DNA from: Alphaproteobacteria bacterium
Lineage (GTDB): Bacteria > Pseudomonadota > Alphaproteobacteria > Rs-D84
Assembly: GCA_017409215.1 (NCBI GenBank)
Contig: JAFQTD010000007.1
Coordinates: forward strand, 6,850-70,849
Direction of reading: 5' to 3'
Length of the DNA stretch: 64,000 nucleotides
Each line of letters opens with the position of its first letter. The first letter of the stretch is position 1. This document shows, in pieces, positions 1-64,000 of this stretch. The notes under the pieces were generated by a model. It did no database searches. It was given only the letters and a program-made list of their open reading frames with translations, and was not told the DNA's origin. The translations under genes were made by a program, and so were the position numbers.

Positions 1-1
1 C

Positions 2-1534
2 AAGCTGTTTTCAAATCGTGCAACCATGGGTTGGGTTTTATCACAACTTGACTTGTCATTATCACATATACTGGTCGACGAAGCACAGGACACATCACCA
101 ATACAATGGGACATATTACGAATGCTGGCTGGCGACTTCTTTACCGATGGTGACACATCTGATTTGCCACATTCGATATTTGTTGTTGGCGATACCAAAC
201 AGTCGATATACGGTTTTCAGGGTGCCGACCCCAATGCATTCGCAACCAGCAAAAATGAAATATCTCTGCAAATACAAAACAATACGCGCACAATACAAGA
301 AATTCCTTTAACACAAAGTTTTCGTTCAACCGCCCCCGTATTAAAGGCTGTGGACAAATTTTTCTCGGACGAAGAAGTTATAAAGATATCTAACTTTTCA
401 AACGCCCCCCACAAATGCTTCAGATTATCCGCACCTGGGGCTGTTGAAATACACAAACTTATATCCAAGGCAGCCACTGAAACCACAACCCAAGAATACC
501 TGCAAATCATCGCCGACAAAATACAACATATTCTGTCCAACACCCAATACAAAGCGTCAGACATAATGATACTGCTGCAACAACGTCACCCAATGGCCAT
601 ACCGCTAACAAACGAATTAAAACGTCGCAACATTACAGTTGCGGGCAGCGACAGAATAAAACTGCCTAACTTTCCGGCAATTCGCGATTTCTTAAATTTA
701 ATACGCTGGTGCCTAGATTCCACAGACGATTTTAGTTTATGTTGCGTATTAAGAAGTCCATTTTATGCCCTGAATCAAGGCGATATTTATAATTTATGCA
801 TTGCGCGCAACACTATCAATACAGCACGTTCAAAAGAATCCAAAGACTACACAAAAACAACTGTATTTGAACAGTTAAAGGATACACACCCTGAACTACA
901 CATCGAACTATCATCTTTTTCTGAATACGCAAAAAAAATGGGGCCATATTCATTTTTTTCCAAGATTTTTGAACAAAACCACACAAGACAAAAATTTATT
1001 TCCGCCCTTGGCACACAGGTCATCGACCCAATTGAAGAATTTATGTCGATATGCTTGGCCTATGAACGAACTCAATCAGGTACATTGTATCAATTTCTAA
1101 AATGGTTTATCACTGGCGGCAGCGAAATAAAACGCGATTTAGATTCAGCCGAAGGAGTGCGCATCGTCACCGTTCATGGCAGCAAAGGGCTAGAATCCCC
1201 GGTCGTATTTCTGATTGACACCACCAGCACACCAAAAACAGAAAAAACAACCCCAATTCCCAACCATAATCTACCAGTATGGTTATGGGCGCCACGCACC
1301 GACAACAGTGCAATTCGCACCCAACTATCAGAACAACTAAATCAAACGCGCCTAGAAGAATATTACAGACTGCTGTACGTTGCAATGACACGCGCACGTG
1401 ATGAACTTTATATTTACGGATACAGCGCTTACAAAAACGCGAATTACACTTCGTGGCATTCTCAGCTGTGGCGTGTATTTGCCAACACAGAAAATTCAGA
1501 ATACATCAGGATAACAAATGACACAATTGCATAA
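2..1534 (+). CDS. addA: AddA-type SF1 (UvrD/Rep-like) helicase of the AddAB double-strand-break repair enzyme, helicase portion; N-terminus lies upstream of the window
   Basis: Frame is open from the window edge. Motif II LVDEAQDTSP, motif V VTVHGSKGLESPVVF, motif VI LLYVAMTRARDELYIYG. Stops at TAA 1532-1534 before any nuclease domain. Confidence 0.8.
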   Translation, partial: KLFSNRATMGWVLSQLDLSLSHILVDEAQDTSPIQWDILRMLAGDFFTDGDTSDLPHSIFVVGDTKQSIYGFQGADPNAFATSKNEISLQIQNNTRTIQEIPLTQSFRSTAPVLKAVDKFFSDEEVIKISNFSNAPHKCFRLSAPGAVEIHKLISKAATETTTQEYLQIIADKIQHILSNTQYKASDIMILLQQRHPMAIPLTNELKRRNITVAGSDRIKLPNFPAIRDFLNLIRWCLDSTDDFSLCCVLRSPFYALNQGDIYNLCIARNTINTARSKESKDYTKTTVFEQLKDTHPELHIELSSFSEYAKKMGPYSFFSKIFEQNHTRQKFISALGTQVIDPIEEFMSICLAYERTQSGTLYQFLKWFITGGSEIKRDLDSAEGVRIVTVHGSKGLESPVVFLIDTTSTPKTEKTTPIPNHNLPVWLWAPRTDNSAIRTQLSEQLNQTRLEEYYRLLYVAMTRARDELYIYGYSAYKNANYTSWHSQLWRVFANTENSEYIRITNDTIA

Positions 1535-1979
1535 AATCATCGCCACGCAAGAACACGAAAAACACGCAACACATACAGGAACACAGATGCACGCGTTGCT
1601 GGCAAAAATACATTTTTCTACAAACGGCCCATACAACACAGACACATCCGAAATAGCAAGAAAAATAAAACAAACACCCGATTTAGCAGAATTGTTTTCC
1701 GCCCAATCAAAAACCGAAGTACCAATCGCAGGAACAATAAACGGCCGTTTTATCAGCCGTCGAATTGACCGCCTATTAATTGACCACGCAACCAAAACAA
1801 TAAAAATACTAGATTACAAAACAGACACAAACCCCGACTTGCGCAAGAATGCATACATCGCACAAATCAACGAATACGCACAATTATTACGCGCAATATA
1901 TCCGACATATACAATTTTCGGTTATATACTGTGGACACATAACTTTTTACTGGAAAACATACACGTAAAGACTGTATAA
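1518..1979 (+). CDS. addA: AddA C-terminal PD-(D/E)XK (RecB-like) nuclease domain, encoded in a different frame from the helicase ORF
   Basis: GTQMHALL motif and GRFISRRIDRLLIDHATKTIKILDYKTD (nuclease core ...DYK). ATG 1518 is preceded by AGGA 1508-1511. This frame is closed by TAA 1512-1514 just upstream. Confidence 0.65.
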   Translation: MTQLHKIIATQEHEKHATHTGTQMHALLAKIHFSTNGPYNTDTSEIARKIKQTPDLAELFSAQSKTEVPIAGTINGRFISRRIDRLLIDHATKTIKILDYKTDTNPDLRKNAYIAQINEYAQLLRAIYPTYTIFGYILWTHNFLLENIHVKTV

Positions 1980-1989
1980 TCAGAACACT

Positions 1990-3642
1990 ATGCTAACTAA
2001 TTTACACATTTCAAACATTGTTTTAATTCAAAAACTGAACCTAGAATTCGGGGCAGGTCTGAACATTTTAACTGGCGAAACAGGTGCGGGGAAAAGCATT
2101 CTTCTTGACGCGCTGTCCTTGGCGCTGGGCGCACGCTCTGATGTTGGGCTAATTCGACATGGTTGCGATTCTGCATCTGTCGTTGCGGAATTCGACAATT
2201 CAAATCAAACTATCACCGACATATTATCTGAATTCGAAATTGATTGTACAGACGGATTAATTCTTCGTCGCACATTAACAATTGACGGCAAAAGCCGCGC
2301 ATGGATAAACGACACACCCGTTTCAATAAAAACATTAAAACAGGTTGGGGATGTATTACTGGAAATACATGGACAATTTGCAAATCACACCTTGCTAAAC
2401 CAATCAACACACAAAAGCACACTTGATAATTTTGCAAAAAATAATTTTAGTGATTTTGTGGACTTATTATCAAAAGTTAAAGAATCTTATCAGATATATA
2501 ATACCGCAAAAAAACGCCTGCACACATTACAAGAATTATTGGAACGCACATCCGCAGAACGCGATTTTTTGGCACACAATGTTTCTGAACTGGAATCATT
2601 GAACGTGCAAATTGGCGAAGAAGAAGACTTATCATCACGTCGTGCCACAATGATGAACGCAGAGAAAAATACCGCAATCCTATCCGAAGCAATCGATGCG
2701 TTATCACCACGTGGCAATTCACTGGATTCACAAATCTTTTCGGTCGCGCACATCTTGCAACGCATCAAGGGCGACACAAACCCATACCAAGAACAAATCG
2801 ACAAACTATACGATATTGCATCTGAAATATCACAAATTACACAAAGCCTGCAACCTGAAAACACCGATATTGACGATATGGACAGTATCGAAGAACGTCT
2901 GTTCGCAATACGCGCCGCCGCGCGCAAGCATCGTGTACAACCCGATGAATTACCCGCAAAACTGCGCGAAATGTCTGCGCAACTAAACGCAATCGACAAT
3001 TCAGACACAGAACTAAAAAAATTAAACAACGAGATAAAAACATATTATTCAGAATTTGAATCTGCCGCAAACAGTTTGTCCGCCTTGCGCAGAATTGCGG
3101 CCGACGAATTGCGCAACAGACTGATGGCAGAATTACCAGATTTAAAACTTGGTTCGGCTGATTTTATGATTGATTTTACACAAACCGACGCATCTGCGAC
3201 CGGCATTGACGACATTACGTTTATGATAAAAACCAATCCTGGCTCTCCGTTTGCACCATTACATCGGGCTGCATCTGGTGGCGAACTGGCGCGATTAATG
3301 TTGGCTATGCGCGTTGTCTTGGCTGGCACAGATGATATGCATACTTTTGTCTTTGACGAAGTCGACACTGGCATCAGTGGCGCAACCGCATCCGCTGTTG
3401 GTGCGCGCCTTAATCGATTGGCCGCCACATCACAAGCCCTGGTTATCACACACTCGGCACAAGTCGCAGGATTTGCAGACAAGCATTTCAAGATTTCGAA
3501 ATCTATTTCCAACGACACAACAACAACCAGTGTTTGCGAAATAACTGACACAGACAGAATCAACGAAATCGCCCGCATAATCAGCGGTGCAGAAATCACC
3601 CCAGAATCCATCACAATGGCAAAAACCCTAATAAAAGGTTAA
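1990..3642 (+). CDS. recN: DNA repair protein RecN
   Basis: N-terminal LNILTGETGAGKSILLDALSLALGARSD Walker A, long coiled-coil middle, C-terminal ASGGELARLMLAMRV signature and FVFDEVDTGISG Walker B. 550 aa. Confidence 0.95.
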   Translation: MLTNLHISNIVLIQKLNLEFGAGLNILTGETGAGKSILLDALSLALGARSDVGLIRHGCDSASVVAEFDNSNQTITDILSEFEIDCTDGLILRRTLTIDGKSRAWINDTPVSIKTLKQVGDVLLEIHGQFANHTLLNQSTHKSTLDNFAKNNFSDFVDLLSKVKESYQIYNTAKKRLHTLQELLERTSAERDFLAHNVSELESLNVQIGEEEDLSSRRATMMNAEKNTAILSEAIDALSPRGNSLDSQIFSVAHILQRIKGDTNPYQEQIDKLYDIASEISQITQSLQPENTDIDDMDSIEERLFAIRAAARKHRVQPDELPAKLREMSAQLNAIDNSDTELKKLNNEIKTYYSEFESAANSLSALRRIAADELRNRLMAELPDLKLGSADFMIDFTQTDASATGIDDITFMIKTNPGSPFAPLHRAASGGELARLMLAMRVVLAGTDDMHTFVFDEVDTGISGATASAVGARLNRLAATSQALVITHSAQVAGFADKHFKISKSISNDTTTTSVCEITDTDRINEIARIISGAEITPESITMAKTLIKG

Positions 3643-3647
3643 ATAAA

Positions 3648-4052
3648 ATGAAAACATACACAGTAATTACAAATTATGACCTATACCCAGACTCTCTTTT
3701 TCAGAATGTACTTCTCAAGGATAAAGCAGGTCGCGAAAGAACAGAATCCATAAACAACGCGAACTTGATTCCGACCGGAACAAAGGTGTTTTTTTACGAA
3801 TACAAAAAACCCAGTTTTATCAGACTGGAAACCGCTTATTCTTACAAAATAAATGGCAAACAATACATACAACTAAATCAAACACCCGGAACACATACCG
3901 CAATCAAACATTTTTGGGCAAATATGGGGTGTATCGACCGCATTTGTTTGCATCACGACATCAAGAAAGTTTTACGCCAACGCAAGATTACCCCCACATT
4001 AAACAGAAACACAAATTTGTTGTTATTTCTAAACAACACAATAATACGATAA
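3648..4052 (+). CDS. hypothetical protein (134 aa)
   Basis: ATG ORF 5 nt after the recN stop, followed by hairpin terminator 4055-4074. No recognisable motif. Confidence 0.5.
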   Translation: MKTYTVITNYDLYPDSLFQNVLLKDKAGRERTESINNANLIPTGTKVFFYEYKKPSFIRLETAYSYKINGKQYIQLNQTPGTHTAIKHFWANMGCIDRICLHHDIKKVLRQRKITPTLNRNTNLLLFLNNTIIR

Positions 4053-4054
4053 AA

Positions 4055-4074
4055 AAATCCCCAATTGGGGATTT
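4055..4074. terminator. bidirectional rho-independent terminator hairpin
   Basis: aaatcccc-aatt-ggggattt, flanked by an A-run upstream and T-rich sequence downstream. Lies between convergent transcription units. Confidence 0.7.
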
Positions 4075-4250
4075 AATTATTTTTGATTCTCGAACATCTG
4101 TCGTATTGCAATTTTTAAAACCAGCGATTCTTCTGCTGTTAATTTTGTTATATGCCCACCAGATTGCAGGATTCTTATTTTATTTTCCAAGCTAAACTTT
4201 GCTTTTTCTACATCTTTTTTCATACGCACATCTTTTTTTGCACAACAACA

Positions 4251-5492
4251 CTATAACACTTTTATTCCATCTGTAAACTCAATTGTTGCAGGTGTTCCCG
4301 CATCCGTACGACTGATAATATTCCCATCTGCACCACGCACAATGGCATAACCACGCGCCAGCACACTTTTATAACTAAGCGACCCCAGCATTTGCCCCAG
4401 ATGTTCAACAGATTGCCCCAGCGCCAACATACGATTTTGCAATATATTTGGCATCCCTGACACAAGGTCCATCTTTTGGCGCGCGCCCGTTATTTTGGCA
4501 TTCACAATCAGGTTTATCGTACGCCCCAAATCATCCAATCTTTGTGAATATTCCATCAAGACCTGTTTTGGACTTTTAACATTAATCGCTTCTATTCTTT
4601 GTTTTGCATTAATTAATCGTGTTGTAAAATTTCCCGACAACCGCACCCACATATTATCTAATTCTTGCAGCAATGCCAATTTAGTTGGCACGACTGCCTC
4701 TGCCGCACCAGTTGGTGTTGGCGCGCGATAATCTGCTGCAAAGTCAATTAACATCCAGTCTGGCTCATGCCCAACCCCTGAAATCAGCGGAATATGGCTG
4801 GCGGCAGCGGCACGTACAACAATCTCTTCTGAAAACGGCAGCAAATCTTCCAGCGAACCACCACCACGCGCAACAATTATTACATCGACATTATTCATCT
4901 TATTAAAATACTCTATACCCGCCGCAACCTCGGCTGCTGCTGTAATTCCTTGAACGGTTGCCGGATACAACAGAACCTTTACAGGAAATCTTTCGCGCAA
5001 TCTATTTTGAATATCTTGAAACGCCGCCCCTGTTGGACTTGTCACCACACCAATTGTTTGTGGCAATCGGGGCAGGGGCTTCTTCCTAGATTCATCAAAC
5101 AGACCTTCACGCGCTAATTTTTGCTTGCGTTCTTCCAGCATTTTAAGAATCGCACCAACGCCTGCCATTTCGATTTCACTTGCGACAATTTGATAATTAC
5201 TGCGTGCCGGATATGTTGTAAAACGCCCAGTCAAGATAACTTCCATTCCTTCTTCTAACTTGAACGCAATCGGTGTTCCGCGCCACACAATCACAGAAAT
5301 TGCCGCCCCAGAATCTTTGATAGTCATATAAATATGACCAGACGTTGCACGTGTAATTTGCGATAATTCACCCCTGATTTTTATACGCGGGAACGCTGTT
5401 TCTACTACATTTTTCAATAACGCTGACGCGTCAGAAACAGAAAAGATATTATCAGGCTTAACAAATGGTTCCGGCTTTTGCATTCTATACAT
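4251..5492 (-). CDS. xseA: exodeoxyribonuclease VII large subunit
   Basis: OB-fold N-terminus (VSDASALLKNVVETAFPRIKIRGELSQ) and catalytic core IIVARGGGSLEDLLPFSEE. The longest ORF starts at 5522. ATG 5492 avoids overlap with the upstream gene. Confidence 0.9.
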   Translation of the reverse strand: MYRMQKPEPFVKPDNIFSVSDASALLKNVVETAFPRIKIRGELSQITRATSGHIYMTIKDSGAAISVIVWRGTPIAFKLEEGMEVILTGRFTTYPARSNYQIVASEIEMAGVGAILKMLEERKQKLAREGLFDESRKKPLPRLPQTIGVVTSPTGAAFQDIQNRLRERFPVKVLLYPATVQGITAAAEVAAGIEYFNKMNNVDVIIVARGGGSLEDLLPFSEEIVVRAAAASHIPLISGVGHEPDWMLIDFAADYRAPTPTGAAEAVVPTKLALLQELDNMWVRLSGNFTTRLINAKQRIEAINVKSPKQVLMEYSQRLDDLGRTINLIVNAKITGARQKMDLVSGMPNILQNRMLALGQSVEHLGQMLGSLSYKSVLARGYAIVRGADGNIISRTDAGTPATIEFTDGIKVL

Positions 5493-5493
5493 C

Positions 5494-5964
5494 CTATCTA
5501 AAGTACTTTTGTTCCACTGCATTTAAAAAGCGCATTGCAGGCAACATATCCTGTTTATCTAACTTATGAATATAATGCCCATACTCATACGGTATAACTG
5601 TATTAAAATATTGATCTGCTGTTAAATCAAAGACCTGTTTACTTGGCAAATGTTTCAAATAAACATGCGGACCTTCTGCCCAATACGCAGCATCTATATA
5701 CATCAGCGCCCAACTTTTACTGCCCATCGCATTAATAAAAGCAAAAGACGACGCCTTGCATAAACCATCTGAATAATATTTAAACTCTGGTATTTTACGT
5801 CCAAACGTTGCATTCCTTATATCTGCCGACGTAAAGCTTTCTCTAAACAATCTGACCCAACCCTTTGCCTGCTCGCGTTCTTCATTGGGCATTTTCATTG
5901 TATCCAGCTGTTCTAACAACTTATTCGTTGCGTTTTCATAATATAATTTTTTTTCCTTATCCAT
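5494..5964 (-). CDS. hypothetical protein (156 aa), possible transglutaminase/papain-like Cys-His-Asp fold
   Basis: ORF packed tightly against xseA. Ordered Cys (GLCKASSFAF), His (GPHVYLKH) and Asp (VFDLTADQY) spaced as in transglutaminase-like cores. By eye only. Confidence 0.55.
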   Translation of the reverse strand: MDKEKKLYYENATNKLLEQLDTMKMPNEEREQAKGWVRLFRESFTSADIRNATFGRKIPEFKYYSDGLCKASSFAFINAMGSKSWALMYIDAAYWAEGPHVYLKHLPSKQVFDLTADQYFNTVIPYEYGHYIHKLDKQDMLPAMRFLNAVEQKYFR

Positions 5965-6001
5965 AAGCCACAGAATAACACAAAATCAGATTATTTTCAA
6001 T

Positions 6002-7123
6002 TTATAATTCTGTCAATGGCCAACGCGGACGTGGCGCGACAGGTTCTTTGACAACCTTGCCGACCTTATAATTTTCCAATCCTGCCCATGCAATCATTGC
6101 ACCATTATCAGTACACAGATTCATTGGTGGCGCAGCAAATTGCATATTATACTCTGATGCCAATTTTTCCATTGCTGCACGAATTGCACTATTTTTTGCA
6201 ACACCACCTGCAACGACCAAAGTCTTTGGTTTATGACCACGCACGCGCGAATCCGACAAGGCATTTTTCAATCGATTAACTATACAATCCACAACTGCCG
6301 CCTGAAAAGATGCGCAAAAATCATTTATATATTCATCGCTAAACGGTTGTTCTGCACGACTAATAAAAGTTCGCGCCGCTGTTTTTATTCCACTAAAAGA
6401 AAAATCACACCCGGGCTTATCACATAACGGGCGCGGAAAATCAAAGGCCTTTGGATTTCCACTTTTTGCACGCGCATCCACCACTGGTCCCCCCGGATAC
6501 CCCAGCCCCAGCATCTTTGCAACTTTATCATACGCTTCACCGGCGCTATCATCCAATGTTTGCCCAATCATTTCGTATTGTCCGACCCCACGCACCAACA
6601 AAATCTGACAATGTCCACCCGATGCCAACATCAACAAATAAGGAAATTCTATCGCAGTATTTTTATTAGTCCCATCTGCCAAAGTCGCACACAAACGTGG
6701 CACCAACGCATGACCTTCCAGATGATTAACCGCCACCAATGGTTTACCTGTTGCCTGTGCAATACCTGTTGCCGCCATCCATCCAACCAAGACCCCACCA
6801 ATCAAACCTGGGCCTGCAGTTGCAGCAACCACATCGATATCATCAATCGTCTTATTTGCCTTATCCAACGTCTGCCTTACAACATCATCAATTGCTAAAA
6901 TATGCGCACGCGCGGCCAATTCAGGCACAACACCGCCATACTTTTGGTGTTCTGGAATTTGCGAATAAATAATATGTGCTAAAACATTCCTGTCAGAATC
7001 CACGATTGCCGCAGATGTTTCATCACACGAAGATTCAATCCCCAGACACAATATCGCATTTTCACTGTGTTGTTCAGAATCCAATTTTCCCATATCCATT
7101 TGAATAATTTTTTCTTCACTCAT
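6002..7123 (-). CDS. tsaD: tRNA N6-adenosine threonylcarbamoyltransferase TsaD
   Basis: LGIESSCDETSAAIV, LVAVNHLEGHAL, SGGHCQIL and CTDNGAMIAWAG motifs. About 25 aa N-terminal extension. Confidence 0.95.
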   Translation of the reverse strand: MSEEKIIQMDMGKLDSEQHSENAILCLGIESSCDETSAAIVDSDRNVLAHIIYSQIPEHQKYGGVVPELAARAHILAIDDVVRQTLDKANKTIDDIDVVAATAGPGLIGGVLVGWMAATGIAQATGKPLVAVNHLEGHALVPRLCATLADGTNKNTAIEFPYLLMLASGGHCQILLVRGVGQYEMIGQTLDDSAGEAYDKVAKMLGLGYPGGPVVDARAKSGNPKAFDFPRPLCDKPGCDFSFSGIKTAARTFISRAEQPFSDEYINDFCASFQAAVVDCIVNRLKNALSDSRVRGHKPKTLVVAGGVAKNSAIRAAMEKLASEYNMQFAAPPMNLCTDNGAMIAWAGLENYKVGKVVKEPVAPRPRWPLTEL

Positions 7124-7818
7124 TTTAATATTTCCACCAATACAATCCCCAGATTGTTATTATTTTTCATACGTTCCTGCAGATATTGATAAAAGTCAAC
7201 ATCAACAACCGCTTTTTTATCACTTGATGCATGACGCAACACACCATTTGGCAGCAAAAATCCCATATGCACCACCGCCAAATCTGTTCCTATTTTATCA
7301 CGCATTTTAGAATTGTCAGCAACAAACAGCACAATTAATTCATTTGTTGTCTTGATTTTTTTGACTGCAGAATAGGGCAAATATTCCAAATTCACACTTA
7401 TCGGCACAAAATTAGCATCAATATTATGTACTTTCTTTAACCAACTTTTCTTATCAATTACAATGTTTTTTTGCACAACAGAACCATATTTTGCGCTAAC
7501 ATTTTTAACTTTATCGGCATTATTTATCAACCAATCTGATTCTATAAAATGATTTCGATTTAAAAAATCTATTTTGCCATCTTTATATCTAATCTGACTA
7601 AGTTTATTTTCATCACAGTCCGCCAAAACAGTTTCTACAAAGGTCACACAATCAAACGCATCAAATCTGATAACAGGGTCAGCGTCTGGCAAAACGCCTT
7701 CGCCCAGTGGGGATTCCTGATATGGCACACCAAGAAAACATTCGCCTAAATACGCGGTGCGAACATCCAAACACCCACCAACCAAGAATGATACAAGCAA
7801 CAAAATATATTTGTTCAT
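7120..7818 (-). CDS. DUF1460 (AmiA-like amidase fold) domain protein, secreted or lipoprotein
   Basis: Signal peptide ending LVGGC. RFDAFDCVTFVETVLA motif recalled as typical of DUF1460. Its stop overlaps the tsaD start. Confidence 0.55.
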   Translation of the reverse strand: MNKYILLLVSFLVGGCLDVRTAYLGECFLGVPYQESPLGEGVLPDADPVIRFDAFDCVTFVETVLADCDENKLSQIRYKDGKIDFLNRNHFIESDWLINNADKVKNVSAKYGSVVQKNIVIDKKSWLKKVHNIDANFVPISVNLEYLPYSAVKKIKTTNELIVLFVADNSKMRDKIGTDLAVVHMGFLLPNGVLRHASSDKKAVVDVDFYQYLQERMKNNNNLGIVLVEILK

Positions 7819-7819
7819 T

Positions 7820-8125
7820 TCACAAATTATCTTTTAATTGCAACCCTGTATAACATAATGCCGCCGCATCACGTACAGCCATCTTACTGCTATCTGGCAA
7901 AGTAGCCATTTTATCAACACAGGCAACCAATATTTCAATATCTTTTTCTGCACCTGTTAATATTTGAATTGCAGAATTTCGTCTATCAACGGTTGCGACC
8001 TGCCAGTCTTTCAAAGTTCCGGTTTCCAATGATGTGCTACGTTGCGAAAAAAAGAACACCATAATCACCAATATCAAAACAGCCGCACCAATAAATATTT
8101 TAAAATATTTTTTTATAAAATTCAT
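7820..8125 (-). CDS. hypothetical membrane-anchored protein (101 aa)
   Basis: N-terminal TM helix IFIGAAVLILVIMVFFF. 4-nt overlap with the upstream ORF. Confidence 0.5.
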   Translation of the reverse strand: MNFIKKYFKIFIGAAVLILVIMVFFFSQRSTSLETGTLKDWQVATVDRRNSAIQILTGAEKDIEILVACVDKMATLPDSSKMAVRDAAALCYTGLQLKDNL

Positions 8126-8502
8126 TTTTCCATCCTATTTACCAAATCCAATAATCTTGAATTTTTCTTGGCATTATTTAACAAGAACTCTTCTGTTGGC
8201 ACCTCTGGTCTTTTCTTCCACACAACCCGATTGACATATAATTTTGATGGCACATCTGTATACAGCAAACCGTTATTTGCCTGTTCAAAAACCATATCTG
8301 TCCCAGACACCTGATAAATTGTTGTCCAGACCGGATGCGGATTCAAAACACTAACTTTGTGTGATTCTTCCAAGATTTTCTTTGCTTTGGTTAAGTTTGG
8401 ACACACCCATACATGCACATCACATTCCATCCATGGTGCACCAATCTTGTGTATTGCATTTTCATTTCCCAATACAAATCCAGTAAAATTTTTAACTTTC
8501 AT
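8122..8502 (-). CDS. hypothetical protein (126 aa)
   Basis: ATG ORF in an operon-like array. No recognisable motif. Confidence 0.5.
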   Translation of the reverse strand: MKVKNFTGFVLGNENAIHKIGAPWMECDVHVWVCPNLTKAKKILEESHKVSVLNPHPVWTTIYQVSGTDMVFEQANNGLLYTDVPSKLYVNRVVWKKRPEVPTEEFLLNNAKKNSRLLDLVNRMEK

Positions 8503-8520
8503 ATTACCCCTCGCACTTGT

Positions 8521-8889
8521 TTATTGACAACTAACCAGCCACAAATCGTAATCAGGATGTTGCAACGGCTTATCACCAGGTTCATTACGGTTCATCCAAT
8601 TAGAAAAAATCTTTTTATTTTCCTGCTCTATCACCTCAATAAAAGCGAAATAATTTTCTGCATCAAACGGATCAGACTGTACACACGAACGAACAGTTAT
8701 ATTAATTTTCTCAAAATCAACACTTTGCCCCACTGGCACAGATAATTCTTGCACTTTGCCTGCATCTTTATTCATAACGCGCATAACTGCAATATCTTTA
8801 TCAACAAATGCGTTCACACACACAGGAAACATTACAAAGAAAATCACAAGCAGTTTTTTCATACCCTTATATTTTATCTCTTTATGCAT
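8521..8889 (-). CDS. DUF2155-like secreted protein
   Basis: Signal peptide MKKLLVIFFVMFPVCVNA (alternative start 8862). VMNKDAGKVQELSVPVGQSVDFEKINITVRSC... matches my recollection of alphaproteobacterial DUF2155. Confidence 0.55.
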   Translation of the reverse strand: MHKEIKYKGMKKLLVIFFVMFPVCVNAFVDKDIAVMRVMNKDAGKVQELSVPVGQSVDFEKINITVRSCVQSDPFDAENYFAFIEVIEQENKKIFSNWMNRNEPGDKPLQHPDYDLWLVSCQ

Positions 8890-8930
8890 TAAAAGTCAAT
8901 TTTTAAAGAAATCCTAATCCCATATTTATA

Positions 8931-8960
8931 AAAAATCCCCCACAGAAACCAATGGGGGGG
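8931..8960 (-). terminator. rho-independent terminator
   Basis: Minus strand reads ccccc-loop-ggggg followed by atttttt, directly after the stop of 8972-9262. Confidence 0.6.
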
Positions 8961-8971
8961 TATTATTATTT

Positions 8972-9262
8972 TTATTGACTGTTTTGTTTCTTTTTACTTA
9001 ACAAAAACTCTATTCTTTTCATAGACATGTCTATTTCATTAATCTTAGTTTGAACTGCGCGAAACAATTTCTTATTTGGTTGATTTTTTGCAATAACATT
9101 TTTCAAATCATCAATCAAATCCACGACTGTTTCTAAATCCAACACCCTCGCTTTGGCTTCTAAAACCCCCAGTTGTCCTAACAAACCGCGCCATTGTCTG
9201 TCCATATCAGAAACCAATGTATTTGTTAAATATTTGGCTTTTTTTGCACGTTTTTCGTTCAT
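8972..9262 (-). CDS. hypothetical helical protein (96 aa)
   Basis: ORF directly downstream of the HNH gene. Charged, coiled-coil-like composition. Confidence 0.5.
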   Translation of the reverse strand: MNEKRAKKAKYLTNTLVSDMDRQWRGLLGQLGVLEAKARVLDLETVVDLIDDLKNVIAKNQPNKKLFRAVQTKINEIDMSMKRIEFLLSKKKQNSQ

Positions 9263-9275
9263 ACTATTAACCTCG

Positions 9276-9701
9276 CTATCTATGTTTTTGATTGTTCTTA
9301 TTCAAGTGTTTTTTTATATTTGTCACACTATCAAAAATTTCTTTATTTTTCTTCTTTTTATGTTTCTTTTGTTTTTTATCTTTTAAATTTTCATCTGATT
9401 TAGCATTGTGCAAAAGACAAATTTCCTGCCAATTACCAACGATATCAGATTTTAATGTATTACAAGTTTTATGCATTGCTTGTAAATTATGCAAATCATT
9501 TGAACCGCCTTTGTTTTTTGGCCAAATATGGTCCCACGAAAAATCACCTATATTTGAAATCGGCAATCCACACCCAGGACATTTTGGTGCAAAGCCCAAG
9601 AATATAACAATTCTATACAATTCTTTTACCTGATTAGGTCCCAATCTATCTGCACACAGTGAAATTATAGACAACAAATCTTGAATTTCTTGTTTAGTCA
9701 T
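9276..9701 (-). CDS. stand-alone HNH endonuclease with Lys-rich tail
   Basis: CPGCG ... DHIWPKNKGGSNDLHNLQAMHKTCNTLK (CxxC plus H-N-H). C-terminal KDKKQKKHKKKKNK. Confidence 0.75.
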   Translation of the reverse strand: MTKQEIQDLLSIISLCADRLGPNQVKELYRIVIFLGFAPKCPGCGLPISNIGDFSWDHIWPKNKGGSNDLHNLQAMHKTCNTLKSDIVGNWQEICLLHNAKSDENLKDKKQKKHKKKKNKEIFDSVTNIKKHLNKNNQKHR

Positions 9702-10869
9702 TTTTTGTTGCCTCCACTGGTATTTGCAAATTTTGTTTAGGGAAAATCAAGTCAGGATTTTTGATATTATTTTTTTCTGCAATAATACTAAACAATATTC
9801 CACGTCTTAAGAAATTGCGTGCAATTATCCACAAACAATCGCCACGACGTACTGTATAAAACGTATCGTCGTCACCGGTCATTTCTGGCATTACAAACTG
9901 GTGCGACACATTTGCGACTGTACGTCCATCACCATCATGCATACGAACTGTCAATGTATATTCTTCGCCTGACTTTAAATCACCGACATCTGCCCCCAAT
10001 CCAAAATGTCTATGATCAGACACACGTGCAAACCCCAGATATTTTCCATTCAGGCTTAACGATACGCGCAATCTTGGCATACCGTCACCAGTAATAACGA
10101 TACGACCTGTTGATAAATAATCAATTTTTGAAATCGATAAATCGCCATCTCTCAGCATTTTTGGCGCCTGCAACAAGGTACTGCCATCACTTGTCATCAA
10201 CAACGAAACAGAATTTCTTGCCCCTTGTTCTGATATATAAACAAAGACATTATCTTTTGATTTTCTGTCTGGATTAATTCCCATCAAAGAAATTGTATAA
10301 TTTCCCGCTTTCCACACATTTGTTGGCGCATAAACAAATTCACCAGTATAATTTGTACGTTCCGTTGCAACAATATCACCATTCACAACAACAGATACAT
10401 TTTGATTTGGCAACCAACGCCCCGCGACAACAATTGAACCAGACTGTTCAATGCGAACAATATCAAATTCTGGAAAAACATCTTCTTTGATTTCCAGACT
10501 ATCAATTTCCTTTTCCACAGGTTGAACGATTGCCTGTGGCACACTGGGCACAACAATCACGCGCGCAGTTTTTGTGTCACGTATAAACAAGCCCCAAACA
10601 GCAACACACAAAACAAACACCACACATGCGACTGGGAACCAATATGCGCGCAACAATGATTTCTTTGAATTTTTTTTCTGTTCCGACTTTATTTCAACAA
10701 TATTTTCATCCGTCTTTTTTCGCGCGAACAAATTTAAAGACTTCAAAAAACCACGCGTATATTCACGACGATTTTCCAACCAATCATTCTGTTTTGCAAT
10801 TGCGCTGTCAATCATATCGTCCGTAGAACGTTTCGTCTTGCCCATATTACTCTGATTCTTTTTTGCCAT
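9694..10869 (-). CDS. LysM peptidoglycan-binding domain protein, membrane anchored
   Basis: TM helix WFPVACVVFVLCVAVWGLFI. C-terminal LysM YTVRRGDCLWIIARNF...KNPDLIFPKQNLQIP. AGGAG lies 8 nt before ATG 10869 (the ORF-track start 10875 is TTG). Confidence 0.8.
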   Translation of the reverse strand: MAKKNQSNMGKTKRSTDDMIDSAIAKQNDWLENRREYTRGFLKSLNLFARKKTDENIVEIKSEQKKNSKKSLLRAYWFPVACVVFVLCVAVWGLFIRDTKTARVIVVPSVPQAIVQPVEKEIDSLEIKEDVFPEFDIVRIEQSGSIVVAGRWLPNQNVSVVVNGDIVATERTNYTGEFVYAPTNVWKAGNYTISLMGINPDRKSKDNVFVYISEQGARNSVSLLMTSDGSTLLQAPKMLRDGDLSISKIDYLSTGRIVITGDGMPRLRVSLSLNGKYLGFARVSDHRHFGLGADVGDLKSGEEYTLTVRMHDGDGRTVANVSHQFVMPEMTGDDDTFYTVRRGDCLWIIARNFLRRGILFSIIAEKNNIKNPDLIFPKQNLQIPVEATKND

Positions 10870-10945
10870 ACCCAAAACTCCTGAGTCTTTTCTTTACTGT
10901 ATTGGACAAATTATTGCAAATATTATTTCTTTGTCAACTTATTTG

Positions 10946-10954
10946 TGATATAAT
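10946..10954 (+). promoter_or_regulatory. extended -10 promoter element (TGaTATAAT) for pfk
   Basis: tgatataat lies 35 nt upstream of ATG 10989. AAGGA Shine-Dalgarno precedes the start. Confidence 0.4.
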
Positions 10955-10988
10955 ATCAAGCATATAAAACAAGTACGAAGGAATAAAT

Positions 10989-12068
10989 ATGAAAAAGATA
11001 GGAATTATGACAACAGGTGGCGATTGCAGTGGTTTAAACACAACCATTCAACGCATACTAACAGGTGCCACCAAGCGTGGCTGGCAGGTTTTAGGGATAA
11101 TGGACGGCACAGACGGCCTGTATGTAAATCCACCCGCCACGATCGGATTAAACGATATGTTATTACCGATTGAAAATGCCAGACTGGCGGGCAGTTTTTT
11201 ACACAATGGTCGCGCAACCGCATTAAACTTTGAAACCGCAGCCGCCCAGGGCAAAACCGACGAATTTAATGCACACCTAAAAAAATCATTAAAAACATTG
11301 AACCTAGATGCATTAATTTTAATTGGTGGCAACGGCAGTGTATCACTTGCCTGGGCAAACCGCGAACTATACCAAGACCTGCAATTAATATGCATTCCAA
11401 AAACGATTGATATGGATATGCCGTTAACTGAAAACACTATTGGATTTGATACCGCGGTTCAACAGTTAACCTCATTCTGTGACCAGTTATTTTTGACCGC
11501 ACGCAGTCATCATCGCTGGTTTGTTGTGCAAAGTATGGGACGCGACTGTGGACAACTGGCTTTACACGCAGGAATTGCATCTGGTGCATCTGCAATATTA
11601 ATTCCAGAAATTAAGTTTGATATCGACAACCTGGTTTCACATATTCAGAACGCAAATTCAGACTATGGCATAATTATGGTTTCCGAAGGCATTTCCCTGC
11701 GCGGACATTCTGGCAAGCCTGCCGATATGATTTCACGCAAATTAAGCGCATCTGGCATTCTAAACAGAACCGCATTCCCCGAGCATATTCAACGTTCTGG
11801 CGACACAGTTGCAACCGACAGAATCCTTGCCACACGCTTTGCGGACTGTGCATTACAAGCAATCGAAAACAATGAAACATACGTTATAACAACACTGGAT
11901 TGCAACAACGTTCATACAGTATCATTATCTGAATTTGTATCCGCAGGCGAACAAGTATCTGACCCAAAGATACCTGAATTAATGACTTCGAACGCGTATA
12001 TATCGCCAGACGACCCATTATTAGACGTTGCACAGAATATGGGAATTTATATCGGTGAAACAAAATAA
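10989..12068 (+). CDS. pfk: 6-phosphofructokinase (PfkA family; phosphoryl donor uncertain)
   Basis: IGIMTTGGDCSGLN, LILIGGNGS, IPKTIDMD and VQSMGRDCGQLALHAGIASGA motifs. Confidence 0.85.
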   Translation: MKKIGIMTTGGDCSGLNTTIQRILTGATKRGWQVLGIMDGTDGLYVNPPATIGLNDMLLPIENARLAGSFLHNGRATALNFETAAAQGKTDEFNAHLKKSLKTLNLDALILIGGNGSVSLAWANRELYQDLQLICIPKTIDMDMPLTENTIGFDTAVQQLTSFCDQLFLTARSHHRWFVVQSMGRDCGQLALHAGIASGASAILIPEIKFDIDNLVSHIQNANSDYGIIMVSEGISLRGHSGKPADMISRKLSASGILNRTAFPEHIQRSGDTVATDRILATRFADCALQAIENNETYVITTLDCNNVHTVSLSEFVSAGEQVSDPKIPELMTSNAYISPDDPLLDVAQNMGIYIGETK

Positions 12069-12095
12069 AAAAAATGCCCAAACGGGCATTTTTTT
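12067..12095. terminator. bidirectional terminator hairpin
   Basis: A-run, then atgccc-aaac-gggcat, then T-run, between convergent pfk and 12094-12615. The identical hairpin recurs at 63291-63306. Confidence 0.75.
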
Positions 12096-12615
12096 ATCTA
12101 GTTTTTCGTGCTAAATTATAAAAATTTTGCGCAATCTTACAATTTGACCGAACACAAACATCTTTTACATCTGCTGTTTTACACTGTGGGATTTTATCAC
12201 ATTTTTGTTCTGTCAACGCACAACGTGCCCCATCAGCACACAACTGCACCAAAGATATTTTTTTATCTTTTAATGATGTTGGTTTCCCAGCAGGATTTCT
12301 GGATGCGATTTTTTTTGAACGCTGCAATAAGGCCTGTGTTTCTACATCATGAATTAAATCAGAAACCGTTATTGTTTTATCAGTCATTTTATTTGCAATC
12401 CAACACCTTACATCATCATCGAAAGTCAATGTGCACATATTTTCTATTTCATTAAATATCCATTCTATATCTAAATCATCCATCACTAAATTAGCTTTTT
12501 CAGCGGTTTTAGAATTAAAATACCCCAACGACGTATCATAAGACACTTTTTGCTGACAGATATTTTCAATCGCATACATTACAATTAAATCCATAGCGCA
12601 CTTACCTTTATTCAT
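12094..12615 (-). CDS. hypothetical protein (173 aa) with Cys-rich C-terminus
   Basis: ATG ORF. The C-terminal 50 aa contain 7 Cys. No family recognised. Confidence 0.5.
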   Translation of the reverse strand: MNKGKCAMDLIVMYAIENICQQKVSYDTSLGYFNSKTAEKANLVMDDLDIEWIFNEIENMCTLTFDDDVRCWIANKMTDKTITVSDLIHDVETQALLQRSKKIASRNPAGKPTSLKDKKISLVQLCADGARCALTEQKCDKIPQCKTADVKDVCVRSNCKIAQNFYNLARKTR

Positions 12616-12660
12616 TATCAGGTTGCATTTATAACATCTTTTGATAAAAACACAATAAAA

Positions 12661-12682
12661 AAATCCCCCAAACGGGGGATTT
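12661..12682 (-). terminator. rho-independent terminator of dnaK
   Basis: aaatccccc-aaac-gggggattt with a T-run on the minus strand, 20 nt after the dnaK stop. Confidence 0.75.
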
Positions 12683-12701
12683 CGCTTCCTTGATTTAATT
12701 T

Positions 12702-14597
12702 TTATTTTTTCTCAGAAAAGTCAGCATCAACAGTACCATCATCGTTTTTCTTTTCTTCTGCACCTTGGGCGGCTGCTTGTTCTGCCTGCGCTGCCTTATA
12801 GACCGCTTCACCCAACTTCATTGCTTTTTCTGTTAATGCATCTGTTTTCTCTTTCAGTGATTCTGCTGTTGCATCAGCTTTTGCTAATTCATCGCTTAAC
12901 GCTTGTTTAGCATCTTCAATCGCTTTCTTTTCATCTTCACTGATTTTATCGCCATGTTCCTTCAAAGACTTTTCGATACTAAACACAGCAGTTTCCGCGG
13001 TATTTTTGGCTTCTGCCAATGCACGTTTCTTTTTATCTTCTTCGGCATTTGCAGCGGCTTCATCAACCATTCTTTTTATTTCGTCTTCGGACAAACCACC
13101 ATCCGATTTAATTGAAATAGCCTGTTCTTTACCAGTGCCTTTATCCTTGGCAGAAACGTGAACAATACCATTTGCGTCAATATCAAAAGACACTTCGATT
13201 TGTGGCATACCGCGTGGGGCAGGGGCAATCCCTTCCAGATTAAACTGTCCCAACAGTTTATTATCTGCCGCCATATCGCGTTCACCTTGGAACACACGAA
13301 TTGTCACAGCAGACTGATTATCTTCTGCGGTACTGAACACCTGTGATTTTTTGGTTGGAATTGTCGTATTACGGTCAATTAAACGTGTAAATACACCGCC
13401 CAAAGTTTCAATACCCAAAGACAATGGTGTCACATCCAGCAACAAAACATCTTTTACATCGCCTTTCAGAACACCACCTTGGATTGCAGCCCCCATACCA
13501 ACAACTTCGTCTGGGTTAACACCCTTGTGTGGTTCACGTCCAAAGAATTCCTTAACAGTTTCTGCAACTTTTGGCATACGGGTCTGACCACCGACCAAAA
13601 TAACTTCATTAATCTGTGATTTATCCAATCCTGCATCTTTCAATGCCTTTTTACATGGTTCAATCGTACGTTCAATCAGGTCTGCAACCAAAGATTCCAA
13701 TTTTGCACGTGTCAATGTTGTATTAAAGTGCTTTGGTCCTGTTGCATCTGCCGTCAGATATGGCAAATTAATATCTGTGCTTGTTTTTGAAGACAATTCA
13801 ATCTTTGCCTTTTCTGCCGCTTCTTTCAAGCGTTGCAATGCCAATTTATCACCAGACAAATCAATACCTGTCTGTGCCTTAAATTCTGCAATTAAGTGTT
13901 GCAAAATACGCGCATCAAAATCCGAACCACCCAATGCAGTATCACCATTTGTTGATTTTACTTCGAACACACCATCAACAATTTCCAAAATAGACACGTC
14001 AAACGTACCACCGCCCAAGTCATAAACAGCGATAATACCATCTTTGTCTTTATCCAAACCGTATGCCAATGCTGCTGCTGTTGGCTCATTAACAATGCGC
14101 AAAACATTCAACCCAGCGATACGACCTGCGTCTTTTGTTGCCTGACGTTGCGAGTCATTAAAATATGCAGGCACAGTAATAACCGCATCTGTCACAGGTT
14201 CGCCCAGATAACTTTCCGCATCTTTTTTTAATTTTGCCAAAATCATTGCAGAAATTTGAGATGGCGCATATTTTTTACCTTCCATTTCCACCCATGCATC
14301 ACCGTTTTCACCTGCGACAATTTTATATGGTACACGTGCGGCAATTTCTTTAACTGCTGGACTATCGAAACGCAAGCCCATCAATCGCTTAATTTCATAA
14401 ATTGTGTTTTCAGGATTTGTCACAGCCTGATTTTTTGCAGAAATACCGACCAGCTGTTCACCATTTGAAGTCAATGCAACCACAGACGGTGTTGTACGCT
14501 GTCCTTCTGAATTTTCGATAATTTTTGGATCATTCCCATCCATAAAAGCCATTGCAGAATTAGTTGTACCTAAGTCAATACCTAATACTTTTCCCAT
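12702..14597 (-). CDS. dnaK: molecular chaperone DnaK (Hsp70)
   Basis: [19 protein letters not shown] and [13 protein letters not shown] motifs. AGGAG lies 8 nt before ATG 14597 (the GTG at 14606 overlaps the SD). Confidence 0.97.
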
Positions 14598-14634
14598 TTT
14601 ATTCACTCCTAAGTTAAATTTTTACTTACCTACG

Positions 14635-14662
14635 ATATAGTTATGCAAAAAAAGATTTCAAG
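14635..14662 (-). promoter_or_regulatory. RpoH (sigma-32) type heat-shock promoter of dnaK
   Basis: Minus strand reads CTTGAAA (14662-14656), then ACTATAT (14641-35); 17 nt separate the CTTG core (14662-14659) from ACTATAT. Compare the alphaproteobacterial consensus CTTG-N17-CYTATNT as I recall it. Confidence 0.5.
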
Positions 14663-14693
14663 GGGCAATAGACATATTTTCTCAAAAGAAAAA

Positions 14694-14713
14694 AATCCCC
14701 CGATTGGGGGATT
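14694..14713 (-). terminator. rho-independent terminator of the rpsP-rplS operon
   Basis: aatccccc-gatt-gggggatt with a long T-run on the minus strand, downstream of the rplS stop. Confidence 0.75.
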
Positions 14714-14734
14714 GTAAACCTAAGCAAACATAAA

Positions 14735-15127
14735 TTATTTGCTTTCTGTCTTTTCTGCGGATGTTGCTGCCAAGTCTTCGACAATACGCGCTTTTTTACC
14801 AGACAACCCACGCAAGAAGAACAGTTTAGCACGACGTACTTTACCAATACGAACCTTTTCAATCTTTTCGATTGCTGGGCTATACAGTGGGAACTTACGT
14901 TCTACACCAACGCCATAAGATTCACGACGTACTGTAAAGGATGCATTATTACCCATTCCGCCATCACGCGCGATAACAACACCTTCGAAAACCTGAATAC
15001 GGAATTTATCACCGTCTTTAATTTTGACGTGAACCTTCAATGTATCCCCAGCTTTGAAGTTAGGTATTTTTTTATCTGCCGCCAATTTAGCGACCTGGGC
15101 TGCTTCAATTTTTTTAATAATGCTCAT
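14735..15127 (-). CDS. rplS: 50S ribosomal protein L19
   Basis: [30 protein letters not shown]...[22 protein letters not shown]. Confidence 0.95.
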
Positions 15128-15810
15128 TTTTCATTTTCCTTTATTAAATCCGGTCGACGTTCTTTTGTTATGTCAACCGATTGTTGTTTCCGCCACCGTT
15201 CGATATTGCCGTGGTGACCGGACAGCAGGACTTCTGGGACATTTCGTCCACGCCATACTGACGGGCGGGTATATAACGGCCATTCCAACCCCCCGATTTC
15301 GAAACTTTCATTTTCTGTGGTATCGCAACCACCATGAACCACATTATCTAATAAGCGCACGCAACTGTCAACAAAAACTTGCGCTGCGATTTCCCCGCCA
15401 GACAAGATATAATCACCAATTGACAGTTCCATTATATCATACTCTTCTATAATGCGTTCATCAATTCCTTCGTATCTGCCACACAGCAGTGTATAATTTG
15501 CATTTTCATCTGCGACAAATTCGCGCACCATCTGCTGATTCAACGTTTTACCACGTGGTGAAAAATAGATAACTTTACCTTTGTTTTTCACAGAATCCAA
15601 CGCATTTCCCAACACATCCGGTCGCATAACCATACCGGCACCACCACCGAACTGGGTATCATCAACACTGCCATAATTATTAATTGCAAAATCACGAATA
15701 TTAATCACATCATACGACCAAATATTTTTTTCCAATGCGCGTCCCACAACCCCAGCAGACAATGTACCTGGGAACAAATCAGGAAAAATGGTCAGTATAT
15801 TAAAGTGCAT
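15124..15810 (-). CDS. trmD: tRNA (guanine37-N1)-methyltransferase TrmD
   Basis: [26 protein letters not shown] and [12 protein letters not shown] motifs. ATGA overlap with rplS. Confidence 0.95.
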
Positions 15811-15813
15811 ATC

Positions 15814-16083
15814 TTATCTTACTTTTTGTGAAATCAATTCTTTTTGATTTTTGCCACATCTTTTACACGCGATATCTGCAAAGTACTTTAATCTTTTTGT
15901 ATTATCGTGTTGTACGTCCACTTCACCAATCGAACGAATTGTCAAAATATTCTTTTCGTTTTCTGTTTGAATAACTTTATATGCAAACGGTTGCGACAAA
16001 GCGAACAGTTTTACTTCACATAATTTCACGTCTTTATCACATTCAATCATCAGGGTTGAATAAGACTTTACGATATTATTCAT
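15814..16083 (-). CDS. small 4-Cys hypothetical protein (89 aa), paralog of 16105-16383
   Basis: Aligns by eye with its neighbour: SY..I.CD....C.V.....QP..Y.V.....N.......G, then a C-terminal CxxC. Confidence 0.55.
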   Translation of the reverse strand: MNNIVKSYSTLMIECDKDVKLCEVKLFALSQPFAYKVIQTENEKNILTIRSIGEVDVQHDNTKRLKYFADIACKRCGKNQKELISQKVR

Positions 16084-16104
16084 ATTATTTTCCTTATATT
16101 AACC

Positions 16105-16383
16105 TTATCTTGTTTTTTCTTTCACTCTTTCTTTAACTGCATATGGCGGCGTATAACACGCATCGCATAATGTTTTCGCCACATTAGACAGATTCAACGC
16201 ATTTGTAGCTTTTGTCCATGCGTCCCCCAAAGAATGTACTTTTATTGTATTTGGTTCAGCCTTGTTTATAACAACATTGTACAAATCAGGTTGCATTGCC
16301 AAGTACTTTTGCACTTTGCAATTTTTTTTACCCAACCAATCACATGTTATCACAACAACAGCATACGAACTTATTTTTACCAT
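16105..16383 (-). CDS. small 4-Cys hypothetical protein (92 aa), paralog of 15814-16083
   Basis: Same Cys pattern (CDW...C ... CDAC). Sits between rimM and trmD. Confidence 0.55.
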   Translation of the reverse strand: MVKISSYAVVVITCDWLGKKNCKVQKYLAMQPDLYNVVINKAEPNTIKVHSLGDAWTKATNALNLSNVAKTLCDACYTPPYAVKERVKEKTR

Positions 16384-16397
16384 TACCTAACACCTTT

Positions 16398-16865
16398 TTA
16401 TATTACATAAATAAATTTATTTTCCACATCAACAGTTGCACCGACAAAACTAACCATACTGCCATCATCCAGTTCAATGATATCACCGGCACCAAAGTTT
16501 TGAAAACCCACAACTGTTCCAATATTCTTATTATCACACACAACTTCAAACCCAATTAAGTCTGCCTGATAAAAGACATTTTCCGACTGCAAATCGGGCA
16601 GGGCACCGCGTTCAACAAACAACTCTGTTCCACGTAATGTTTCCGCAGTATTTCTGTCATCGACACCACGAATTTTTGCAATCACGACATTAGAATTCGG
16701 CACAGCACGCACAAAACAAAAATCCGCAGAAGTAAAACGATTTGAAAACACACTCAACGTCTTAAAATCCGTTGGTTTATCTGCAAAAGACTGCACTCGC
16801 ACCTCGCCCCGAATACCCTGTGGTGCAACAATTTTACCAATCAAGATTTTTTGTTCGTCTTTCAT
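16398..16865 (-). CDS. rimM: 16S rRNA processing protein RimM
   Basis: ILIGKIVAPQGIRGEVRV PRC-barrel family N-terminus. Conserved operon position. Confidence 0.9.
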   Translation of the reverse strand: MKDEQKILIGKIVAPQGIRGEVRVQSFADKPTDFKTLSVFSNRFTSADFCFVRAVPNSNVVIAKIRGVDDRNTAETLRGTELFVERGALPDLQSENVFYQADLIGFEVVCDNKNIGTVVGFQNFGAGDIIELDDGSMVSFVGATVDVENKFIYVI

Positions 16866-16866
16866 A

Positions 16867-17100
16867 TCATTTATTCTTTGTTAAATTCTGCGCGCTGATA
16901 TATAAATACCGCATATAACGTTCACAATTACTTTGTTCGCGCAACGTTTCCAACGGACACCCAGAAAACGTCTTATCCGACACAATAAAAGTGTAATTTA
17001 TTTTATTCTGGGCCATATATTCAACCGCCGATTCAAAAGAATCCAGTTTATCCTTTTTGCGCTGACAAAAATCACCATCATAGGGGCACTTATAAGACAT
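16867..17100 (-). CDS. small 4-Cys hypothetical protein (about 77 aa) between rpsP and rimM
   Basis: ATG 17100 (the ORF-track start 17106 is GTG). Stop lies 1 nt before the rimM start. No KH-domain GxxG motif. Confidence 0.45.
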   Translation of the reverse strand: MSYKCPYDGDFCQRKKDKLDSFESAVEYMAQNKINYTFIVSDKTFSGCPLETLREQSNCERYMRYLYISAQNLTKNK

Positions 17101-17166
17101 CGCCACACCAAATCTATTTATAAATATACTGCACAGACTGAAATCTGTGCAGTATAAAACAGTTTT

Positions 17167-17616
17167 TTATTCTGCAACAGCTTCTGCTGACGCTTCTTCT
17201 GCAGGTGCAGCGGCTTCTGCCTCTGCAGCGGCCTTGGCGGCTGCTTCTGCAGCTGCTTTTTCTTCAGCTATTTTGGCCAATCTATCGGCTTTATCTTTGA
17301 TACGCATTTGTGTTTTTTCAGACTGCAAATGTTTCTTTGTCTGCACAGGAATCGCTTTCTTTTCAACCAAGCCTGCATTTGCCAAGAATTTGTACACACG
17401 ATCAGATGGTTTTGCACCTTTTGCCATCCAAGCCTTGACTTCATCAGCTTTCAAAACAACGCGTTTTTCGCTATCACGCGGTTGCATTGGATCATATTTA
17501 CCAACGACTTCCAAGACATTCCCAGAATTACGCGCCGCACGTGAATCTGTGACTACGATATGATAATAAGGGCGTTTTTTTGCACCATAACGCGCCAAAC
17601 GGATAACTGTTGCCAT
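17167..17616 (-). CDS. rpsP: 30S ribosomal protein S16 with Ala/Glu-rich C-terminal extension
   Basis: MATVIRLARYGAKKRPYYHIVVTDSRAARN. ATG 17616 gives the canonical N-terminus. Confidence 0.95.
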   Translation of the reverse strand: MATVIRLARYGAKKRPYYHIVVTDSRAARNSGNVLEVVGKYDPMQPRDSEKRVVLKADEVKAWMAKGAKPSDRVYKFLANAGLVEKKAIPVQTKKHLQSEKTQMRIKDKADRLAKIAEEKAAAEAAAKAAAEAEAAAPAEEASAEAVAE

Positions 17617-17809
17617 ATTTTTGCTCCTTAATTTATTTAGCAATCGTTTATCTTTTAAACCACCAAAAAAACCATCGCCAAGGATGAAAACTCATCGGAT
17701 GACGTACCACACGCATACTGCGAACTGGCATAATACAAATGGCAATCTTTGGGATTTGCGACTGCATTATTACCCAAAAACAAATAAAAGTCAACAATTT
17801 ATTATATAT

Positions 17810-19786
17810 CTACATTACGCCACACATATTATCAAAATCTGCAACAAATTTCGTCAGTGTTGCATCGCATGGAAATTTTGTTGACGGGCAAACCTCTGCC
17901 CACACCTGCACAAGACTTTTTCCACTATCTGCCGTCAATAATTTATCTGTAAATTCATTAAGTTTTTTTCCCGTCCCAGATATCCTGGACAATGATCTTT
18001 CCAGTCCCAGCACTGCCGTATTCGCTGCGCTTCTCATTTTATCTGCAACCTTTGTAATTTTAGTTGTTTTCCCCACAGTTTTTAAAACCTTTTGGGCATT
18101 ATTTGCCGATGTATTAAATTTATTCGTCAGCGTATCACCAACTGTTTTTGCACTCGAAGCAGCATTACTAAACCACGTTGGCACAGACAGCACCACCCCA
18201 ACCAGCGCGACTGCATCACCAATCTTGGCAACATTTTGCCAACCACTTTTATCTGCACCATCTGCAATTTCCTGCAAACACACCGGATACATGGTTCCCG
18301 CATCAGCACTTATCAAGGCTTCAATTAAAAACAACGCTGTTTCTGCATCTTGTTCTGCAAATACCCCCTCATATTCTACCATTGCCTTAGCCAGCCCTTG
18401 AACCGCTTCTCTTGCGCACGCACAACTATTAGGCCTTACCACCTGTACAACATTTGGATCAACAGAATGTTTTATTCCACCACATTCAGTTATTAAACAC
18501 TTATTCGCCCCTAACAATGCCGCGCTGAACCTAGAATCCATAATTAAATTTGCAGTAACTGACGTAACCGTTCCAATCGCAGTCGCAACACCACCAATGA
18601 TTGCAACAACCGCCATTGCACTGCCACCACCCGTCGCCGGTATAGTTAAAATCCCTACCGCCACACCTACTGCCGCCACAGTCATATTTTTTATAGTCTG
18701 ACCAGAATTATATTTTTTTTGCGCCTTCAAGACACAGCCACCCTTATCCAAATTCCACTCAACATCTACACCATTATTTGTTCTAAGCAATTCACACATC
18801 TGTTCATCAAATCCTGCACACACACCTTTCTCAGATGCGCTGCCCCCAGATGCCGCACACGCCAGCATTGCATTTCCTGCCTCTACTGTTTTTTCCTTTG
18901 TATCTGCCGCATCATCAAAAACAAACCCGATATTTACTGAGATATTCATATTTCTGTCCACATCATGATACGTCACAGAACAAGGCAAAAAATCATCCAA
19001 TGACAACATACTGTTTCTTACTTTTATTGTGCTGGACGCGCACGAAAAATTATTAACAGCCAATCCTGACATCGCAAACCTAAGAATTGTATAATCTGCC
19101 AGATAATCTTTAACAGATATCAAATCCTTGATTTGTAAATCTGCAAACACATTTGGATTTATTACCTCGTGGCCATTATAAGAAAACTCCCAATCATCCG
19201 CATCAAAATCATCTGCATCAAATTCAGCAACAAATTTATAATGGGCCCGAACAACAGTTTTTTGATTACCGACTACCTGCTGTTCTTTCTCTGGCACCCA
19301 TTCAGGATACATACCAAACTGTTTTAAATCATTCCACAAATGCGCCGATTGCACCCCAGTCAATTCAGCGTTCATATAACACACCCCAGAATCATGGGCA
19401 CTTTGTCCGCCATACATTTTACAAATTGCAGTCCTAACAGATGTACGTTCTCTGTCAACTGCCCCTGCGGGTAAATCAAAGCTTTTAAATTCGAACACAT
19501 GCGATTTTCCGGTGTTATCCAGATAAATATAATGATTATCTGCAGCAGACTTTTTTAAATTTCCCTTCAATTCATAATAAACAGATTGCGTATCACGAAC
19601 ATCTGACTTCATTGCAACCTTAATTAGCCCACGTGCAGCCTCATCTTGAACGACCGCATCTGCAAATAATTGACATGTCCCCCTAACACCAACATCAAAG
19701 CAAGGATTACCCGCAGCAGCTGCAACAGAAACAGAAAAAAAACACATCGTAATCACAGATAAAAATTTTGCCATTATTCTCTGCAT
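17810..19786 (-). CDS. hypothetical secreted/membrane protein (658 aa) with Gly-zipper-like hydrophobic segment
   Basis: Signal peptide ...FFSVSVAAAAG. VAAVGVAVGILTIPATGGGSAMAVVAIIGGVATAIGTV. Alternative ATG 19774 forms a TAATG overlap with the upstream stop. Confidence 0.65.
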   Translation of the reverse strand: MQRIMAKFLSVITMCFFSVSVAAAAGNPCFDVGVRGTCQLFADAVVQDEAARGLIKVAMKSDVRDTQSVYYELKGNLKKSAADNHYIYLDNTGKSHVFEFKSFDLPAGAVDRERTSVRTAICKMYGGQSAHDSGVCYMNAELTGVQSAHLWNDLKQFGMYPEWVPEKEQQVVGNQKTVVRAHYKFVAEFDADDFDADDWEFSYNGHEVINPNVFADLQIKDLISVKDYLADYTILRFAMSGLAVNNFSCASSTIKVRNSMLSLDDFLPCSVTYHDVDRNMNISVNIGFVFDDAADTKEKTVEAGNAMLACAASGGSASEKGVCAGFDEQMCELLRTNNGVDVEWNLDKGGCVLKAQKKYNSGQTIKNMTVAAVGVAVGILTIPATGGGSAMAVVAIIGGVATAIGTVTSVTANLIMDSRFSAALLGANKCLITECGGIKHSVDPNVVQVVRPNSCACAREAVQGLAKAMVEYEGVFAEQDAETALFLIEALISADAGTMYPVCLQEIADGADKSGWQNVAKIGDAVALVGVVLSVPTWFSNAASSAKTVGDTLTNKFNTSANNAQKVLKTVGKTTKITKVADKMRSAANTAVLGLERSLSRISGTGKKLNEFTDKLLTADSGKSLVQVWAEVCPSTKFPCDATLTKFVADFDNMCGVM

Positions 19787-20817
19787 TCTGGATACTCCGT
19801 AATTTTATTCAAATTTTCATAACCGATTATAATATCATTATATCTATCATTTGCGATTAATGCATCATTACAATTTTGAATAATATCATCCAGCAACGTA
19901 ACCGCATCTGCACGTACAGATTCTATTTTACCATGTATTTGCTTTCTATTACCTGCATTAATTGCCAAATTTGCGGCAATACTTGCAACTGCCGCCACAG
20001 CAACCGCCGTTGTTGCACCTTTTATTTTGTTTTCTATTTTTTCTTTATCTGCCGCCCATTCTGCTGCATCTTCACTGTTTTCATCGGACAATGCGCGCGC
20101 CACAGAAGTAAATGCACCATCCGTCTTGCCAATTGCCTCATCATCGTACAAGCCGGCTGTTGCACTATCTAAAATTTCTTCACTTTCCACCCCAGGCTTC
20201 AATCCCAAAGACTCTTTACGCGCCTTCAAATCTGCCGCCAATGTTTTATACTCGCCCACCAAAGACATCAATTCATTCCCCCCTGGCAACTCTATTGCTA
20301 TTTCACCACCTGCAACTCTTTTTCCATCCGCCCAATCACAGGCAAATGTTGCCAAATAAGCTTTCATTTGCATTTCTGCATCTTCCATTGATTTTTTTTC
20401 AGACAATGCGGATGCTAATTCCATACCACCAATTCCCATCGCCGCCATTGATGCGCCACCCAATAATTTATTTGCTGTTGACCGCTCATTTTCACGCGCG
20501 GCATCATATTCAGCCTGTGCATCATCGACCTTTTGCTGTTGCCATTCAGCCAGACTCATTTCTTCAAATGAATTTATTTCTTGTACTGCCTTTTCCAGCA
20601 TTTGATACAAATCGCGTCGTTCCTGGTTGCGTGATGTTGACCAACCAAGGTTTTCAACTAAATAATTTAGGTATTTTACATCATCAAAAACCTGTGCTGT
20701 CTCGGGATTATCTTTTGCATCTGCAGCCTTTAAATAATCATCTACCGCATCAGCAAGCGCCCCGTATGACACACACAGGGCAACAGTCAGCATAAAGACA
20801 CGAAATATATTCAACAT
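19774..20817 (-). CDS. hypothetical secreted protein (about 347 aa), coiled-coil plus Ala/Gly-rich hydrophobic segments
   Basis: ATG 20817 gives MLNIFRVFMLTVALCVSYGALA (the ORF-track start 20844 is TTG). Contains GGASMAAMGIGGMELA and TTAVAVAAVASIAANLAINAG. Confidence 0.6.
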   Translation of the reverse strand: MLNIFRVFMLTVALCVSYGALADAVDDYLKAADAKDNPETAQVFDDVKYLNYLVENLGWSTSRNQERRDLYQMLEKAVQEINSFEEMSLAEWQQQKVDDAQAEYDAARENERSTANKLLGGASMAAMGIGGMELASALSEKKSMEDAEMQMKAYLATFACDWADGKRVAGGEIAIELPGGNELMSLVGEYKTLAADLKARKESLGLKPGVESEEILDSATAGLYDDEAIGKTDGAFTSVARALSDENSEDAAEWAADKEKIENKIKGATTAVAVAAVASIAANLAINAGNRKQIHGKIESVRADAVTLLDDIIQNCNDALIANDRYNDIIIGYENLNKITEYPECRE

Positions 20818-20912
20818 CTCTCTACACGATACTAGCAAATTCAAAAAATCAACACAACAAGAATATATTTATCTGGACAAATAAAAATGATTTCTATAAA
20901 ATATCCATCATT

Positions 20913-20986
20913 GCGGGCGTGGTATAATGGCAGCACGTCAGCTTCCCAAGCTGAAGACGAGGGTTCGATTCCCTTCGCCCGCACCA
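20913..20986 (+). tRNA. tRNA-Gly (anticodon CCC), CCA encoded
   Basis: Acceptor gcgggcg/cgcccgc, anticodon loop ttCCCaa (20945-20947), T arm gaggg-ttcgatt-ccctt. Confidence 0.95.
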
Positions 20987-21110
20987 AGAATTCAACCGGC
21001 CTTGTGCCGGTTTAATTGTTGGCTATGCGGCGTTGGAATTGAACCCGACCAAGAGGGTTCGGGGCGTCAGTTGACGAGAACAAGTAAATACGCAGTTCGA
21101 GTCTTACGTA

Positions 21111-21172
21111 GCGAAAGGGGCCCATGGAGTGAAAACGAACATGGGAATCAGACATTCCCTTCGCCCGCACCA
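21111..21172 (+). repeat. 62-nt unit ending in a copy of the tRNA-Gly 3' end (copy A)
   Basis: gcgaaaggggcccatggagtgaaaacgaacatgggaatcagac plus attcccttcgcccgcacca. The last 19 nt are identical to 20968-20986. Confidence 0.9.
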
Positions 21173-21297
21173 CCAATTTTCACCGCAGTGATAGCAAGGG
21201 CTGAAAATTGAGTGCCTCGCCGTAGCATTGCTCGAAACAATCTAAATAACTTTACATTTATCGGCGAAGGCGGGCTTGACAATCATATAAAATCTTT

Positions 21298-21359
21298 GCG
21301 AAAGGGGCCCATGGAGTGAAAACGAACATGGGAATCAGACATTCCCTTCGCCCGCACCA
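21298..21359 (+). repeat. 62-nt unit ending in a copy of the tRNA-Gly 3' end (copy B)
   Basis: Identical to 21111-21172. Followed by agaatt plus a hairpin and about 75 nt resembling the flank after the real tRNA (20987-21063). Confidence 0.9.
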
Positions 21360-21464
21360 AGAATTAATCCGACCCCTGTGGTCGGATTTATTATTGGATT
21401 GTGGCATTGGAATTGAACCCGACCACAAGGATTCGAATACCCCCAAACAATAATTCATTTATAA

Positions 21465-21491
21465 CAAAAAATCCCCCACACATGGTGGGGG
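21465..21491 (-). terminator. rho-independent terminator of the giant gene
   Basis: Minus strand reads cccccac-catgt-gtggggg followed by attttttgtt, 12 nt after stop 21503. Confidence 0.8.
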
Positions 21492-21502
21492 CAGGGTGCA
21501 CA

Positions 21503-24500
21503 TTATTGATAATCATTCACAACCGAATAAGTCGTATTATCAACATCTTTGACCTTTAATTTTCCGGACAATGCTGTACTCATTGCGCCATAAAAGATAT
21601 CGTCACCAACCCTCACATTCAATGCGGGCGACGTTCTTGGCGAACTACGCAGATATATAACTTCACTGCCTGCATGCAGTTTTCGTCCACAGTCATCTGC
21701 TTCATTTGCACCAAAACCATACCCGATTGTTGTCAATGGTGCAACACACTGACCACGATTTGCACTGATACTGCCCTGCGGAACTATACCGCCGGTGCCA
21801 TAATACCCCGCACCAACATTTTCACACACACCACCAGCTGTTGCTACATATTCACCAGCCCCACAATAAATCATACAATCCGACACCACATCATGCTCTG
21901 TCGCAGTGTTTCCAACAATCCCATAGCCAGAATTTGCCTTAAATATCTGCAGGTTCGCAACATTCTTGTCTAGTATCGCCTGTCTTGTTGCCGTTGTTGA
22001 ACCATCTACACTACGTAATGCCAGAACCAACAAATATTTCGCATCAACCGGTGTCCTATAAACAAAACCTTTATCAACAGCTCCTGCATCTACAAAACCA
22101 GAAACCTGAACACCTGTTGCAGGCTCTGACGTAGTTGTTCCAACAAACATACTACCCTTTCCTCTCATTCCACTAATTTGATAAATAGTATTTCCTTCGA
22201 CTGGAACAAAAACCACAGCATTGTTCTCAAAGGCAGTTAACCCAACTGCATTTGTGGAATTAAAGTAGCCCCAATACATTCCATAGTCATCTGCATTAAA
22301 CAAGTTTTCACCAACTGCGCATGTATTAACTGTTGATACACCACCTTGTTTTACGGTATTTGCGCCGACATACCAGTTTCCACTTGGTGTTGTACATGTT
22401 GTTGCATTCGCGGTTGCAATCTGAGTACCCGCCGGACACGATATTGCGCAATCATTCGAACTATCGTGATCTGTCTGCGTTGTTGTACTTGGTGTTGCAT
22501 AGTTCGTCAAACAAGACTTCTTATTCGTCCCAGATGTCCCCCCTGCTGAAACAGTATGTTGTGCACTATACCAAGACCCACTTGGCGTTGTACACGCGGC
22601 ATCTATATTGGCAACAACCTTACCAGCCGCACATGTAATCGTACAATCAGACTTTGCATCATGACTCGTTGCTGTTTCATTATTCACTGTCGCATAGCTT
22701 GTTGGACAACTACTTACTTTACTCAAGCTCTTTGATGTACTGCCGTATGCAACAATATGCTCTGCGGTATACCAACTTGCGCCATAGGCTGTATTATTCG
22801 GCGTACTACACGCTGCATTCGCGGTCGCAACCATTGTACCTGCCATACAGGTTGTCTTGCAACTTGCGGCGCCTGCGTGATCTGTTGCTGTTGTACCCGA
22901 ATTGCTGTACCCCTTGTCTGTGGCACAGGCTGAACAAGCACCCGCCCCAGGATCAGAGTACTGATTCGCCCCACATGTATCACAGCTGGATGTACTGCCG
23001 TATGCAACTGTATGCGCGCCTTTATACGTACCAGCCGCACAATTTGTCGCACTGGTTGCATTTGTGCTTGCAACATATTTACCACTCAGGCTATTTGTAT
23101 AACACGCACTTGCACCACCACTATTGCCAGCCGTACTGTTTGGATAGAACCCACTTGCCAATCCACTGCATGCACTACATGCCGTACCATTTACATAGTA
23201 ATTTGCATTTGCCTTCAACGCAGTTGTCACACTTGATGCACCCCACTGTGTCGAACTGGTCGCCGTCTGTGTAATACCACCGCTTGAACAATTTGCAGGC
23301 TTTTGGCTCTGCTTACAGCTTGTATATGTTGTCCACCCAGTGCCTGTACTATCTACCTTGGACCAACCGCTGGTCAGGGCAGGGCAACTGGTACAACTTG
23401 CCGCACCAGCCGCAGAATAAGACCAGTTCGCACATGTATCACAGCTGGACGTACTGCCGTATGCAACTGTATGCGCGGCCTTCGCAGTTCCCGCCGCACA
23501 AGTCGACAATGTAGAACTATTTTCAGTCCCAACATATTTACCATCTGCGACACTTATCTTGCACTCAGATTGTGTCTTCAAGCCCGTACCACCTGCGGTA
23601 TAACTGCCCGGACAGTCTTTATTGCCACCAACATTGTCATAATACAGTGTCACAGCAGGGCAATAATCACCACTTGGGCATGTTGTCAGCGCAAGATCCG
23701 ATGCTGCTCTTAAATAACTGCCCGCCGTTGTTGTAAAGTAGCAATCCGATCTTGCATCAGACCCTGCTACGCTATTCTTATACAGTCCCCCACCTAATGC
23801 AGCGCAACTATTCGGACACGACGTTGACGACCCTTCTGTATCCGCATAACAACCCGCAGTGACCTTTGTTTGTGCGCTTGCGCCAGCAGGTGCATAATAC
23901 CCAGCATCTGCAATGGTTTGTACAACCGCACCATCAGGACTATAATAACCCGCACTTGTTTTACCACAAACCTTGCCGTTCATACAATCTACGCCTTTAC
24001 ACGATGCATAATCTCTCCCTGAAACCCATTCGTCTGCGGTCTCTATAATCGAATAGTATCCACCTCCACACGCAGTTGGCGCATACGTTTGACAGCTACT
24101 ATTTGCGCCACCGTATGTACCATCTGTCTTGTTATAATAACACAATGTTCTGAACGTAGCAGTACTATCTACGTCATTAAAAAGCGCATAACAACCACCA
24201 ATAGAACCATGAATATTATTTGTCCACCAACCACTATATCCTGACACACGATTTGCCAATTCTCCTGTTACCGCTGGACATTCTGAACACGCAGACGCAC
24301 CAGCCCCTGAATACAACAAGCGCCCATTTGCCCCAGTCCCAGTTGAACAACTGCCACACGAATACCCTGATACACACGTTCCTGTCGCTGTTGTTCCACC
24401 GCCCGCAGAATAATATCCCGCACTGACATTACCAGTCACAGCTGTGGTCGCAGTTTGCGCGACATCACTTACAGCCTCGCAATATTTTCCCCCTGGGCAT

Positions 24501-27500
24501 ACTGCGCAACCTGCACCTGCGGTTGGCACATAATATCCTGCTTCACAACTAAGCTTGCAACTTGCGGCACCTGCGTGATTTTCCGCCACATCACCCGAAT
24601 TGCTATACCCCTTGTCTGTGGCACAGGCTGAACAAGCACCCGCCCCAGCATCAGAGTACTGATTTGCCTCACAAACATCACAGCTGGACGTACTGCCGTA
24701 CGCAACTGTATGCGCAGCCTTCGCAGTTCCCGCCGCACACTTATCCCAGTTACTGCTATTATCACCAGCTGTACCAATATAATAACCATCGCTAACTGTT
24801 ATTTTACAACTCGCAACCCCAGCATGTGATGCTACTGTTGTACCACTATTCTTATAGTCTGTTGGACATGCTGTACAACTGCTTGCACCAGCATCAGAGT
24901 ACTTATTATCCGCACAAACATTTGGACATTCCGTAGTAGCACCAGCACTACCATAACATCCAGCACTAATCGCAGAACAGCTTGTTGCAGTACTACCATT
25001 CGTTGCTTGATAAGTACCCGCCGCACAGGCTGTACAAGAACCAGTCGTATTTGTTCCTGCGGCACTAGAATATTTTGACCCCGCCTTACAGTTAGAAATC
25101 TTGCACAGATTTGTTACCTTGTTTGCAGACCAACTTGGCGTTGCCCAACTATTATCATAATCATTATTATTTGCACACGCACTACATGTTGCCGAAGTAT
25201 TCCCCGTTGCAGTGGTTGTTGTACCTGCTGCACAGGCTGTACATGCCGTATTACCTGTATCAACCGCATAAGAACCTATGGCACACGCAACACACGCACT
25301 TGCTGCCGAAGAACCTGTACTTGCATTATACTTACCTGCGGCACATGGTGTGCGTCCACCTGTACTATTATAATTAACCTTTACACTACCTGGACAATAA
25401 CCACCGGCAGCACATGTTGTTTCATCTGCCTTTGCGGTCGCAATATACTTCCCCGCCGTCGTTATACCATAACAAGCTGTATTTGTAGTGGCTCCCTCAG
25501 CAGACGTAGTATAAAAATCACCCAACGTTGTACAGGCATTTGCCCCCCAAGATTCTTCGTAAGTACCTGTATTACATACCGGCACTGTTCCACCAGGACA
25601 ATAACTATTCTCCGGACATTTTACCGCTTTTTTATAAAGCATACTCTTTGTATTAGGTTGTCCATTTGTAGTACAATATGTGCTACTATAACGTTCTGTT
25701 AAATAATAACCAGCCTTAACACTTCTTGCATATACACTTCCCTTATCTGAATCATAACGACCTGTCGTTGAATTGTACCTCGCACTCTCAACACTAAAGT
25801 TTGAACATGGTGTTGAAACCGTCATTATAGCCGGACATTGTGTTATCGCACTCAAGCCCGTATTCGAAAAAGTCTGATAACCAGATGACACCACAGATGA
25901 ATTAGACGTAGTTGCATCAGGACAACGCGCAGTCAACCAATCTATTTCGCTTACAGTTTCCTTATATGTACTACTTGCTGGATCAGGACAACTCTCTCTG
26001 CCACCTACACTTGGATACCCCAAAATCACAGCTGGGCAATAATACTTTGCCTCGCACTTAGTTTGTGCTTCATCTGTTGAATTTGCAACATAATACCCAC
26101 CAGTTGTTATTACATAGCAATCCGCTGGCGCGCTAGAACCTTCTGCACTATCCTTATACAATCCGCCCCCTAATGTAGAGCATGCTGTTGGCTCACTCAC
26201 TCCCTCAGAACAATAACTGCCTGCAGGACATGTTGCAGAACCGCCTGTTGTGTTACGTCCACTAACTGTTCCGCCCTTATAAACAGTACTGCCACCTGCA
26301 CAATATTTTCCTGCTGGACAATCCACCTCGCCAGCCCCGACTTCCTTTACGTACTTGGTCGCACTGGTTATCAAATAACAATCATTTTCATCATCAGAAC
26401 CAGCTGCAGATCGCGAATATGGCACCGCACATACATTCAATCCACCACCATTCGTACCAGACTTGCCATAATAAACCATCGTAGCAGGGCAGTAATTGCC
26501 ATTCGTACACCCAGTTTGTGTAGAACTATTTGCGGTCGCAATATACTTCCCCGCCGTCGTCGTACCATAACAGTCACTTGCTGCATCAGAACCAGTTGAA
26601 TCTGTTGTTGTATAGAAACTGCCCAACGTTGTACATGCGGTTTGCGTTGTTGCGCCTGTTATCGCAACATAATTGTTCTTGTCTGCGATTGTACACGCAA
26701 CCGTCCCAGCACTTGCCTTATAATATCCTTTTGCACACGCAGTACAACTGCTTGCGCTTGTTCCACCATATCCCGCCGCACATACACACGCAGATGACGA
26801 TGTTGCTGTTGTCGTCGTAGTTGTCGTATTTGCATACGTGGCACTACATGCGGTCTTATTCAGCCCACCTGTACAATAATTTCCTGTACCACATACTGCG
26901 CAAGAAGTATTTCCATTTGCAGACGTTCCATAATACCCCGCATTACACGTCCATGGGCACGATGACGAAGTATTTCCTGTTGCGCTTGTATAAACCGCAT
27001 TTTCTGGTTTATTCGAACACGCAGTACGTCCTTGGATTTGACCATTATAAGAATACGACACAGCAGTACTTGGGCAATAATACCCAGATTCACAGACCTT
27101 GCACGCTGTCACGTTCAAGTATTCACCCGCCTTGCAGTCATATCCATTTATTGTCCATCCTGCATACAGTGTTGCATTTTCTGTTTTGTTCCAATTGCGC
27201 GCGCTGGCACCTGCCGCCGTATAATACTGCACCCCGGCTGCATAATCCGCATTATCATACCAACCGACAAACGTATAACCGGCGCGGGTTGGGGCGGTTG
27301 TACTAATCGCAGGCATTGCCGCCGCATATGTCGCGGTCACATTGGCACTTTGTCCACCTGTACCACCATTTACATTAAACGATACAGTGTATGTCTTTGC
27401 GGTACATGTTGGGGTTGCTGTATCTGCATTACCAAGCGTATAACCCGCACTACACGATGTCGTATAATCAACATAACCATACGTTTTTATTTCCAACGAA

Positions 27501-30500
27501 CACGTACCACCGACCGGCACAGTACAATTCCTGGCCCAGGCCGCATACAAAGTACTTGCGCCTGTAATCAACCATGATTTACTTGAATCTGCCGCAGTAC
27601 CATCAGTCGAAAAGTATCTGGTATTGCTGCTGTTATCAGATGAAACGTCATCTAAATCCTCTACATAAAATCCGCGGAAAGTATAACCAGTACGTGTCGG
27701 CACGATATTCGCTGTTGTCGTGTATGCGGTTGTACAGTTACTATTTGCATACCATGTACCACTTCCTGTCTTTTTATACAGGGTTTTCACACTGCCCTGG
27801 GTACCACCATTTGCATTCAGCGTCACCGCATTACAATTCGCATTCCATTGTGCGGTCAGGGTAATCGCAGAACCCGTACTTACATTTTTCAGACTGCCAC
27901 CCGCAGCAATAATATCACCATCACACGCGGTTGTGCCACCTGTACACTTCCAACCCGCAAAGGTATAACCTGTACGTGTATATGTGTTCGCTGGCGCGGC
28001 ACAATCCGAACCATATGTGCACGATGTCGGTGATGTTGGTGCAGAACCACTGCCACCATTCGCCGCATAGGATACAGTATATGTATTCGCGGTCCATTGT
28101 GCGGTCAGGGTAATCGCAGAACCCGTACTCACATTCTTCAGACTGCCACCTGCGGCGATAATATCACCATCACACGCGGTTGTGCCACCTGTACACCTCC
28201 AGCCCGCAAAGGTATAACCTGTACGTGTATATGTGTTCGCTGGCGCGGCGCAATCCGAACCGTATGTACACGATGTCGGTGATGTTGGCGCAGAGCCACT
28301 GCCACCATTCGCCGCATAGGATACAGTATATGTATTTGCGGTCCATTGTGCGGTCAGGGTAATCGCAGAACCTGTGCTTACATTCTTCAGACTGCCACCT
28401 GCGGCGATAATATCACCATCACACGCGGTTGTGCCACCTGTACACTTCCAGCCCGCAAAGGTATAACCTGTACGTGTATATGTGTTCGCTGGCGCGGCAC
28501 AATCCGAACCGTATGTGCACGATGTCGGTGATGTTGGTGCAGAACCACTGCCACCATTCGCCGCATAGGACACAGTATATGTATTCGGAACACATTGTGC
28601 CGTTGACGGAACCGACCCGAACACCGCAGCCCGGAATGCGAGAGAGTTCGTAGCATTGCTCCGCAGGGGGTCCGCACAGCCTTGCGCACAGGAGTCCGCG
28701 CAATTGTCGACACTGACGTTGTAGTCATAGTTGAACACCCACGAGCCAGACAAGCTTTGTACACTGCCACCAACCGGCGTATAGCCATCCAAAGTACAAT
28801 AACAATATTGACCCGTACTGTCCGGCAGGGTGGAACTTATCGTCACATCACCTTCCCATACCGCGGTACCAGATTGACTGCTGCATTGCGCACGACCCGT
28901 TATACTGCCCAAATCACCATAATCAACACTAAATGTCATAGTTGATGAATCATTTGTATAATCATCCCCACGAACTGTGCCAATCGTACTGTTCAGGTCT
29001 ATGCCACTGCCTGGTTGTACACTGTACCCGCTTGCACACCCCGTCGCATCACATGCATTCGTGCCATCTGAATATACGCGTCCGCTGACCGTCGTCGCAT
29101 TCAATACATCCGATGCAGTACACGCACGATAACAATCGCTTTCCGAATCAGAACCCGCATCACTGTTGCCATAGCCAGATGGACAGGCACTCTGTCCTTG
29201 AATTTGTCCGTTATAAGTATACGAACCACCTGTACAATACGACCCCGCCATACATGTTACACAGCCATCCCCATTCAAATACTGCCCCGCCGAACAAGTA
29301 TATGTATATGCGGTACATGTTGGGGTTGCTGTATCCTCGTCCGCGATTGTATAACCGTTTGCACAGCTGGTTATATAATCAACCTGGCCCATTGATCCAA
29401 TTGATATTGAACACTTTCCATGTTCTGGCACTTCACAATCCTGAACCCACGATGCATATAATGTCTTGTTTGTTGATATAAGCCACCCGTGCGCAATAGT
29501 TGTTGTGCCAATCAGCGGTGGCACCCCACCATCATAGTCTGATGTTATGTCTGCGTATTCATCGGACAGATTATCCGGATAGAAACCACGAAATACATAC
29601 CCAGAACGTGTTGGAACCAATGTAGACAAATCTGAAAGTGTCACTGTACATGAACTGTCCGTAAACCAACTATCTTCGCCCGTTTTTTTATACACAGTCA
29701 CAACACTGCCTGATGTACCACCATTTGCATCTAATGTCACCGCATTACAACGCGGATTCCAGTCAATTGTAAAGTCAACTGATGTCGGCACAGAAACCCT
29801 TTGTCCAGGCAACGCAGTCACAGTGTTCGATGTACCATTATTCATAAATGTACCATGCCATGGCCCTGCAATTACATAGCCATCGCGCACAGGTGCCGGT
29901 ACCGGTGAATAGGTTGCAGATCCACTCCACTGTGCATACCATGTCGGGTTTTCATTGGCTGAAACCAATGCTGTCATACCATCTGTTGTAATATAACCAT
30001 TGGCATCAATATATTGCGTACCACCACTGGGGGCGCTGTAATACCCCATAAACACAAGTTGATCCAAACGAACCCTTGTCGGTTCAACCGTACCACCATT
30101 CGCATCAAACGTCAATATTGGCACATTTCTTGGTATTGTTATTGGATATGTCTCTGGTGTCATTGTTTGGGTCATCGCAGAATCCAAGTACACACGTGCG
30201 GCCCCCAATCGACCATACAAGGCACTTGTACCATTTGATGTTGCGAAATTATTATTCAACGTAATAATTGCAGTCGCAACACACGCACCCGACGCATATA
30301 CCCCACCAGACGTATATCCATCTGCACATTGATAATGCGCATACCACGTTGTATCCGCCGAAACATTACAACTGGTCGACGTGCTCAAGACCCCAGTTGA
30401 CGATATACACTGCGTCCCAGTATTTGCACTGTTGGTGCTGGTCAAATAATGCCCCAGATATGATGCATTGGCCTTGCTTGGCACCGTCACAGATGTAATG

Positions 30501-31951
30501 GCAGTACTACATGACGAATCGCTATAGTATGTGGTTGAACCTGTCTTTTTATATACCGTTGTTGTGCCACCCGACCCACCGTTCGTGGTATTGTTTAACG
30601 TTATTTTATTACATCTGACACTCCAGTTTGCTACCAGCTCTATCCCGTTCCAGCTTCCTACATCACTTCCGGAATATCCAGAAAACATATCCGCCCCCGG
30701 TGCAAACCTACCAATACGAACACCATCAGCACTAGCAGTCCAACTCGAAAAATTATAACCTGTCATGGTAAACGTATTCTCTGGCATAACACATGTACCG
30801 CCGATAATACAATATGTTGGACTGGTTGGGGCGGTGCCACTGCCACCATTTGCATTATAAGTTATATAAATACATCCATTACTTTCGCCACCATAATTTG
30901 TCGGAATGCATGGCCAATCAGCCAACCCCGTTGCCCCTGTATACATACCACCAACATGTGTAGTTGTTGCGCTTGGCCAAACATCATATATATATTCGCC
31001 ATTAATTTTCGCAGACGGTCCACTTAAATTCGTACAACCATTAAACATATTGGCAAAAGCATAATGTTGTATTGTGCCTGTTATATTTCCAAATAAATTT
31101 TCAGGAATCGACGTTAATCCAGTACATCCCCTAAAAGTGGCCGAAAAAGTATACGGCATAATATTACCACTGATACCCGCAAACAAATTGCTTGGGATAC
31201 TGGTCAGCCCACTATGCTGAAACGCCCCATTAAACATAGCACCTGTGGAAAAACCGGTTATCCCAGAAAACAATGTTGACGGAACAGTTCTCAAATTAGT
31301 CGCATACGCAAACAAATTATTAAATCTTGGATTAGTTGATAATGTCCCAAAAACACTACCCAAACTGCCACTAACCGCTGTAATCATCGCAGCATTTGCC
31401 TGTTTTTCAGCTTCAGTTGAACCAGAATAAAAAGTTATCGCCGGCATTGAATAATTCGTATCGTTATAATTTGTTGCCTGACCACTTATCGTTATCGTCT
31501 TTGTGCCTGTGCTAGTATAAGTATGAGGATACCTAGTATTTGTTGTATTATCCGTTCTATCAATTTTCTCAACCACACTGCTGTCCCCCCACTTCACATA
31601 AAAGACACCAGCCGCAGACATATTAAAGGCAAAAACAGTACCAGAAGTAGGTACATTAATTTTCAATGTAAACTCATTTTCAACCATATTTTTTGGACAT
31701 ACCGTGCCCCCAGTACATTCATAGTATGCACTGCTGGTCGCGGCAGGACATGCCCTGCAACTATTCCCTGCGGCGGGGCTGGCTATTGCACGCCCATCCC
31801 TGTACGACCCACAATCTGACAAATAATATCCCGCATCACACGAAACATACGTTTTGGCACTATTACACGTAAAACTGCCCGCAAACGCCCCCCCGTCAAA
31901 CGATAAAAAAGCCACAAAAAACAATGCAAACGTACGTAAAAATCTGAACAT
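21503..31951 (-). CDS. giant secreted cysteine-rich surface protein (3482 aa): PKD-like plus BspA-type LRR module, Listeria-Bacteroides repeats, long CXXC-repeat region, Cys-poor C-terminal segment
   Basis: Uninterrupted 10.4-kb ORF. AAGGAAGGAAAG SD. Signal peptide MFRFLRTFALFFVAFLSFDGGAFA. Motifs are detailed in the findings. Confidence 0.9.
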   Translation of the reverse strand: MFRFLRTFALFFVAFLSFDGGAFAGSFTCNSAKTYVSCDAGYYLSDCGSYRDGRAIASPAAGNSCRACPAATSSAYYECTGGTVCPKNMVENEFTLKINVPTSGTVFAFNMSAAGVFYVKWGDSSVVEKIDRTDNTTNTRYPHTYTSTGTKTITISGQATNYNDTNYSMPAITFYSGSTEAEKQANAAMITAVSGSLGSVFGTLSTNPRFNNLFAYATNLRTVPSTLFSGITGFSTGAMFNGAFQHSGLTSIPSNLFAGISGNIMPYTFSATFRGCTGLTSIPENLFGNITGTIQHYAFANMFNGCTNLSGPSAKINGEYIYDVWPSATTTHVGGMYTGATGLADWPCIPTNYGGESNGCIYITYNANGGSGTAPTSPTYCIIGGTCVMPENTFTMTGYNFSSWTASADGVRIGRFAPGADMFSGYSGSDVGSWNGIELVANWSVRCNKITLNNTTNGGSGGTTTVYKKTGSTTYYSDSSCSTAITSVTVPSKANASYLGHYLTSTNSANTGTQCISSTGVLSTSTSCNVSADTTWYAHYQCADGYTSGGVYASGACVATAIITLNNNFATSNGTSALYGRLGAARVYLDSAMTQTMTPETYPITIPRNVPILTFDANGGTVEPTRVRLDQLVFMGYYSAPSGGTQYIDANGYITTDGMTALVSANENPTWYAQWSGSATYSPVPAPVRDGYVIAGPWHGTFMNNGTSNTVTALPGQRVSVPTSVDFTIDWNPRCNAVTLDANGGTSGSVVTVYKKTGEDSWFTDSSCTVTLSDLSTLVPTRSGYVFRGFYPDNLSDEYADITSDYDGGVPPLIGTTTIAHGWLISTNKTLYASWVQDCEVPEHGKCSISIGSMGQVDYITSCANGYTIADEDTATPTCTAYTYTCSAGQYLNGDGCVTCMAGSYCTGGSYTYNGQIQGQSACPSGYGNSDAGSDSESDCYRACTASDVLNATTVSGRVYSDGTNACDATGCASGYSVQPGSGIDLNSTIGTVRGDDYTNDSSTMTFSVDYGDLGSITGRAQCSSQSGTAVWEGDVTISSTLPDSTGQYCYCTLDGYTPVGGSVQSLSGSWVFNYDYNVSVDNCADSCAQGCADPLRSNATNSLAFRAAVFGSVPSTAQCVPNTYTVSYAANGGSGSAPTSPTSCTYGSDCAAPANTYTRTGYTFAGWKCTGGTTACDGDIIAAGGSLKNVSTGSAITLTAQWTANTYTVSYAANGGSGSAPTSPTSCTYGSDCAAPANTYTRTGYTFAGWRCTGGTTACDGDIIAAGGSLKNVSTGSAITLTAQWTANTYTVSYAANGGSGSAPTSPTSCTYGSDCAAPANTYTRTGYTFAGWKCTGGTTACDGDIIAAGGSLKNVSTGSAITLTAQWNANCNAVTLNANGGTQGSVKTLYKKTGSGTWYANSNCTTAYTTTANIVPTRTGYTFRGFYVEDLDDVSSDNSSNTRYFSTDGTAADSSKSWLITGASTLYAAWARNCTVPVGGTCSLEIKTYGYVDYTTSCSAGYTLGNADTATPTCTAKTYTVSFNVNGGTGGQSANVTATYAAAMPAISTTAPTRAGYTFVGWYDNADYAAGVQYYTAAGASARNWNKTENATLYAGWTINGYDCKAGEYLNVTACKVCESGYYCPSTAVSYSYNGQIQGRTACSNKPENAVYTSATGNTSSSCPWTCNAGYYGTSANGNTSCAVCGTGNYCTGGLNKTACSATYANTTTTTTTATSSSACVCAAGYGGTSASSCTACAKGYYKASAGTVACTIADKNNYVAITGATTQTACTTLGSFYTTTDSTGSDAASDCYGTTTAGKYIATANSSTQTGCTNGNYCPATMVYYGKSGTNGGGLNVCAVPYSRSAAGSDDENDCYLITSATKYVKEVGAGEVDCPAGKYCAGGSTVYKGGTVSGRNTTGGSATCPAGSYCSEGVSEPTACSTLGGGLYKDSAEGSSAPADCYVITTGGYYVANSTDEAQTKCEAKYYCPAVILGYPSVGGRESCPDPASSTYKETVSEIDWLTARCPDATTSNSSVVSSGYQTFSNTGLSAITQCPAIMTVSTPCSNFSVESARYNSTTGRYDSDKGSVYARSVKAGYYLTERYSSTYCTTNGQPNTKSMLYKKAVKCPENSYCPGGTVPVCNTGTYEESWGANACTTLGDFYTTSAEGATTNTACYGITTAGKYIATAKADETTCAAGGYCPGSVKVNYNSTGGRTPCAAGKYNASTGSSAASACVACAIGSYAVDTGNTACTACAAGTTTTATGNTSATCSACANNNDYDNSWATPSWSANKVTNLCKISNCKAGSKYSSAAGTNTTGSCTACAAGTYQATNGSTATSCSAISAGCYGSAGATTECPNVCADNKYSDAGASSCTACPTDYKNSGTTVASHAGVASCKITVSDGYYIGTAGDNSSNWDKCAAGTAKAAHTVAYGSTSSCDVCEANQYSDAGAGACSACATDKGYSNSGDVAENHAGAASCKLSCEAGYYVPTAGAGCAVCPGGKYCEAVSDVAQTATTAVTGNVSAGYYSAGGGTTATGTCVSGYSCGSCSTGTGANGRLLYSGAGASACSECPAVTGELANRVSGYSGWWTNNIHGSIGGCYALFNDVDSTATFRTLCYYNKTDGTYGGANSSCQTYAPTACGGGYYSIIETADEWVSGRDYASCKGVDCMNGKVCGKTSAGYYSPDGAVVQTIADAGYYAPAGASAQTKVTAGCYADTEGSSTSCPNSCAALGGGLYKNSVAGSDARSDCYFTTTAGSYLRAASDLALTTCPSGDYCPAVTLYYDNVGGNKDCPGSYTAGGTGLKTQSECKISVADGKYVGTENSSTLSTCAAGTAKAAHTVAYGSTSSCDTCANWSYSAAGAASCTSCPALTSGWSKVDSTGTGWTTYTSCKQSQKPANCSSGGITQTATSSTQWGASSVTTALKANANYYVNGTACSACSGLASGFYPNSTAGNSGGASACYTNSLSGKYVASTNATSATNCAAGTYKGAHTVAYGSTSSCDTCGANQYSDPGAGACSACATDKGYSNSGTTATDHAGAASCKTTCMAGTMVATANAACSTPNNTAYGASWYTAEHIVAYGSTSKSLSKVSSCPTSYATVNNETATSHDAKSDCTITCAAGKVVANIDAACTTPSGSWYSAQHTVSAGGTSGTNKKSCLTNYATPSTTTQTDHDSSNDCAISCPAGTQIATANATTCTTPSGNWYVGANTVKQGGVSTVNTCAVGENLFNADDYGMYWGYFNSTNAVGLTAFENNAVVFVPVEGNTIYQISGMRGKGSMFVGTTTSEPATGVQVSGFVDAGAVDKGFVYRTPVDAKYLLVLALRSVDGSTTATRQAILDKNVANLQIFKANSGYGIVGNTATEHDVVSDCMIYCGAGEYVATAGGVCENVGAGYYGTGGIVPQGSISANRGQCVAPLTTIGYGFGANEADDCGRKLHAGSEVIYLRSSPRTSPALNVRVGDDIFYGAMSTALSGKLKVKDVDNTTYSVVNDYQ
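27839..28585 (-). repeat. three near-identical in-frame 249-bp tandem repeats (83 aa each) inside the giant gene
   Basis: NTYTVSYAANGGSGSAPTSPTSCTYGSDCAAPANTYTRTGYTFAGW(K/R)CTGGTTACDGDIIAAGGSLKNVSTGSAITLTAQW occurs three times. Period 249 nt, also visible in the antisense ORF track (27848/28097/28346). Confidence 0.95.
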
Positions 31952-32056
31952 TATTCCTACTTTCCTTCCTTATTATAGCCATATCATAGAAAAAAAACAT
32001 AACATTAGACAAGCAAAAAAAAAGATAATTCGTATAAATAATCCTAAATAAAAATA

Positions 32057-32084
32057 TTGACCATATAAAAAAAAATGATACTAT
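32057..32084 (+). promoter_or_regulatory. sigma-70 promoter of rnpB
   Basis: TTGACC (32057-62), N16, TGaTACTAT extended -10 (32076-84). Predicted start lies just before RNase P helix P1. Confidence 0.55.
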
Positions 32085-32096
32085 GCCCAATCGTAC

Positions 32097-32420
32097 GATG
32101 TATGGGGCATGGCTGGTCCCTTAAAAAGACCAGAGGAAAGTCCGGACTGCATGGGACAACGCACCGGCTAATATACCGGGCAGGGCGACCTGACGATTAG
32201 AGCAACAGTGACGTAAACGATTAAATTCGAGTGAAACGGGCAATCTCTGCGTGCAGCAACTTCAAATAGGCTCCACATACGGGTCCCACGTTTGGGGCGG
32301 GTAGAAGGCTTGACATTTCTTAGTAATAAGATTTGCAGATTAATCATGTCCACTACCACAGTCTGGTTTGCGAAACAAACTGGGCCGTCGGCAGAACAGA
32401 ATCCGGCTTATATGTACATC
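32097..32420 (+). ncRNA. rnpB: RNase P RNA (bacterial type A)
   Basis: P4 strands GAGGAAAGTCCGGAC (32133-) and ACAGAATCCGGCTTA (32396-). P1 pairing gatgtat/gtacatc. Ends are approximate. Confidence 0.9.
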
Positions 32421-32425
32421 TGCAA

Positions 32426-32452
32426 CATGCGCCTGCGGGCGCATGATTTTTT
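32426..32452 (+). terminator. rho-independent terminator of rnpB
   Basis: catgcgcc-tgcg-ggcgcatg followed by a-tttttt. Confidence 0.75.
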
Positions 32453-33224
32453 ACATAACTTTTCCTTGGGTTGGGTAAAATGTTAACTGTATTTTTTCCC
32501 ACTTGGAAAATTCACCTTCGGGCAACATTCTAAATGGCTGACACACATTTATCGCGCTGCGTATCGTATCCAAAACATATGCAAATGCAGGGTCCGTATC
32601 CGCACGTGCTGCGGATTCAAACCACACATCGCGCACAGTTCCATTTTTACGCATTGTCAAATGTGCAACCGCACGAATATTTGCGATATCTGGTCGTTTG
32701 GTATCAATCACCCAACAACGTGTCATCGCCACCCGCAACGCATCAACAACCGACACTGTCAACGTTCTGTCCAGTGATAAAACCTCGCGATTAACGCGTA
32801 CAACACGTTTCTTTTTTGCTGTTGGTGCTTTCTCAACCGGTTTTGATTCTTGTTTTTTTTCGACTTCCGGTTTTTTTTCAGGTTGCTCTTCTATTTTTTT
32901 ATCTTCTACCAAAGTCGTTGTTTTAATTTCTGTGGGTTCGACTGCGTCCTGCACAGGTTCAACTTTTTCTGTGGCCTCTGGTTCAACTTTCTTTTCATCT
33001 GGTTTGATTTCTTCGACATTACCAACATTATACAGTTTTGTTTCATCCCCAGAAACAACAACATCATTTAAATCTATTTCCATAATCTGTATTCTGTCGG
33101 GTGCAACCAACCGCGCCTGTTCCAAAATAACAACAAACGAAGAAATCATTATCGCACACAACAACAGGTGCCCACACACAGACACCAATATATTTTCAAC
33201 AGAAAACCAATTAATTTTTGCCAT
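32451..33224 (-). CDS. tolA: TolA-like cell envelope integrity protein
   Basis: N-terminal TM helix, Lys/Glu/Pro-rich linker (KKVEPEATEKVEP...EKKPEVEKKQESKPVEK), globular C-terminal domain. Positioned after tolQ-tolR. Confidence 0.65.
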   Translation of the reverse strand: MAKINWFSVENILVSVCGHLLLCAIMISSFVVILEQARLVAPDRIQIMEIDLNDVVVSGDETKLYNVGNVEEIKPDEKKVEPEATEKVEPVQDAVEPTEIKTTTLVEDKKIEEQPEKKPEVEKKQESKPVEKAPTAKKKRVVRVNREVLSLDRTLTVSVVDALRVAMTRCWVIDTKRPDIANIRAVAHLTMRKNGTVRDVWFESAARADTDPAFAYVLDTIRSAINVCQPFRMLPEGEFSKWEKIQLTFYPTQGKVM

Positions 33225-33227
33225 TTT

Positions 33228-33626
33228 TTATTCCGGTTGCGTACGCAGTCCCACCTTTTGAAAGCCTGCATCCTTCAGACTGCCCATCATTGACATCACC
33301 GCGCCATAATCCGTATGTGTGTCACCACTTATCATTATTGTTAGCTGTGGGTTTTCACCACGCATTGCCACTGCGCGCTTTACGATTTCTTCACGTGGCA
33401 ATTCCATTTCTGACAAGAAATATCTGCCATTGGAATCCACACTTATTTGAACGGCATGGTCTGCCCCCGTCATCGCAGATGCCCCTGCACGTGGCAATTC
33501 CAAGTCGATTCCAGTTGTCATCATCGGGGTTGTCACCATAAAAACCGCCAACAAAACCGTCATAACATCAATCATCGGGGTTAATTGTATCGAACTATCC
33601 GACTGTCTGCGCCTTAATCTAGACAT
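33228..33626 (-). CDS. tolR: TolR/ExbD family biopolymer transport protein
   Basis: IQLTPMIDVMTVLLAVFMV and MISGDTHTDYGAVMSMMGSLKDAGF. Confidence 0.85.
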   Translation of the reverse strand: MSRLRRRQSDSSIQLTPMIDVMTVLLAVFMVTTPMMTTGIDLELPRAGASAMTGADHAVQISVDSNGRYFLSEMELPREEIVKRAVAMRGENPQLTIMISGDTHTDYGAVMSMMGSLKDAGFQKVGLRTQPE

Positions 33627-33637
33627 AATAAAAATCC

Positions 33638-34129
33638 TTATTTTTTTGTCTTTAATTCACAGCATGTTTCTGCCAATTTATCATATAAATCATCGGCTTT
33701 CTTTGCAAAATACTGATGTGCAATTGCCGCAGGCACCGCCGCAATCAACCCCAGCGCAGTCGTCCCCAGCGCAACCGCCAATCCCGGGGCAATAACCCCA
33801 ATACTGACCGACTGATTAACACCAATTGCGGCAAAAGAATCCATCACCCCCCACACAGTTCCAAACAAACCAATAAACGGTGAAATATACGCAACCATCG
33901 ACAAGAACCATAAATTTTTATCAAACGGTCGAATTAATTTTTCTGCAGCGACATTCAAATTATCATTACAGCCAACTTTTACAGGGTTTCTTTTGACAAT
34001 ATGCCACAATCGAATTTTTTCAACGATTACCGCCCACGACAAAACACTAAACACCAACAAGACAATCGAAACAAACAAGGTCATCCAATCGCCTGTAAAC
34101 AATGACAATAACGAAAAATTACTTTCCAT
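33638..34129 (-). CDS. tolQ: TolQ/ExbB/MotA family proton channel (short, 163 aa)
   Basis: SPFIGLFGTVWGVMDSF and GLAVALGTTALGLIAAVPA. Confidence 0.85.
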   Translation of the reverse strand: MESNFSLLSLFTGDWMTLFVSIVLLVFSVLSWAVIVEKIRLWHIVKRNPVKVGCNDNLNVAAEKLIRPFDKNLWFLSMVAYISPFIGLFGTVWGVMDSFAAIGVNQSVSIGVIAPGLAVALGTTALGLIAAVPAAIAHQYFAKKADDLYDKLAETCCELKTKK

Positions 34130-34149
34130 TTTCTTTCCTTTTTTATATT

Positions 34150-34527
34150 TTAGACCAAATCTTTTATAAATTCTTCTGGGATACGCTTTGGCAACATATC
34201 CTTTCCCAAATACGCAACCCTAAGGTTCATTATAGCACAAACACAATCATTTTTCACAAATTTTTGTTCAATTTTTACAACAGCAGCCCCCACATCTGTC
34301 ATAACCGTTTCTACAACAAATTCATCTGCCAAAACAAGTGGTCGCGAATACTTGATATTCAGTTCTTTTACGACAAACCCAATATCATCTGCCAACGAAA
34401 ATCGTCCTTTCAGCCAATTCATACGCGCCCGTTCTGCGATTTCAAGATAACGCGCATGATACACTATTCCTTCGGCATCAGTATCTGCAAACGCAACCAC
34501 AAAAGGAAACTTATGTACTTTACTCAT
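34150..34527 (-). CDS. ybgC: YbgC-type acyl-CoA thioesterase (hotdog fold)
   Basis: FADTDAEGIVYHARYLEIAERARMNWL. Sits upstream of tolQ as in tol-pal clusters. Confidence 0.8.
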   Translation of the reverse strand: MSKVHKFPFVVAFADTDAEGIVYHARYLEIAERARMNWLKGRFSLADDIGFVVKELNIKYSRPLVLADEFVVETVMTDVGAAVVKIEQKFVKNDCVCAIMNLRVAYLGKDMLPKRIPEEFIKDLV

Positions 34528-34529
34528 AC

Positions 34530-34958
34530 TTAATCCTTTACCTTAATACGAACTTTTGCAGTGCCAGTCTTGGTAATATCTAACTTTTTTGCTGCCGCCT
34601 TGGATAAATCAATCACGCGCCCCTTTTTAAAAGGCCCCCTATCATTAATACGCACAACAGCAGATTTTCCATTTTCCAGATTCTTAACATACACCTTCGT
34701 CCCAAAAGGCAACGTTTTATGTGCGGCAGTCATTTTATTTTGATTATACCGTTCCCCACTTGCTGTCTTACGTCCATGAAACTTGCCGCCATACCAGGAC
34801 GCGACACCTGTTTCTGTAAATCCTTTGGCACTTTCAAGCGGGTAATACGTCGTACCTGCCACCGTATACGGCTTTACATTTTTCTTGTATACCGTTGTAC
34901 CGCCACCACAACCAATCAGTGACAACAGCACTATAAACACCGATATTTTTCTTAACAT
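34530..34958 (-). CDS. rlpA: RlpA-family septal ring lytic transglycosylase lipoprotein (DPBB domain)
   Basis: Lipobox [28 protein letters not shown]...[10 protein letters not shown]...VRINDRGPF. Confidence 0.85.
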
Positions 34959-34960
34959 TG

Positions 34961-35950
34961 CTATTTTTCCAATCCCAAATGTGCATAACCCGCATCTGTA
35001 ATTATACGACCACGTGGTGTGCGCTGAACAAATCCCAATTGCATCAAATAAGGTTCTATTACATCTTCGATTGTATCGCTTGGCTCGGATAATGCCGCCG
35101 CCAAATTTTCAATCCCCACAGGACCCCCAGCATAGAATTTAATAATCATATTCATATACTCTCGGTCTATCTCGTCCAGTCCACAACCATCAATATGCAA
35201 CTGAAACAACGTAGTCTTTATGATATCTGCTGTAATCTGGCTTTTCCCCAATGCGCTTGCAAAATCGCGCGCACGCTTTAACAGCCTGTTTGCAATACGC
35301 GGTGTTCCACGTGCAGACTTTGCCAACATCAATGCGCCATCTGCATCAATCGGCATTCCTAAGATATTTGCACTGCGCATAATAATTTTTGCTAAATCAT
35401 CTGGCGAATAAAATGTCAGCCTTAAATCGATTCCAAACCTATCGCGCAATGGATTAGACAACAGGCCTGTCCGCGTAGTTGCCCCAACCAACGTAAACGG
35501 GGGCAGGTCGATACGTACACTTTTGGCACTTGGCCCTTCGCCCAGCATAATATCTAACTTAAAATCTTCCATCGCAGAATACAGAACCTCTTCAATCGCC
35601 GTTGGTAGGCGATGAATTTCATCGATAAACAAAACATCCATCGGCTCTAAAGCGGTCAAAATTGCTGCTAAATCCCCTTGCTTGGTCAACATCGGTGCCG
35701 CAGTTGCACGAAAATTTGTTCCCAGTTCATTTGCAACAATATGCGCCAGTGTTGTCTTTCCCAACCCCGGGGGACCATACAGCAAGACATGATCCATTGC
35801 CTCGCCACGATTACGTGCGCCAGACACAAACACAGACAAATTCTGCTTCAGACTCTCATGTCCTATAAAATCCGACAGGCTACGCGGTCTAATCGACCCT
35901 GCCAATTCATCGGGGATATTTGCATCCAAGAATCTTTCTTTATTTTGCAT
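34961..35950 (-). CDS. ruvB: Holliday junction branch migration helicase RuvB
   Basis: [28 protein letters not shown] and [11 protein letters not shown] motifs. ATG 35950 lies 2 nt after the upstream stop (the longest ORF reaches 35989). Confidence 0.95.
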
Positions 35951-35951
35951 T

Positions 35952-36611
35952 TTACAACAACTTATCTTCTGCGTTTTCGCGTCCCACATACGCCTTTAAA
36001 TCATTATACATTTGGCGCAAGTCCACAGGTTGACTATACAACGCATCTGCACCTTTGACACGAATAGTTTCCAAATCGATTTGCGCTTGTTTTTTCAAGA
36101 CCTGTGTTAAATGTGCACCAAAGGCACGTGCCTCGTCCGACTCCATCGCACCTTGCAACAGCAACCCACGATTTGGTCTGGGGGACAAAAATGAAAAATC
36201 AGACACTTGCGAATCGGGGGAAACCAGCGCAAATCCAGAAACTTCTGGTCTGCGCATCATTGCCTGTAAAACATACCAGGCCCCCAATTGATGTCCTGCC
36301 AGCCAAATTTTATCACTGTCTTCATTATTATTTTGAATCCAATCAATAACAGTTGCGATATCCAGCATATTTTCTGCAGTCGTACCAATTACCCCCTCAG
36401 AATCATCAACCCCACGATAATTAAAGCGAATAACAGAAAAACCAATATCCATAAATGCACGAAACATCGCATAAGAAACCCTATCATTCATATGATACTT
36501 TTGTCGCGGATTCCCCGACAGCACCACCGCCAACGGCGCAGCTTCTTGTGCAGATTTATGATAAACAGCGTGCAATTTACCTGATTCACCAGAAATAATG
36601 ATATCAACCAT
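35952..36611 (-). CDS. alpha/beta-hydrolase-fold protein (COG2945-like) with Gln in the nucleophile position
   Basis: [12 protein letters not shown] and [10 protein letters not shown], where the family normally has G-x-S-x-G. Confidence 0.65.
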
Positions 36612-36687
36612 ACCTTTAACCTTTCTTTTTATTAATCATTTCTAAAATAGAACAAAGCACAAACAAATTTCAATAAAAATTTTTACT

Positions 36688-36717
36688 TTGACACAAATAT
36701 CAAAAATGTTCTAAGAT
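36688..36717 (+). promoter_or_regulatory. sigma-70-like promoter of the 36746-39590 operon
   Basis: TTGACA (36688-93), N18, TAAGAT (36712-17). Shares a block with 52293-52326. Confidence 0.45.
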
Positions 36718-36745
36718 TCCATACGAGAGAACCAAAGGCAACAAT

Positions 36746-37663
36746 ATGCAAAAATATATTTTCGGTACATTTTTCGGGATTTTCTGGGCGTTTTGCGCTG
36801 TGGCAAACGGCTATATTCAGCAAGATTTTCAAACTATTTACACAGAAACTCCTGTACAATCCTATTACGCGTACCCCGACGACCCTAATTTCATACCAGA
36901 AACCGAATTTATGGAGCGTGCGGACAGCCTTGATTATGACGACAATATAATTGCCGCCCGCGATTTCGAGGTTTTTGAGCATCCTGGTGTAATGTTTGCG
37001 AACAAACCAATGGTAATTTGTCGTAATTTTGGTTGCACGCATTTAAATGACAAAATCACCCGTTCGTTCTTGTTCAACAGTCTTGCAAATATGTTTATGA
37101 TGAACGCACATTCACGCGTATATATATGCGAAGCCGATCCATTTTCGCGCGATTGCCTGCAATCTGGGATATCGTTCCCTGTCCGCAGTGGAATTGCAAA
37201 TGCCATGGTCAAGATTCCAAAGGCAACCATTTCACAAGTCAACCTGTCAACTGGTCTGTCCAAGGCAACAGTTGGTATGACTTATGATTTTCTGGTAAAC
37301 GGCATAAATCGCATTTGCGAACCGACTGTTATGGACTTGATGGTTCCCGTTAATTCCGAAGCAATTTTGTCAAATCGTGAATTTTCATGTAATATGACCA
37401 GCGATGGCATCAGCAGCATATCACTAATCATCAGTCTGGATTATATTGATTTAGACTATGGTATACTTGGTGGCTATTACTCTCTTGGGATGCAGGGTCC
37501 CACAACTGGTGGCGGCACAGGCTATGCATTATTCAAGACAGAATTTGCAACAAACAATATGCAATTTCGTGCTGCGGTATATGACGAAGATATGGATGGC
37601 GCAAATAACGCGATGCGCACAATACAACCTGGCGAATACGCCGTAGAACCTTTAAATCAATGA
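36746..37663 (+). CDS. hypothetical secreted protein (305 aa), first gene of the two-component operon
   Basis: Signal peptide MQKYIFGTFFGIFWAFCAVANG. ATGA overlap with the response regulator gene. Confidence 0.65.
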   Translation: MQKYIFGTFFGIFWAFCAVANGYIQQDFQTIYTETPVQSYYAYPDDPNFIPETEFMERADSLDYDDNIIAARDFEVFEHPGVMFANKPMVICRNFGCTHLNDKITRSFLFNSLANMFMMNAHSRVYICEADPFSRDCLQSGISFPVRSGIANAMVKIPKATISQVNLSTGLSKATVGMTYDFLVNGINRICEPTVMDLMVPVNSEAILSNREFSCNMTSDGISSISLIISLDYIDLDYGILGGYYSLGMQGPTTGGGTGYALFKTEFATNNMQFRAAVYDEDMDGANNAMRTIQPGEYAVEPLNQ

Positions 37664-38313
37664 ACAAAACTATACTAGTTATCGACGACGATGATATTTT
37701 GCGCAAAACACTCAGCACCGGCTTGCGCAAAGAAGGTTTTAATGTTTTATCTGCATCATCGGGCGAAGATGCCACCAAGATTCTATCACGATTATCTGTT
37801 GATGCAATTATTCTGGACAGAATGATGACCGGCATAGATGGACTCAGCTTTCTGCAACAGTTGCGCGCACGTGGCGACAAGACCCCAACAATAATGTTGA
37901 CCGCGATGGGCGGTTCTGACAACACAATTGCTGGGCTATCATGTGGTGCAGATGACTATCTTGCAAAGCCATTTCAGTTTCGCGAACTTATTTTACGATT
38001 AAACAACATAATAAAACATAATCCGAAACCCATCCCCCAGGCGCCAGACGGTCTTATTTTTGCGGACAACGAATTTTTCACGACTTCACCTGATACAAAT
38101 GAAAAAAAGTTATTAAATTTATCTGGCGAAGAAAAGAAATTATTGATTCAATTAACCTGTCCGCTTGGCAATATCGCACCTGCATCACCAATGGTTGCAA
38201 AACGCTTGCGAATGAAAATAAATTTAGTATCATCGACCTTGGACATAATAACAATTCGGGGGCAGGGCTATAAACTGCTGACCCGAAACAACCAACAAGA
38301 AGCACAAGAATGA
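37660..38313 (+). CDS. OmpR-family response regulator
   Basis: Receiver domain ILVIDDDD, IILDRMMTGIDG, MLTAMG, YLAKPF. Winged-helix remnant ITIRGQGYKL. Confidence 0.85.
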   Translation: MNKTILVIDDDDILRKTLSTGLRKEGFNVLSASSGEDATKILSRLSVDAIILDRMMTGIDGLSFLQQLRARGDKTPTIMLTAMGGSDNTIAGLSCGADDYLAKPFQFRELILRLNNIIKHNPKPIPQAPDGLIFADNEFFTTSPDTNEKKLLNLSGEEKKLLIQLTCPLGNIAPASPMVAKRLRMKINLVSSTLDIITIRGQGYKLLTRNNQQEAQE

Positions 38314-39590
38314 GATTAATACCACGCAGTTTTTCCGCCAGAACAATATTAATGATATTAATACCATTAATAATTGCCCAGGTTATCATTGCCAATGTTT
38401 TCTTTGGCAATCATTGGTCACGTGTACACGATACATTGGCGCGCACACTGGCGGGTGAAATAACCACATTAATGAACTTCATTGACGAAGGCGATATGGC
38501 AACAACTGAACGTATGGCGCGCGACATCGGCATAAACGTCAGCATAAACGACAAACTAAATCGCCCCGCAACCAGCGACAACTCCTCGCGCGAGGCTGGA
38601 AAACTTGCATCTGAATTATCACTGCGCCTATCACGTCCTGCACAGTTATACATTGACAAGGGCAAACGCTTGGTATTTGTTGACGTTGCAACCAAGGACA
38701 ACCGCATTGCGACATTTGGCACATCGCTTTACAGAATATATTCAACCAGTACCGAAGTCTTTATAATATGGCTAATTGGTTCTATATTGATTGTATCGAT
38801 ATTAATATCACCATTTATAATAATGCACACACGCAGCATACGCAGAATCGCACGCGCAGCGAATCGTTTTGGTCGCGGTCTTGATGCACCTGGCTTTGAA
38901 CCGACGGGTTCCAAAGAAATCCGCGAAGCCGCATCATCTATGATAAAGATGAAAGAACGTCTGGACAGATACAATCGCACACGCACAGATATGTTGAATG
39001 CAGTCAGCCATGATTTAAAGTCCCCATTAACACGTATGCGCTTGGCACTGGAAACGAATACCGCCACAAATGAAAGTCTTATTCAAGACATTGACCGCAT
39101 GACAGAAATGGTAAACGGCTATTTATCCTTTGCACGTGGCGAGGCCCCAGAGATAGAGCAAACAACAGAACTGCCCCCAATGTTATTACGTCTGGCGCGT
39201 GATGCCGCACCGGACAAAAAGATAATAACAAAATTCCCTGATGTGCCTGCGCAATTCTATGCACGTCCGATGGCATTGGCACGTGCCTTTGGCAACATTA
39301 TTGAAAATGCGGCCCGCTATGCAAATCGCACGATAAAGATAACAGAAACCGACAAGACGGATTCCGTTGAAATCACAATTGAAGACGACGGCATTGGGAT
39401 TCCAGACGACAAGAAATCCGATGCTATGCGTCCATTCATCCGTCTGGACGAGGCACGCGGAACCACAACCGGTGGCACTGGCCTTGGTCTATCCATCGCC
39501 AAGACCGCGATTGAAAATCATGGCGGTCAATTATTCCTAGAAGACAGCGAACTTGGCGGATTAAAGGTCAAAATTATTTTGCCAATATAA
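38310..39590 (+). CDS. EnvZ-like sensor histidine kinase
   Basis: Two TM helices. H-box MLNAVSHDLKSPLTRM, N box NIIENAARYA, G boxes DDGIGIP and GGTGLGLSIAK. Confidence 0.85.
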   Translation: MRLIPRSFSARTILMILIPLIIAQVIIANVFFGNHWSRVHDTLARTLAGEITTLMNFIDEGDMATTERMARDIGINVSINDKLNRPATSDNSSREAGKLASELSLRLSRPAQLYIDKGKRLVFVDVATKDNRIATFGTSLYRIYSTSTEVFIIWLIGSILIVSILISPFIIMHTRSIRRIARAANRFGRGLDAPGFEPTGSKEIREAASSMIKMKERLDRYNRTRTDMLNAVSHDLKSPLTRMRLALETNTATNESLIQDIDRMTEMVNGYLSFARGEAPEIEQTTELPPMLLRLARDAAPDKKIITKFPDVPAQFYARPMALARAFGNIIENAARYANRTIKITETDKTDSVEITIEDDGIGIPDDKKSDAMRPFIRLDEARGTTTGGTGLGLSIAKTAIENHGGQLFLEDSELGGLKVKIILPI

Positions 39591-39596
39591 ACAAAA

Positions 39597-39619
39597 AACA
39601 CCGTACATGGTGTTTTTTT
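39597..39619 (+). terminator. rho-independent terminator of the two-component operon
   Basis: aacacc-gtacat-ggtgtt followed by ttttt. Confidence 0.75.
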
Positions 39620-39714
39620 ATTGCGCTATTTTCAAAAAAGATATAAACTATTAAACGATATGACGATTTTGTCATATTGGGGTGTAACGACCCGTACCAT
39701 AAGCGTCCGAAGTA

Positions 39715-39742
39715 AAAAAGGCGCGCCGTTTGGCGTGTTTTT
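39715..39742 (+). terminator. hairpin terminator inside the 305-bp intergenic region
   Basis: A-run, then gcgcgcc-gttt-ggcgtgt (one G-U pair), then ttttt. Confidence 0.5.
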
Positions 39743-39895
39743 ATATGATGGATGAATTACATCTCCTGACCCATTTGGTCAGGAGGGCTTGCGAATATAT
39801 TGAATAAGCAGCACAATACTTATGGATTGTCGTTAACCTCCTGACCACTTTGATTTCATTGTGGTTTTTTTATTAACGTAGGGGGCGAAAAGAGT

Positions 39896-40114
39896 ATGCG
39901 ATTTTTAATGTTTATGTTGTTATTTATACCATTTATGGCATCTGCCAGCATCCCGTCAACCGCATATGTTCAACAACAGGTTGCAAACCAAATCGCCGAT
40001 TCTGTTTCAACCAAGGTCGATACATCGGCAACCGCGACCCAAACAATGGCGGGAACTTATACTGTCAGCGGAACATTTAATGTGCCAACACCAACATTGC
40101 CAACGGCAGAATAA
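39896..40114 (+). CDS. small secreted protein (72 aa)
   Basis: Signal peptide MRFLMFMLLFIPFMASA. Its stop lies 14 nt before the next gene's ATG. Confidence 0.5.
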   Translation: MRFLMFMLLFIPFMASASIPSTAYVQQQVANQIADSVSTKVDTSATATQTMAGTYTVSGTFNVPTPTLPTAE

Positions 40115-40128
40115 TTATGGGGGCAGAT

Positions 40129-41337
40129 ATGCGAAAAATATTATTTGCTGTGATTGGATGTTTTTCTGCGATATGCGCACAGGCAGCCCAGATTGCAAAT
40201 TTAGACTATGTACACAAATCGATTCAACAAAAGTGGGACATAACTATACCGATTAAGGCCGACAGTCCAATGCAGGCTGCGAATATGAAATATCTGCTGA
40301 CGGCGGTGGATGTCGCGAATGAAATTTTAAACGGTGAAAAGACCACCGACTATGGTAATGGCGAATTTGCGACACTTCAGGCCGCCGACACAGTTGCAAC
40401 AATTCAGGCAGTGGAAACGTTGGTGCGGAAAATTGATAAAGGTCCAGAATTCACCCTGACCACCACACCGGACACCAGCAGTTTTAGTTTTTCAATCAGT
40501 GCGGCGGGCGAATTTGTGGTTGACTGGGGCGATGGCACAGTCGAAACAATCACAAAACCAGACACAACAGATACAACATATACGCATAATTACGACACTG
40601 CCAATACATACACAATCGGCCTTAGCGGTCAGGCAACTGCATATAATTTCAGCAAATACACCGCCGCGATAAGTTTTCGTGTTGGTTCTAACACAAGTGC
40701 GAAAGAAACCAACGTAAAAAAAATCGCATCAATTGATGGCTCGTTGGGGGCAATATTTGGAACGCTAACCAGAAGCGCATATAACCAACCACAATTTTAT
40801 GAGACTTTTTCTGGCGCATCCAATATAACCTGTTCAATCCCCGCAAAACTATTTACTGGTATATCTGGCGCACCAGCAGAGGATATGTTCCGCAGCACCT
40901 TTTCTAATTGCAGTGGTTTGACATCAATTCCTGCGGGTTTATTTGCAGGTATATCTGGCGCACCAGCACCTTTGATGTTCGACAGCACCTTTTCTGGTTG
41001 CAGTGGTTTGACATCAATCCCATCTGACTTATTCGCGGGTATATCTAGCAACCCAGCAAGTCATATGTTCAGATTCACCTTTAAAAATTGCAGTGGTTTG
41101 ACATCAATCCCTGAAAACCTGTTTGGGAATATTTCTGGTACGGCACAGTATCAAATGTTTGAAGGAATGTTTATGGGTTGCACATCTCTAACTGGACCAT
41201 CTGCGCGTATAAATGGGCAATACCTGTACGAAATCTGGCCAACGTACCCCGGTTGGTTTTATGGGGCATATATTGGTTGTACAGGACTTAGTGATTATGC
41301 CACAATGCCGACCATGTGGAAAACAGACGATGATTAA
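40129..41337 (+). CDS. BspA-type leucine-rich-repeat surface protein with PKD-like domain; paralog of the giant protein N-terminal module
   Basis: Signal peptide MRKILFAVIGCFSAICAQA (alternative ATG 40117). FSFSISAAGEFVVDWGDGT...YTHNY...YTIGLSG. Four 30-aa repeats F..TF..CSGLTSIP..LFAGISG. Confidence 0.8.
   Translation: MRKILFAVIGCFSAICAQAAQIANLDYVHKSIQQKWDITIPIKADSPMQAANMKYLLTAVDVANEILNGEKTTDYGNGEFATLQAADTVATIQAVETLVRKIDKGPEFTLTTTPDTSSFSFSISAAGEFVVDWGDGTVETITKPDTTDTTYTHNYDTANTYTIGLSGQATAYNFSKYTAAISFRVGSNTSAKETNVKKIASIDGSLGAIFGTLTRSAYNQPQFYETFSGASNITCSIPAKLFTGISGAPAEDMFRSTFSNCSGLTSIPAGLFAGISGAPAPLMFDSTFSGCSGLTSIPSDLFAGISSNPASHMFRFTFKNCSGLTSIPENLFGNISGTAQYQMFEGMFMGCTSLTGPSARINGQYLYEIWPTYPGWFYGAYIGCTGLSDYATMPTMWKTDDD
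40798..41157 (+). repeat. four in-frame 90-bp BspA-type LRR units
   Basis: tgcagtggtttgacatcaat(t/c)cc recurs at 90-nt spacing (near 40910, 41000, 41090). Confidence 0.8.
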
Positions 41338-41373
41338 TCGTTCACCCAGTTTCTGTGTCAGTGCACAGAAGAA

Positions 41374-41410
41374 ACACCGGCACCCGTCTTCCCCGCCGGT
41401 GTTTTTATTT
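41374..41410 (+). terminator. rho-independent terminator
   Basis: acaccggc-loop-gccggtgt followed by ttttatttt. Confidence 0.7.
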
Positions 41411-41484
41411 TATTAAATACATCCTTATTAATCCCCACCACCACATCTTCTCTACACGGTACAATAATACCATATCGATTTTTC

Positions 41485-41513
41485 TTGACTTTTCTGCTGG
41501 ATTAACGCATAAT
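41485..41513 (+). promoter_or_regulatory. sigma-70 promoter of rplM-rpsI
   Basis: TTGACT (41485-90), N17, CATAAT (41508-13). Confidence 0.45.
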
Positions 41514-41552
41514 ATGCGCGCTTTAATTTATAAACCATAGGAAAAAATAAAA

Positions 41553-42026
41553 ATGGCAGCGACAAAATCGTTAAAAAAATGTGAATTGGATGCAAAATGG
41601 TATCTGATTGACGCAACTGATTGTACGCTGGGACGTTTGGCGGCATATACTGCAAACATCCTGCGTGGCAAGCATAAGCCAACATGGACACCAAATATGG
41701 ATTGTGGCGACCATGTTGTTATCATCAACGCAGACAAGGTTGCTTTGTCTGGGCACAAGGCTGACAAAGACCGTTTCTTCTGGCACAGTTTGTGGACAGG
41801 CGGTTTGAAATCCCGCACTTTGGGTCAAATGCGTGATGAAAAGCCAGAAAAATTAGTATTCAACGCAGTAAAACGTATGATGGGTCGTCGCACTGCAGTT
41901 GCATTGGCAAACAAACGCTTAACAAAACTGCACGTTTATGCTGGCGCTGAACACAAACATACTGCACAAAATCCACAGGTTATCGATTTTGCAGGCTTGA
42001 ATCGTAAAAACAAAAGGGGCGAATAA
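41553..42026 (+). CDS. rplM: 50S ribosomal protein L13
   Basis: [49 protein letters not shown]. Confidence 0.95.
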
Positions 42027-42511
42027 TGGCAGAGGCAAAAAAGACAGTTGCCAAGACTTCTACAAAGGCAACAACCGCAAAGAAAGCAACTGCTAAGAAA
42101 GCACCAGTTGCAACACCAAAATTAAACGACGCAACATACGCAACCGGCAAACGTAAAGATTCTGTTGCACGCGTATACTTGATGCCAGGCAAGGGCAACA
42201 TCACCGTAAATGGCAAACCATCGGCTGAATATTTCCGTCGTGCTGTATTGCAAATGATTATTGCACAACCATTTGGTGTCACAAATCGCGAAACATCATA
42301 CGACATCGTCGCAATTGTTCAAGGCGGTGGACTGTCTGGTCAGGCAGGCGCAGTAAAACATGGTATTTCCAAAGCATTGGAAAAAGTTGAACCAGAATTA
42401 CGCGCTGCATTAAAGGCCGCAGGCTTCTTGACCCGCGACAGCCGCGTTGTTGAACGTAAACACTATGGTTATCGCAAGGCACGTCGTTCTACACAGTTCA
42501 GCAAACGTTAA
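42026..42511 (+). CDS. rpsI: 30S ribosomal protein S9 with Lys/Ala/Thr-rich N-terminal extension
   Basis: [33 protein letters not shown] and C-terminal [11 protein letters not shown]. Confidence 0.95.
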
Positions 42512-42532
42512 TCGTTTCAAACGACTGCAAAG

Positions 42533-42557
42533 AATCCCACCAATGTGGGATTTTTTA
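42533..42557 (+). terminator. rho-independent terminator of rplM-rpsI
   Basis: aatcccac-caat-gtgggatt followed by a T-run. Confidence 0.8.
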
Positions 42558-42626
42558 TTATTGCTTTAATAAAAAAACAGTGTATAATGCACCAAGCATT
42601 TCTAATACTAAGATTAGGGGAAACAT

Positions 42627-43934
42627 ATGTTTACAAAAGAAAAAATCAAAGATTTACATTATTCTGTAAATGGCACAATTTCTGCCAAAGACCTGCAAAA
42701 CGCAGCGGACGAAATTTTAATCGAACATGGCAAAACCGCAAAAATGCCTGGTTTTCGCACCGGTAAAATTCCATTATCAATTTTGCGCCAAAAATTTAAT
42801 GCATCTGCATATGGCGAAGCAATTGATAAACTGATGAACAAAGACCTGACAGACTATCTGACAGAAAAAAAGATACGTCTTGCCGGCGCACCTAAGGCTG
42901 ATTTATCCGGCTGGGAAATTGGTAAAGACGCGGAATATTCTATGGAATTCGATATTTTGCCAAAATTACCTGCAATCGATTTAGAAAAATTCACTGTGAC
43001 TAAAAAAACAGCAGACCTTGATGAAGCAGAGGTTGAAACCGCACTGGAAAACATTCGCAAAAGTCGCAGTGTCGCAGAAAAGCAAGACGAAAATTATGTT
43101 GCCGCAAATGGCGACGTTGCCGTCATTGACTTCAAGGGCTTTGTTGGCGATACTGCATTCGAAGGTGGCGAAGCCAAAAAGCACCATCTGATTTTGGGTT
43201 CTGGCGCATTTATTCCTGGCTTTGAAGACCAAGTAATCGGTCACAAGGTTGGCGATAAATTCGACGTAAACGTCAAATTCCCTGCAAACTACCACGCAGA
43301 AAACTTGGCGGACAAAGATGCAAGATTTGAAGTTGAAATCCACGAAATTCGCAAGCACATTTTGCCAGAATTAAACGACGAATTGGCCCAGGCCGTTGGT
43401 CAAGAATCTGTTGACGCACTGCGCAACCACATTCGCAATATCTTGATTGAACAATATAACGAAGCCGCGCAACGCGATATGCGCAATGAATTGCTGGACA
43501 TCTTGGCTGACAAGGTTAAATTAGACCTGCCTGAAACATTGGTTGCCCAAGAATATGAAATGGCAAAATCTGAATTTGATCGTTCTCATTCACATTGTCA
43601 CGATGAAAAATGCGACCACAAATGGGATGAAAAACAAGAACGCAAAGATGCCGAACGTCGCGTAAAATTGGGCTTAATCTTGGCAGAGTGGGGCACCCAA
43701 AACAAAGTAGAAATAACACGCGAAGACCTGCAACAAGCAATCTGGGCCGAAGCAGCACGCTATCCAGATCCAAAACAAGTATTTGAATTCTATAACAAGA
43801 ATCAAAATGCCTTGGCAATGTTGCGCGGTATGTTGTTTGAACGCAAGGCACTAGATGCAATGTTAACACATGTCAAGACCAAAGAAAAAAAGGTCAAGGC
43901 AGACGAATTGTTTAAACAAGCAAGCGTTCGTTAA
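42627..43934 (+). CDS. tig: trigger factor
   Basis: N-terminal ribosome-binding GFRTGKIPLSIL, FKBP-type middle domain (IDFKGFVGDTAFEGGEA...GSGAFIPGFEDQVIG), C-terminal arm. Confidence 0.93.
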   Translation: MFTKEKIKDLHYSVNGTISAKDLQNAADEILIEHGKTAKMPGFRTGKIPLSILRQKFNASAYGEAIDKLMNKDLTDYLTEKKIRLAGAPKADLSGWEIGKDAEYSMEFDILPKLPAIDLEKFTVTKKTADLDEAEVETALENIRKSRSVAEKQDENYVAANGDVAVIDFKGFVGDTAFEGGEAKKHHLILGSGAFIPGFEDQVIGHKVGDKFDVNVKFPANYHAENLADKDARFEVEIHEIRKHILPELNDELAQAVGQESVDALRNHIRNILIEQYNEAAQRDMRNELLDILADKVKLDLPETLVAQEYEMAKSEFDRSHSHCHDEKCDHKWDEKQERKDAERRVKLGLILAEWGTQNKVEITREDLQQAIWAEAARYPDPKQVFEFYNKNQNALAMLRGMLFERKALDAMLTHVKTKEKKVKADELFKQASVR

Positions 43935-43957
43935 TCCAATAAAACAACTAATAAAAA

Positions 43958-43984
43958 AACGTGCCATCGGCACGTTTTTTTTAT
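43958..43984 (+). terminator. rho-independent terminator of tig
   Basis: aacgtgcc-atc-ggcacgtt followed by tttttttt. Confidence 0.8.
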
Positions 43985-44004
43985 TACACAAAGCCTTTAA
44001 AAAA

Positions 44005-44025
44005 AATCCCCTTTTTCAGGGGATT
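44005..44025 (-). terminator. rho-independent terminator of 44029-46545
   Basis: aatcccc-tttttca-ggggatt with a T-run on the minus strand. Confidence 0.65.
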
Positions 44026-44028
44026 AAT

Positions 44029-46545
44029 TTACAACAACGGTGGGAAGCATTCATCTCCGCCAATTACGCAACACATACTTTCCCCATCAATCACCGCAGA
44101 TTCTTCACCCGTACAACATCCATTAACATCTGGCGGATTTCCATCATCACACGTTTCTACAACTTCTGTTTCCGCTATCATTTCAGACGTGGTTTGTTGT
44201 AATGGGGCTTCTTCTGCTGCATAATAGGCATCAGCAGCAGATGTTTCTGAATCCCCCGCCACTGGCGCACTATACTCAACCACTGGCTCGGTATATTCAA
44301 TCTCTGGTTCTGTATATTCCGCCACTGGTTCTGCCACATACTCTTCTGATGTGACAACTTGTTGAATCACAGGCTCTTTATAATCGACAACCGGCACATC
44401 GTTTTCTGTCACATCCTCTGCAACAGATACCGTTTCAGCAGAATCCACAGTTTCAACTGGCGCAACATAAACAGAATCATCCGCCGATGCATCAAACACA
44501 GGCTTTTTCGTTAAAACATCTTCTTCTGTTTCTACTTTTATCAGTTTTACTTCCTGATCTGACAAGAATGGTGACTTGTTTTCAGGTTCAACTATTTCCT
44601 CTACCTTTTTTTCTTCTGGCTCAACCGGCACAGGTTCTACCTCTGGCGTTAAAACAATTGGTTCTGGTTCTGTGACTGGCACTTCTTCTGGCTGAACTGT
44701 TTCATCAAAGACCACATCTGCCACAACCACAGATTCAACAGGTTTTTCCTCAACAACCACTTCAACAGGCTGCAACTCTACCGTTTCTATGTTTTGATTT
44801 TTCAGGTCACTTGCGTCTTCAACCGCCACATCATCAACATTTTGAATTTTTATCCCCAATTCAGGAGTCGTATTACCCGCCTTTTTCTGATAGAACCACA
44901 ACGTAAACACAGATAATGCAATCAACACAATCAACATAATATAATACATCACATTTTGCTTGCGCACATTACCCACATTAACATCCACAGGTTTAACAGC
45001 CTTTTCTTCTGACTTCATACCCACTGCCATTGGTGAAACTGGTCTAAACTCAGAACTAACAGGCGCAGGTTCCACCCCTGCAACCCCCTGATAATCATTT
45101 TCATTTCCGTCATCGGCATAACTTTCATCAACTTCTTCTGCGACTATTGGTTGTGGCAATATTGGCTCATAAGGGCGATTTTCCTCTGCCACTTCAGAAT
45201 CACTAACATCTGACAAATCATAGTTCATTTCAGGCACTTTCTCTTCTGCAACCTTTGGGATTTCCAATGGTGTAAATCCCCCCAACAATTCTGGTTCTAA
45301 TTTTTCTTCTGTATCCTGCGCATAGAAATCAGCAGGCAACGCCTTATCGTTTTCTGTTGTTTCTGGTAAAAACTCACCAAATTGTGTTTTATCTTCGACA
45401 ACGGGCAATTCATCAGGTTTATACGCATCCTCATCATCGAAGTGATACTGTTGTTCTGTTTCTGATTCCTGCAGTACCGGCAATTCCGCATCATCAAAAT
45501 CGAATTCCTCGTCATCATCCAACGCATCAAAGGCATTTTTCGGATTATACTCTACATCTTTTGTTTCATCTGCATTAAACATCGGAACAAAATCTGATTG
45601 CGGAACAAGTGGATTATCATCAACAGGCTTATCCCCCTGAAAATCAACAGGCTTAAACGCAATACTTTCATCCAGGACATCAGGGTCCTTGTTAAACAGC
45701 GGTTTTACTTCATCATCTGCCATATTTTCTGCCTCTTGTTCTAAATCTTGTGGAAAGACACCAGCGTCATCACCAACAACCTCTGCGACCAGACTTGTTT
45801 CCATTGGTTTTGCAGGCAACAATACTGCATCATCAACAGAAACATCTTTTAATTTATTCAAAATAACGGTTGCGGCATCAATTTCATCCTGCGCAGCCAC
45901 CAGTCTTTTTTTTGCTTTATCAAGACGTTTCCTTGCACGATTAATTTTTTCATTTGTTGAATCTATTTGCACTTCGGTACGCAAAATCTTTGCTGCGGAC
46001 TGTTTTGTTGGTTCTTTACCAACATCAGCGCGTTGCCCCCCTAATTTTTCGCGCAATTTTTTTAATTTATTTTGCAGTTCTGTTATTTTGTCTTGTGTTT
46101 TTTCGATTGTTTCGCGCGCTTTTTCTGCAGTTATTTCTGCATCATTTTGTCTTTCAGTTGCCGCGCGCACAGCCGCCACATCACGAAACTGATTTAATTT
46201 CAGCAACGCATCGTCAAAGTTTTCACCTGCAACATACAGCCTTAACAAATCGTCATATTCACTTAATCCAGAATATTCGACATCCAGCTTTTGATATTTA
46301 TTATCCTTCTTAGGGCGCACAGTTTCCAAATCAACCCCATAATCATTCATTAAAATATCATCCCACTTGCGATTACCGACAGGATTGATAACCAACAGAA
46401 CATTAGGTTTTGTATCATTTTCCAAGAAATCCAATACAAAGACCAATTTATTATCTGTATCATAGTATGCGCGCAACAACGCACCTGCAACATCAAAGTC
46501 AACAAATTTTAAGGCCTTGAAAAGATTCTCTCTCTCTGCTTGCAT
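44029..46545 (-). CDS. hypothetical bitopic membrane protein (838 aa): N-terminal globular plus coiled-coil region, acidic linkers, one TM helix, acidic Val/Glu/Pro-rich exterior, Cys-rich C-terminal knot
   Basis: TM helix VMYYIMLIVLIALSVFTLWFY. C-terminus CDDGNPPDVNGCCTGEESAVIDGESMCCVIGGDECFPPLL. Confidence 0.7.
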   Translation of the reverse strand: MQAERENLFKALKFVDFDVAGALLRAYYDTDNKLVFVLDFLENDTKPNVLLVINPVGNRKWDDILMNDYGVDLETVRPKKDNKYQKLDVEYSGLSEYDDLLRLYVAGENFDDALLKLNQFRDVAAVRAATERQNDAEITAEKARETIEKTQDKITELQNKLKKLREKLGGQRADVGKEPTKQSAAKILRTEVQIDSTNEKINRARKRLDKAKKRLVAAQDEIDAATVILNKLKDVSVDDAVLLPAKPMETSLVAEVVGDDAGVFPQDLEQEAENMADDEVKPLFNKDPDVLDESIAFKPVDFQGDKPVDDNPLVPQSDFVPMFNADETKDVEYNPKNAFDALDDDEEFDFDDAELPVLQESETEQQYHFDDEDAYKPDELPVVEDKTQFGEFLPETTENDKALPADFYAQDTEEKLEPELLGGFTPLEIPKVAEEKVPEMNYDLSDVSDSEVAEENRPYEPILPQPIVAEEVDESYADDGNENDYQGVAGVEPAPVSSEFRPVSPMAVGMKSEEKAVKPVDVNVGNVRKQNVMYYIMLIVLIALSVFTLWFYQKKAGNTTPELGIKIQNVDDVAVEDASDLKNQNIETVELQPVEVVVEEKPVESVVVADVVFDETVQPEEVPVTEPEPIVLTPEVEPVPVEPEEKKVEEIVEPENKSPFLSDQEVKLIKVETEEDVLTKKPVFDASADDSVYVAPVETVDSAETVSVAEDVTENDVPVVDYKEPVIQQVVTSEEYVAEPVAEYTEPEIEYTEPVVEYSAPVAGDSETSAADAYYAAEEAPLQQTTSEMIAETEVVETCDDGNPPDVNGCCTGEESAVIDGESMCCVIGGDECFPPLL

Positions 46546-46556
46546 TTGTTCACATC

Positions 46557-47144
46557 CTATTTAGCAGTTGGCTTTTTCGGCGGGGCAAATTGATATGCCT
46601 GCTTACAATGTTCATAACAATATGGCTTTCCGACGAATACCGTCTCGCCACAGAAATGAAAATGCTCGGAATCTGGATCACCGATTGGCCATCTGCACTG
46701 ATTCGGTTTCAGGCTGGCCATTTCCAACGAATGTTGAATTATTCTTTGGTGTGCGGCCAGATTTTTTTCAGACACCTTGCTAATCACCTCTGGCTGTGTT
46801 TTTTTGACATCTGCTGCCTGTTTTTGTTCAGATTTCTTGGCGGTTTTCTTTTCTTCTTTTTTTACTTCTGTTTTCTTGACAACTGTTTTTTCACTTTTTT
46901 TATCGACTGTTTTCTTAGTATTTTCAACAGGTTTGTCTGCCTTAGTTTTTTTTGCAGTCTTTTTTACTTCGGCCTCTGCCACTGCAACACCGCCAGCCTT
47001 GGCATTCCACCCCAAACGATTTAACTTACCCACAACTGCATTTTTTGACATACCCAAACGGCGCCCAATTTCAGACGTAGACAACCCTTTGCCAATCAAG
47101 GATTTCAATTTTTTTAACGCGGTACTATCCCAACCTTTACTCAT
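46557..47144 (-). CDS. gcrA: cell-cycle transcriptional regulator GcrA
   Basis: N-terminus W..S..ALKKLKSLIGKGLSTSEIGRRLGMSKNAVVGKLNRLGW. C-terminus QCRWPIGDP...FHFCGE....GKPYCYEHC. Confidence 0.9.
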   Translation of the reverse strand: MSKGWDSTALKKLKSLIGKGLSTSEIGRRLGMSKNAVVGKLNRLGWNAKAGGVAVAEAEVKKTAKKTKADKPVENTKKTVDKKSEKTVVKKTEVKKEEKKTAKKSEQKQAADVKKTQPEVISKVSEKNLAAHQRIIQHSLEMASLKPNQCRWPIGDPDSEHFHFCGETVFVGKPYCYEHCKQAYQFAPPKKPTAK

Positions 47145-47217
47145 TTTACAAAACCTCTAACATACATTATAATATTAGTGTATCATATTTCCGATTCGAA
47201 AGGCAAGGGGGAAAAAC

Positions 47218-47688
47218 ATGATTTTTTACATATTTTACATTATTTTAATATTTTTAGCGATATTTTTGGCAACCAAGATAAGCATCGCAGATATGCGCCA
47301 CAGAATTATACCTGACATATACCTGTTTCCGCTTATGTTAATCGGCTTATGTTTTACAACTTTTTTTCCATATCCGATAACGACATCTGATGGGGTTATT
47401 GGCGCTGTATTCGGATATATCACAACCACATTAATCGGTTTTATTTTTCAACAATTTGTTCACAAGCACAAGACATACGCACATCCTGCAATTGGGATGG
47501 GTGACATAAAATTAATCAGCGTTGGTGGAATATGGCTGGGGATATACGGATTATCGATTGCGCTGATTATATCGTGTGTTTGTGGTGCAATCTGGGCGCA
47601 TTTTAATCACGCAAGATACATACCATTTGCACCCTTCTTTATATTCGGGGGATTTTTATCTTTCATTGGATTGTTTTTTTTGCTATAA
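47218..47688 (+). CDS. A24-family prepilin peptidase (CpaA-like)
   Basis: Multi-TM protein. First Asp context ISIADMRHRIIPD, second Asp in GMGDIKLISVGG. Confidence 0.8.
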   Translation: MIFYIFYIILIFLAIFLATKISIADMRHRIIPDIYLFPLMLIGLCFTTFFPYPITTSDGVIGAVFGYITTTLIGFIFQQFVHKHKTYAHPAIGMGDIKLISVGGIWLGIYGLSIALIISCVCGAIWAHFNHARYIPFAPFFIFGGFLSFIGLFFLL

Positions 47689-47689
47689 T
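47681..47689 (+). promoter_or_regulatory. extended -10 element (TGcTATAAT) at the 3' end of the peptidase gene
   Basis: tgctataat overlaps the peptidase stop codon, about 45 nt upstream of the TTG start at 47735. Confidence 0.35.
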
Positions 47690-47734
47690 ATCACCAAGAT
47701 AGGACAGGGTACACTTCACCAAAGACAAAAAAAA

Positions 47735-48688
47735 TTGAATAAAATCAAACTATTTTTAAAAACAAATCCAGTTAGTGCAAAATGCATATTTCTTGCACTG
47801 TTTTGCGTACTGTTGTCTGGGGTGGGTGCAAACGCCTTGATGTCCCAGGATGGTATTATTCAAAACGTACAAACATATTCATCTAATCCATTTTGGCAAA
47901 ACGGTTCTAATTCATACCGCCAACAAATGCCCAGTGTGGTTTACGCCACTGGTACTGCTGTAAAAAATTCTGACTGTCAGACATTGGTGATGGGTCTTGT
48001 ATCCAGTTATTGCATGTATAACAATAATTGTGCATCTATGCGCCTGACTGACATCAGGCCTGCGATAATGCTGCAACTATCAAAAATACCTGGTGGCAAC
48101 TATGCGACCGCGTGTGCTGGTTATCTGGACACCGCATTTGATAATTATCAAAAAAACAACAAACCGGCCCCTGCGATTGGTGGCGCATCTTTCCCGACGC
48201 CAACGACTGTTAATCCAACCGCAACCACGCCCACAGTATTTTCAGAAAATCCATATCAACAAAAAACACCGGATTGGCAATCCGAAATGATGGAACGAAA
48301 GCTGGAACTGCAGCAATTACAGGCGGCCAATGGTACGACCACACCACAGGTTCGGGCGACGTCATTTCCAGTGTCTGCATCTGATATACCATACGAAGAC
48401 CGTATTGCAAACGCAAAACAGGGCTATGACCCCTATGCAGGCAAATCTGCCTTTGTCCAACTAAAAATAGAGGACGAAGAAGATTACCTGGCGCGCAAAA
48501 ACAAGAAAGCAGAAGAACATGATTCTCAAAATTTTGAAGAATTTTGCAAGAAATACCCGAACCATTCAAACTGTAAAAAAGATGATCCAGACGGCAAAGA
48601 CGACAAAGACGACAATGATGAAAACGATGAAAATAATAATGAGCTACCCGTGCACGACGGCGAAATACCCGTAGATATAACCAAATAA
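47735..48688 (+). CDS. hypothetical secreted protein (about 317 aa) with acidic C-terminal tail
   Basis: The in-frame TTG at 47735 gives (M)NKIKLFLKTNPVSAKCIFLALFCVLLSGVGANA. The ORF-track GTG start at 47576 would overlap the peptidase by 113 nt. Confidence 0.55.
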   Translation: MNKIKLFLKTNPVSAKCIFLALFCVLLSGVGANALMSQDGIIQNVQTYSSNPFWQNGSNSYRQQMPSVVYATGTAVKNSDCQTLVMGLVSSYCMYNNNCASMRLTDIRPAIMLQLSKIPGGNYATACAGYLDTAFDNYQKNNKPAPAIGGASFPTPTTVNPTATTPTVFSENPYQQKTPDWQSEMMERKLELQQLQAANGTTTPQVRATSFPVSASDIPYEDRIANAKQGYDPYAGKSAFVQLKIEDEEDYLARKNKKAEEHDSQNFEEFCKKYPNHSNCKKDDPDGKDDKDDNDENDENNNELPVHDGEIPVDITK

Positions 48689-48703
48689 AAATCAGGCGTG
48701 ACT

Positions 48704-49504
48704 ATGAAACAAATATTTCTATTATTTTTGTTAACACTGTATTCTGCGTATGCTTATGGCAACGGCAACAACGGTTTTCATCAATGTATGGAAACCATGT
48801 CAAAAAAAATAAATATTAAAGATATAACAAATTACAAAGAACCAACCCCAAAAGACAAACGAAACATTTTAGACGGAATTGCAGAATATCTAAAAAATGA
48901 CAAAGAATGCCTTCAAGAATTTATTCCACACATTGACCAGACTGCTAAACTTTGGCAAAAACACAACAAAAAAGAATACGCGTATATTTATAATATCAAA
49001 GACGCCCTGGCACTAATATTTTTCGATAACATCGCTTTTTGGGTATTTTCAAAAGATCAAGGCACCCGATATTATCCAGGTGATACCGTCACTCTTAATA
49101 ATCTTAAAAAATACGATGAACCTTGGTGGCCCGACATGTGTTCTGATTGGGGCGTTAATTTCTGGTCAAACGTAGATGACGATGCCGAAATGTCAATTGA
49201 TATAGGTGTAAAAGTATTTGGCGGCCTAGACCCAGATTACAAAAATGATGAATTTATTATAGACGTCGTAGGTAAACACAAATTTTTCCCAGGAATGATT
49301 TATCGCGATATAACCGCCAATACTAACGACGATCCTGTTTATATAAAACAATTTTCTGTTGCGTTAAAATACTACAAAGAATTAACACAGGCAATGTCAA
49401 CCAGCACATACTGCAAAGATCAAGACGTATATCTGATCTTGCCATCAGGCGATTCCGAAGAAACAGACGAAATTACCATACTGTATGGACCATATAAAAA
49501 TTAA
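48704..49504 (+). CDS. hypothetical secreted protein (about 266 aa)
   Basis: Signal peptide MKQIFLLFLLTLYSAYA. AGG lies 7 nt before ATG 48704. Confidence 0.6.
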   Translation: MKQIFLLFLLTLYSAYAYGNGNNGFHQCMETMSKKINIKDITNYKEPTPKDKRNILDGIAEYLKNDKECLQEFIPHIDQTAKLWQKHNKKEYAYIYNIKDALALIFFDNIAFWVFSKDQGTRYYPGDTVTLNNLKKYDEPWWPDMCSDWGVNFWSNVDDDAEMSIDIGVKVFGGLDPDYKNDEFIIDVVGKHKFFPGMIYRDITANTNDDPVYIKQFSVALKYYKELTQAMSTSTYCKDQDVYLILPSGDSEETDEITILYGPYKN

Positions 49505-49505
49505 C

Positions 49506-51344
49506 ATGACGCATTTTATACTGTCTTTTTTAATAACAACGGTTCTATTATGCCCATTGCCCACAAACGCATCAACCCCAAACGACTGCACAACGCGTAT
49601 ATTTTCAAATGCACTGACCGAAAACATCGATAACATTGACCCAAACGCCCCTGAAATTGATATTCGTCAATGGGTACTTGGTGCATTTTCATCAAAAACG
49701 ACCCTTGGATCTATTTTAGAATGCCCAGAAATAACATCTATATCCGATACGGACACAATAAAATTCACACCCATTCAACACACTTTTTCAAACGGCCGCA
49801 AAATTGTTATAAATTATGAAACGCAACCAAAATTATTAAAACAGCGCCTTAAATTATTAACCAAGCGCCCGTTACCATCTGATGAAGTCAGTCCAAGAAT
49901 CGGCCCAGACTCAGATTCACTGTGGACCAATACAGACCCTGCCTGGTATGGAATTATGGTTGTCGAACATGGCGCATTGGATGAATTTGTTGGCCCTGAT
50001 AAAAACAATACAATTTCACTTAAATATATCGAAGAAAACATCGACAGTTTATACCCCAGTGGCATTGGTTGCACAAACAAAAGTGCACTGGCAAACGATA
50101 TTGCCGCCATCAATCGCGCTACAACCAATGCAATTGGTATCAAAGAACAAACAGGCGAAAACGATACAAACGATTATTACGTCGCAGGTGACGTCAATCT
50201 GCAATGGCTTTCTTATTTTGAAATCGCACTTGATGTCGTAATAACTATTGTCACATGGGGCGGTTCCGCTATTGCAAGCGGTGCATTAAAAGCAACGCGG
50301 GCAGGGCGTTCGCTTAATAACCTAAAAAAGTCAATAAAAATACTTTCAAAAACAGAAGACGTACAAAAATATCTAAACGCAGTGAAAGCACAAAAAAAAG
50401 CACAAAAACAAATCAAATCACTTAAAAATGCCACAAAAGAAATAGACGAACTGGAAAAAATAAAAAATAAATTAAGCAAACTGGACCAGACCAAAGACGC
50501 AAAACAATACGAAAAACTGACCAAACAGGCAGACGAACTGACCGAAAGTATCACCAAGCGCGGGCATGGAACAGATCTTGACGACATAAACAAACAAATA
50601 AAAGAAAACCAAGAAAATCTAAAAACAATTAATAAAGAAGTCAATGGGTTAAAAAGTAAAAAAGATGTCGCAAAATATCGCAAATCTGTCCAGGCTTCAT
50701 CTGACCTAAAAAAACTAATCGTTGATTTACGCAGATTACGCAAACCACAACGTGGCAACATAATTGCCCGTGCTGCAAAAACAACCAAGGCCTTATATCG
50801 TGCACGTCGTGCTGCCTTTTCGGGCAACAATGTCCTTCGTCGCGCGAACAAATTGGGACGTCGCAGTACTTTTTCCGGACAAATGCGTGATTGGCTGTTT
50901 GATTCGTCACTAAAAAGTGTTGGTGTCTTAACCAGCGCGTCTGCCAAAGGCGCCGCCCTGTACGGTGCAATAAAATTTGTCGGCGATATGTATGACTATA
51001 CCACCGATAATACCGACCAATACACCAATGGCATAAAATTCAAACCATTATTGTTATTATCTGCTGACGATATTGCCGGTCAAGAAAACGTTGTAAATTA
51101 TGGTATGTGGATATTGTTTGCAGGCAGTTCAACAGATTCAAACGACGACGATGCGGCATATCTGCAGGCAATGGATTTTGCATCAAAATTCTACGAAGAT
51201 TTATACGAAATACAGAACGAAAAAAACAGCCCCTGCAATGTTGATATATTTGTTGTACGCCCAATAATACGCAATCTGGACACAGAAAATGCCGAACTTT
51301 TTTATTTAATAATGAATGACGAACCTTGGACAACAAACCAATAA
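49506..51344 (+). CDS. hypothetical secreted/membrane protein (about 612 aa) with Lys-rich coiled-coil middle
   Basis: MTHFILSFLITTVLLCPLPTNA. Hydrophobic VVITIVTWGGSAIASGAL. KKAQKQIKSLKNATKEIDELEKIKNKLSKL. ATG lies 1 nt after the previous stop. Confidence 0.65.
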   Translation: MTHFILSFLITTVLLCPLPTNASTPNDCTTRIFSNALTENIDNIDPNAPEIDIRQWVLGAFSSKTTLGSILECPEITSISDTDTIKFTPIQHTFSNGRKIVINYETQPKLLKQRLKLLTKRPLPSDEVSPRIGPDSDSLWTNTDPAWYGIMVVEHGALDEFVGPDKNNTISLKYIEENIDSLYPSGIGCTNKSALANDIAAINRATTNAIGIKEQTGENDTNDYYVAGDVNLQWLSYFEIALDVVITIVTWGGSAIASGALKATRAGRSLNNLKKSIKILSKTEDVQKYLNAVKAQKKAQKQIKSLKNATKEIDELEKIKNKLSKLDQTKDAKQYEKLTKQADELTESITKRGHGTDLDDINKQIKENQENLKTINKEVNGLKSKKDVAKYRKSVQASSDLKKLIVDLRRLRKPQRGNIIARAAKTTKALYRARRAAFSGNNVLRRANKLGRRSTFSGQMRDWLFDSSLKSVGVLTSASAKGAALYGAIKFVGDMYDYTTDNTDQYTNGIKFKPLLLLSADDIAGQENVVNYGMWILFAGSSTDSNDDDAAYLQAMDFASKFYEDLYEIQNEKNSPCNVDIFVVRPIIRNLDTENAELFYLIMNDEPWTTNQ

Positions 51345-51426
51345 AACCATCAGTAATTTAATCTTATTGTTTTTTTTGAATAAATAATTCATAATAAGAA
51401 TATACAACACCCAAGGAAGGAAAAAT

Positions 51427-51744
51427 ATGAAAAAGATAATAACCGCATTAATGATTGTTTCCTGCACCATATTTTCTGCACATGCATATCAAATTTTATC
51501 ATCCAAACAAATTGGGCAAGACGATGCAAAAAATCAAAACATTGTTGTAAAATGCACCACAGATACGGGAAAGATTTCAAACCAGACATGCACCCTGCGT
51601 CGCTATGCAAAGTGCACTGGCACCGGTTCGAATAAGCGCTGCAGTGGTTGGCAACCATGGCGCGATTTACGTCAACCTGCAAAACAATATTCCGACTGGA
51701 AAACCGCGGCATCCGCGTGCTGTCGCGCCAAGGGTCTGCGATAA
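51427..51744 (+). CDS. small secreted Cys-rich protein (105 aa)
   Basis: Signal peptide MKKIITALMIVSCTIFSAHA. AAGGAAGGA SD. Seven Cys in the mature part. Confidence 0.6.
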   Translation: MKKIITALMIVSCTIFSAHAYQILSSKQIGQDDAKNQNIVVKCTTDTGKISNQTCTLRRYAKCTGTGSNKRCSGWQPWRDLRQPAKQYSDWKTAASACCRAKGLR

Positions 51745-51785
51745 GCAATAAAAACAATCCCCATCGCAAGATGGGGATTAAATTA

Positions 51786-51862
51786 TGGTGGATGTGATTG
51801 GACTCGAACCAACGACCTCTTCGATGTGAACGAAGCGCTCTAACCAACTGAGCTACACATCC
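51786..51862 (-). tRNA. tRNA-Val (anticodon CAC)
   Basis: Reverse complement ggatgtgtagctcagttggttagagcgcttcgttCACatcgaag...ggttcgagtcc...cacatccacca. Confidence 0.95.
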
Positions 51863-51900
51863 GAAAATTCCAACAAAAAACGCCATATTCTGGCGAATTG

Positions 51901-51987
51901 TGGTGGGGATAGTGGGACTTGAACCCACACGGTCGCAATGACCAAAGGATTTTAAGTCCTCAGCGTCTACCATTCCGCCATATCCCC
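51901..51987 (-). tRNA. tRNA-Leu (anticodon TAA), long variable arm
   Basis: Reverse complement ggggatatggcggaatggtagacgctgaggactTAAaatcctt...gggttcaagtccc...tatccccacca. Confidence 0.93.
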
Positions 51988-52012
51988 GAAGACTTATACA
52001 CAACTAAAAAAT

Positions 52013-52088
52013 TGGTGGAGCTGATGGGACTCAAACCCACGACCTCTACGATGCGAACGTAGCGCTCTATCAACTGAGCTACAACCCC
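52013..52088 (-). tRNA. tRNA-Ala (anticodon CGC)
   Basis: Reverse complement ggggttgtagctcag...ctacgttCGCatcgtag...gggtttgagtccc...cagctccacca. G3:U70 identity pair present. Confidence 0.95.
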
Positions 52089-52118
52089 AAAACTGCACCA
52101 TCCAAAACTGACGAAGCA

Positions 52119-52205
52119 TGGTGCGGATAAGAAGACTCGAACTTCCAAGGTATTGCTACCACTAGTACCTGAAACTAGCGCGTCTACCAATTCCGCCATA
52201 TCCGC
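52119..52205 (-). tRNA. tRNA-Leu (anticodon CAG), long variable arm
   Basis: Reverse complement gcggatatggcggaattggtagacgcgctagtttCAGgtactag...ggaagttcgagtcttc...tatccgcacca. Confidence 0.93.
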
Positions 52206-52292
52206 AGTGCCCATTATGTTATAACAATTTTGCAATCTTTGCAACAAGAAAAATAAAAATTTATTTTCCCATCGTATTTTTTGATTATTCAC

Positions 52293-52322
52293 TTGCACGA
52301 TTTTTCAAAAATTTGCTAAGAT
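52293..52322 (+). promoter_or_regulatory. sigma-70-like promoter of the 952-aa gene, sharing a block with 36688-36721
   Basis: TTGCAC (52293-98), N18, TAAGAT (52317-22). ATG 52333 lies only 10 nt after the -10 hexamer. Confidence 0.4.
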
Positions 52323-52332
52323 TCCACCAGAG

Positions 52333-55191
52333 ATGAAGAAATTTCTTGTTTTTATTAGCACTATTGTATGCTGCATTGGTATAGCCAACGCGGCTGTTCG
52401 TGATGGGACCGCCATTTCCAGAACACAAAACGACAAGAAACAAACTCAAATACGCACCGCAACAACACCGCGACGCACAACCGCAGCACGTCCCCAGCGC
52501 GTATTATCTTCACGCAGTGCCATGACACCATCGACCCGCAACAATACAACCGATACAGCACGAAATGCATCATCAGCACGTGTTGCGCGCGCCACATCAA
52601 ATCGTGTAATTTCACGTGCCGCGTCACAAACGGGTGGCGCAATATCAGAAACCCGCACAGGCGCAGAATACGAACAGTGCAAGAACACATATTTTTCCTG
52701 TATGGACCAATTTTGCACACTCAAAAACGATGCGTATCGTCGTTGTTCTTGCAACGACAGGGTATTTGAATTGGATGCGGCCCGCAAAACCCTTGAATCT
52801 GCGGGCGAACAACTTACCGCATTCAAAGAAAACCTGCAGGTTGTTGGTATGACTGCCGAGCAGGCAACCGCCATACGCACTTCGTCAGAGGGTGAAGATG
52901 CGCTAACCGCGGACAAATCCGCATCCAAGGCACTGTTGCAAGCAATTATGAATTCAATACGTGGCGAAGACACAAATGTTGCTGGAAAATATTCACCATT
53001 AAACAGCATAAATCTTTCGTTTGACACATCGGGCAATTTTGATTCACTAACATCTGGTCAGGCGATTGCCGCATACAACGGTTTGGCATTATATAATGCT
53101 GTCTATCCACAGTGTCGCAATGCTGTTCGTGCAGACTGCAACGACGCATCATTACAACGCGCAATTACCGCATATCTTATGGCAATTGAACAGGACTGCA
53201 ACACTGTGCAATCTGCGATTGAAAACACAAAACAGCAGGTAAAGTCCGCAATTCGCGAAGGTGACGCCATGCTGGACCTTGCGCGTGTTGAAAATCGACA
53301 AAAACATAACTCTTCTGACGTTCCGACATGCATAAACGAAGTCGAATCCGCAATCCTTAGCGAGGAGGTTTGTGGAAAGAACTATCACAAATGTCTGGAT
53401 AACGGGGAATACATCGACATTAAAACTGGCGCACCAATTGCGGGAATCAAAGACTTTTTCAAACTTGAACAATTATTATATTTCACCCCAGGGGTTGAGG
53501 CTGTACATCAAAAACTGGCACAAAACCCCAGCAATCGCACATTTGTAGAAAGATTTGTAAATCGCACAAAAAAATTTGCAGAACCCGCACTGGACAAATG
53601 TGTTGAACAGGCTGACCTTGTCTGGTCTGAATATCTCGACAGGGCAATGCTGGCGATTTATTACGCCCAAAAAGAAAAAGTTTCCGAAATTAAACAAAAC
53701 TGTTTTTCTTATATATCAGATTGCTATATGAACAATGATTCTGCGATTGCGGGGGCAACTGACGCGTTATCCAGCGACAAAAAAGTCGTACTTACCCCAG
53801 ACAAAATTGCATTAAATTCGCAAATGTGTTCTGATTATATTGAATCATGCAACAATATGTTTGATAACAACATAATAAACGAATATATTGCCACACGTGA
53901 CAAATCTGACACACTTACTGCATGTCGCGCGGTTGTGAAACAGTGTTTTGACAAATTTGGTGGTCCAAATTACGAAAATTTCGTCAATCCAAACAGTGGT
54001 CTGTTTGAACATGGTCGCGCGATTGACTGGTTCACATTGTACCATCACTATTACGATACTGGTGAAAGCACGCTCAAAAAAGCAGAAGGCTATGTATCCC
54101 AATGCGCACAACAATTAACAAAAATCGATACATGCAATACCCCTGAAATCATCGAAAAGGCATTTGGCGGAATGGACTCTTTCATAACCATAGGCTTCAG
54201 AGATAATGATATCTATACAGCAGGGGACCCAAACACAAATTATGACCAATGTTCTGATGAAATAGGCACCACGAATACAGATTTTGGCGATTATTACGAA
54301 TGCATAAACGCCTTGCCCTCATATAATTATGGCCTATTAAACCCCAACAAAGGAACAACCATATTTAGTCGCGACCGCCGTCCAACAGGTGTTGCAACCG
54401 AAGTATACAATCAGATAATATCTCTGCTGGACACACAATGCACCAGCAAACAGGGCAAATTTTTGCAAAAACAATCAGCTGACTTTTATGAAGCAATCCC
54501 ATATAAAATGGATGTCTGTGCATATACCAGAACACGCACAGGAACAACATCTACACACTATGTACAATGGCTTGAAAACATTTGTCCCGCAAAATACCAA
54601 GAATCTGTTGATACTGCATCATGGGGTATGTGTTCATGCTGGCACAATGGCGGACGTCGCAGTCGCTGGGGGACAACTGAAACATGCCTGCCGATATTAC
54701 CTGTGGTATACGCAACATACGACCCAGAAAAAATCCTACCTTCTATTCGACCACCAGTACAGAATACTGATTCTAGTGACTTATTTGCCCGTGATAACAA
54801 TCAAAACCATATACCAAATTATGACATCAAAATCAACGATGCGCCATGTTCAACAATTCTATTTGCCCCCAACCCAAATGGCACCTTTTCAATCGATACC
54901 ACCTACGACAGCATTGCAACACGCACAAGTGATACGATACTGACGGTACCCAACAGTGCAAGAACCATACCAGAGGTTGCTGTTTTATACGGTGGATGGG
55001 GCCAGGGAAAATTAACCGAATATTGGTGCACCCAGGATCAGATTTCAATACATGGCCAGGTATGCTCTTACACTGGTTTAAATTCAGACGGAGAGTGCAA
55101 TCCGGTACCAGGATATGAAAATGACCAAAATACTAATGAAATCATAGAGACCGCCACAATAACACCATCCGGCGTTTCATCAAACAAATAA
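52333..55191 (+). CDS. hypothetical secreted Cys-rich protein (952 aa) with Arg/Thr/Ser-rich N-terminal low-complexity region
   Basis: Signal peptide MKKFLVFISTIVCCIGIANA. TRTATTPRRTTAARPQR.... Many Cys pairs (YEQCKNTYFSCMDQFCTLKNDAYRRCSC). Confidence 0.7.
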   Translation: MKKFLVFISTIVCCIGIANAAVRDGTAISRTQNDKKQTQIRTATTPRRTTAARPQRVLSSRSAMTPSTRNNTTDTARNASSARVARATSNRVISRAASQTGGAISETRTGAEYEQCKNTYFSCMDQFCTLKNDAYRRCSCNDRVFELDAARKTLESAGEQLTAFKENLQVVGMTAEQATAIRTSSEGEDALTADKSASKALLQAIMNSIRGEDTNVAGKYSPLNSINLSFDTSGNFDSLTSGQAIAAYNGLALYNAVYPQCRNAVRADCNDASLQRAITAYLMAIEQDCNTVQSAIENTKQQVKSAIREGDAMLDLARVENRQKHNSSDVPTCINEVESAILSEEVCGKNYHKCLDNGEYIDIKTGAPIAGIKDFFKLEQLLYFTPGVEAVHQKLAQNPSNRTFVERFVNRTKKFAEPALDKCVEQADLVWSEYLDRAMLAIYYAQKEKVSEIKQNCFSYISDCYMNNDSAIAGATDALSSDKKVVLTPDKIALNSQMCSDYIESCNNMFDNNIINEYIATRDKSDTLTACRAVVKQCFDKFGGPNYENFVNPNSGLFEHGRAIDWFTLYHHYYDTGESTLKKAEGYVSQCAQQLTKIDTCNTPEIIEKAFGGMDSFITIGFRDNDIYTAGDPNTNYDQCSDEIGTTNTDFGDYYECINALPSYNYGLLNPNKGTTIFSRDRRPTGVATEVYNQIISLLDTQCTSKQGKFLQKQSADFYEAIPYKMDVCAYTRTRTGTTSTHYVQWLENICPAKYQESVDTASWGMCSCWHNGGRRSRWGTTETCLPILPVVYATYDPEKILPSIRPPVQNTDSSDLFARDNNQNHIPNYDIKINDAPCSTILFAPNPNGTFSIDTTYDSIATRTSDTILTVPNSARTIPEVAVLYGGWGQGKLTEYWCTQDQISIHGQVCSYTGLNSDGECNPVPGYENDQNTNEIIETATITPSGVSSNK

Positions 55192-55223
55192 ACCACATCG
55201 CAACAAAGCGAGTAAAATAAAAA

Positions 55224-55242
55224 ACGGCAAATGCCGTTTTTT
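55224..55242. terminator. bidirectional terminator hairpin
   Basis: A-run, then acggca-aa-tgccgt, then T-run, between convergent 52333-55191 and lpxB. Confidence 0.7.
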
Positions 55243-56374
55243 ATTTTCTGATTCCATCTGCTATCAAATCGGTTGCCGCCCCCTGGGGCCGTCGCCATAA
55301 ATCATCGGCAGACTTTAATTCCATTATCATCTTTTCACGAACAGATGGTATTGCCAACTGCTGAACCGCATTAACAATATTTTCGGCCCTTGCATCTGCC
55401 CCCAATAATTCTGGGAATACTGATTTATTTAATAAAATATTAATCAATGAAACCCACTTTACATTAATTATTCTGCGCCCAATCCACATTGTAATCGGAT
55501 TCATTTTATAAACCACAATTGTCGGAATGTGCAACATTGCTAATTCTGCCGAAACAGTACCACTTGCAACAATCGCAAGATACGACTTTGCATAAACGTC
55601 ATATCTGTCCCTTGCTGATACCAAATCCGGTTTTACACGCCACTTTGAAACCTGTGCCATCACATAATCTTTGGTCGTTTCAACCACAGGTATAACAAAT
55701 TTATATCCCATATATCCATTGCGATACAGCATATCAACAACTTCACGCATCAGTGGCAACAAACGTTTTACCTCTGACATTCTGCTGCCTGGGACCAAAG
55801 TTATAATTTTTTCAGATTTTTTTTCAGATTTTTTATACTTTCCAATTAATCCATCTGCAATTGGATGCCCAACCGCAACAGTATTCAAACCATATTTAGT
55901 GAAATAGGGCACTTCAAAATCAAAAAAGGCATACAATTTATCAAATATTTGCGCATATTTTTTTGCACGTCCCGAACGCCATGCCCAGACCTGAGGTGCA
56001 ACAACATGCTGAAAGCGCAACCCATTTTCAATTAATTTTTTTCCATCTGGATGTTTTCGCACTTGCTTGATAACACTTTTTGCAAATCCAGGCGCATCAA
56101 TTGACAAGACCACATCCGGCCTTTCTTTTAAAATTGCATTTACAGTCTGTTTTATTCTGCGTGTCAAAGTTTTTGCATGCCCTAAAACCTCAACAATTCC
56201 CATAACAGACAAATCCGACATCGGAAACAACGATTGCAAACCAACCGCCTGCATATTTTCACCACCGATTCCAACAAAGTCTGCATTTTTTATCTTGGAC
56301 ATAATGCGCCCACCCAGCACATCGCCCGAAACTTCGCCAGCAATAACAAAGACCTTCAGCTTTTTATTCTGCAT
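55241..56374 (-). CDS. lpxB: lipid-A-disaccharide synthase
   Basis: KVFVIAGEVSGDVLGG N-terminus, GSRMSEV, and SGTVSAELAMLHIPTIVVYK. The longest ORF starts at 56395. Confidence 0.9.
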   Translation of the reverse strand: MQNKKLKVFVIAGEVSGDVLGGRIMSKIKNADFVGIGGENMQAVGLQSLFPMSDLSVMGIVEVLGHAKTLTRRIKQTVNAILKERPDVVLSIDAPGFAKSVIKQVRKHPDGKKLIENGLRFQHVVAPQVWAWRSGRAKKYAQIFDKLYAFFDFEVPYFTKYGLNTVAVGHPIADGLIGKYKKSEKKSEKIITLVPGSRMSEVKRLLPLMREVVDMLYRNGYMGYKFVIPVVETTKDYVMAQVSKWRVKPDLVSARDRYDVYAKSYLAIVASGTVSAELAMLHIPTIVVYKMNPITMWIGRRIINVKWVSLINILLNKSVFPELLGADARAENIVNAVQQLAIPSVREKMIMELKSADDLWRRPQGAATDLIADGIRK

Positions 56375-57173
56375 TTTTAGCTGTACCAATTCCACGTTTT
56401 GAACGATTTTCTATAAAATCTATGGCATCCATCGCGTATTTATTATTTTTCACTTCTTTTCTAATTTTTGCCAATCTGTCTGCCACTGTACCGTCGCCAC
56501 CGCTAAATACAGCAGAATATACAGAATGAATTGCATGCATATCTTCGTTTGTGAATCCATGTCGCATCAATCCAACGCGATTAATTGTACGGTATACTGC
56601 ACGATTTCCATCATATATTGCATATGGCAACACATCATTACCAACACCAGACATACCACCAATAAATGCATTACGTCCAATACGTGCAAATTGCAACACC
56701 ATTGTTCCACCAGACAATATTGCAAAATCTTCGATTTCAACATGCCCTGCGACTTGGACCAAGTTTGACATTACAACACTATTTCCAATCTTGCAATCAT
56801 GCCCGACATGTGCATTAACCATAATTTGACAATCATCACCAATAACCGTCCCATCTGACGCAGGTGTCCCCGAATGAATTGTCACATATTCGCGTATTCT
56901 GCACCGCTTGCCGATACGCAACCCTGTCATAGTCGCTTCGTCCTGCCATTTCAGGTCCTGACTCATTACCCCCAGAACCGCGAATGGATAAACAATAGAA
57001 TCATCACCAATGGATGTTTTTCCATCAATAACAACGTGTGAAACCAATTCGACCCTGTCGCCCAAGACAACATTTGCCCCGACAACACAATACGGGCCAA
57101 TTTTACAATCTGCGCCCAATTTCGCCCCATCATGAACGATTGCAGTTGGATGTATTTGCATAACTAAACTCAC
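56364..57173 (-). CDS. lpxA: acyl-ACP--UDP-N-acetylglucosamine O-acyltransferase
   Basis: IHPTAIVHDGAKLGADCKIGPYCVVG hexapeptide repeats. NAHVGHDCKIGN. Confidence 0.92.
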   Translation of the reverse strand: MSLVMQIHPTAIVHDGAKLGADCKIGPYCVVGANVVLGDRVELVSHVVIDGKTSIGDDSIVYPFAVLGVMSQDLKWQDEATMTGLRIGKRCRIREYVTIHSGTPASDGTVIGDDCQIMVNAHVGHDCKIGNSVVMSNLVQVAGHVEIEDFAILSGGTMVLQFARIGRNAFIGGMSGVGNDVLPYAIYDGNRAVYRTINRVGLMRHGFTNEDMHAIHSVYSAVFSGGDGTVADRLAKIRKEVKNNKYAMDAIDFIENRSKRGIGTAKNAE

Positions 57174-57242
57174 TTTTTATATTAATCGTACGCAAAATAT
57201 ACACCATTTATGCAGAAATTTGTATTCAAGAAATATAACAAA

Positions 57243-58229
57243 TTATAACAACGCCTTAAAATCCCGCCAAAATTCTGACACAGAATGCTTACCCCAGCAC
57301 AGTATTCCGATAACAGAAATTACTGGCATAACAGTTATCACACCAAACAAAAACAGCGCCAGCGCAAACAACTGTTTACCCATATCTGGCGATATTTTTT
57401 CTTGATGTCGCACCGACAAAACAAACCAGACTGCAAACAACGCCAGCACCGCAAAGAAAATCGGCAAACCTTCGGTCAAAACAAAGAAAGACGCAGCCAA
57501 CAATGCAAACGTACGCATTAACCATTTTAGTTTGACATACGTTGACCGCTTAATTTTACCGCGCGCCCGAATATTTTTCACGCACAGCGCCCCAACCAGC
57601 ACAAACGCAAACAGCAAAACCGTTCCCAAATGCGCCACTGTTAAATTACCCAACTGTCCAAATCTAAAAAATTCGGGTTGCATCAAAATCGCCGACACAA
57701 CCAGCAACATAATAACACTGATTACAGAAACACTATTGAATCTATTCATTGTCAACCGTCCAACAATTCCGCCACATATCACAGCCCCGACTTGTAATAA
57801 CGGCCCCCACCAGGTATGCATATCCGACATCAACAATGCCAACACACAAACCAGCGCACCCAACCACCACAACTTACCTTTACCAATCAAATCAATGCGC
57901 TTTACGCACCCGAACAAAACAACACTGCACAAAAATAATATCGTCGCACATACAAACGGCAACACAGTTGCATTATCGCGTATAACCGCATAATTTCCAC
58001 CCATCAAAACAACCCAGACCGCGACCAGACCAACAACCCATGGCACAGATTTTTCGACAATATTCCCCGAATTCCACTTTAAATATGACCTTAACGTATC
58101 TGCACAAACAAACGCAATAACAAACAAAGGCAACGCCAATACCGCATACCACAAAAACGCAGGCGCCAATAATGCCGCATTATTAAACGCACTGATTGCA
58201 CTTTGCACAACAATAACATCTTCTAACAT
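57243..58229 (-). CDS. hypothetical polytopic membrane protein
   Basis: About 9 hydrophobic helices. ATG 58229 avoids the head-to-head overlap that the 58277 start would create with 58270. Confidence 0.6.
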   Translation of the reverse strand: MLEDVIVVQSAISAFNNAALLAPAFLWYAVLALPLFVIAFVCADTLRSYLKWNSGNIVEKSVPWVVGLVAVWVVLMGGNYAVIRDNATVLPFVCATILFLCSVVLFGCVKRIDLIGKGKLWWLGALVCVLALLMSDMHTWWGPLLQVGAVICGGIVGRLTMNRFNSVSVISVIMLLVVSAILMQPEFFRFGQLGNLTVAHLGTVLLFAFVLVGALCVKNIRARGKIKRSTYVKLKWLMRTFALLAASFFVLTEGLPIFFAVLALFAVWFVLSVRHQEKISPDMGKQLFALALFLFGVITVMPVISVIGILCWGKHSVSEFWRDFKALL

Positions 58230-58269
58230 ATACTTGCCTTTTACTTTTATTGATTTATTATAAATAGCA

Positions 58270-58953
58270 ATGAGCATAAAACAAGAATTTTTTACACTTT
58301 TGGGCGGTCGCGTAAAAATGCGTCACAGCCAATACAATCCAACATCTGATGCGGTATGGTTGGCATCATTTGCCCCAACATCTGCAAAAACAGTTCTTGA
58401 CGTTGGTATTGGCAGCGGTGGTGTTTCACTGTGCCTGTTGCAACACAATCTGCACGCACAAATCACAGGTCTGGATTTATCACGTGATATGCTGGATATA
58501 TGTGAACAGAATGCACAATTAAACAACGCGCAGCTTCACCTAATCCAAGACGACATAACAACCTGGCGCACAGACGAAACATTTGATTTGGTTATAACGA
58601 ATCCACCATATTTCTATGGCACCCCCGCCAAACACAATGCGCACCACAACACAGACCTACGGCTATGGGTATCACGTTGCATATCCAGGGTACGCCCAAT
58701 GGGTACATTTTGCATAATAACAGATGCCGCGACAACTGCGACTGTGATTGCAGAAATGGCAAAAAAACTTGGCGACATACAGATATTACCCTTATTTGGT
58801 GCCAAAGACACAGCCGAACGGGTATTAATATCGGGCCGTTTGGGCACACGTGGGGTAAGTGTACTACATCGCGGTCTGCCAATGAACACACGCCAGATAT
58901 TATGGGACGGCTTGACTGTTGCAGATTTTTTGTCTAAACTATCACAACAATGA
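58270..58953 (+). CDS. SAM-dependent N6-adenine methyltransferase (TrmN6/YfiC-like)
   Basis: Motif I VLDVGIGSGGVSL. Motif IV VITNPPYF. Confidence 0.75.
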   Translation: MSIKQEFFTLLGGRVKMRHSQYNPTSDAVWLASFAPTSAKTVLDVGIGSGGVSLCLLQHNLHAQITGLDLSRDMLDICEQNAQLNNAQLHLIQDDITTWRTDETFDLVITNPPYFYGTPAKHNAHHNTDLRLWVSRCISRVRPMGTFCIITDAATTATVIAEMAKKLGDIQILPLFGAKDTAERVLISGRLGTRGVSVLHRGLPMNTRQILWDGLTVADFLSKLSQQ

Positions 58954-60227
58954 TAAATTTTATAACCAGATATTTTACATCACTATGGGCGTTTATAACA
59001 TCGCCATTTCGTGCAATATGGCGCGTAATTGTTCGCATATTTCCCCCACGCGAATTTACAGTAATGGACACACCACGTGGTAATGTATACACCTATGAAC
59101 AAAGCAGTTTTTGGCGTTTCACCCGATTTGTTGGCAAGGTTGGCCTGATTTTATGGGCATTATGGTCAACATATGTATTTGTTTATCACCGTCCATTATT
59201 ACAAACGCGCACCCAGCAACTGGAATCAGAACGCGAAACCCATTCCAGACATATGACAGATTTACAAACATACCTGACTAAGTTTAATAATCTGGCGCGC
59301 GATTTAAATGTAATTGACGACAAGATTCTAAACACCCCCAACATAAAACAGGATGAAAAAGAAAAATTAATGAACAGCCGTATCAAGACCTGGGGTGAAC
59401 TGGACTTTCTGCGTACCCGCATCACCGAAATGTTAAAGAACGAAGACTATACCGCAGAATACACTAAACTATCTGAATTGTCTGCCGAATATGAATTAAC
59501 ACGTGCTGAAAACGAAGAACTAAAGCGTCGCAACACAAAATTGATTGAATCAATGGGCGAAATTGCCAGCGCAGATAATATTCTGGTTGAACGCATAGAA
59601 ACCCTAACAAAAGACAACACTGGCGAACTGCAAAAGAATATAAAGCGCATAAACAGCACACTTGCATCACTTGGCCTGACACAAAAGACCCTTTTACGCA
59701 ACGCAAACAAATACACAAATCCACTTGTTGGTTCTGTATTTTCACCAATTGAATTTGACAAAGAAATGGACGACAAATACCAGAAACTGGCGGATGGACT
59801 GGAACATTGGAACGGACTAAAGCGTCTGAACGAAATTTTACCACTTGGCAAACCTGTAAAATCCCGCATAACATCTGAATATGGCACACGCAACGACCCA
59901 TTCACTGGCAAGCCTAAAAAACATCGTGGCATAGACTTTGCGGGCAAAATCGGCACAGAATTAATGGCGGTTGCCCCTGGTCGCGTTGTTTCTGCTGGGG
60001 AACGCGTTGGCTATGGCACGACGGTTGAAATTGATCATGGGCTTGGGTTTTCAACATTATACGCGCACTTATCACAAATAATTGTTTCGCGTGGCGACTG
60101 GGTACGTCCGGGGACAGTTATTGGTCTGGCGGGTTCATCTGGTCGTTCAACCGGCCCACATCTGCACTATGAAATCAGGTACAAAGGCGCACCCTTTGAC
60201 CCAACAAAATTTGTAAAGGACGAATAA
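58950..60227 (+). CDS. M23 family metallopeptidase with N-terminal TM helix and coiled coil
   Basis: HRGIDFAG, TVEIDHG, GSSGRSTGPHLHYEI (LytM-type HxxxD / HxH). Confidence 0.88.
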   Translation: MINFITRYFTSLWAFITSPFRAIWRVIVRIFPPREFTVMDTPRGNVYTYEQSSFWRFTRFVGKVGLILWALWSTYVFVYHRPLLQTRTQQLESERETHSRHMTDLQTYLTKFNNLARDLNVIDDKILNTPNIKQDEKEKLMNSRIKTWGELDFLRTRITEMLKNEDYTAEYTKLSELSAEYELTRAENEELKRRNTKLIESMGEIASADNILVERIETLTKDNTGELQKNIKRINSTLASLGLTQKTLLRNANKYTNPLVGSVFSPIEFDKEMDDKYQKLADGLEHWNGLKRLNEILPLGKPVKSRITSEYGTRNDPFTGKPKKHRGIDFAGKIGTELMAVAPGRVVSAGERVGYGTTVEIDHGLGFSTLYAHLSQIIVSRGDWVRPGTVIGLAGSSGRSTGPHLHYEIRYKGAPFDPTKFVKDE

Positions 60228-60231
60228 AACA

Positions 60232-60603
60232 ATGCTAGCATTTACAAACTCTACTGAAAAGCAATCACCAACTGTCATCGGGGCAGGGTGCAAATTAACA
60301 GGCAACATCAAGACAGACCACACCGTTCAAATTCATGGCGAAGTCATTGGCGACATTGTCGCAGAAACGGTTGTAATCGGGCGTGGCGGACATGTTATTG
60401 GCGAAATAAAAACCCCTGTATTATTTTTGCATGGCGCACTTGACGGCAGTGCAACAGTAAACACTGCAAACATCTTTAACGCGGCCAAGATGACCGGCAC
60501 ATTAACATATCGCACACTGAACATCACCGGCAACACTGGTTTGGAATGCAAACTTGAAAAACACACATATTCAACAAATACTACAGGAGAGAACAATGAA
60601 TAA
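60232..60603 (+). CDS. bactofilin family cytoskeletal protein
   Basis: Beta-helical repeats VIGAGCKLTGNIKTDHTVQIHGEVIGDIVAETVVIGRGGHVIGEI. Confidence 0.8.
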   Translation: MLAFTNSTEKQSPTVIGAGCKLTGNIKTDHTVQIHGEVIGDIVAETVVIGRGGHVIGEIKTPVLFLHGALDGSATVNTANIFNAAKMTGTLTYRTLNITGNTGLECKLEKHTYSTNTTGENNE

Positions 60604-61042
60604 AACCGTATCCAAAGTTTTTATTGCTGCCGACCATCGTGGGGCAGGGCTAAAATTATACTTAATTGAAATGTTGTCTGCGTTGGGATACAACGTTGTA
60701 AATTTGGGGGTTGACAATCCAAACACATCTGTTGATTACCCAGATATTGCGGCGACCCTTGCCGATGCTATGATTGACGACCCAGAATCGCGTGGCATTA
60801 TCATCTGTGGCACAGGTGCCGGTGTAATGATTGCTGCGAACAGATATCGCCACATACGCGCATCGCGTTGCGACAATCCATCTCAGGCACGCGACGACCG
60901 TTTTCACGACGACATAAACGTTTTGGCATTGGCGGCAGACGATTTAGACATCGAAGTTGCCTTTTTATGCGCACAAACATTCTTGGAAAGTCCATTTGAC
61001 GCAGTTGAACGTCGCATCCGCAGAATCGAAAAGATTTCATAG
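60596..61042 (+). CDS. rpiB: ribose-5-phosphate isomerase B
   Basis: KVFIAADHRGAGLK and IIICGTGAGVMIAANR. ATG 60596 overlaps the bactofilin stop (ATGAATAA). Confidence 0.9.
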   Translation: MNKTVSKVFIAADHRGAGLKLYLIEMLSALGYNVVNLGVDNPNTSVDYPDIAATLADAMIDDPESRGIIICGTGAGVMIAANRYRHIRASRCDNPSQARDDRFHDDINVLALAADDLDIEVAFLCAQTFLESPFDAVERRIRRIEKIS

Positions 61043-61065
61043 CCGCAACCACAAGGACACGCAAT

Positions 61066-61518
61066 ATGAAAACTATTTTCCAAGTATACGACATTACACA
61101 GGCCATACTTACCAATAAATTCATTGACATTCAAAACACCAGCGAAACATACAAAACCAGTTATCGCATTGAATCTGCACACCCTGCGTATGGCACACTT
61201 GTTTTAATCATAGAGGCACCACATGGCGCCCCCGAATGGAATATGTCAGATGAATTGTGGCTGGAAAAAGAGGGCATAATTGATTTATACCATAACAAAC
61301 GATATCTTTTCAGTGCATACACCAAACACAATGTTGGTCGCGCCTTTGACAGGTCAAAATACAATCCCATCAGTATATTTACACGTGCGCGCGCGCCACT
61401 GTTCTTTCACCTGTTAAATATGGCACACGACCGCCTGCACGACAGGGTTGAAAAAACCAACAACACACAACAAATCACCCAGTTGTTAAAAACACTAACC
61501 ACCACAAAACAAAAATAA
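61066..61518 (+). CDS. hypothetical protein (150 aa)
   Basis: ATG ORF followed by hairpin 61539-61562. No motif recognised. Confidence 0.5.
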   Translation: MKTIFQVYDITQAILTNKFIDIQNTSETYKTSYRIESAHPAYGTLVLIIEAPHGAPEWNMSDELWLEKEGIIDLYHNKRYLFSAYTKHNVGRAFDRSKYNPISIFTRARAPLFFHLLNMAHDRLHDRVEKTNNTQQITQLLKTLTTTKQK

Positions 61519-61678
61519 AATATAACAATCATAAAAATCCCCCAACAAATTCTGTCTGGGGGTATTTTATTATCGTTGTTCTTGTGATGAATACGTTATT
61601 TCTTTATTCATTTTGATTTTTCTGCATTTTTGTGATAATCTTAACCTGACAATCCTAAGATAATAAAAGGGTTTTATT

Positions 61679-62284
61679 ATGGCATTAAATTTATTAAATG
61701 ATTATGCATTAAATGATTTCTTAACCGACATTTCATTCCAAGGCAACCCACAGATAGCCAACCAAGGATTACATGGCGAATTCGAAAGTGTTGATTATGT
61801 TGTCGCAAATCGCGACACTATTGTACGCGGTATTCTAAATCAATACATCAAACTGCGCGTTCGTAATTATATCTTGGCCCAAGAAAACGAGCCTGCATTT
61901 ATACCTGTAAAAGATTCTGCAAATCTACCGAACTGGGCCCAGACACTGTTATCACGTGGCGAACAAGTCTATCAATTTGATGGTGCAAAAATGTCAGACA
62001 GGTTAAAAAACGATATTACGACTGTGCGTGATTACCTGTATGATGTCGCCACAATGTATGTGGACAAAGTTATAAAAATCGCAGAAAACACAAAACAAAA
62101 ACCCAAAATCAGATACGATTATTTAAAAACAACAAACGAATATAATACTTTTGAACAGGCATTATCTGCCGCACAAGAATGGCACGAAAAACTGGCAGAA
62201 AATATTGCAAAAAAAACAAAAGGCGCAACAGATTTTAAGCAAATCTTTAATTGGTGCAGAATTTGTTATGAATTTACCAAATAA
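61679..62284 (+). CDS. N-terminal part of a PcfJ-like protein (201-aa ORF ending shortly after an A8 tract)
   Basis: Preceded by an extended -10 TGtGATAAT (61631-39) and AAGGG SD. Runs into the A8 tract at 62209-62216 and stops 68 nt later. Confidence 0.55.
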   Translation: MALNLLNDYALNDFLTDISFQGNPQIANQGLHGEFESVDYVVANRDTIVRGILNQYIKLRVRNYILAQENEPAFIPVKDSANLPNWAQTLLSRGEQVYQFDGAKMSDRLKNDITTVRDYLYDVATMYVDKVIKIAENTKQKPKIRYDYLKTTNEYNTFEQALSAAQEWHEKLAENIAKKTKGATDFKQIFNWCRICYEFTK

Positions 62285-63287
62285 TATGACGGCATATCGC
62301 CTGACCACGCCAGAGGCACTAGATTTTGAAAGCGAATATATGGGACATTGTGTGGGCAGTGGTGGCTATGATGAAAACGTCAAAAATGGCACAACGCAAA
62401 TATATTCAATCCGCGATGAACGTGGTGAACCACACGCTACTTTTGAGGTCAGAAACAACACAATTCAACAATGCAAGGGTAAACAAAACAAAGCACCCGT
62501 CGCAAAATATATGCCCGCGATTCAAGAATTTATAAAATCAAAAAAATTTGAACTGGGTGGCGATACAAAAAACACCGGATTGATTGAACAAGACGGTGAA
62601 TATTACAGCATACTGCACCTACCGCGTAATTTTGTGTTTCGTGGCAATTTAGATTTGTCTAATATGGGGTTAACAGAACTGCCTGACATGTCGACCGTAA
62701 CGATTCTGGGAAGTTTTACTTGCTACCACAACCAATTAACCAGCCTGATGGGCGCACCAGAAAACGTTGGCGGGAATTTTAATTGCAGCCACACCCAATT
62801 AACCAGCCTGATGGGCGCACCAAAACATGTTGGCGGGGATTTTAATTGCAGCCACAACCAATTAACCAACCTGACAGGTGCACCAAAACATGTTGGCGGG
62901 AAATTTTATTGCGTCCACAACCAATTAACCAGCCTGATGGGCGCACCAGAAAACGTTGGCGATAATTTTGATTGCGATCATAACCAATTAACCAGCCTGA
63001 CAGGTGCACCAAAAGAAGTCGGCAGGAGCTTTTATTGCGACCACAACCAATTAACCAGCCTGATGGGCGCACCAGAAAACGTTGGCAGGGATTTTGATTG
63101 CGGCCACAACCAATTAACCAGCCTGATGGGTGTACCTGAAAAAATAGGAGGAAAAATAATATCAGACGGAAATCCATTAACGCCAGAAAATTCAAAGATA
63201 AATGCTTTTAGGCAAGGAATCAAAAACGTACCAACCCCAACCAAAGAACACACCATCATTCGTTTTGATGACAACCATGAAATATAA
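62268..63287 (+). CDS. PcfJ-like domain fused to seven 20-aa leucine-rich repeats (frame open from 62151; first ATG at 62268)
   Basis: LTTPEALDFESEYMGHCVGSGGYDENVKNGTTQIYSIRDERGEPHATFEVRNNTIQQCKGKQN resembles the PcfJ-like core. Followed by FxCxHNQLTSLxGAPxxVGxx seven times. Confidence 0.7.
   Translation: MNLPNNMTAYRLTTPEALDFESEYMGHCVGSGGYDENVKNGTTQIYSIRDERGEPHATFEVRNNTIQQCKGKQNKAPVAKYMPAIQEFIKSKKFELGGDTKNTGLIEQDGEYYSILHLPRNFVFRGNLDLSNMGLTELPDMSTVTILGSFTCYHNQLTSLMGAPENVGGNFNCSHTQLTSLMGAPKHVGGDFNCSHNQLTNLTGAPKHVGGKFYCVHNQLTSLMGAPENVGDNFDCDHNQLTSLTGAPKEVGRSFYCDHNQLTSLMGAPENVGRDFDCGHNQLTSLMGVPEKIGGKIISDGNPLTPENSKINAFRQGIKNVPTPTKEHTIIRFDDNHEI
62715..63134 (+). repeat. seven in-frame 60-bp tandem repeats encoding 20-aa LRR units
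   Basis: caaccaattaaccagcctgatgggcgcaccagaaaacgttggc recurs with 60-nt periodicity. Confidence 0.9.
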
Positions 63288-63311
63288 AAAATGCCCAAAC
63301 GGGCATTTTTT
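63286..63311. terminator. bidirectional terminator hairpin
   Basis: aaaaa-atgccc-aaac-gggcat-ttttt between convergent 62268-63287 and leuS. Same hairpin as 12074-12089. Confidence 0.75.
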
Positions 63312-64000
63312 ATTTCTTAACTACAAAGTTCACCAACTTTTTCGGCACAACAATTGTTTTGATAATTTCTGCGCCTTGTAATTTCTTGTCTACTGCCACG
63401 CGTGCCTGTGCGACAATCGTCGCCTGATCCGCATCTGACGCGACAACAAATTCAGCAGCGCGCTTGCCATTAATCGATGCAACAATTGTAATTTCTGTAT
63501 CAACTAACTTTGCAGAATCAAATGTCGGCCATGGTTGAAACACCAGCATTTCGTTATGTCCCAACTTTTCCCACATTTCTTCGGTCAGGTGTGGTGCAAA
63601 CGGATTCAACATCTGCAACAAAACCTCATACGCAGGGCGGGGCATAGTACCACCAAACGCGTTGATATATTCCATCATTGCAGAAATTGCTGTATTAAAT
63701 TTCATATTTTCCAATCTGTCTGTAATATCTGCAATCAGACGATTAACCAAACGTTCTTGCTGTGCAGTCAATGCATCTTCTGTCAAATTACCCGCCAGAT
63801 TTTCCACACGTTTCAAGAACCGTTCAACACCACGCAAAGTATCTTCGGACCAGTTCGCACTTTGTTCCCATGGCCCCAGATACAAAATCGCCATACGACA
63901 TGCATCCGCACCACTGCGTTCAACAACATCAGAACTTGGCACTGTATTACCGCGCGACTTTGACATTTTTGAACCATCTGCCGCCATAATCAGACCATTA
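63310..64000 (-). CDS. leuS: leucyl-tRNA synthetase, C-terminal part (continues beyond window)
   Basis: KMSKSRGN class I signature near the window edge. Anticodon-binding and C-terminal domains follow. Confidence 0.9.
   Translation of the reverse strand, partial: NGLIMAADGSKMSKSRGNTVPSSDVVERSGADACRMAILYLGPWEQSANWSEDTLRGVERFLKRVENLAGNLTEDALTAQQERLVNRLIADITDRLENMKFNTAISAMMEYINAFGGTMPRPAYEVLLQMLNPFAPHLTEEMWEKLGHNEMLVFQPWPTFDSAKLVDTEITIVASINGKRAAEFVVASDADQATIVAQARVAVDKKLQGAEIIKTIVVPKKLVNFVVKK

Follow-up and report, generated by a model that had tools for sequence, protein, structure and literature searches.

Fibrillar adhesins are defined by great length, a repetitive stalk, an adhesive region, and threonine richness (PMC9210967), and examples include Firmicutes proteins with Flg_new stalks (Monzon et al., PMC8286594/PMC9210967). 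The protein described here, a 3482-aa product that we refer to as the giant, is like them in its length, signal peptide, and threonine richness, in its repetitive, Flg_new-containing stalk with putative binding modules far from the presumed anchor, and in evolving fast as domains are gained and lost. It differs in coming from a diderm alphaproteobacterium, in a stalk of which half consists of disulfide-rich ephrin-receptor-like repeats rather than Ig-like domains, and in having, instead of a known anchor (LPXTG, autotransporter, T1SS, or other), an apparently novel, conserved C-terminal module.

Eukaryotic proteins with Ephrin_rec_like/TNFR-like repeats, such as the Eph receptor and ELAPOR1 (PF07699, PF23091), share with the giant a PF07699 score at threshold and supply its top PDB matches. 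The likeness is remote (23-33 bits and a Foldseek E of 1e-3 at best), and unlike Eph-type proteins the giant has no ephrin-binding, fn3, TM, or kinase parts and is native by codon usage and synteny. The PARCEL/DUF285/BspA-type LRR proteins (TIGR02167; LRR_5; Roske et al. 2010, PMC2996958) share the motif F..C..Lt.IP with it; TIGR02167 describes amphipathic repeats of ∼25-26 aa in tandem. In this case the LRR-like units are ∼29-30 aa long versus 23-26 aa in PARCEL/BspA proteins, and the module, which is the whole protein in the known systems, is a small head on the giant.

The gene, its window, and its assembly

The window, that is, the whole 64-kb stretch of DNA that was analyzed, contains a single 10.4-kb ORF (21503-31951, minus strand) that starts with ATG, has no internal stops, and encodes 3482 aa. 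This gene is real. The elements that surround it are the following:

31983..32012, minus strand: candidate sigma-70-like promoter, TTGTCT-18-TATGAT, from a consensus scan (consensus match only)
31960..31970, minus strand: SD-like purine run AGGAAGGAAAG, 8 nt 5′ of the ATG at 31951, from sequence reading
21463..21491, minus strand: intrinsic terminator, hairpin CCCCCAC-CATGT-GTGGGGG, then ATTTTTTG
32097..32424, plus strand: RNase P RNA gene (rnpB), Rfam RF00010, 161.6 bits (landmark only)

The terminator hairpin (21491-21473) has a stem of 7 bp, six of them GC, is followed by a T-run, and lies 12 nt past the stop codon. Upstream, the candidate promoter falls within the 146-bp gap between the start codon and rnpB, which sits divergently upstream of the family gene at 18 or more related loci (blastn against loci). 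The preliminary description had listed a 10.4-kb ORF together with its SD, signal peptide, and terminator; all of these were borne out, and the promoter-like site can be added.

The predicted product contains 181 Cys residues and is rich in Thr, Ala, Gly, and Ser, with Thr the most common residue (482 of 3482). The mature protein has no hydrophobic or TM segment, and no lipobox was found. Genes in the window include those for GcrA, LpxA/LpxB, and TolQ, and the closest loci come from Alphaproteobacteria/Ca. Enterousia MAGs; on this basis the host is assigned as an alphaproteobacterium with an LPS outer membrane (diderm), in agreement with the earlier host assignment. Peptidoglycan-remodeling genes are present (AmiA-like amidase, LysM, M23), while neither Dsb genes nor secretion-system genes were seen within the 64-kb window.

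The source contig is from a short-read style assembly (record k141_993898), and three other assemblies break at or just after a tandem repeat within the gene:

27836..28587, minus strand: DNA tandem repeat, 249 bp × 3.0 copies, 95% matches, break point of other assemblies

Because other assemblies break there, the copy number of this repeat is the only soft point of the assembly. These two observations would be accounted for if the giant were an assembly artifact (a repeat chimera), and the description of PF07699 as eukaryotic in origin, its rare bacterial occurrences being ascribed to HGT (PMC6993872), would fit a recently acquired gene for a eukaryotic surface protein. Either explanation is close to refuted. 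The frame is uninterrupted over 10.4 kb, and the identical 3482-aa product is encoded on three public contigs of 50-200 kb. The three assemblies that break at the repeat contain exact C-terminal substrings of the giant, starting at aa 1275, 1377, and 1389 and 2100-2200 aa long, and independent MAGs contain relatives that share the giant's ends and are 3000-5452 aa long. The earlier reading of a single ORF is upheld by these sequences.

The codon usage of the giant is also native. Its GC3 of 0.345 lies within the range of its neighbors (0.30-0.42), its synonymous preferences are the same, and its excess GC sits in codon position 2 and therefore reflects amino-acid composition. The close relatives of its Cys field are all metagenome sequences, with an Alphaproteobacteria MAG as the only named source, and PF07699-bearing proteins, among them the sole match of eukaryotic source (from EukProt), match the field only at E ∼1e-4. 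A recent eukaryote-to-bacterium transfer is not supported because codon usage is native and the eukaryotic matches are this remote; the conserved core locus, with rnpB adjacency kept in at least 18 loci, argues against it as well. The suggestion that the giant mimics eukaryotic surface proteins by way of such a transfer was therefore not borne out, and the giant is most likely a long surface adhesin and not newly imported from eukaryotes. Ephrin-receptor-like Cys repeats, usually deemed a eukaryotic invention, have been natively expanded in a bacterial lineage.

Domain architecture of the giant

The N-terminal end comprises a signal peptide, a Cys unit, and a two-part head:

31880..31951, minus strand: predicted Sec signal peptide, aa 1-24 (MFRFLRTFALFFVAFLSFDGGAFA, cleavage before GSF), from sequence reading and the N-termini of relatives
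31682..31879, minus strand: N-terminal Cys unit, aa 25-90, 7 Cys, containing AGSFTCNSAKTYVSCDAGYY, the family's conserved mature N-terminus
31469..31675, minus strand: PKD-like beta-sandwich, aa 93-161 (VFYVKWGDSS...YPHTYTSTGTKTITISG), 6 strands, AF2 pLDDT >93
30887..31444, minus strand: LRR-like repeats (∼29-30-aa units) and C-terminal cap, aa 170-355, AF2 pLDDT 95-99

The AF2 model places a helix at residues 2-16 of the signal peptide, and full-length relatives begin alike (MSRFLRxFAFL...FA|AGY). Confidence of the model is low over the N-terminal Cys unit because the alignment used does not cover aa 25-90. The sequence contains VKWGDSS...YPHTYTSTGTKTI, to be compared with the PKD pattern WxxGDG...Y.H.Y...G.Y, and the LRR-like region consists of four units with the PARCEL/BspA-flavored motif F..tF.GC.gLtsIP..LF..i.G. 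The motifs that the preliminary description had quoted for the first Cys module, the PKD-LRR segment, and the C-terminal segment are all present in the translation where they were claimed, and the mosaic architecture as such holds.

Assignment of the head depends on its relatives. The giant has no Pfam match to PKD (PF00801/PF18911), even at E ≤ 10, and neither does aa 1-380 match LRR_5 (PF13306) at this cutoff; TIGR02167 gave no match to the head itself, the four units lying below every curated threshold. Foldseek returned only generic beta-sandwich matches for the PKD-like segment and no LRR structure for the head model (pLDDT >95). The head is, however, 43% identical to a stand-alone paralogue in the window (40117-41337) that passes TIGR02167 (33.4 bits, cutoff 30). 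Within the homologous stand-alone family, TIGR02167 PARCEL is matched by 77 of 98 members (best E 1.4e-16), PKD by 21 of 98, and PKD_4 by 17 of 98, versus a single LRR_5 match (1/98, E 0.005). A profile of this family reaches the LRR-type structure 4fs7 at E 1.2e-4 and the PKD structure 4xed at E 0.03. The head can thus be described as PKD-like plus LRR-like, of PARCEL/BspA flavor, at the family-profile level only; the earlier wording of a PKD-like segment with BspA LRRs is partly supported, through the homologous family and not through direct matches of the giant.

The center of the protein alternates between Flg_new and Cys-rich blocks:

29312..30871, minus strand: first Flg_new (Listeria-Bacteroides) block and degenerate variants, aa 361-880, weak Pfam Flg_new on the segment
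28577..29311, minus strand: first Cys-rich block and 'YCYC...WVF...C..SC..GC' module, aa 881-1125, 16 Cys
27140..28576, minus strand: second Flg_new block, aa 1126-1604, with three near-identical 83-aa units, Pfam E 3e-42 in 4 stretches, TIGR02543
22334..27139, minus strand: Cys-rich field, aa 1605-3206, 1602 aa, 116 Cys (7.2%), PF07699, subthreshold PF23091, internal repeats

Over the whole giant, PF09479 Flg_new scores 138.6 bits (cutoff 27, E 7e-41) in 6 stretches and TIGR02543 scores 86.4 bits (cutoff 20.95). By these profile scores the giant is a member of the Flg_new/Listeria-Bacteroides repeat proteins. An iterative profile built within the protein finds 8 units, three in the first block (aa 363-447, 633-677, and 752-839) and five in the second (aa 1127-1209, 1210-1292, 1293-1373, 1393-1476, and 1523-1604). 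About ten repeats had been proposed; the repeats are indeed strong, and their number is lower, at 6 Pfam stretches or 8 profile units. Internal repeat analysis shows that aa 677-946 are duplicated as aa 1314-1674 (40-47% identity), and the 'YCYC...WVF...C..SC..GC' module recurs as a C-terminal extension of several relatives (P0020-22 and L052).

The Cys field, which had been placed at nt 27150 to 22320 with a length of about 1600 aa, agrees closely with these limits. At least three types of module recur in this mosaic of ephrin-receptor-like/TNFR-like hairpin repeats. PF07699 Ephrin_rec_like (formerly GCC2_GCC3) is marginal on the whole giant (23.3 bits versus a cutoff of 23.1), scores 32.6 bits in 5 stretches on aa 2101-2600, and is found in 20 of 39 diverse members of the family (best E 3.7e-10). 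For a model of the last Cys-field units, the top PDB matches by Foldseek are Elapor1 and EphB6 at E ≥ 1e-3. The Cys repeats therefore reach the Ephrin_rec_like threshold on profile evidence that is weak in the giant and recurrent across the family, consistent with the GCC2/GCC3 resemblance reported previously. Resemblance to Giardia VSP (PF03302) or furin-like (PF00757) repeats, also suggested at that stage, was not confirmed by profiles, as neither model matches any segment of the giant at E ≤ 10 or any of the 39 family members. The label 'CXXC repeats' is used loosely, given that only 20 literal CxxC motifs occur.

The C-terminal end is made of two further parts:

21932..22333, minus strand: Cys-poor beta-sandwich insert, CBM/jelly-roll-like, aa 3207-3340, from AF2 and weak PDB matches
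21506..21874, minus strand: conserved C-terminal module, aa 3360-3482, family hallmark, AF2 pLDDT ∼90

What was described at first as a Cys-poor C-terminal segment thus consists of two modules, a division that had been missed, and the second of them is the family hallmark. The weak PDB matches of the insert are to CBM35, CBM29, IFT25, and a GH101 CBM, and against BFVD it matches phage distal-tail, tail-fiber, and neck-passage decorations (best E 1.5e-5). Among relatives, only the closest (L001, L004, P0001-3, and P0007) possess it. The pattern of the C-terminal module is C..G.Y..C.NVGAGYY...R..C..LTTIGYG.GANEA.DCGRKLH.G...IYLRS..RTSP.L.V.VGD..FYG..ST...G.LKV.....YSVVNDYQ-COOH, the family ending being YSV(V/Y)(N/D)D..-COOH. 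It occurs in 115 genome loci, with the best independent relatives at E 1e-114 to 1e-18, and in 692, 447, and 230 cluster representatives at E 1e-3, 1e-10, and 1e-30, respectively. Searches of Pfam, NCBIfam, and PDB gave no match for this ∼120-aa module, which by these comparisons is novel.

The family and its core locus

By its conserved ends, the giant is a member of an undescribed family of at least 230-690 sequence clusters with lengths of 128-5452 aa. The family-wide features are a signal peptide, an N-terminal AGYTCPxYKKYTSCxSGYY unit, and the ∼120-aa C-terminal module. The motif A(A/G)GYTCPxYKKYTSCxSGYY, of which AGSFTCNSAKTYVSCDAGYY is the giant's version, was found in 24 of the 35 ORFs not cut by the start of the locus. 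Its members occur only in gut MAGs that bear the name Alphaproteobacteria or Candidatus Enterousia. Most of the published genomes of Enterousia/Rs-D84 are smaller than 1 Mb; these genomes lack respiration and standard transporters, and partner dependence is suspected (PMC12306168).

The order of the core locus is tolQR, tolA-like, rnpB/family gene/secA. The tol genes lie upstream of the family gene in at least 10 loci, and the giant's window has both rnpB and the tol genes. Downstream, secA follows the family gene in 37 of 80 loci; it is not in the giant's window, where the downstream side is rearranged. Products of the core locus range from 498 to over 3400 aa, the giant being 3482 aa. The ends are conserved across the family, and modules of the middle have been duplicated, lost, and shuffled, so that lengths run from 498 to over 5000 aa in different species; even with its nearest relative (L001), the giant is collinear only in patches. 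The smallest of these products (498 aa) have nothing but Cys repeats between the two ends. The PKD/LRR head and the CBM-like insert are missing in most members, and the core function of the family therefore cannot depend on either.

Proposed function and competing explanations

Our current hypothesis, which we hold to be somewhat more probable than not, is that the giant is a very long Sec-exported, disulfide-rich fibrillar adhesin-like surface protein of a Ca. Enterousia-type gut bacterium. This reading is based on its extracellular-type domains (Flg_new, Ephrin_rec_like, the PKD/PARCEL-LRR head, and the CBM-like insert), on a length, repetitive stalk, and Thr richness that fit the published definition, and on conserved ends with a variable middle, a conserved locus, and the lack of a TM segment in the mature protein. 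The stalk, with 8 Flg_new units and a 1602-aa Cys field in 3482 aa, is of the length and repetitiveness that the definition describes. No known cell-surface anchor of fibrillar adhesins was detected by Pfam, NCBIfam, TM, or lipobox analysis.

In the proposed mechanism, the signal peptide, as read from the sequence, would take the chain through SecYEG/SecA, and the 181 Cys residues would be oxidized in the periplasm to give beta-hairpin repeats that stack as in ephrin-receptor/TNFR proteins. Together with ∼8 Flg_new domains, these repeats could form a rigid stalk, as suggested by the family assignments and by the AF2/Foldseek match. Going by fold class only, the PKD-like and LRR-like N-terminal head and the CBM-like C-terminal beta-sandwich may be ligand-binding modules, with glycans or proteins on a partner cell, mucus, or feed particles as likely ligands. 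Assignment of these putative adhesive modules draws on weak or family-/fold-level similarity, and Foldseek gave no PDB match at E ≤ 1e-3 for the head or the C-terminal model. Judged purely by its position and conservation, the ∼120-aa C-terminal module might hold the protein on the envelope or guide it through. As no known anchor or signal for secretion across the outer membrane was found, surface exposure is a prediction only; the adhesin idea is plausible, and the putative target could equally be another microbe or the animal host.

The hypervariable middle between conserved ends at a single core locus, the shuffling of modules between close relatives, and the 498-aa members that reduce to Cys repeats and two ends could also describe a variable surface coat or antigen, a dense disulfide-stabilized layer whose diversity would counter host IgA, phages, or predators and for which binding would be incidental. 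The Cys-repeat chemistry is the same as that of eukaryotic variant coats. Giardia VSPs and ciliate immobilization antigens are likewise secreted proteins with CxxC-containing Cys-rich repeats, conserved ends, and a variable body, and some family members (e.g., L048) are strikingly VSP-like by eye. However, the giant lacks a VSP Pfam match, the C-terminal TM helix with a CRGKA tail, and a GPI signal. In contrast to the large switching repertoire of those antigens, the family has mostly 1-2 genes per genome (the best 80 loci come from ∼72 genomes), and neither a silent cassette archive nor switching machinery was seen within the window. A rod of 3482 aa would also be costly coat material. A coat is therefore an unlikely explanation, and the fibrillar adhesin-like reading is preferred.

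The high Cys content, a Sec signal that comes without a recognizable outer-membrane export signal, and a gene position that in many genomes adjoins tolQ/tolR and a TolA/TonB-like gene are consistent with an envelope or periplasmic structural protein. Such a protein would form a disulfide-cross-linked network that strengthens a reduced-genome envelope, with the C-terminal module binding the outer membrane or peptidoglycan from inside; the Cys-rich OmcA/OmcB complex of chlamydiae would be analogous, not homologous. We find this improbable, as extracellular proteins are where Flg_new, PARCEL/LRR, PKD, and CBM-like modules typically occur, a length and content variation from 498 to over 5000 aa is atypical of structural components, and the presence of AmiA-like amidase, LysM, and M23 genes means that a wall substitute is not needed.

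The preliminary description had reported no known anchoring or secretion signal, and this was confirmed: autotransporter barrel, RTX, sortase/LPXTG, SLH, LysM, and T9SS CTD models have no Pfam/NCBIfam match in the giant, and there is no hydrophobic segment. The giant is also inconsistent with T1SS because of its N-terminal Sec-type signal. The absence of a TM segment and lipobox would suit a released soluble protein, either a polymer-binding scavenger or a distant effector, with the C-terminal module as a secretion signal that is possibly removed. A conserved beta-rich C-terminal module on very different Sec-signal cargos follows the logic of C-terminal sorting domains, as in T9SS cargo of Bacteroidota, which is diverse, often giant, and combines a Sec signal with a conserved beta-rich domain of ∼100 aa at the extreme C-terminus. 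The giant differs from T9SS cargo in that T9SS CTD models do not match it, the phylum is wrong, the cargos are too few, and no T9SS genes were seen. Alphaproteobacteria are not known to have a T9SS. Since the family has only 1-2 carriers in each genome, a dedicated secretion pathway is unlikely in genomes mostly under 1 Mb, and Pfam and NCBIfam reveal no enzymatic or toxin domain in the giant. Release thus has little probability in our estimation, and we return to an attached adhesin.

The C-terminal domain without a known counterpart may serve diderm bacteria as a new kind of anchor or sorting signal. A tentative, rather doubtful extension of this idea is that the module, the signal peptide, and the first Cys unit constitute an unrecognized Rs-D84-specific anchoring/sorting system, with the rnpB/gene/secA locus as the principal, rapidly re-tooled attachment organelle. 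If true, a partner-dependent bacterium would hold its host cell or partner microbe by means of 'eukaryotic' disulfide-rich repeats. The locus is an obvious candidate for a partner-contact structure because it is conserved in the lineage and takes over 1% of such a genome for one secreted protein.

Candidatus Enterousia (order Rs-D84) is itself widespread, occurring in the guts of ruminants, horses, chickens, and humans.

Architecture of the giant protein

The giant is an intact, signal-bearing, modular, and Cys-rich protein with the same layout as fibrillar adhesins, namely an N-terminal head, a middle stalk, and a conserved C-terminal module, and we lean toward the view that it is a surface protein of this type. 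Length and a high threonine content are further points emphasized in the published definition of that class (PMC9210967), and the commonest residues of the giant are Thr, Ala, Gly, and Ser. The gene is a single unbroken ORF of 3482 codons with an ATG start, and the SD, signal peptide, and terminator reported in the preliminary description are all present in the window sequence.

Table. Features of the giant gene and its product, and window genes that bear on them
32012-31983: sigma-70-like site upstream of the giant ORF
31960-31970: purine-rich SD upstream of the giant ORF
21503..31951, minus strand: giant ORF
21491-21473: terminator-like 7-bp GC-rich hairpin and T-run, 12 bases past the stop of the giant ORF
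aa 1-24: signal peptide of classical type, MFRFLRTFALFFVAFLSFDGGAFA
aa 25-90: N-terminal Cys unit, containing AGSFTCNSAKTYVSCDAGYY
aa 93-161: PKD-like beta-sandwich (head, part 1)
aa 170-355: LRR-like repeats and cap, four ~30-aa units (head, part 2)
aa 361-880: Flg_new block 1, units 363-447, 633-677, and 752-839
aa 881-1125: Cys block and 'YCYC' module, 16 Cys
aa 1126-1604: Flg_new block 2, including three near-identical 83-aa units
aa 1605-3206: cysteine field, 1602 aa with 116 Cys, built of at least three types of module
aa 3207-3340: Cys-poor beta-sandwich insert, CBM/jelly-roll-like
aa 3360-3482: conserved C-terminal module, the family hallmark
40117-41337, plus strand: secreted head paralogue, 406 aa, 43% identity over 283 aa, passes TIGR02167
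46557-47144: GcrA, informative on the host
55241-57173: LpxA and LpxB, informative on the host

The identical 3482-aa product is recorded from three contigs of 50-200 kb, exact C-terminal substrings of it (beginning at aa 1275, 1377, and 1389) are found in three other assemblies, and independent MAGs hold relatives of 3000-5452 aa with both ends as in the giant. For these reasons, a chimeric assembly of the ORF is very unlikely. The three partial copies start inside or just past a tandem repeat of 3 x 249 bp at 27836-28587 (95% matches), which is the failure point of short-read assemblies; the sole doubtful point is how many copies of the repeat there are. In the intergenic region between rnpB and the giant gene (31972-32096), T9-T12 runs lie close to the promoter-like site and, judged from the sequence, could support slipped-strand phase variation.

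The AF2 model of the head has a pLDDT of >95 over aa 90-350. The giant's head matched no Pfam or NCBIfam model, even at E <= 10, a sequence search of the PDB with the N-terminal 380 aa returned nothing, and Foldseek against the PDB with the AF2 model gave no hit at E <= 1e-3 and no LRR match. The head is homologous to a large stand-alone secreted family from the same bacteria (350-640 aa, at least 327 matches in the homology search), which is present several times per genome in MAGs of gut alphaproteobacteria and includes the paralogue in the window. TIGR02167 ('PARCEL repeat-containing surface protein') is matched by 77 of 98 stand-alone proteins and PKD by 21 of 98, and the family profile retrieved from the PDB 4fs7 (LRR-type, E 1.2e-4), 4xed (PKD, E 0.03), and the FLS2 LRRs (E 0.03). 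The first of these, titled 'Uncharacterized protein' in the PDB, is presumably a Bacteroides BspA-like LRR protein. The earlier assignment of a PKD-like segment followed by BspA-type LRRs is thus right in flavor by way of the family, while the giant's own head gives no such match; PARCEL is the better label for the head family (PMC2996958).

The Listeria-Bacteroides (Flg_new) repeats proposed for the middle of the protein are confirmed by six strong Pfam stretches and by an in-protein iterative profile, which finds eight units; aa 677-946 and aa 1314-1674 are related by an old duplication. The cysteine field, whose boundaries had been placed accurately, is a mosaic in which each module type recurs four or five times, and the literal CxxC motif occurs only 20 times in the giant. 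PF07699 (Ephrin_rec_like, formerly GCC2_GCC3) reaches threshold with 23.3 bits on the whole giant and 32.6 bits, in five stretches, on aa 2101-2600, and the ELAPOR1 TNFR-like model (PF23091) gives a sub-threshold match. Among 39 diverse relatives, PF07699 is found in 20 (best E 3.7e-10), Flg_new in 13, the ELAPOR1 model in six, and the VSP and furin-like models in none. The suggested likeness to GCC2_GCC3 holds, and the likeness to Giardia VSP or furin-like repeats is not supported. A sequence search of the PDB with the 1600-aa field returned nothing. With 181 cysteines in all, the giant could alternatively belong to an envelope or periplasmic disulfide network, a reading that we consider improbable.

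The conserved C-terminal module, its family, and the host

The Cys-poor insert that follows the cysteine field gave weak PDB structure matches to CBM35, CBM29, IFT25, and a GH101 CBM (none at E <= 1e-3) and, against predicted viral structures, matched decorations of phage distal-tail, tail-fibre, and neck-passage proteins (best E 1.5e-5). This CBM-like insert is present only in the closest relatives of the giant. The C-terminal module (AF2 pLDDT about 90) has one Cys hairpin unit at its start and a beta-strand-rich stretch of ~65 aa at its end. No counterpart was found in Pfam, NCBIfam, or the PDB by sequence, profile, or fold: the PDB profile search with the module alignment gave only noise (E 0.4), and Foldseek against the PDB with the C-terminal AF2 model gave no hit at E <= 1e-3 and nothing for the module. 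In the giant as a whole, no hydrophobic segment, lipobox, LPXTG, barrel, RTX, or T9SS CTD was found, which agrees with the preliminary description as to barrel, RTX, and sortase signals. Another reading, a released soluble protein whose C-terminus serves as a sorting signal, appears doubtful to us. A polymorphic toxin was rejected because the C-terminus is conserved, the body is variable, and a toxin domain is absent.

A search of 1.84 billion cluster representatives found the module in 692 at E <= 1e-3, 447 at <= 1e-10, and 230 at <= 1e-30; ten of the clusters were looked up, all without a source name. Among the 150 top-scoring representatives, the proteins that carry the module range from 128 to 5452 aa, and nearly all have it at the extreme C-terminus. 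Most full-length members begin with the same signal peptide, followed by the unit A(A/G)GYTCPxYKKYTSCxSGYY, while their middles consist of Cys repeats in any number and 0-12 Flg_new units, with a PKD/LRR head in only a few. The minimal member, of 498 aa, is made of the two ends and five Cys units. A variable protective coat is a rather unlikely reading, and one compatible with adhesion. No account of this Cys-rich family turned up in literature searches on Enterousia, Rs-D84, GCC2_GCC3, and Ephrin_rec_like.

The family, with its conserved ends and variable body, is lineage-restricted. When 185,579 species, each represented by a single genome, were scanned for the module, 115 loci were returned. 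Nearly all of the 80 loci listed belong to gut MAGs that bear the name Alphaproteobacteria, Candidatus Enterousia, or 'uncultured Rickettsiales'; the hosts sampled were sheep, yak, buffalo, roe deer, horse, chicken, and humans. The nearest, L001, comes from a sheep-rectum MAG whose DnaK is 99.5% identical to that of the window at the protein level. One member (L018, CAZJGX010000004.1) lies on a contig that was assigned to an 'uncultured Muribaculaceae' bin; since its N-terminus is of the kind usual in the alphaproteobacterial family, misbinning is the probable cause, rather than an occurrence in Bacteroidota. The host is diderm, and the window codes for LpxA and LpxB, for TolQ/ExbD-type genes, a TolA/TonB-like ORF, and housekeeping genes, as well as for GcrA, an alphaproteobacterial cell-cycle regulator. 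Genomes of Candidatus Enterousia (GTDB order Rs-D84) are mostly <1 Mb and without TCA cycle, respiration, or standard transporters, and a partner-dependent lifestyle has been proposed (PMC12306168). The 10.4-kb giant gene takes up >1% of such a genome.

As a fibrillar adhesin, the giant would be exported by Sec, and oxidative folding in the periplasm would turn its Flg_new domains and disulfide-stapled hairpin repeats into a rigid stalk. Ligands might be bound through the PKD/LRR head and the CBM-like insert, and the C-terminal module may mediate attachment to, or passage through, the envelope. The module might even represent a new anchoring or sorting system, and the locus might encode the organelle by which these bacteria attach to a partner. 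Giant repeat adhesins are an already known kind of protein. What is new is a bacterial stalk made of ephrin-receptor-like Cys repeats, which can run to several thousand residues, an uncharacterized conserved C-terminal domain where known anchors would stand, and a hypervariable core locus in an almost unstudied gut lineage with reduced genomes.

Genomic locus and origin of the cysteine repeats

The family gene occupies a core position in the lineage. The RNase P RNA gene lies immediately upstream and divergent in at least 18 loci, with a tolQ-tolR-tolA-like cluster beyond rnpB in ten. Downstream on the same strand, secA follows in 37 of the 80 listed loci (within L005-L080; for example, L005 3751-6363) at a median gap of 532 nt, and then dnaE and rsmH; both the rnpB and secA sides are seen in 13 loci. 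At this one locus, the product varies in length from 498 aa in L050 to 3342 aa in L061 and 3482 aa in the window. No secretion or anchoring partner was found among the neighbors of the giant, the recurrent ones being housekeeping genes (rnpB, secA, dnaE, tol). At the loci with secA, the largest Sec substrate of the genome stands beside it, either by chance or perhaps through co-regulation.

In the window and L001, the downstream side is rearranged, with the secA linkage broken in the window and the breakpoints coinciding with repeated tRNA-Gly 3' fragments; the giant gene itself is collinear between the two only in patches. The 3' end of tRNA-Gly(ccc) (20913-20986, plus strand), ATTCCCTTCGCCCGCACCA, occurs three times downstream, at 20968, 21154, and 21341 (spacing about 187 nt), near a 68-nt direct repeat (21111-21178 / 21298-21365, 97% identity). 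These repeats (20913-21440), which coincide with the synteny breakpoint against L001, may be remnants of integration or recombination. A genomic island at tRNA-Gly was rejected because the rnpB-adjacent position is conserved genus-wide and codon usage is native.

The GC3 of the giant gene is 0.345, as compared with 0.30-0.42 in its neighbors, and synonymous choices agree with theirs. Overall GC is higher owing to codon position 2 (0.61) and therefore reflects amino-acid composition. In a search with aa 2201-2520, the strong matches were only unnamed metagenome proteins, apart from one named entry, an Alphaproteobacteria MAG; PF07699 proteins from elsewhere, one EukProt entry included, reached only E about 1e-4. 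With native codon use and so weak a eukaryotic match, the mimicry of eukaryotic proteins suggested in the preliminary description is not upheld in the form of a recent acquisition, and we regard an artefact or a recent eukaryotic import as barely credible. PF07699 is held to have arisen in early eukaryotes, and its rare bacterial cases have been put down to HGT (PMC6993872). The Cys repeats of the giant are of long standing in the lineage, where they underwent native expansion; a transfer in the distant past is still conceivable.

Further genes of the window

Table. Other window features
17810-19786 and 19774-20844, minus strand: overlapping 658- and 356-aa ORFs downstream of the giant, each with a signal peptide and neither matching a known family
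44029-46545, minus strand, and 49485-51344, plus strand: large ORFs, 838 and 619 aa, no Pfam match, weak coiled-coil-type SMC/Rad50 similarity
51786-52205, minus strand: four tRNA genes (Val-cac, Leu-taa, Ala-cgc, Leu-cag)
52333-55191, plus strand: 952-aa ORF with signal peptide, 3.6% Cys, no Pfam or NCBIfam match
62151-63287, plus strand: ORF with PcfJ-like domain

Among the related loci, only L001 and L027 have the two overlapping ORFs close to the family gene. Their products are 60-66% identical to the L001 counterparts, as against 99.5% for DnaK, and give the impression of rapidly evolving proteins, secreted or of the envelope. In the middle of the 658-aa product lies a hydrophobic stretch rich in Gly, Ala, Val, and Ile, which may span the membrane. 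The 952-aa product is a candidate for a further lineage-specific secreted protein; like the 838- and 619-aa products, it shows no relation to the family of the giant. Beyond the giant's neighbors, the window otherwise contains housekeeping genes. The PcfJ family is known from conjugative plasmids, and the PcfJ-like ORF may be what is left of a mobile element, in a lineage of very small published genomes.
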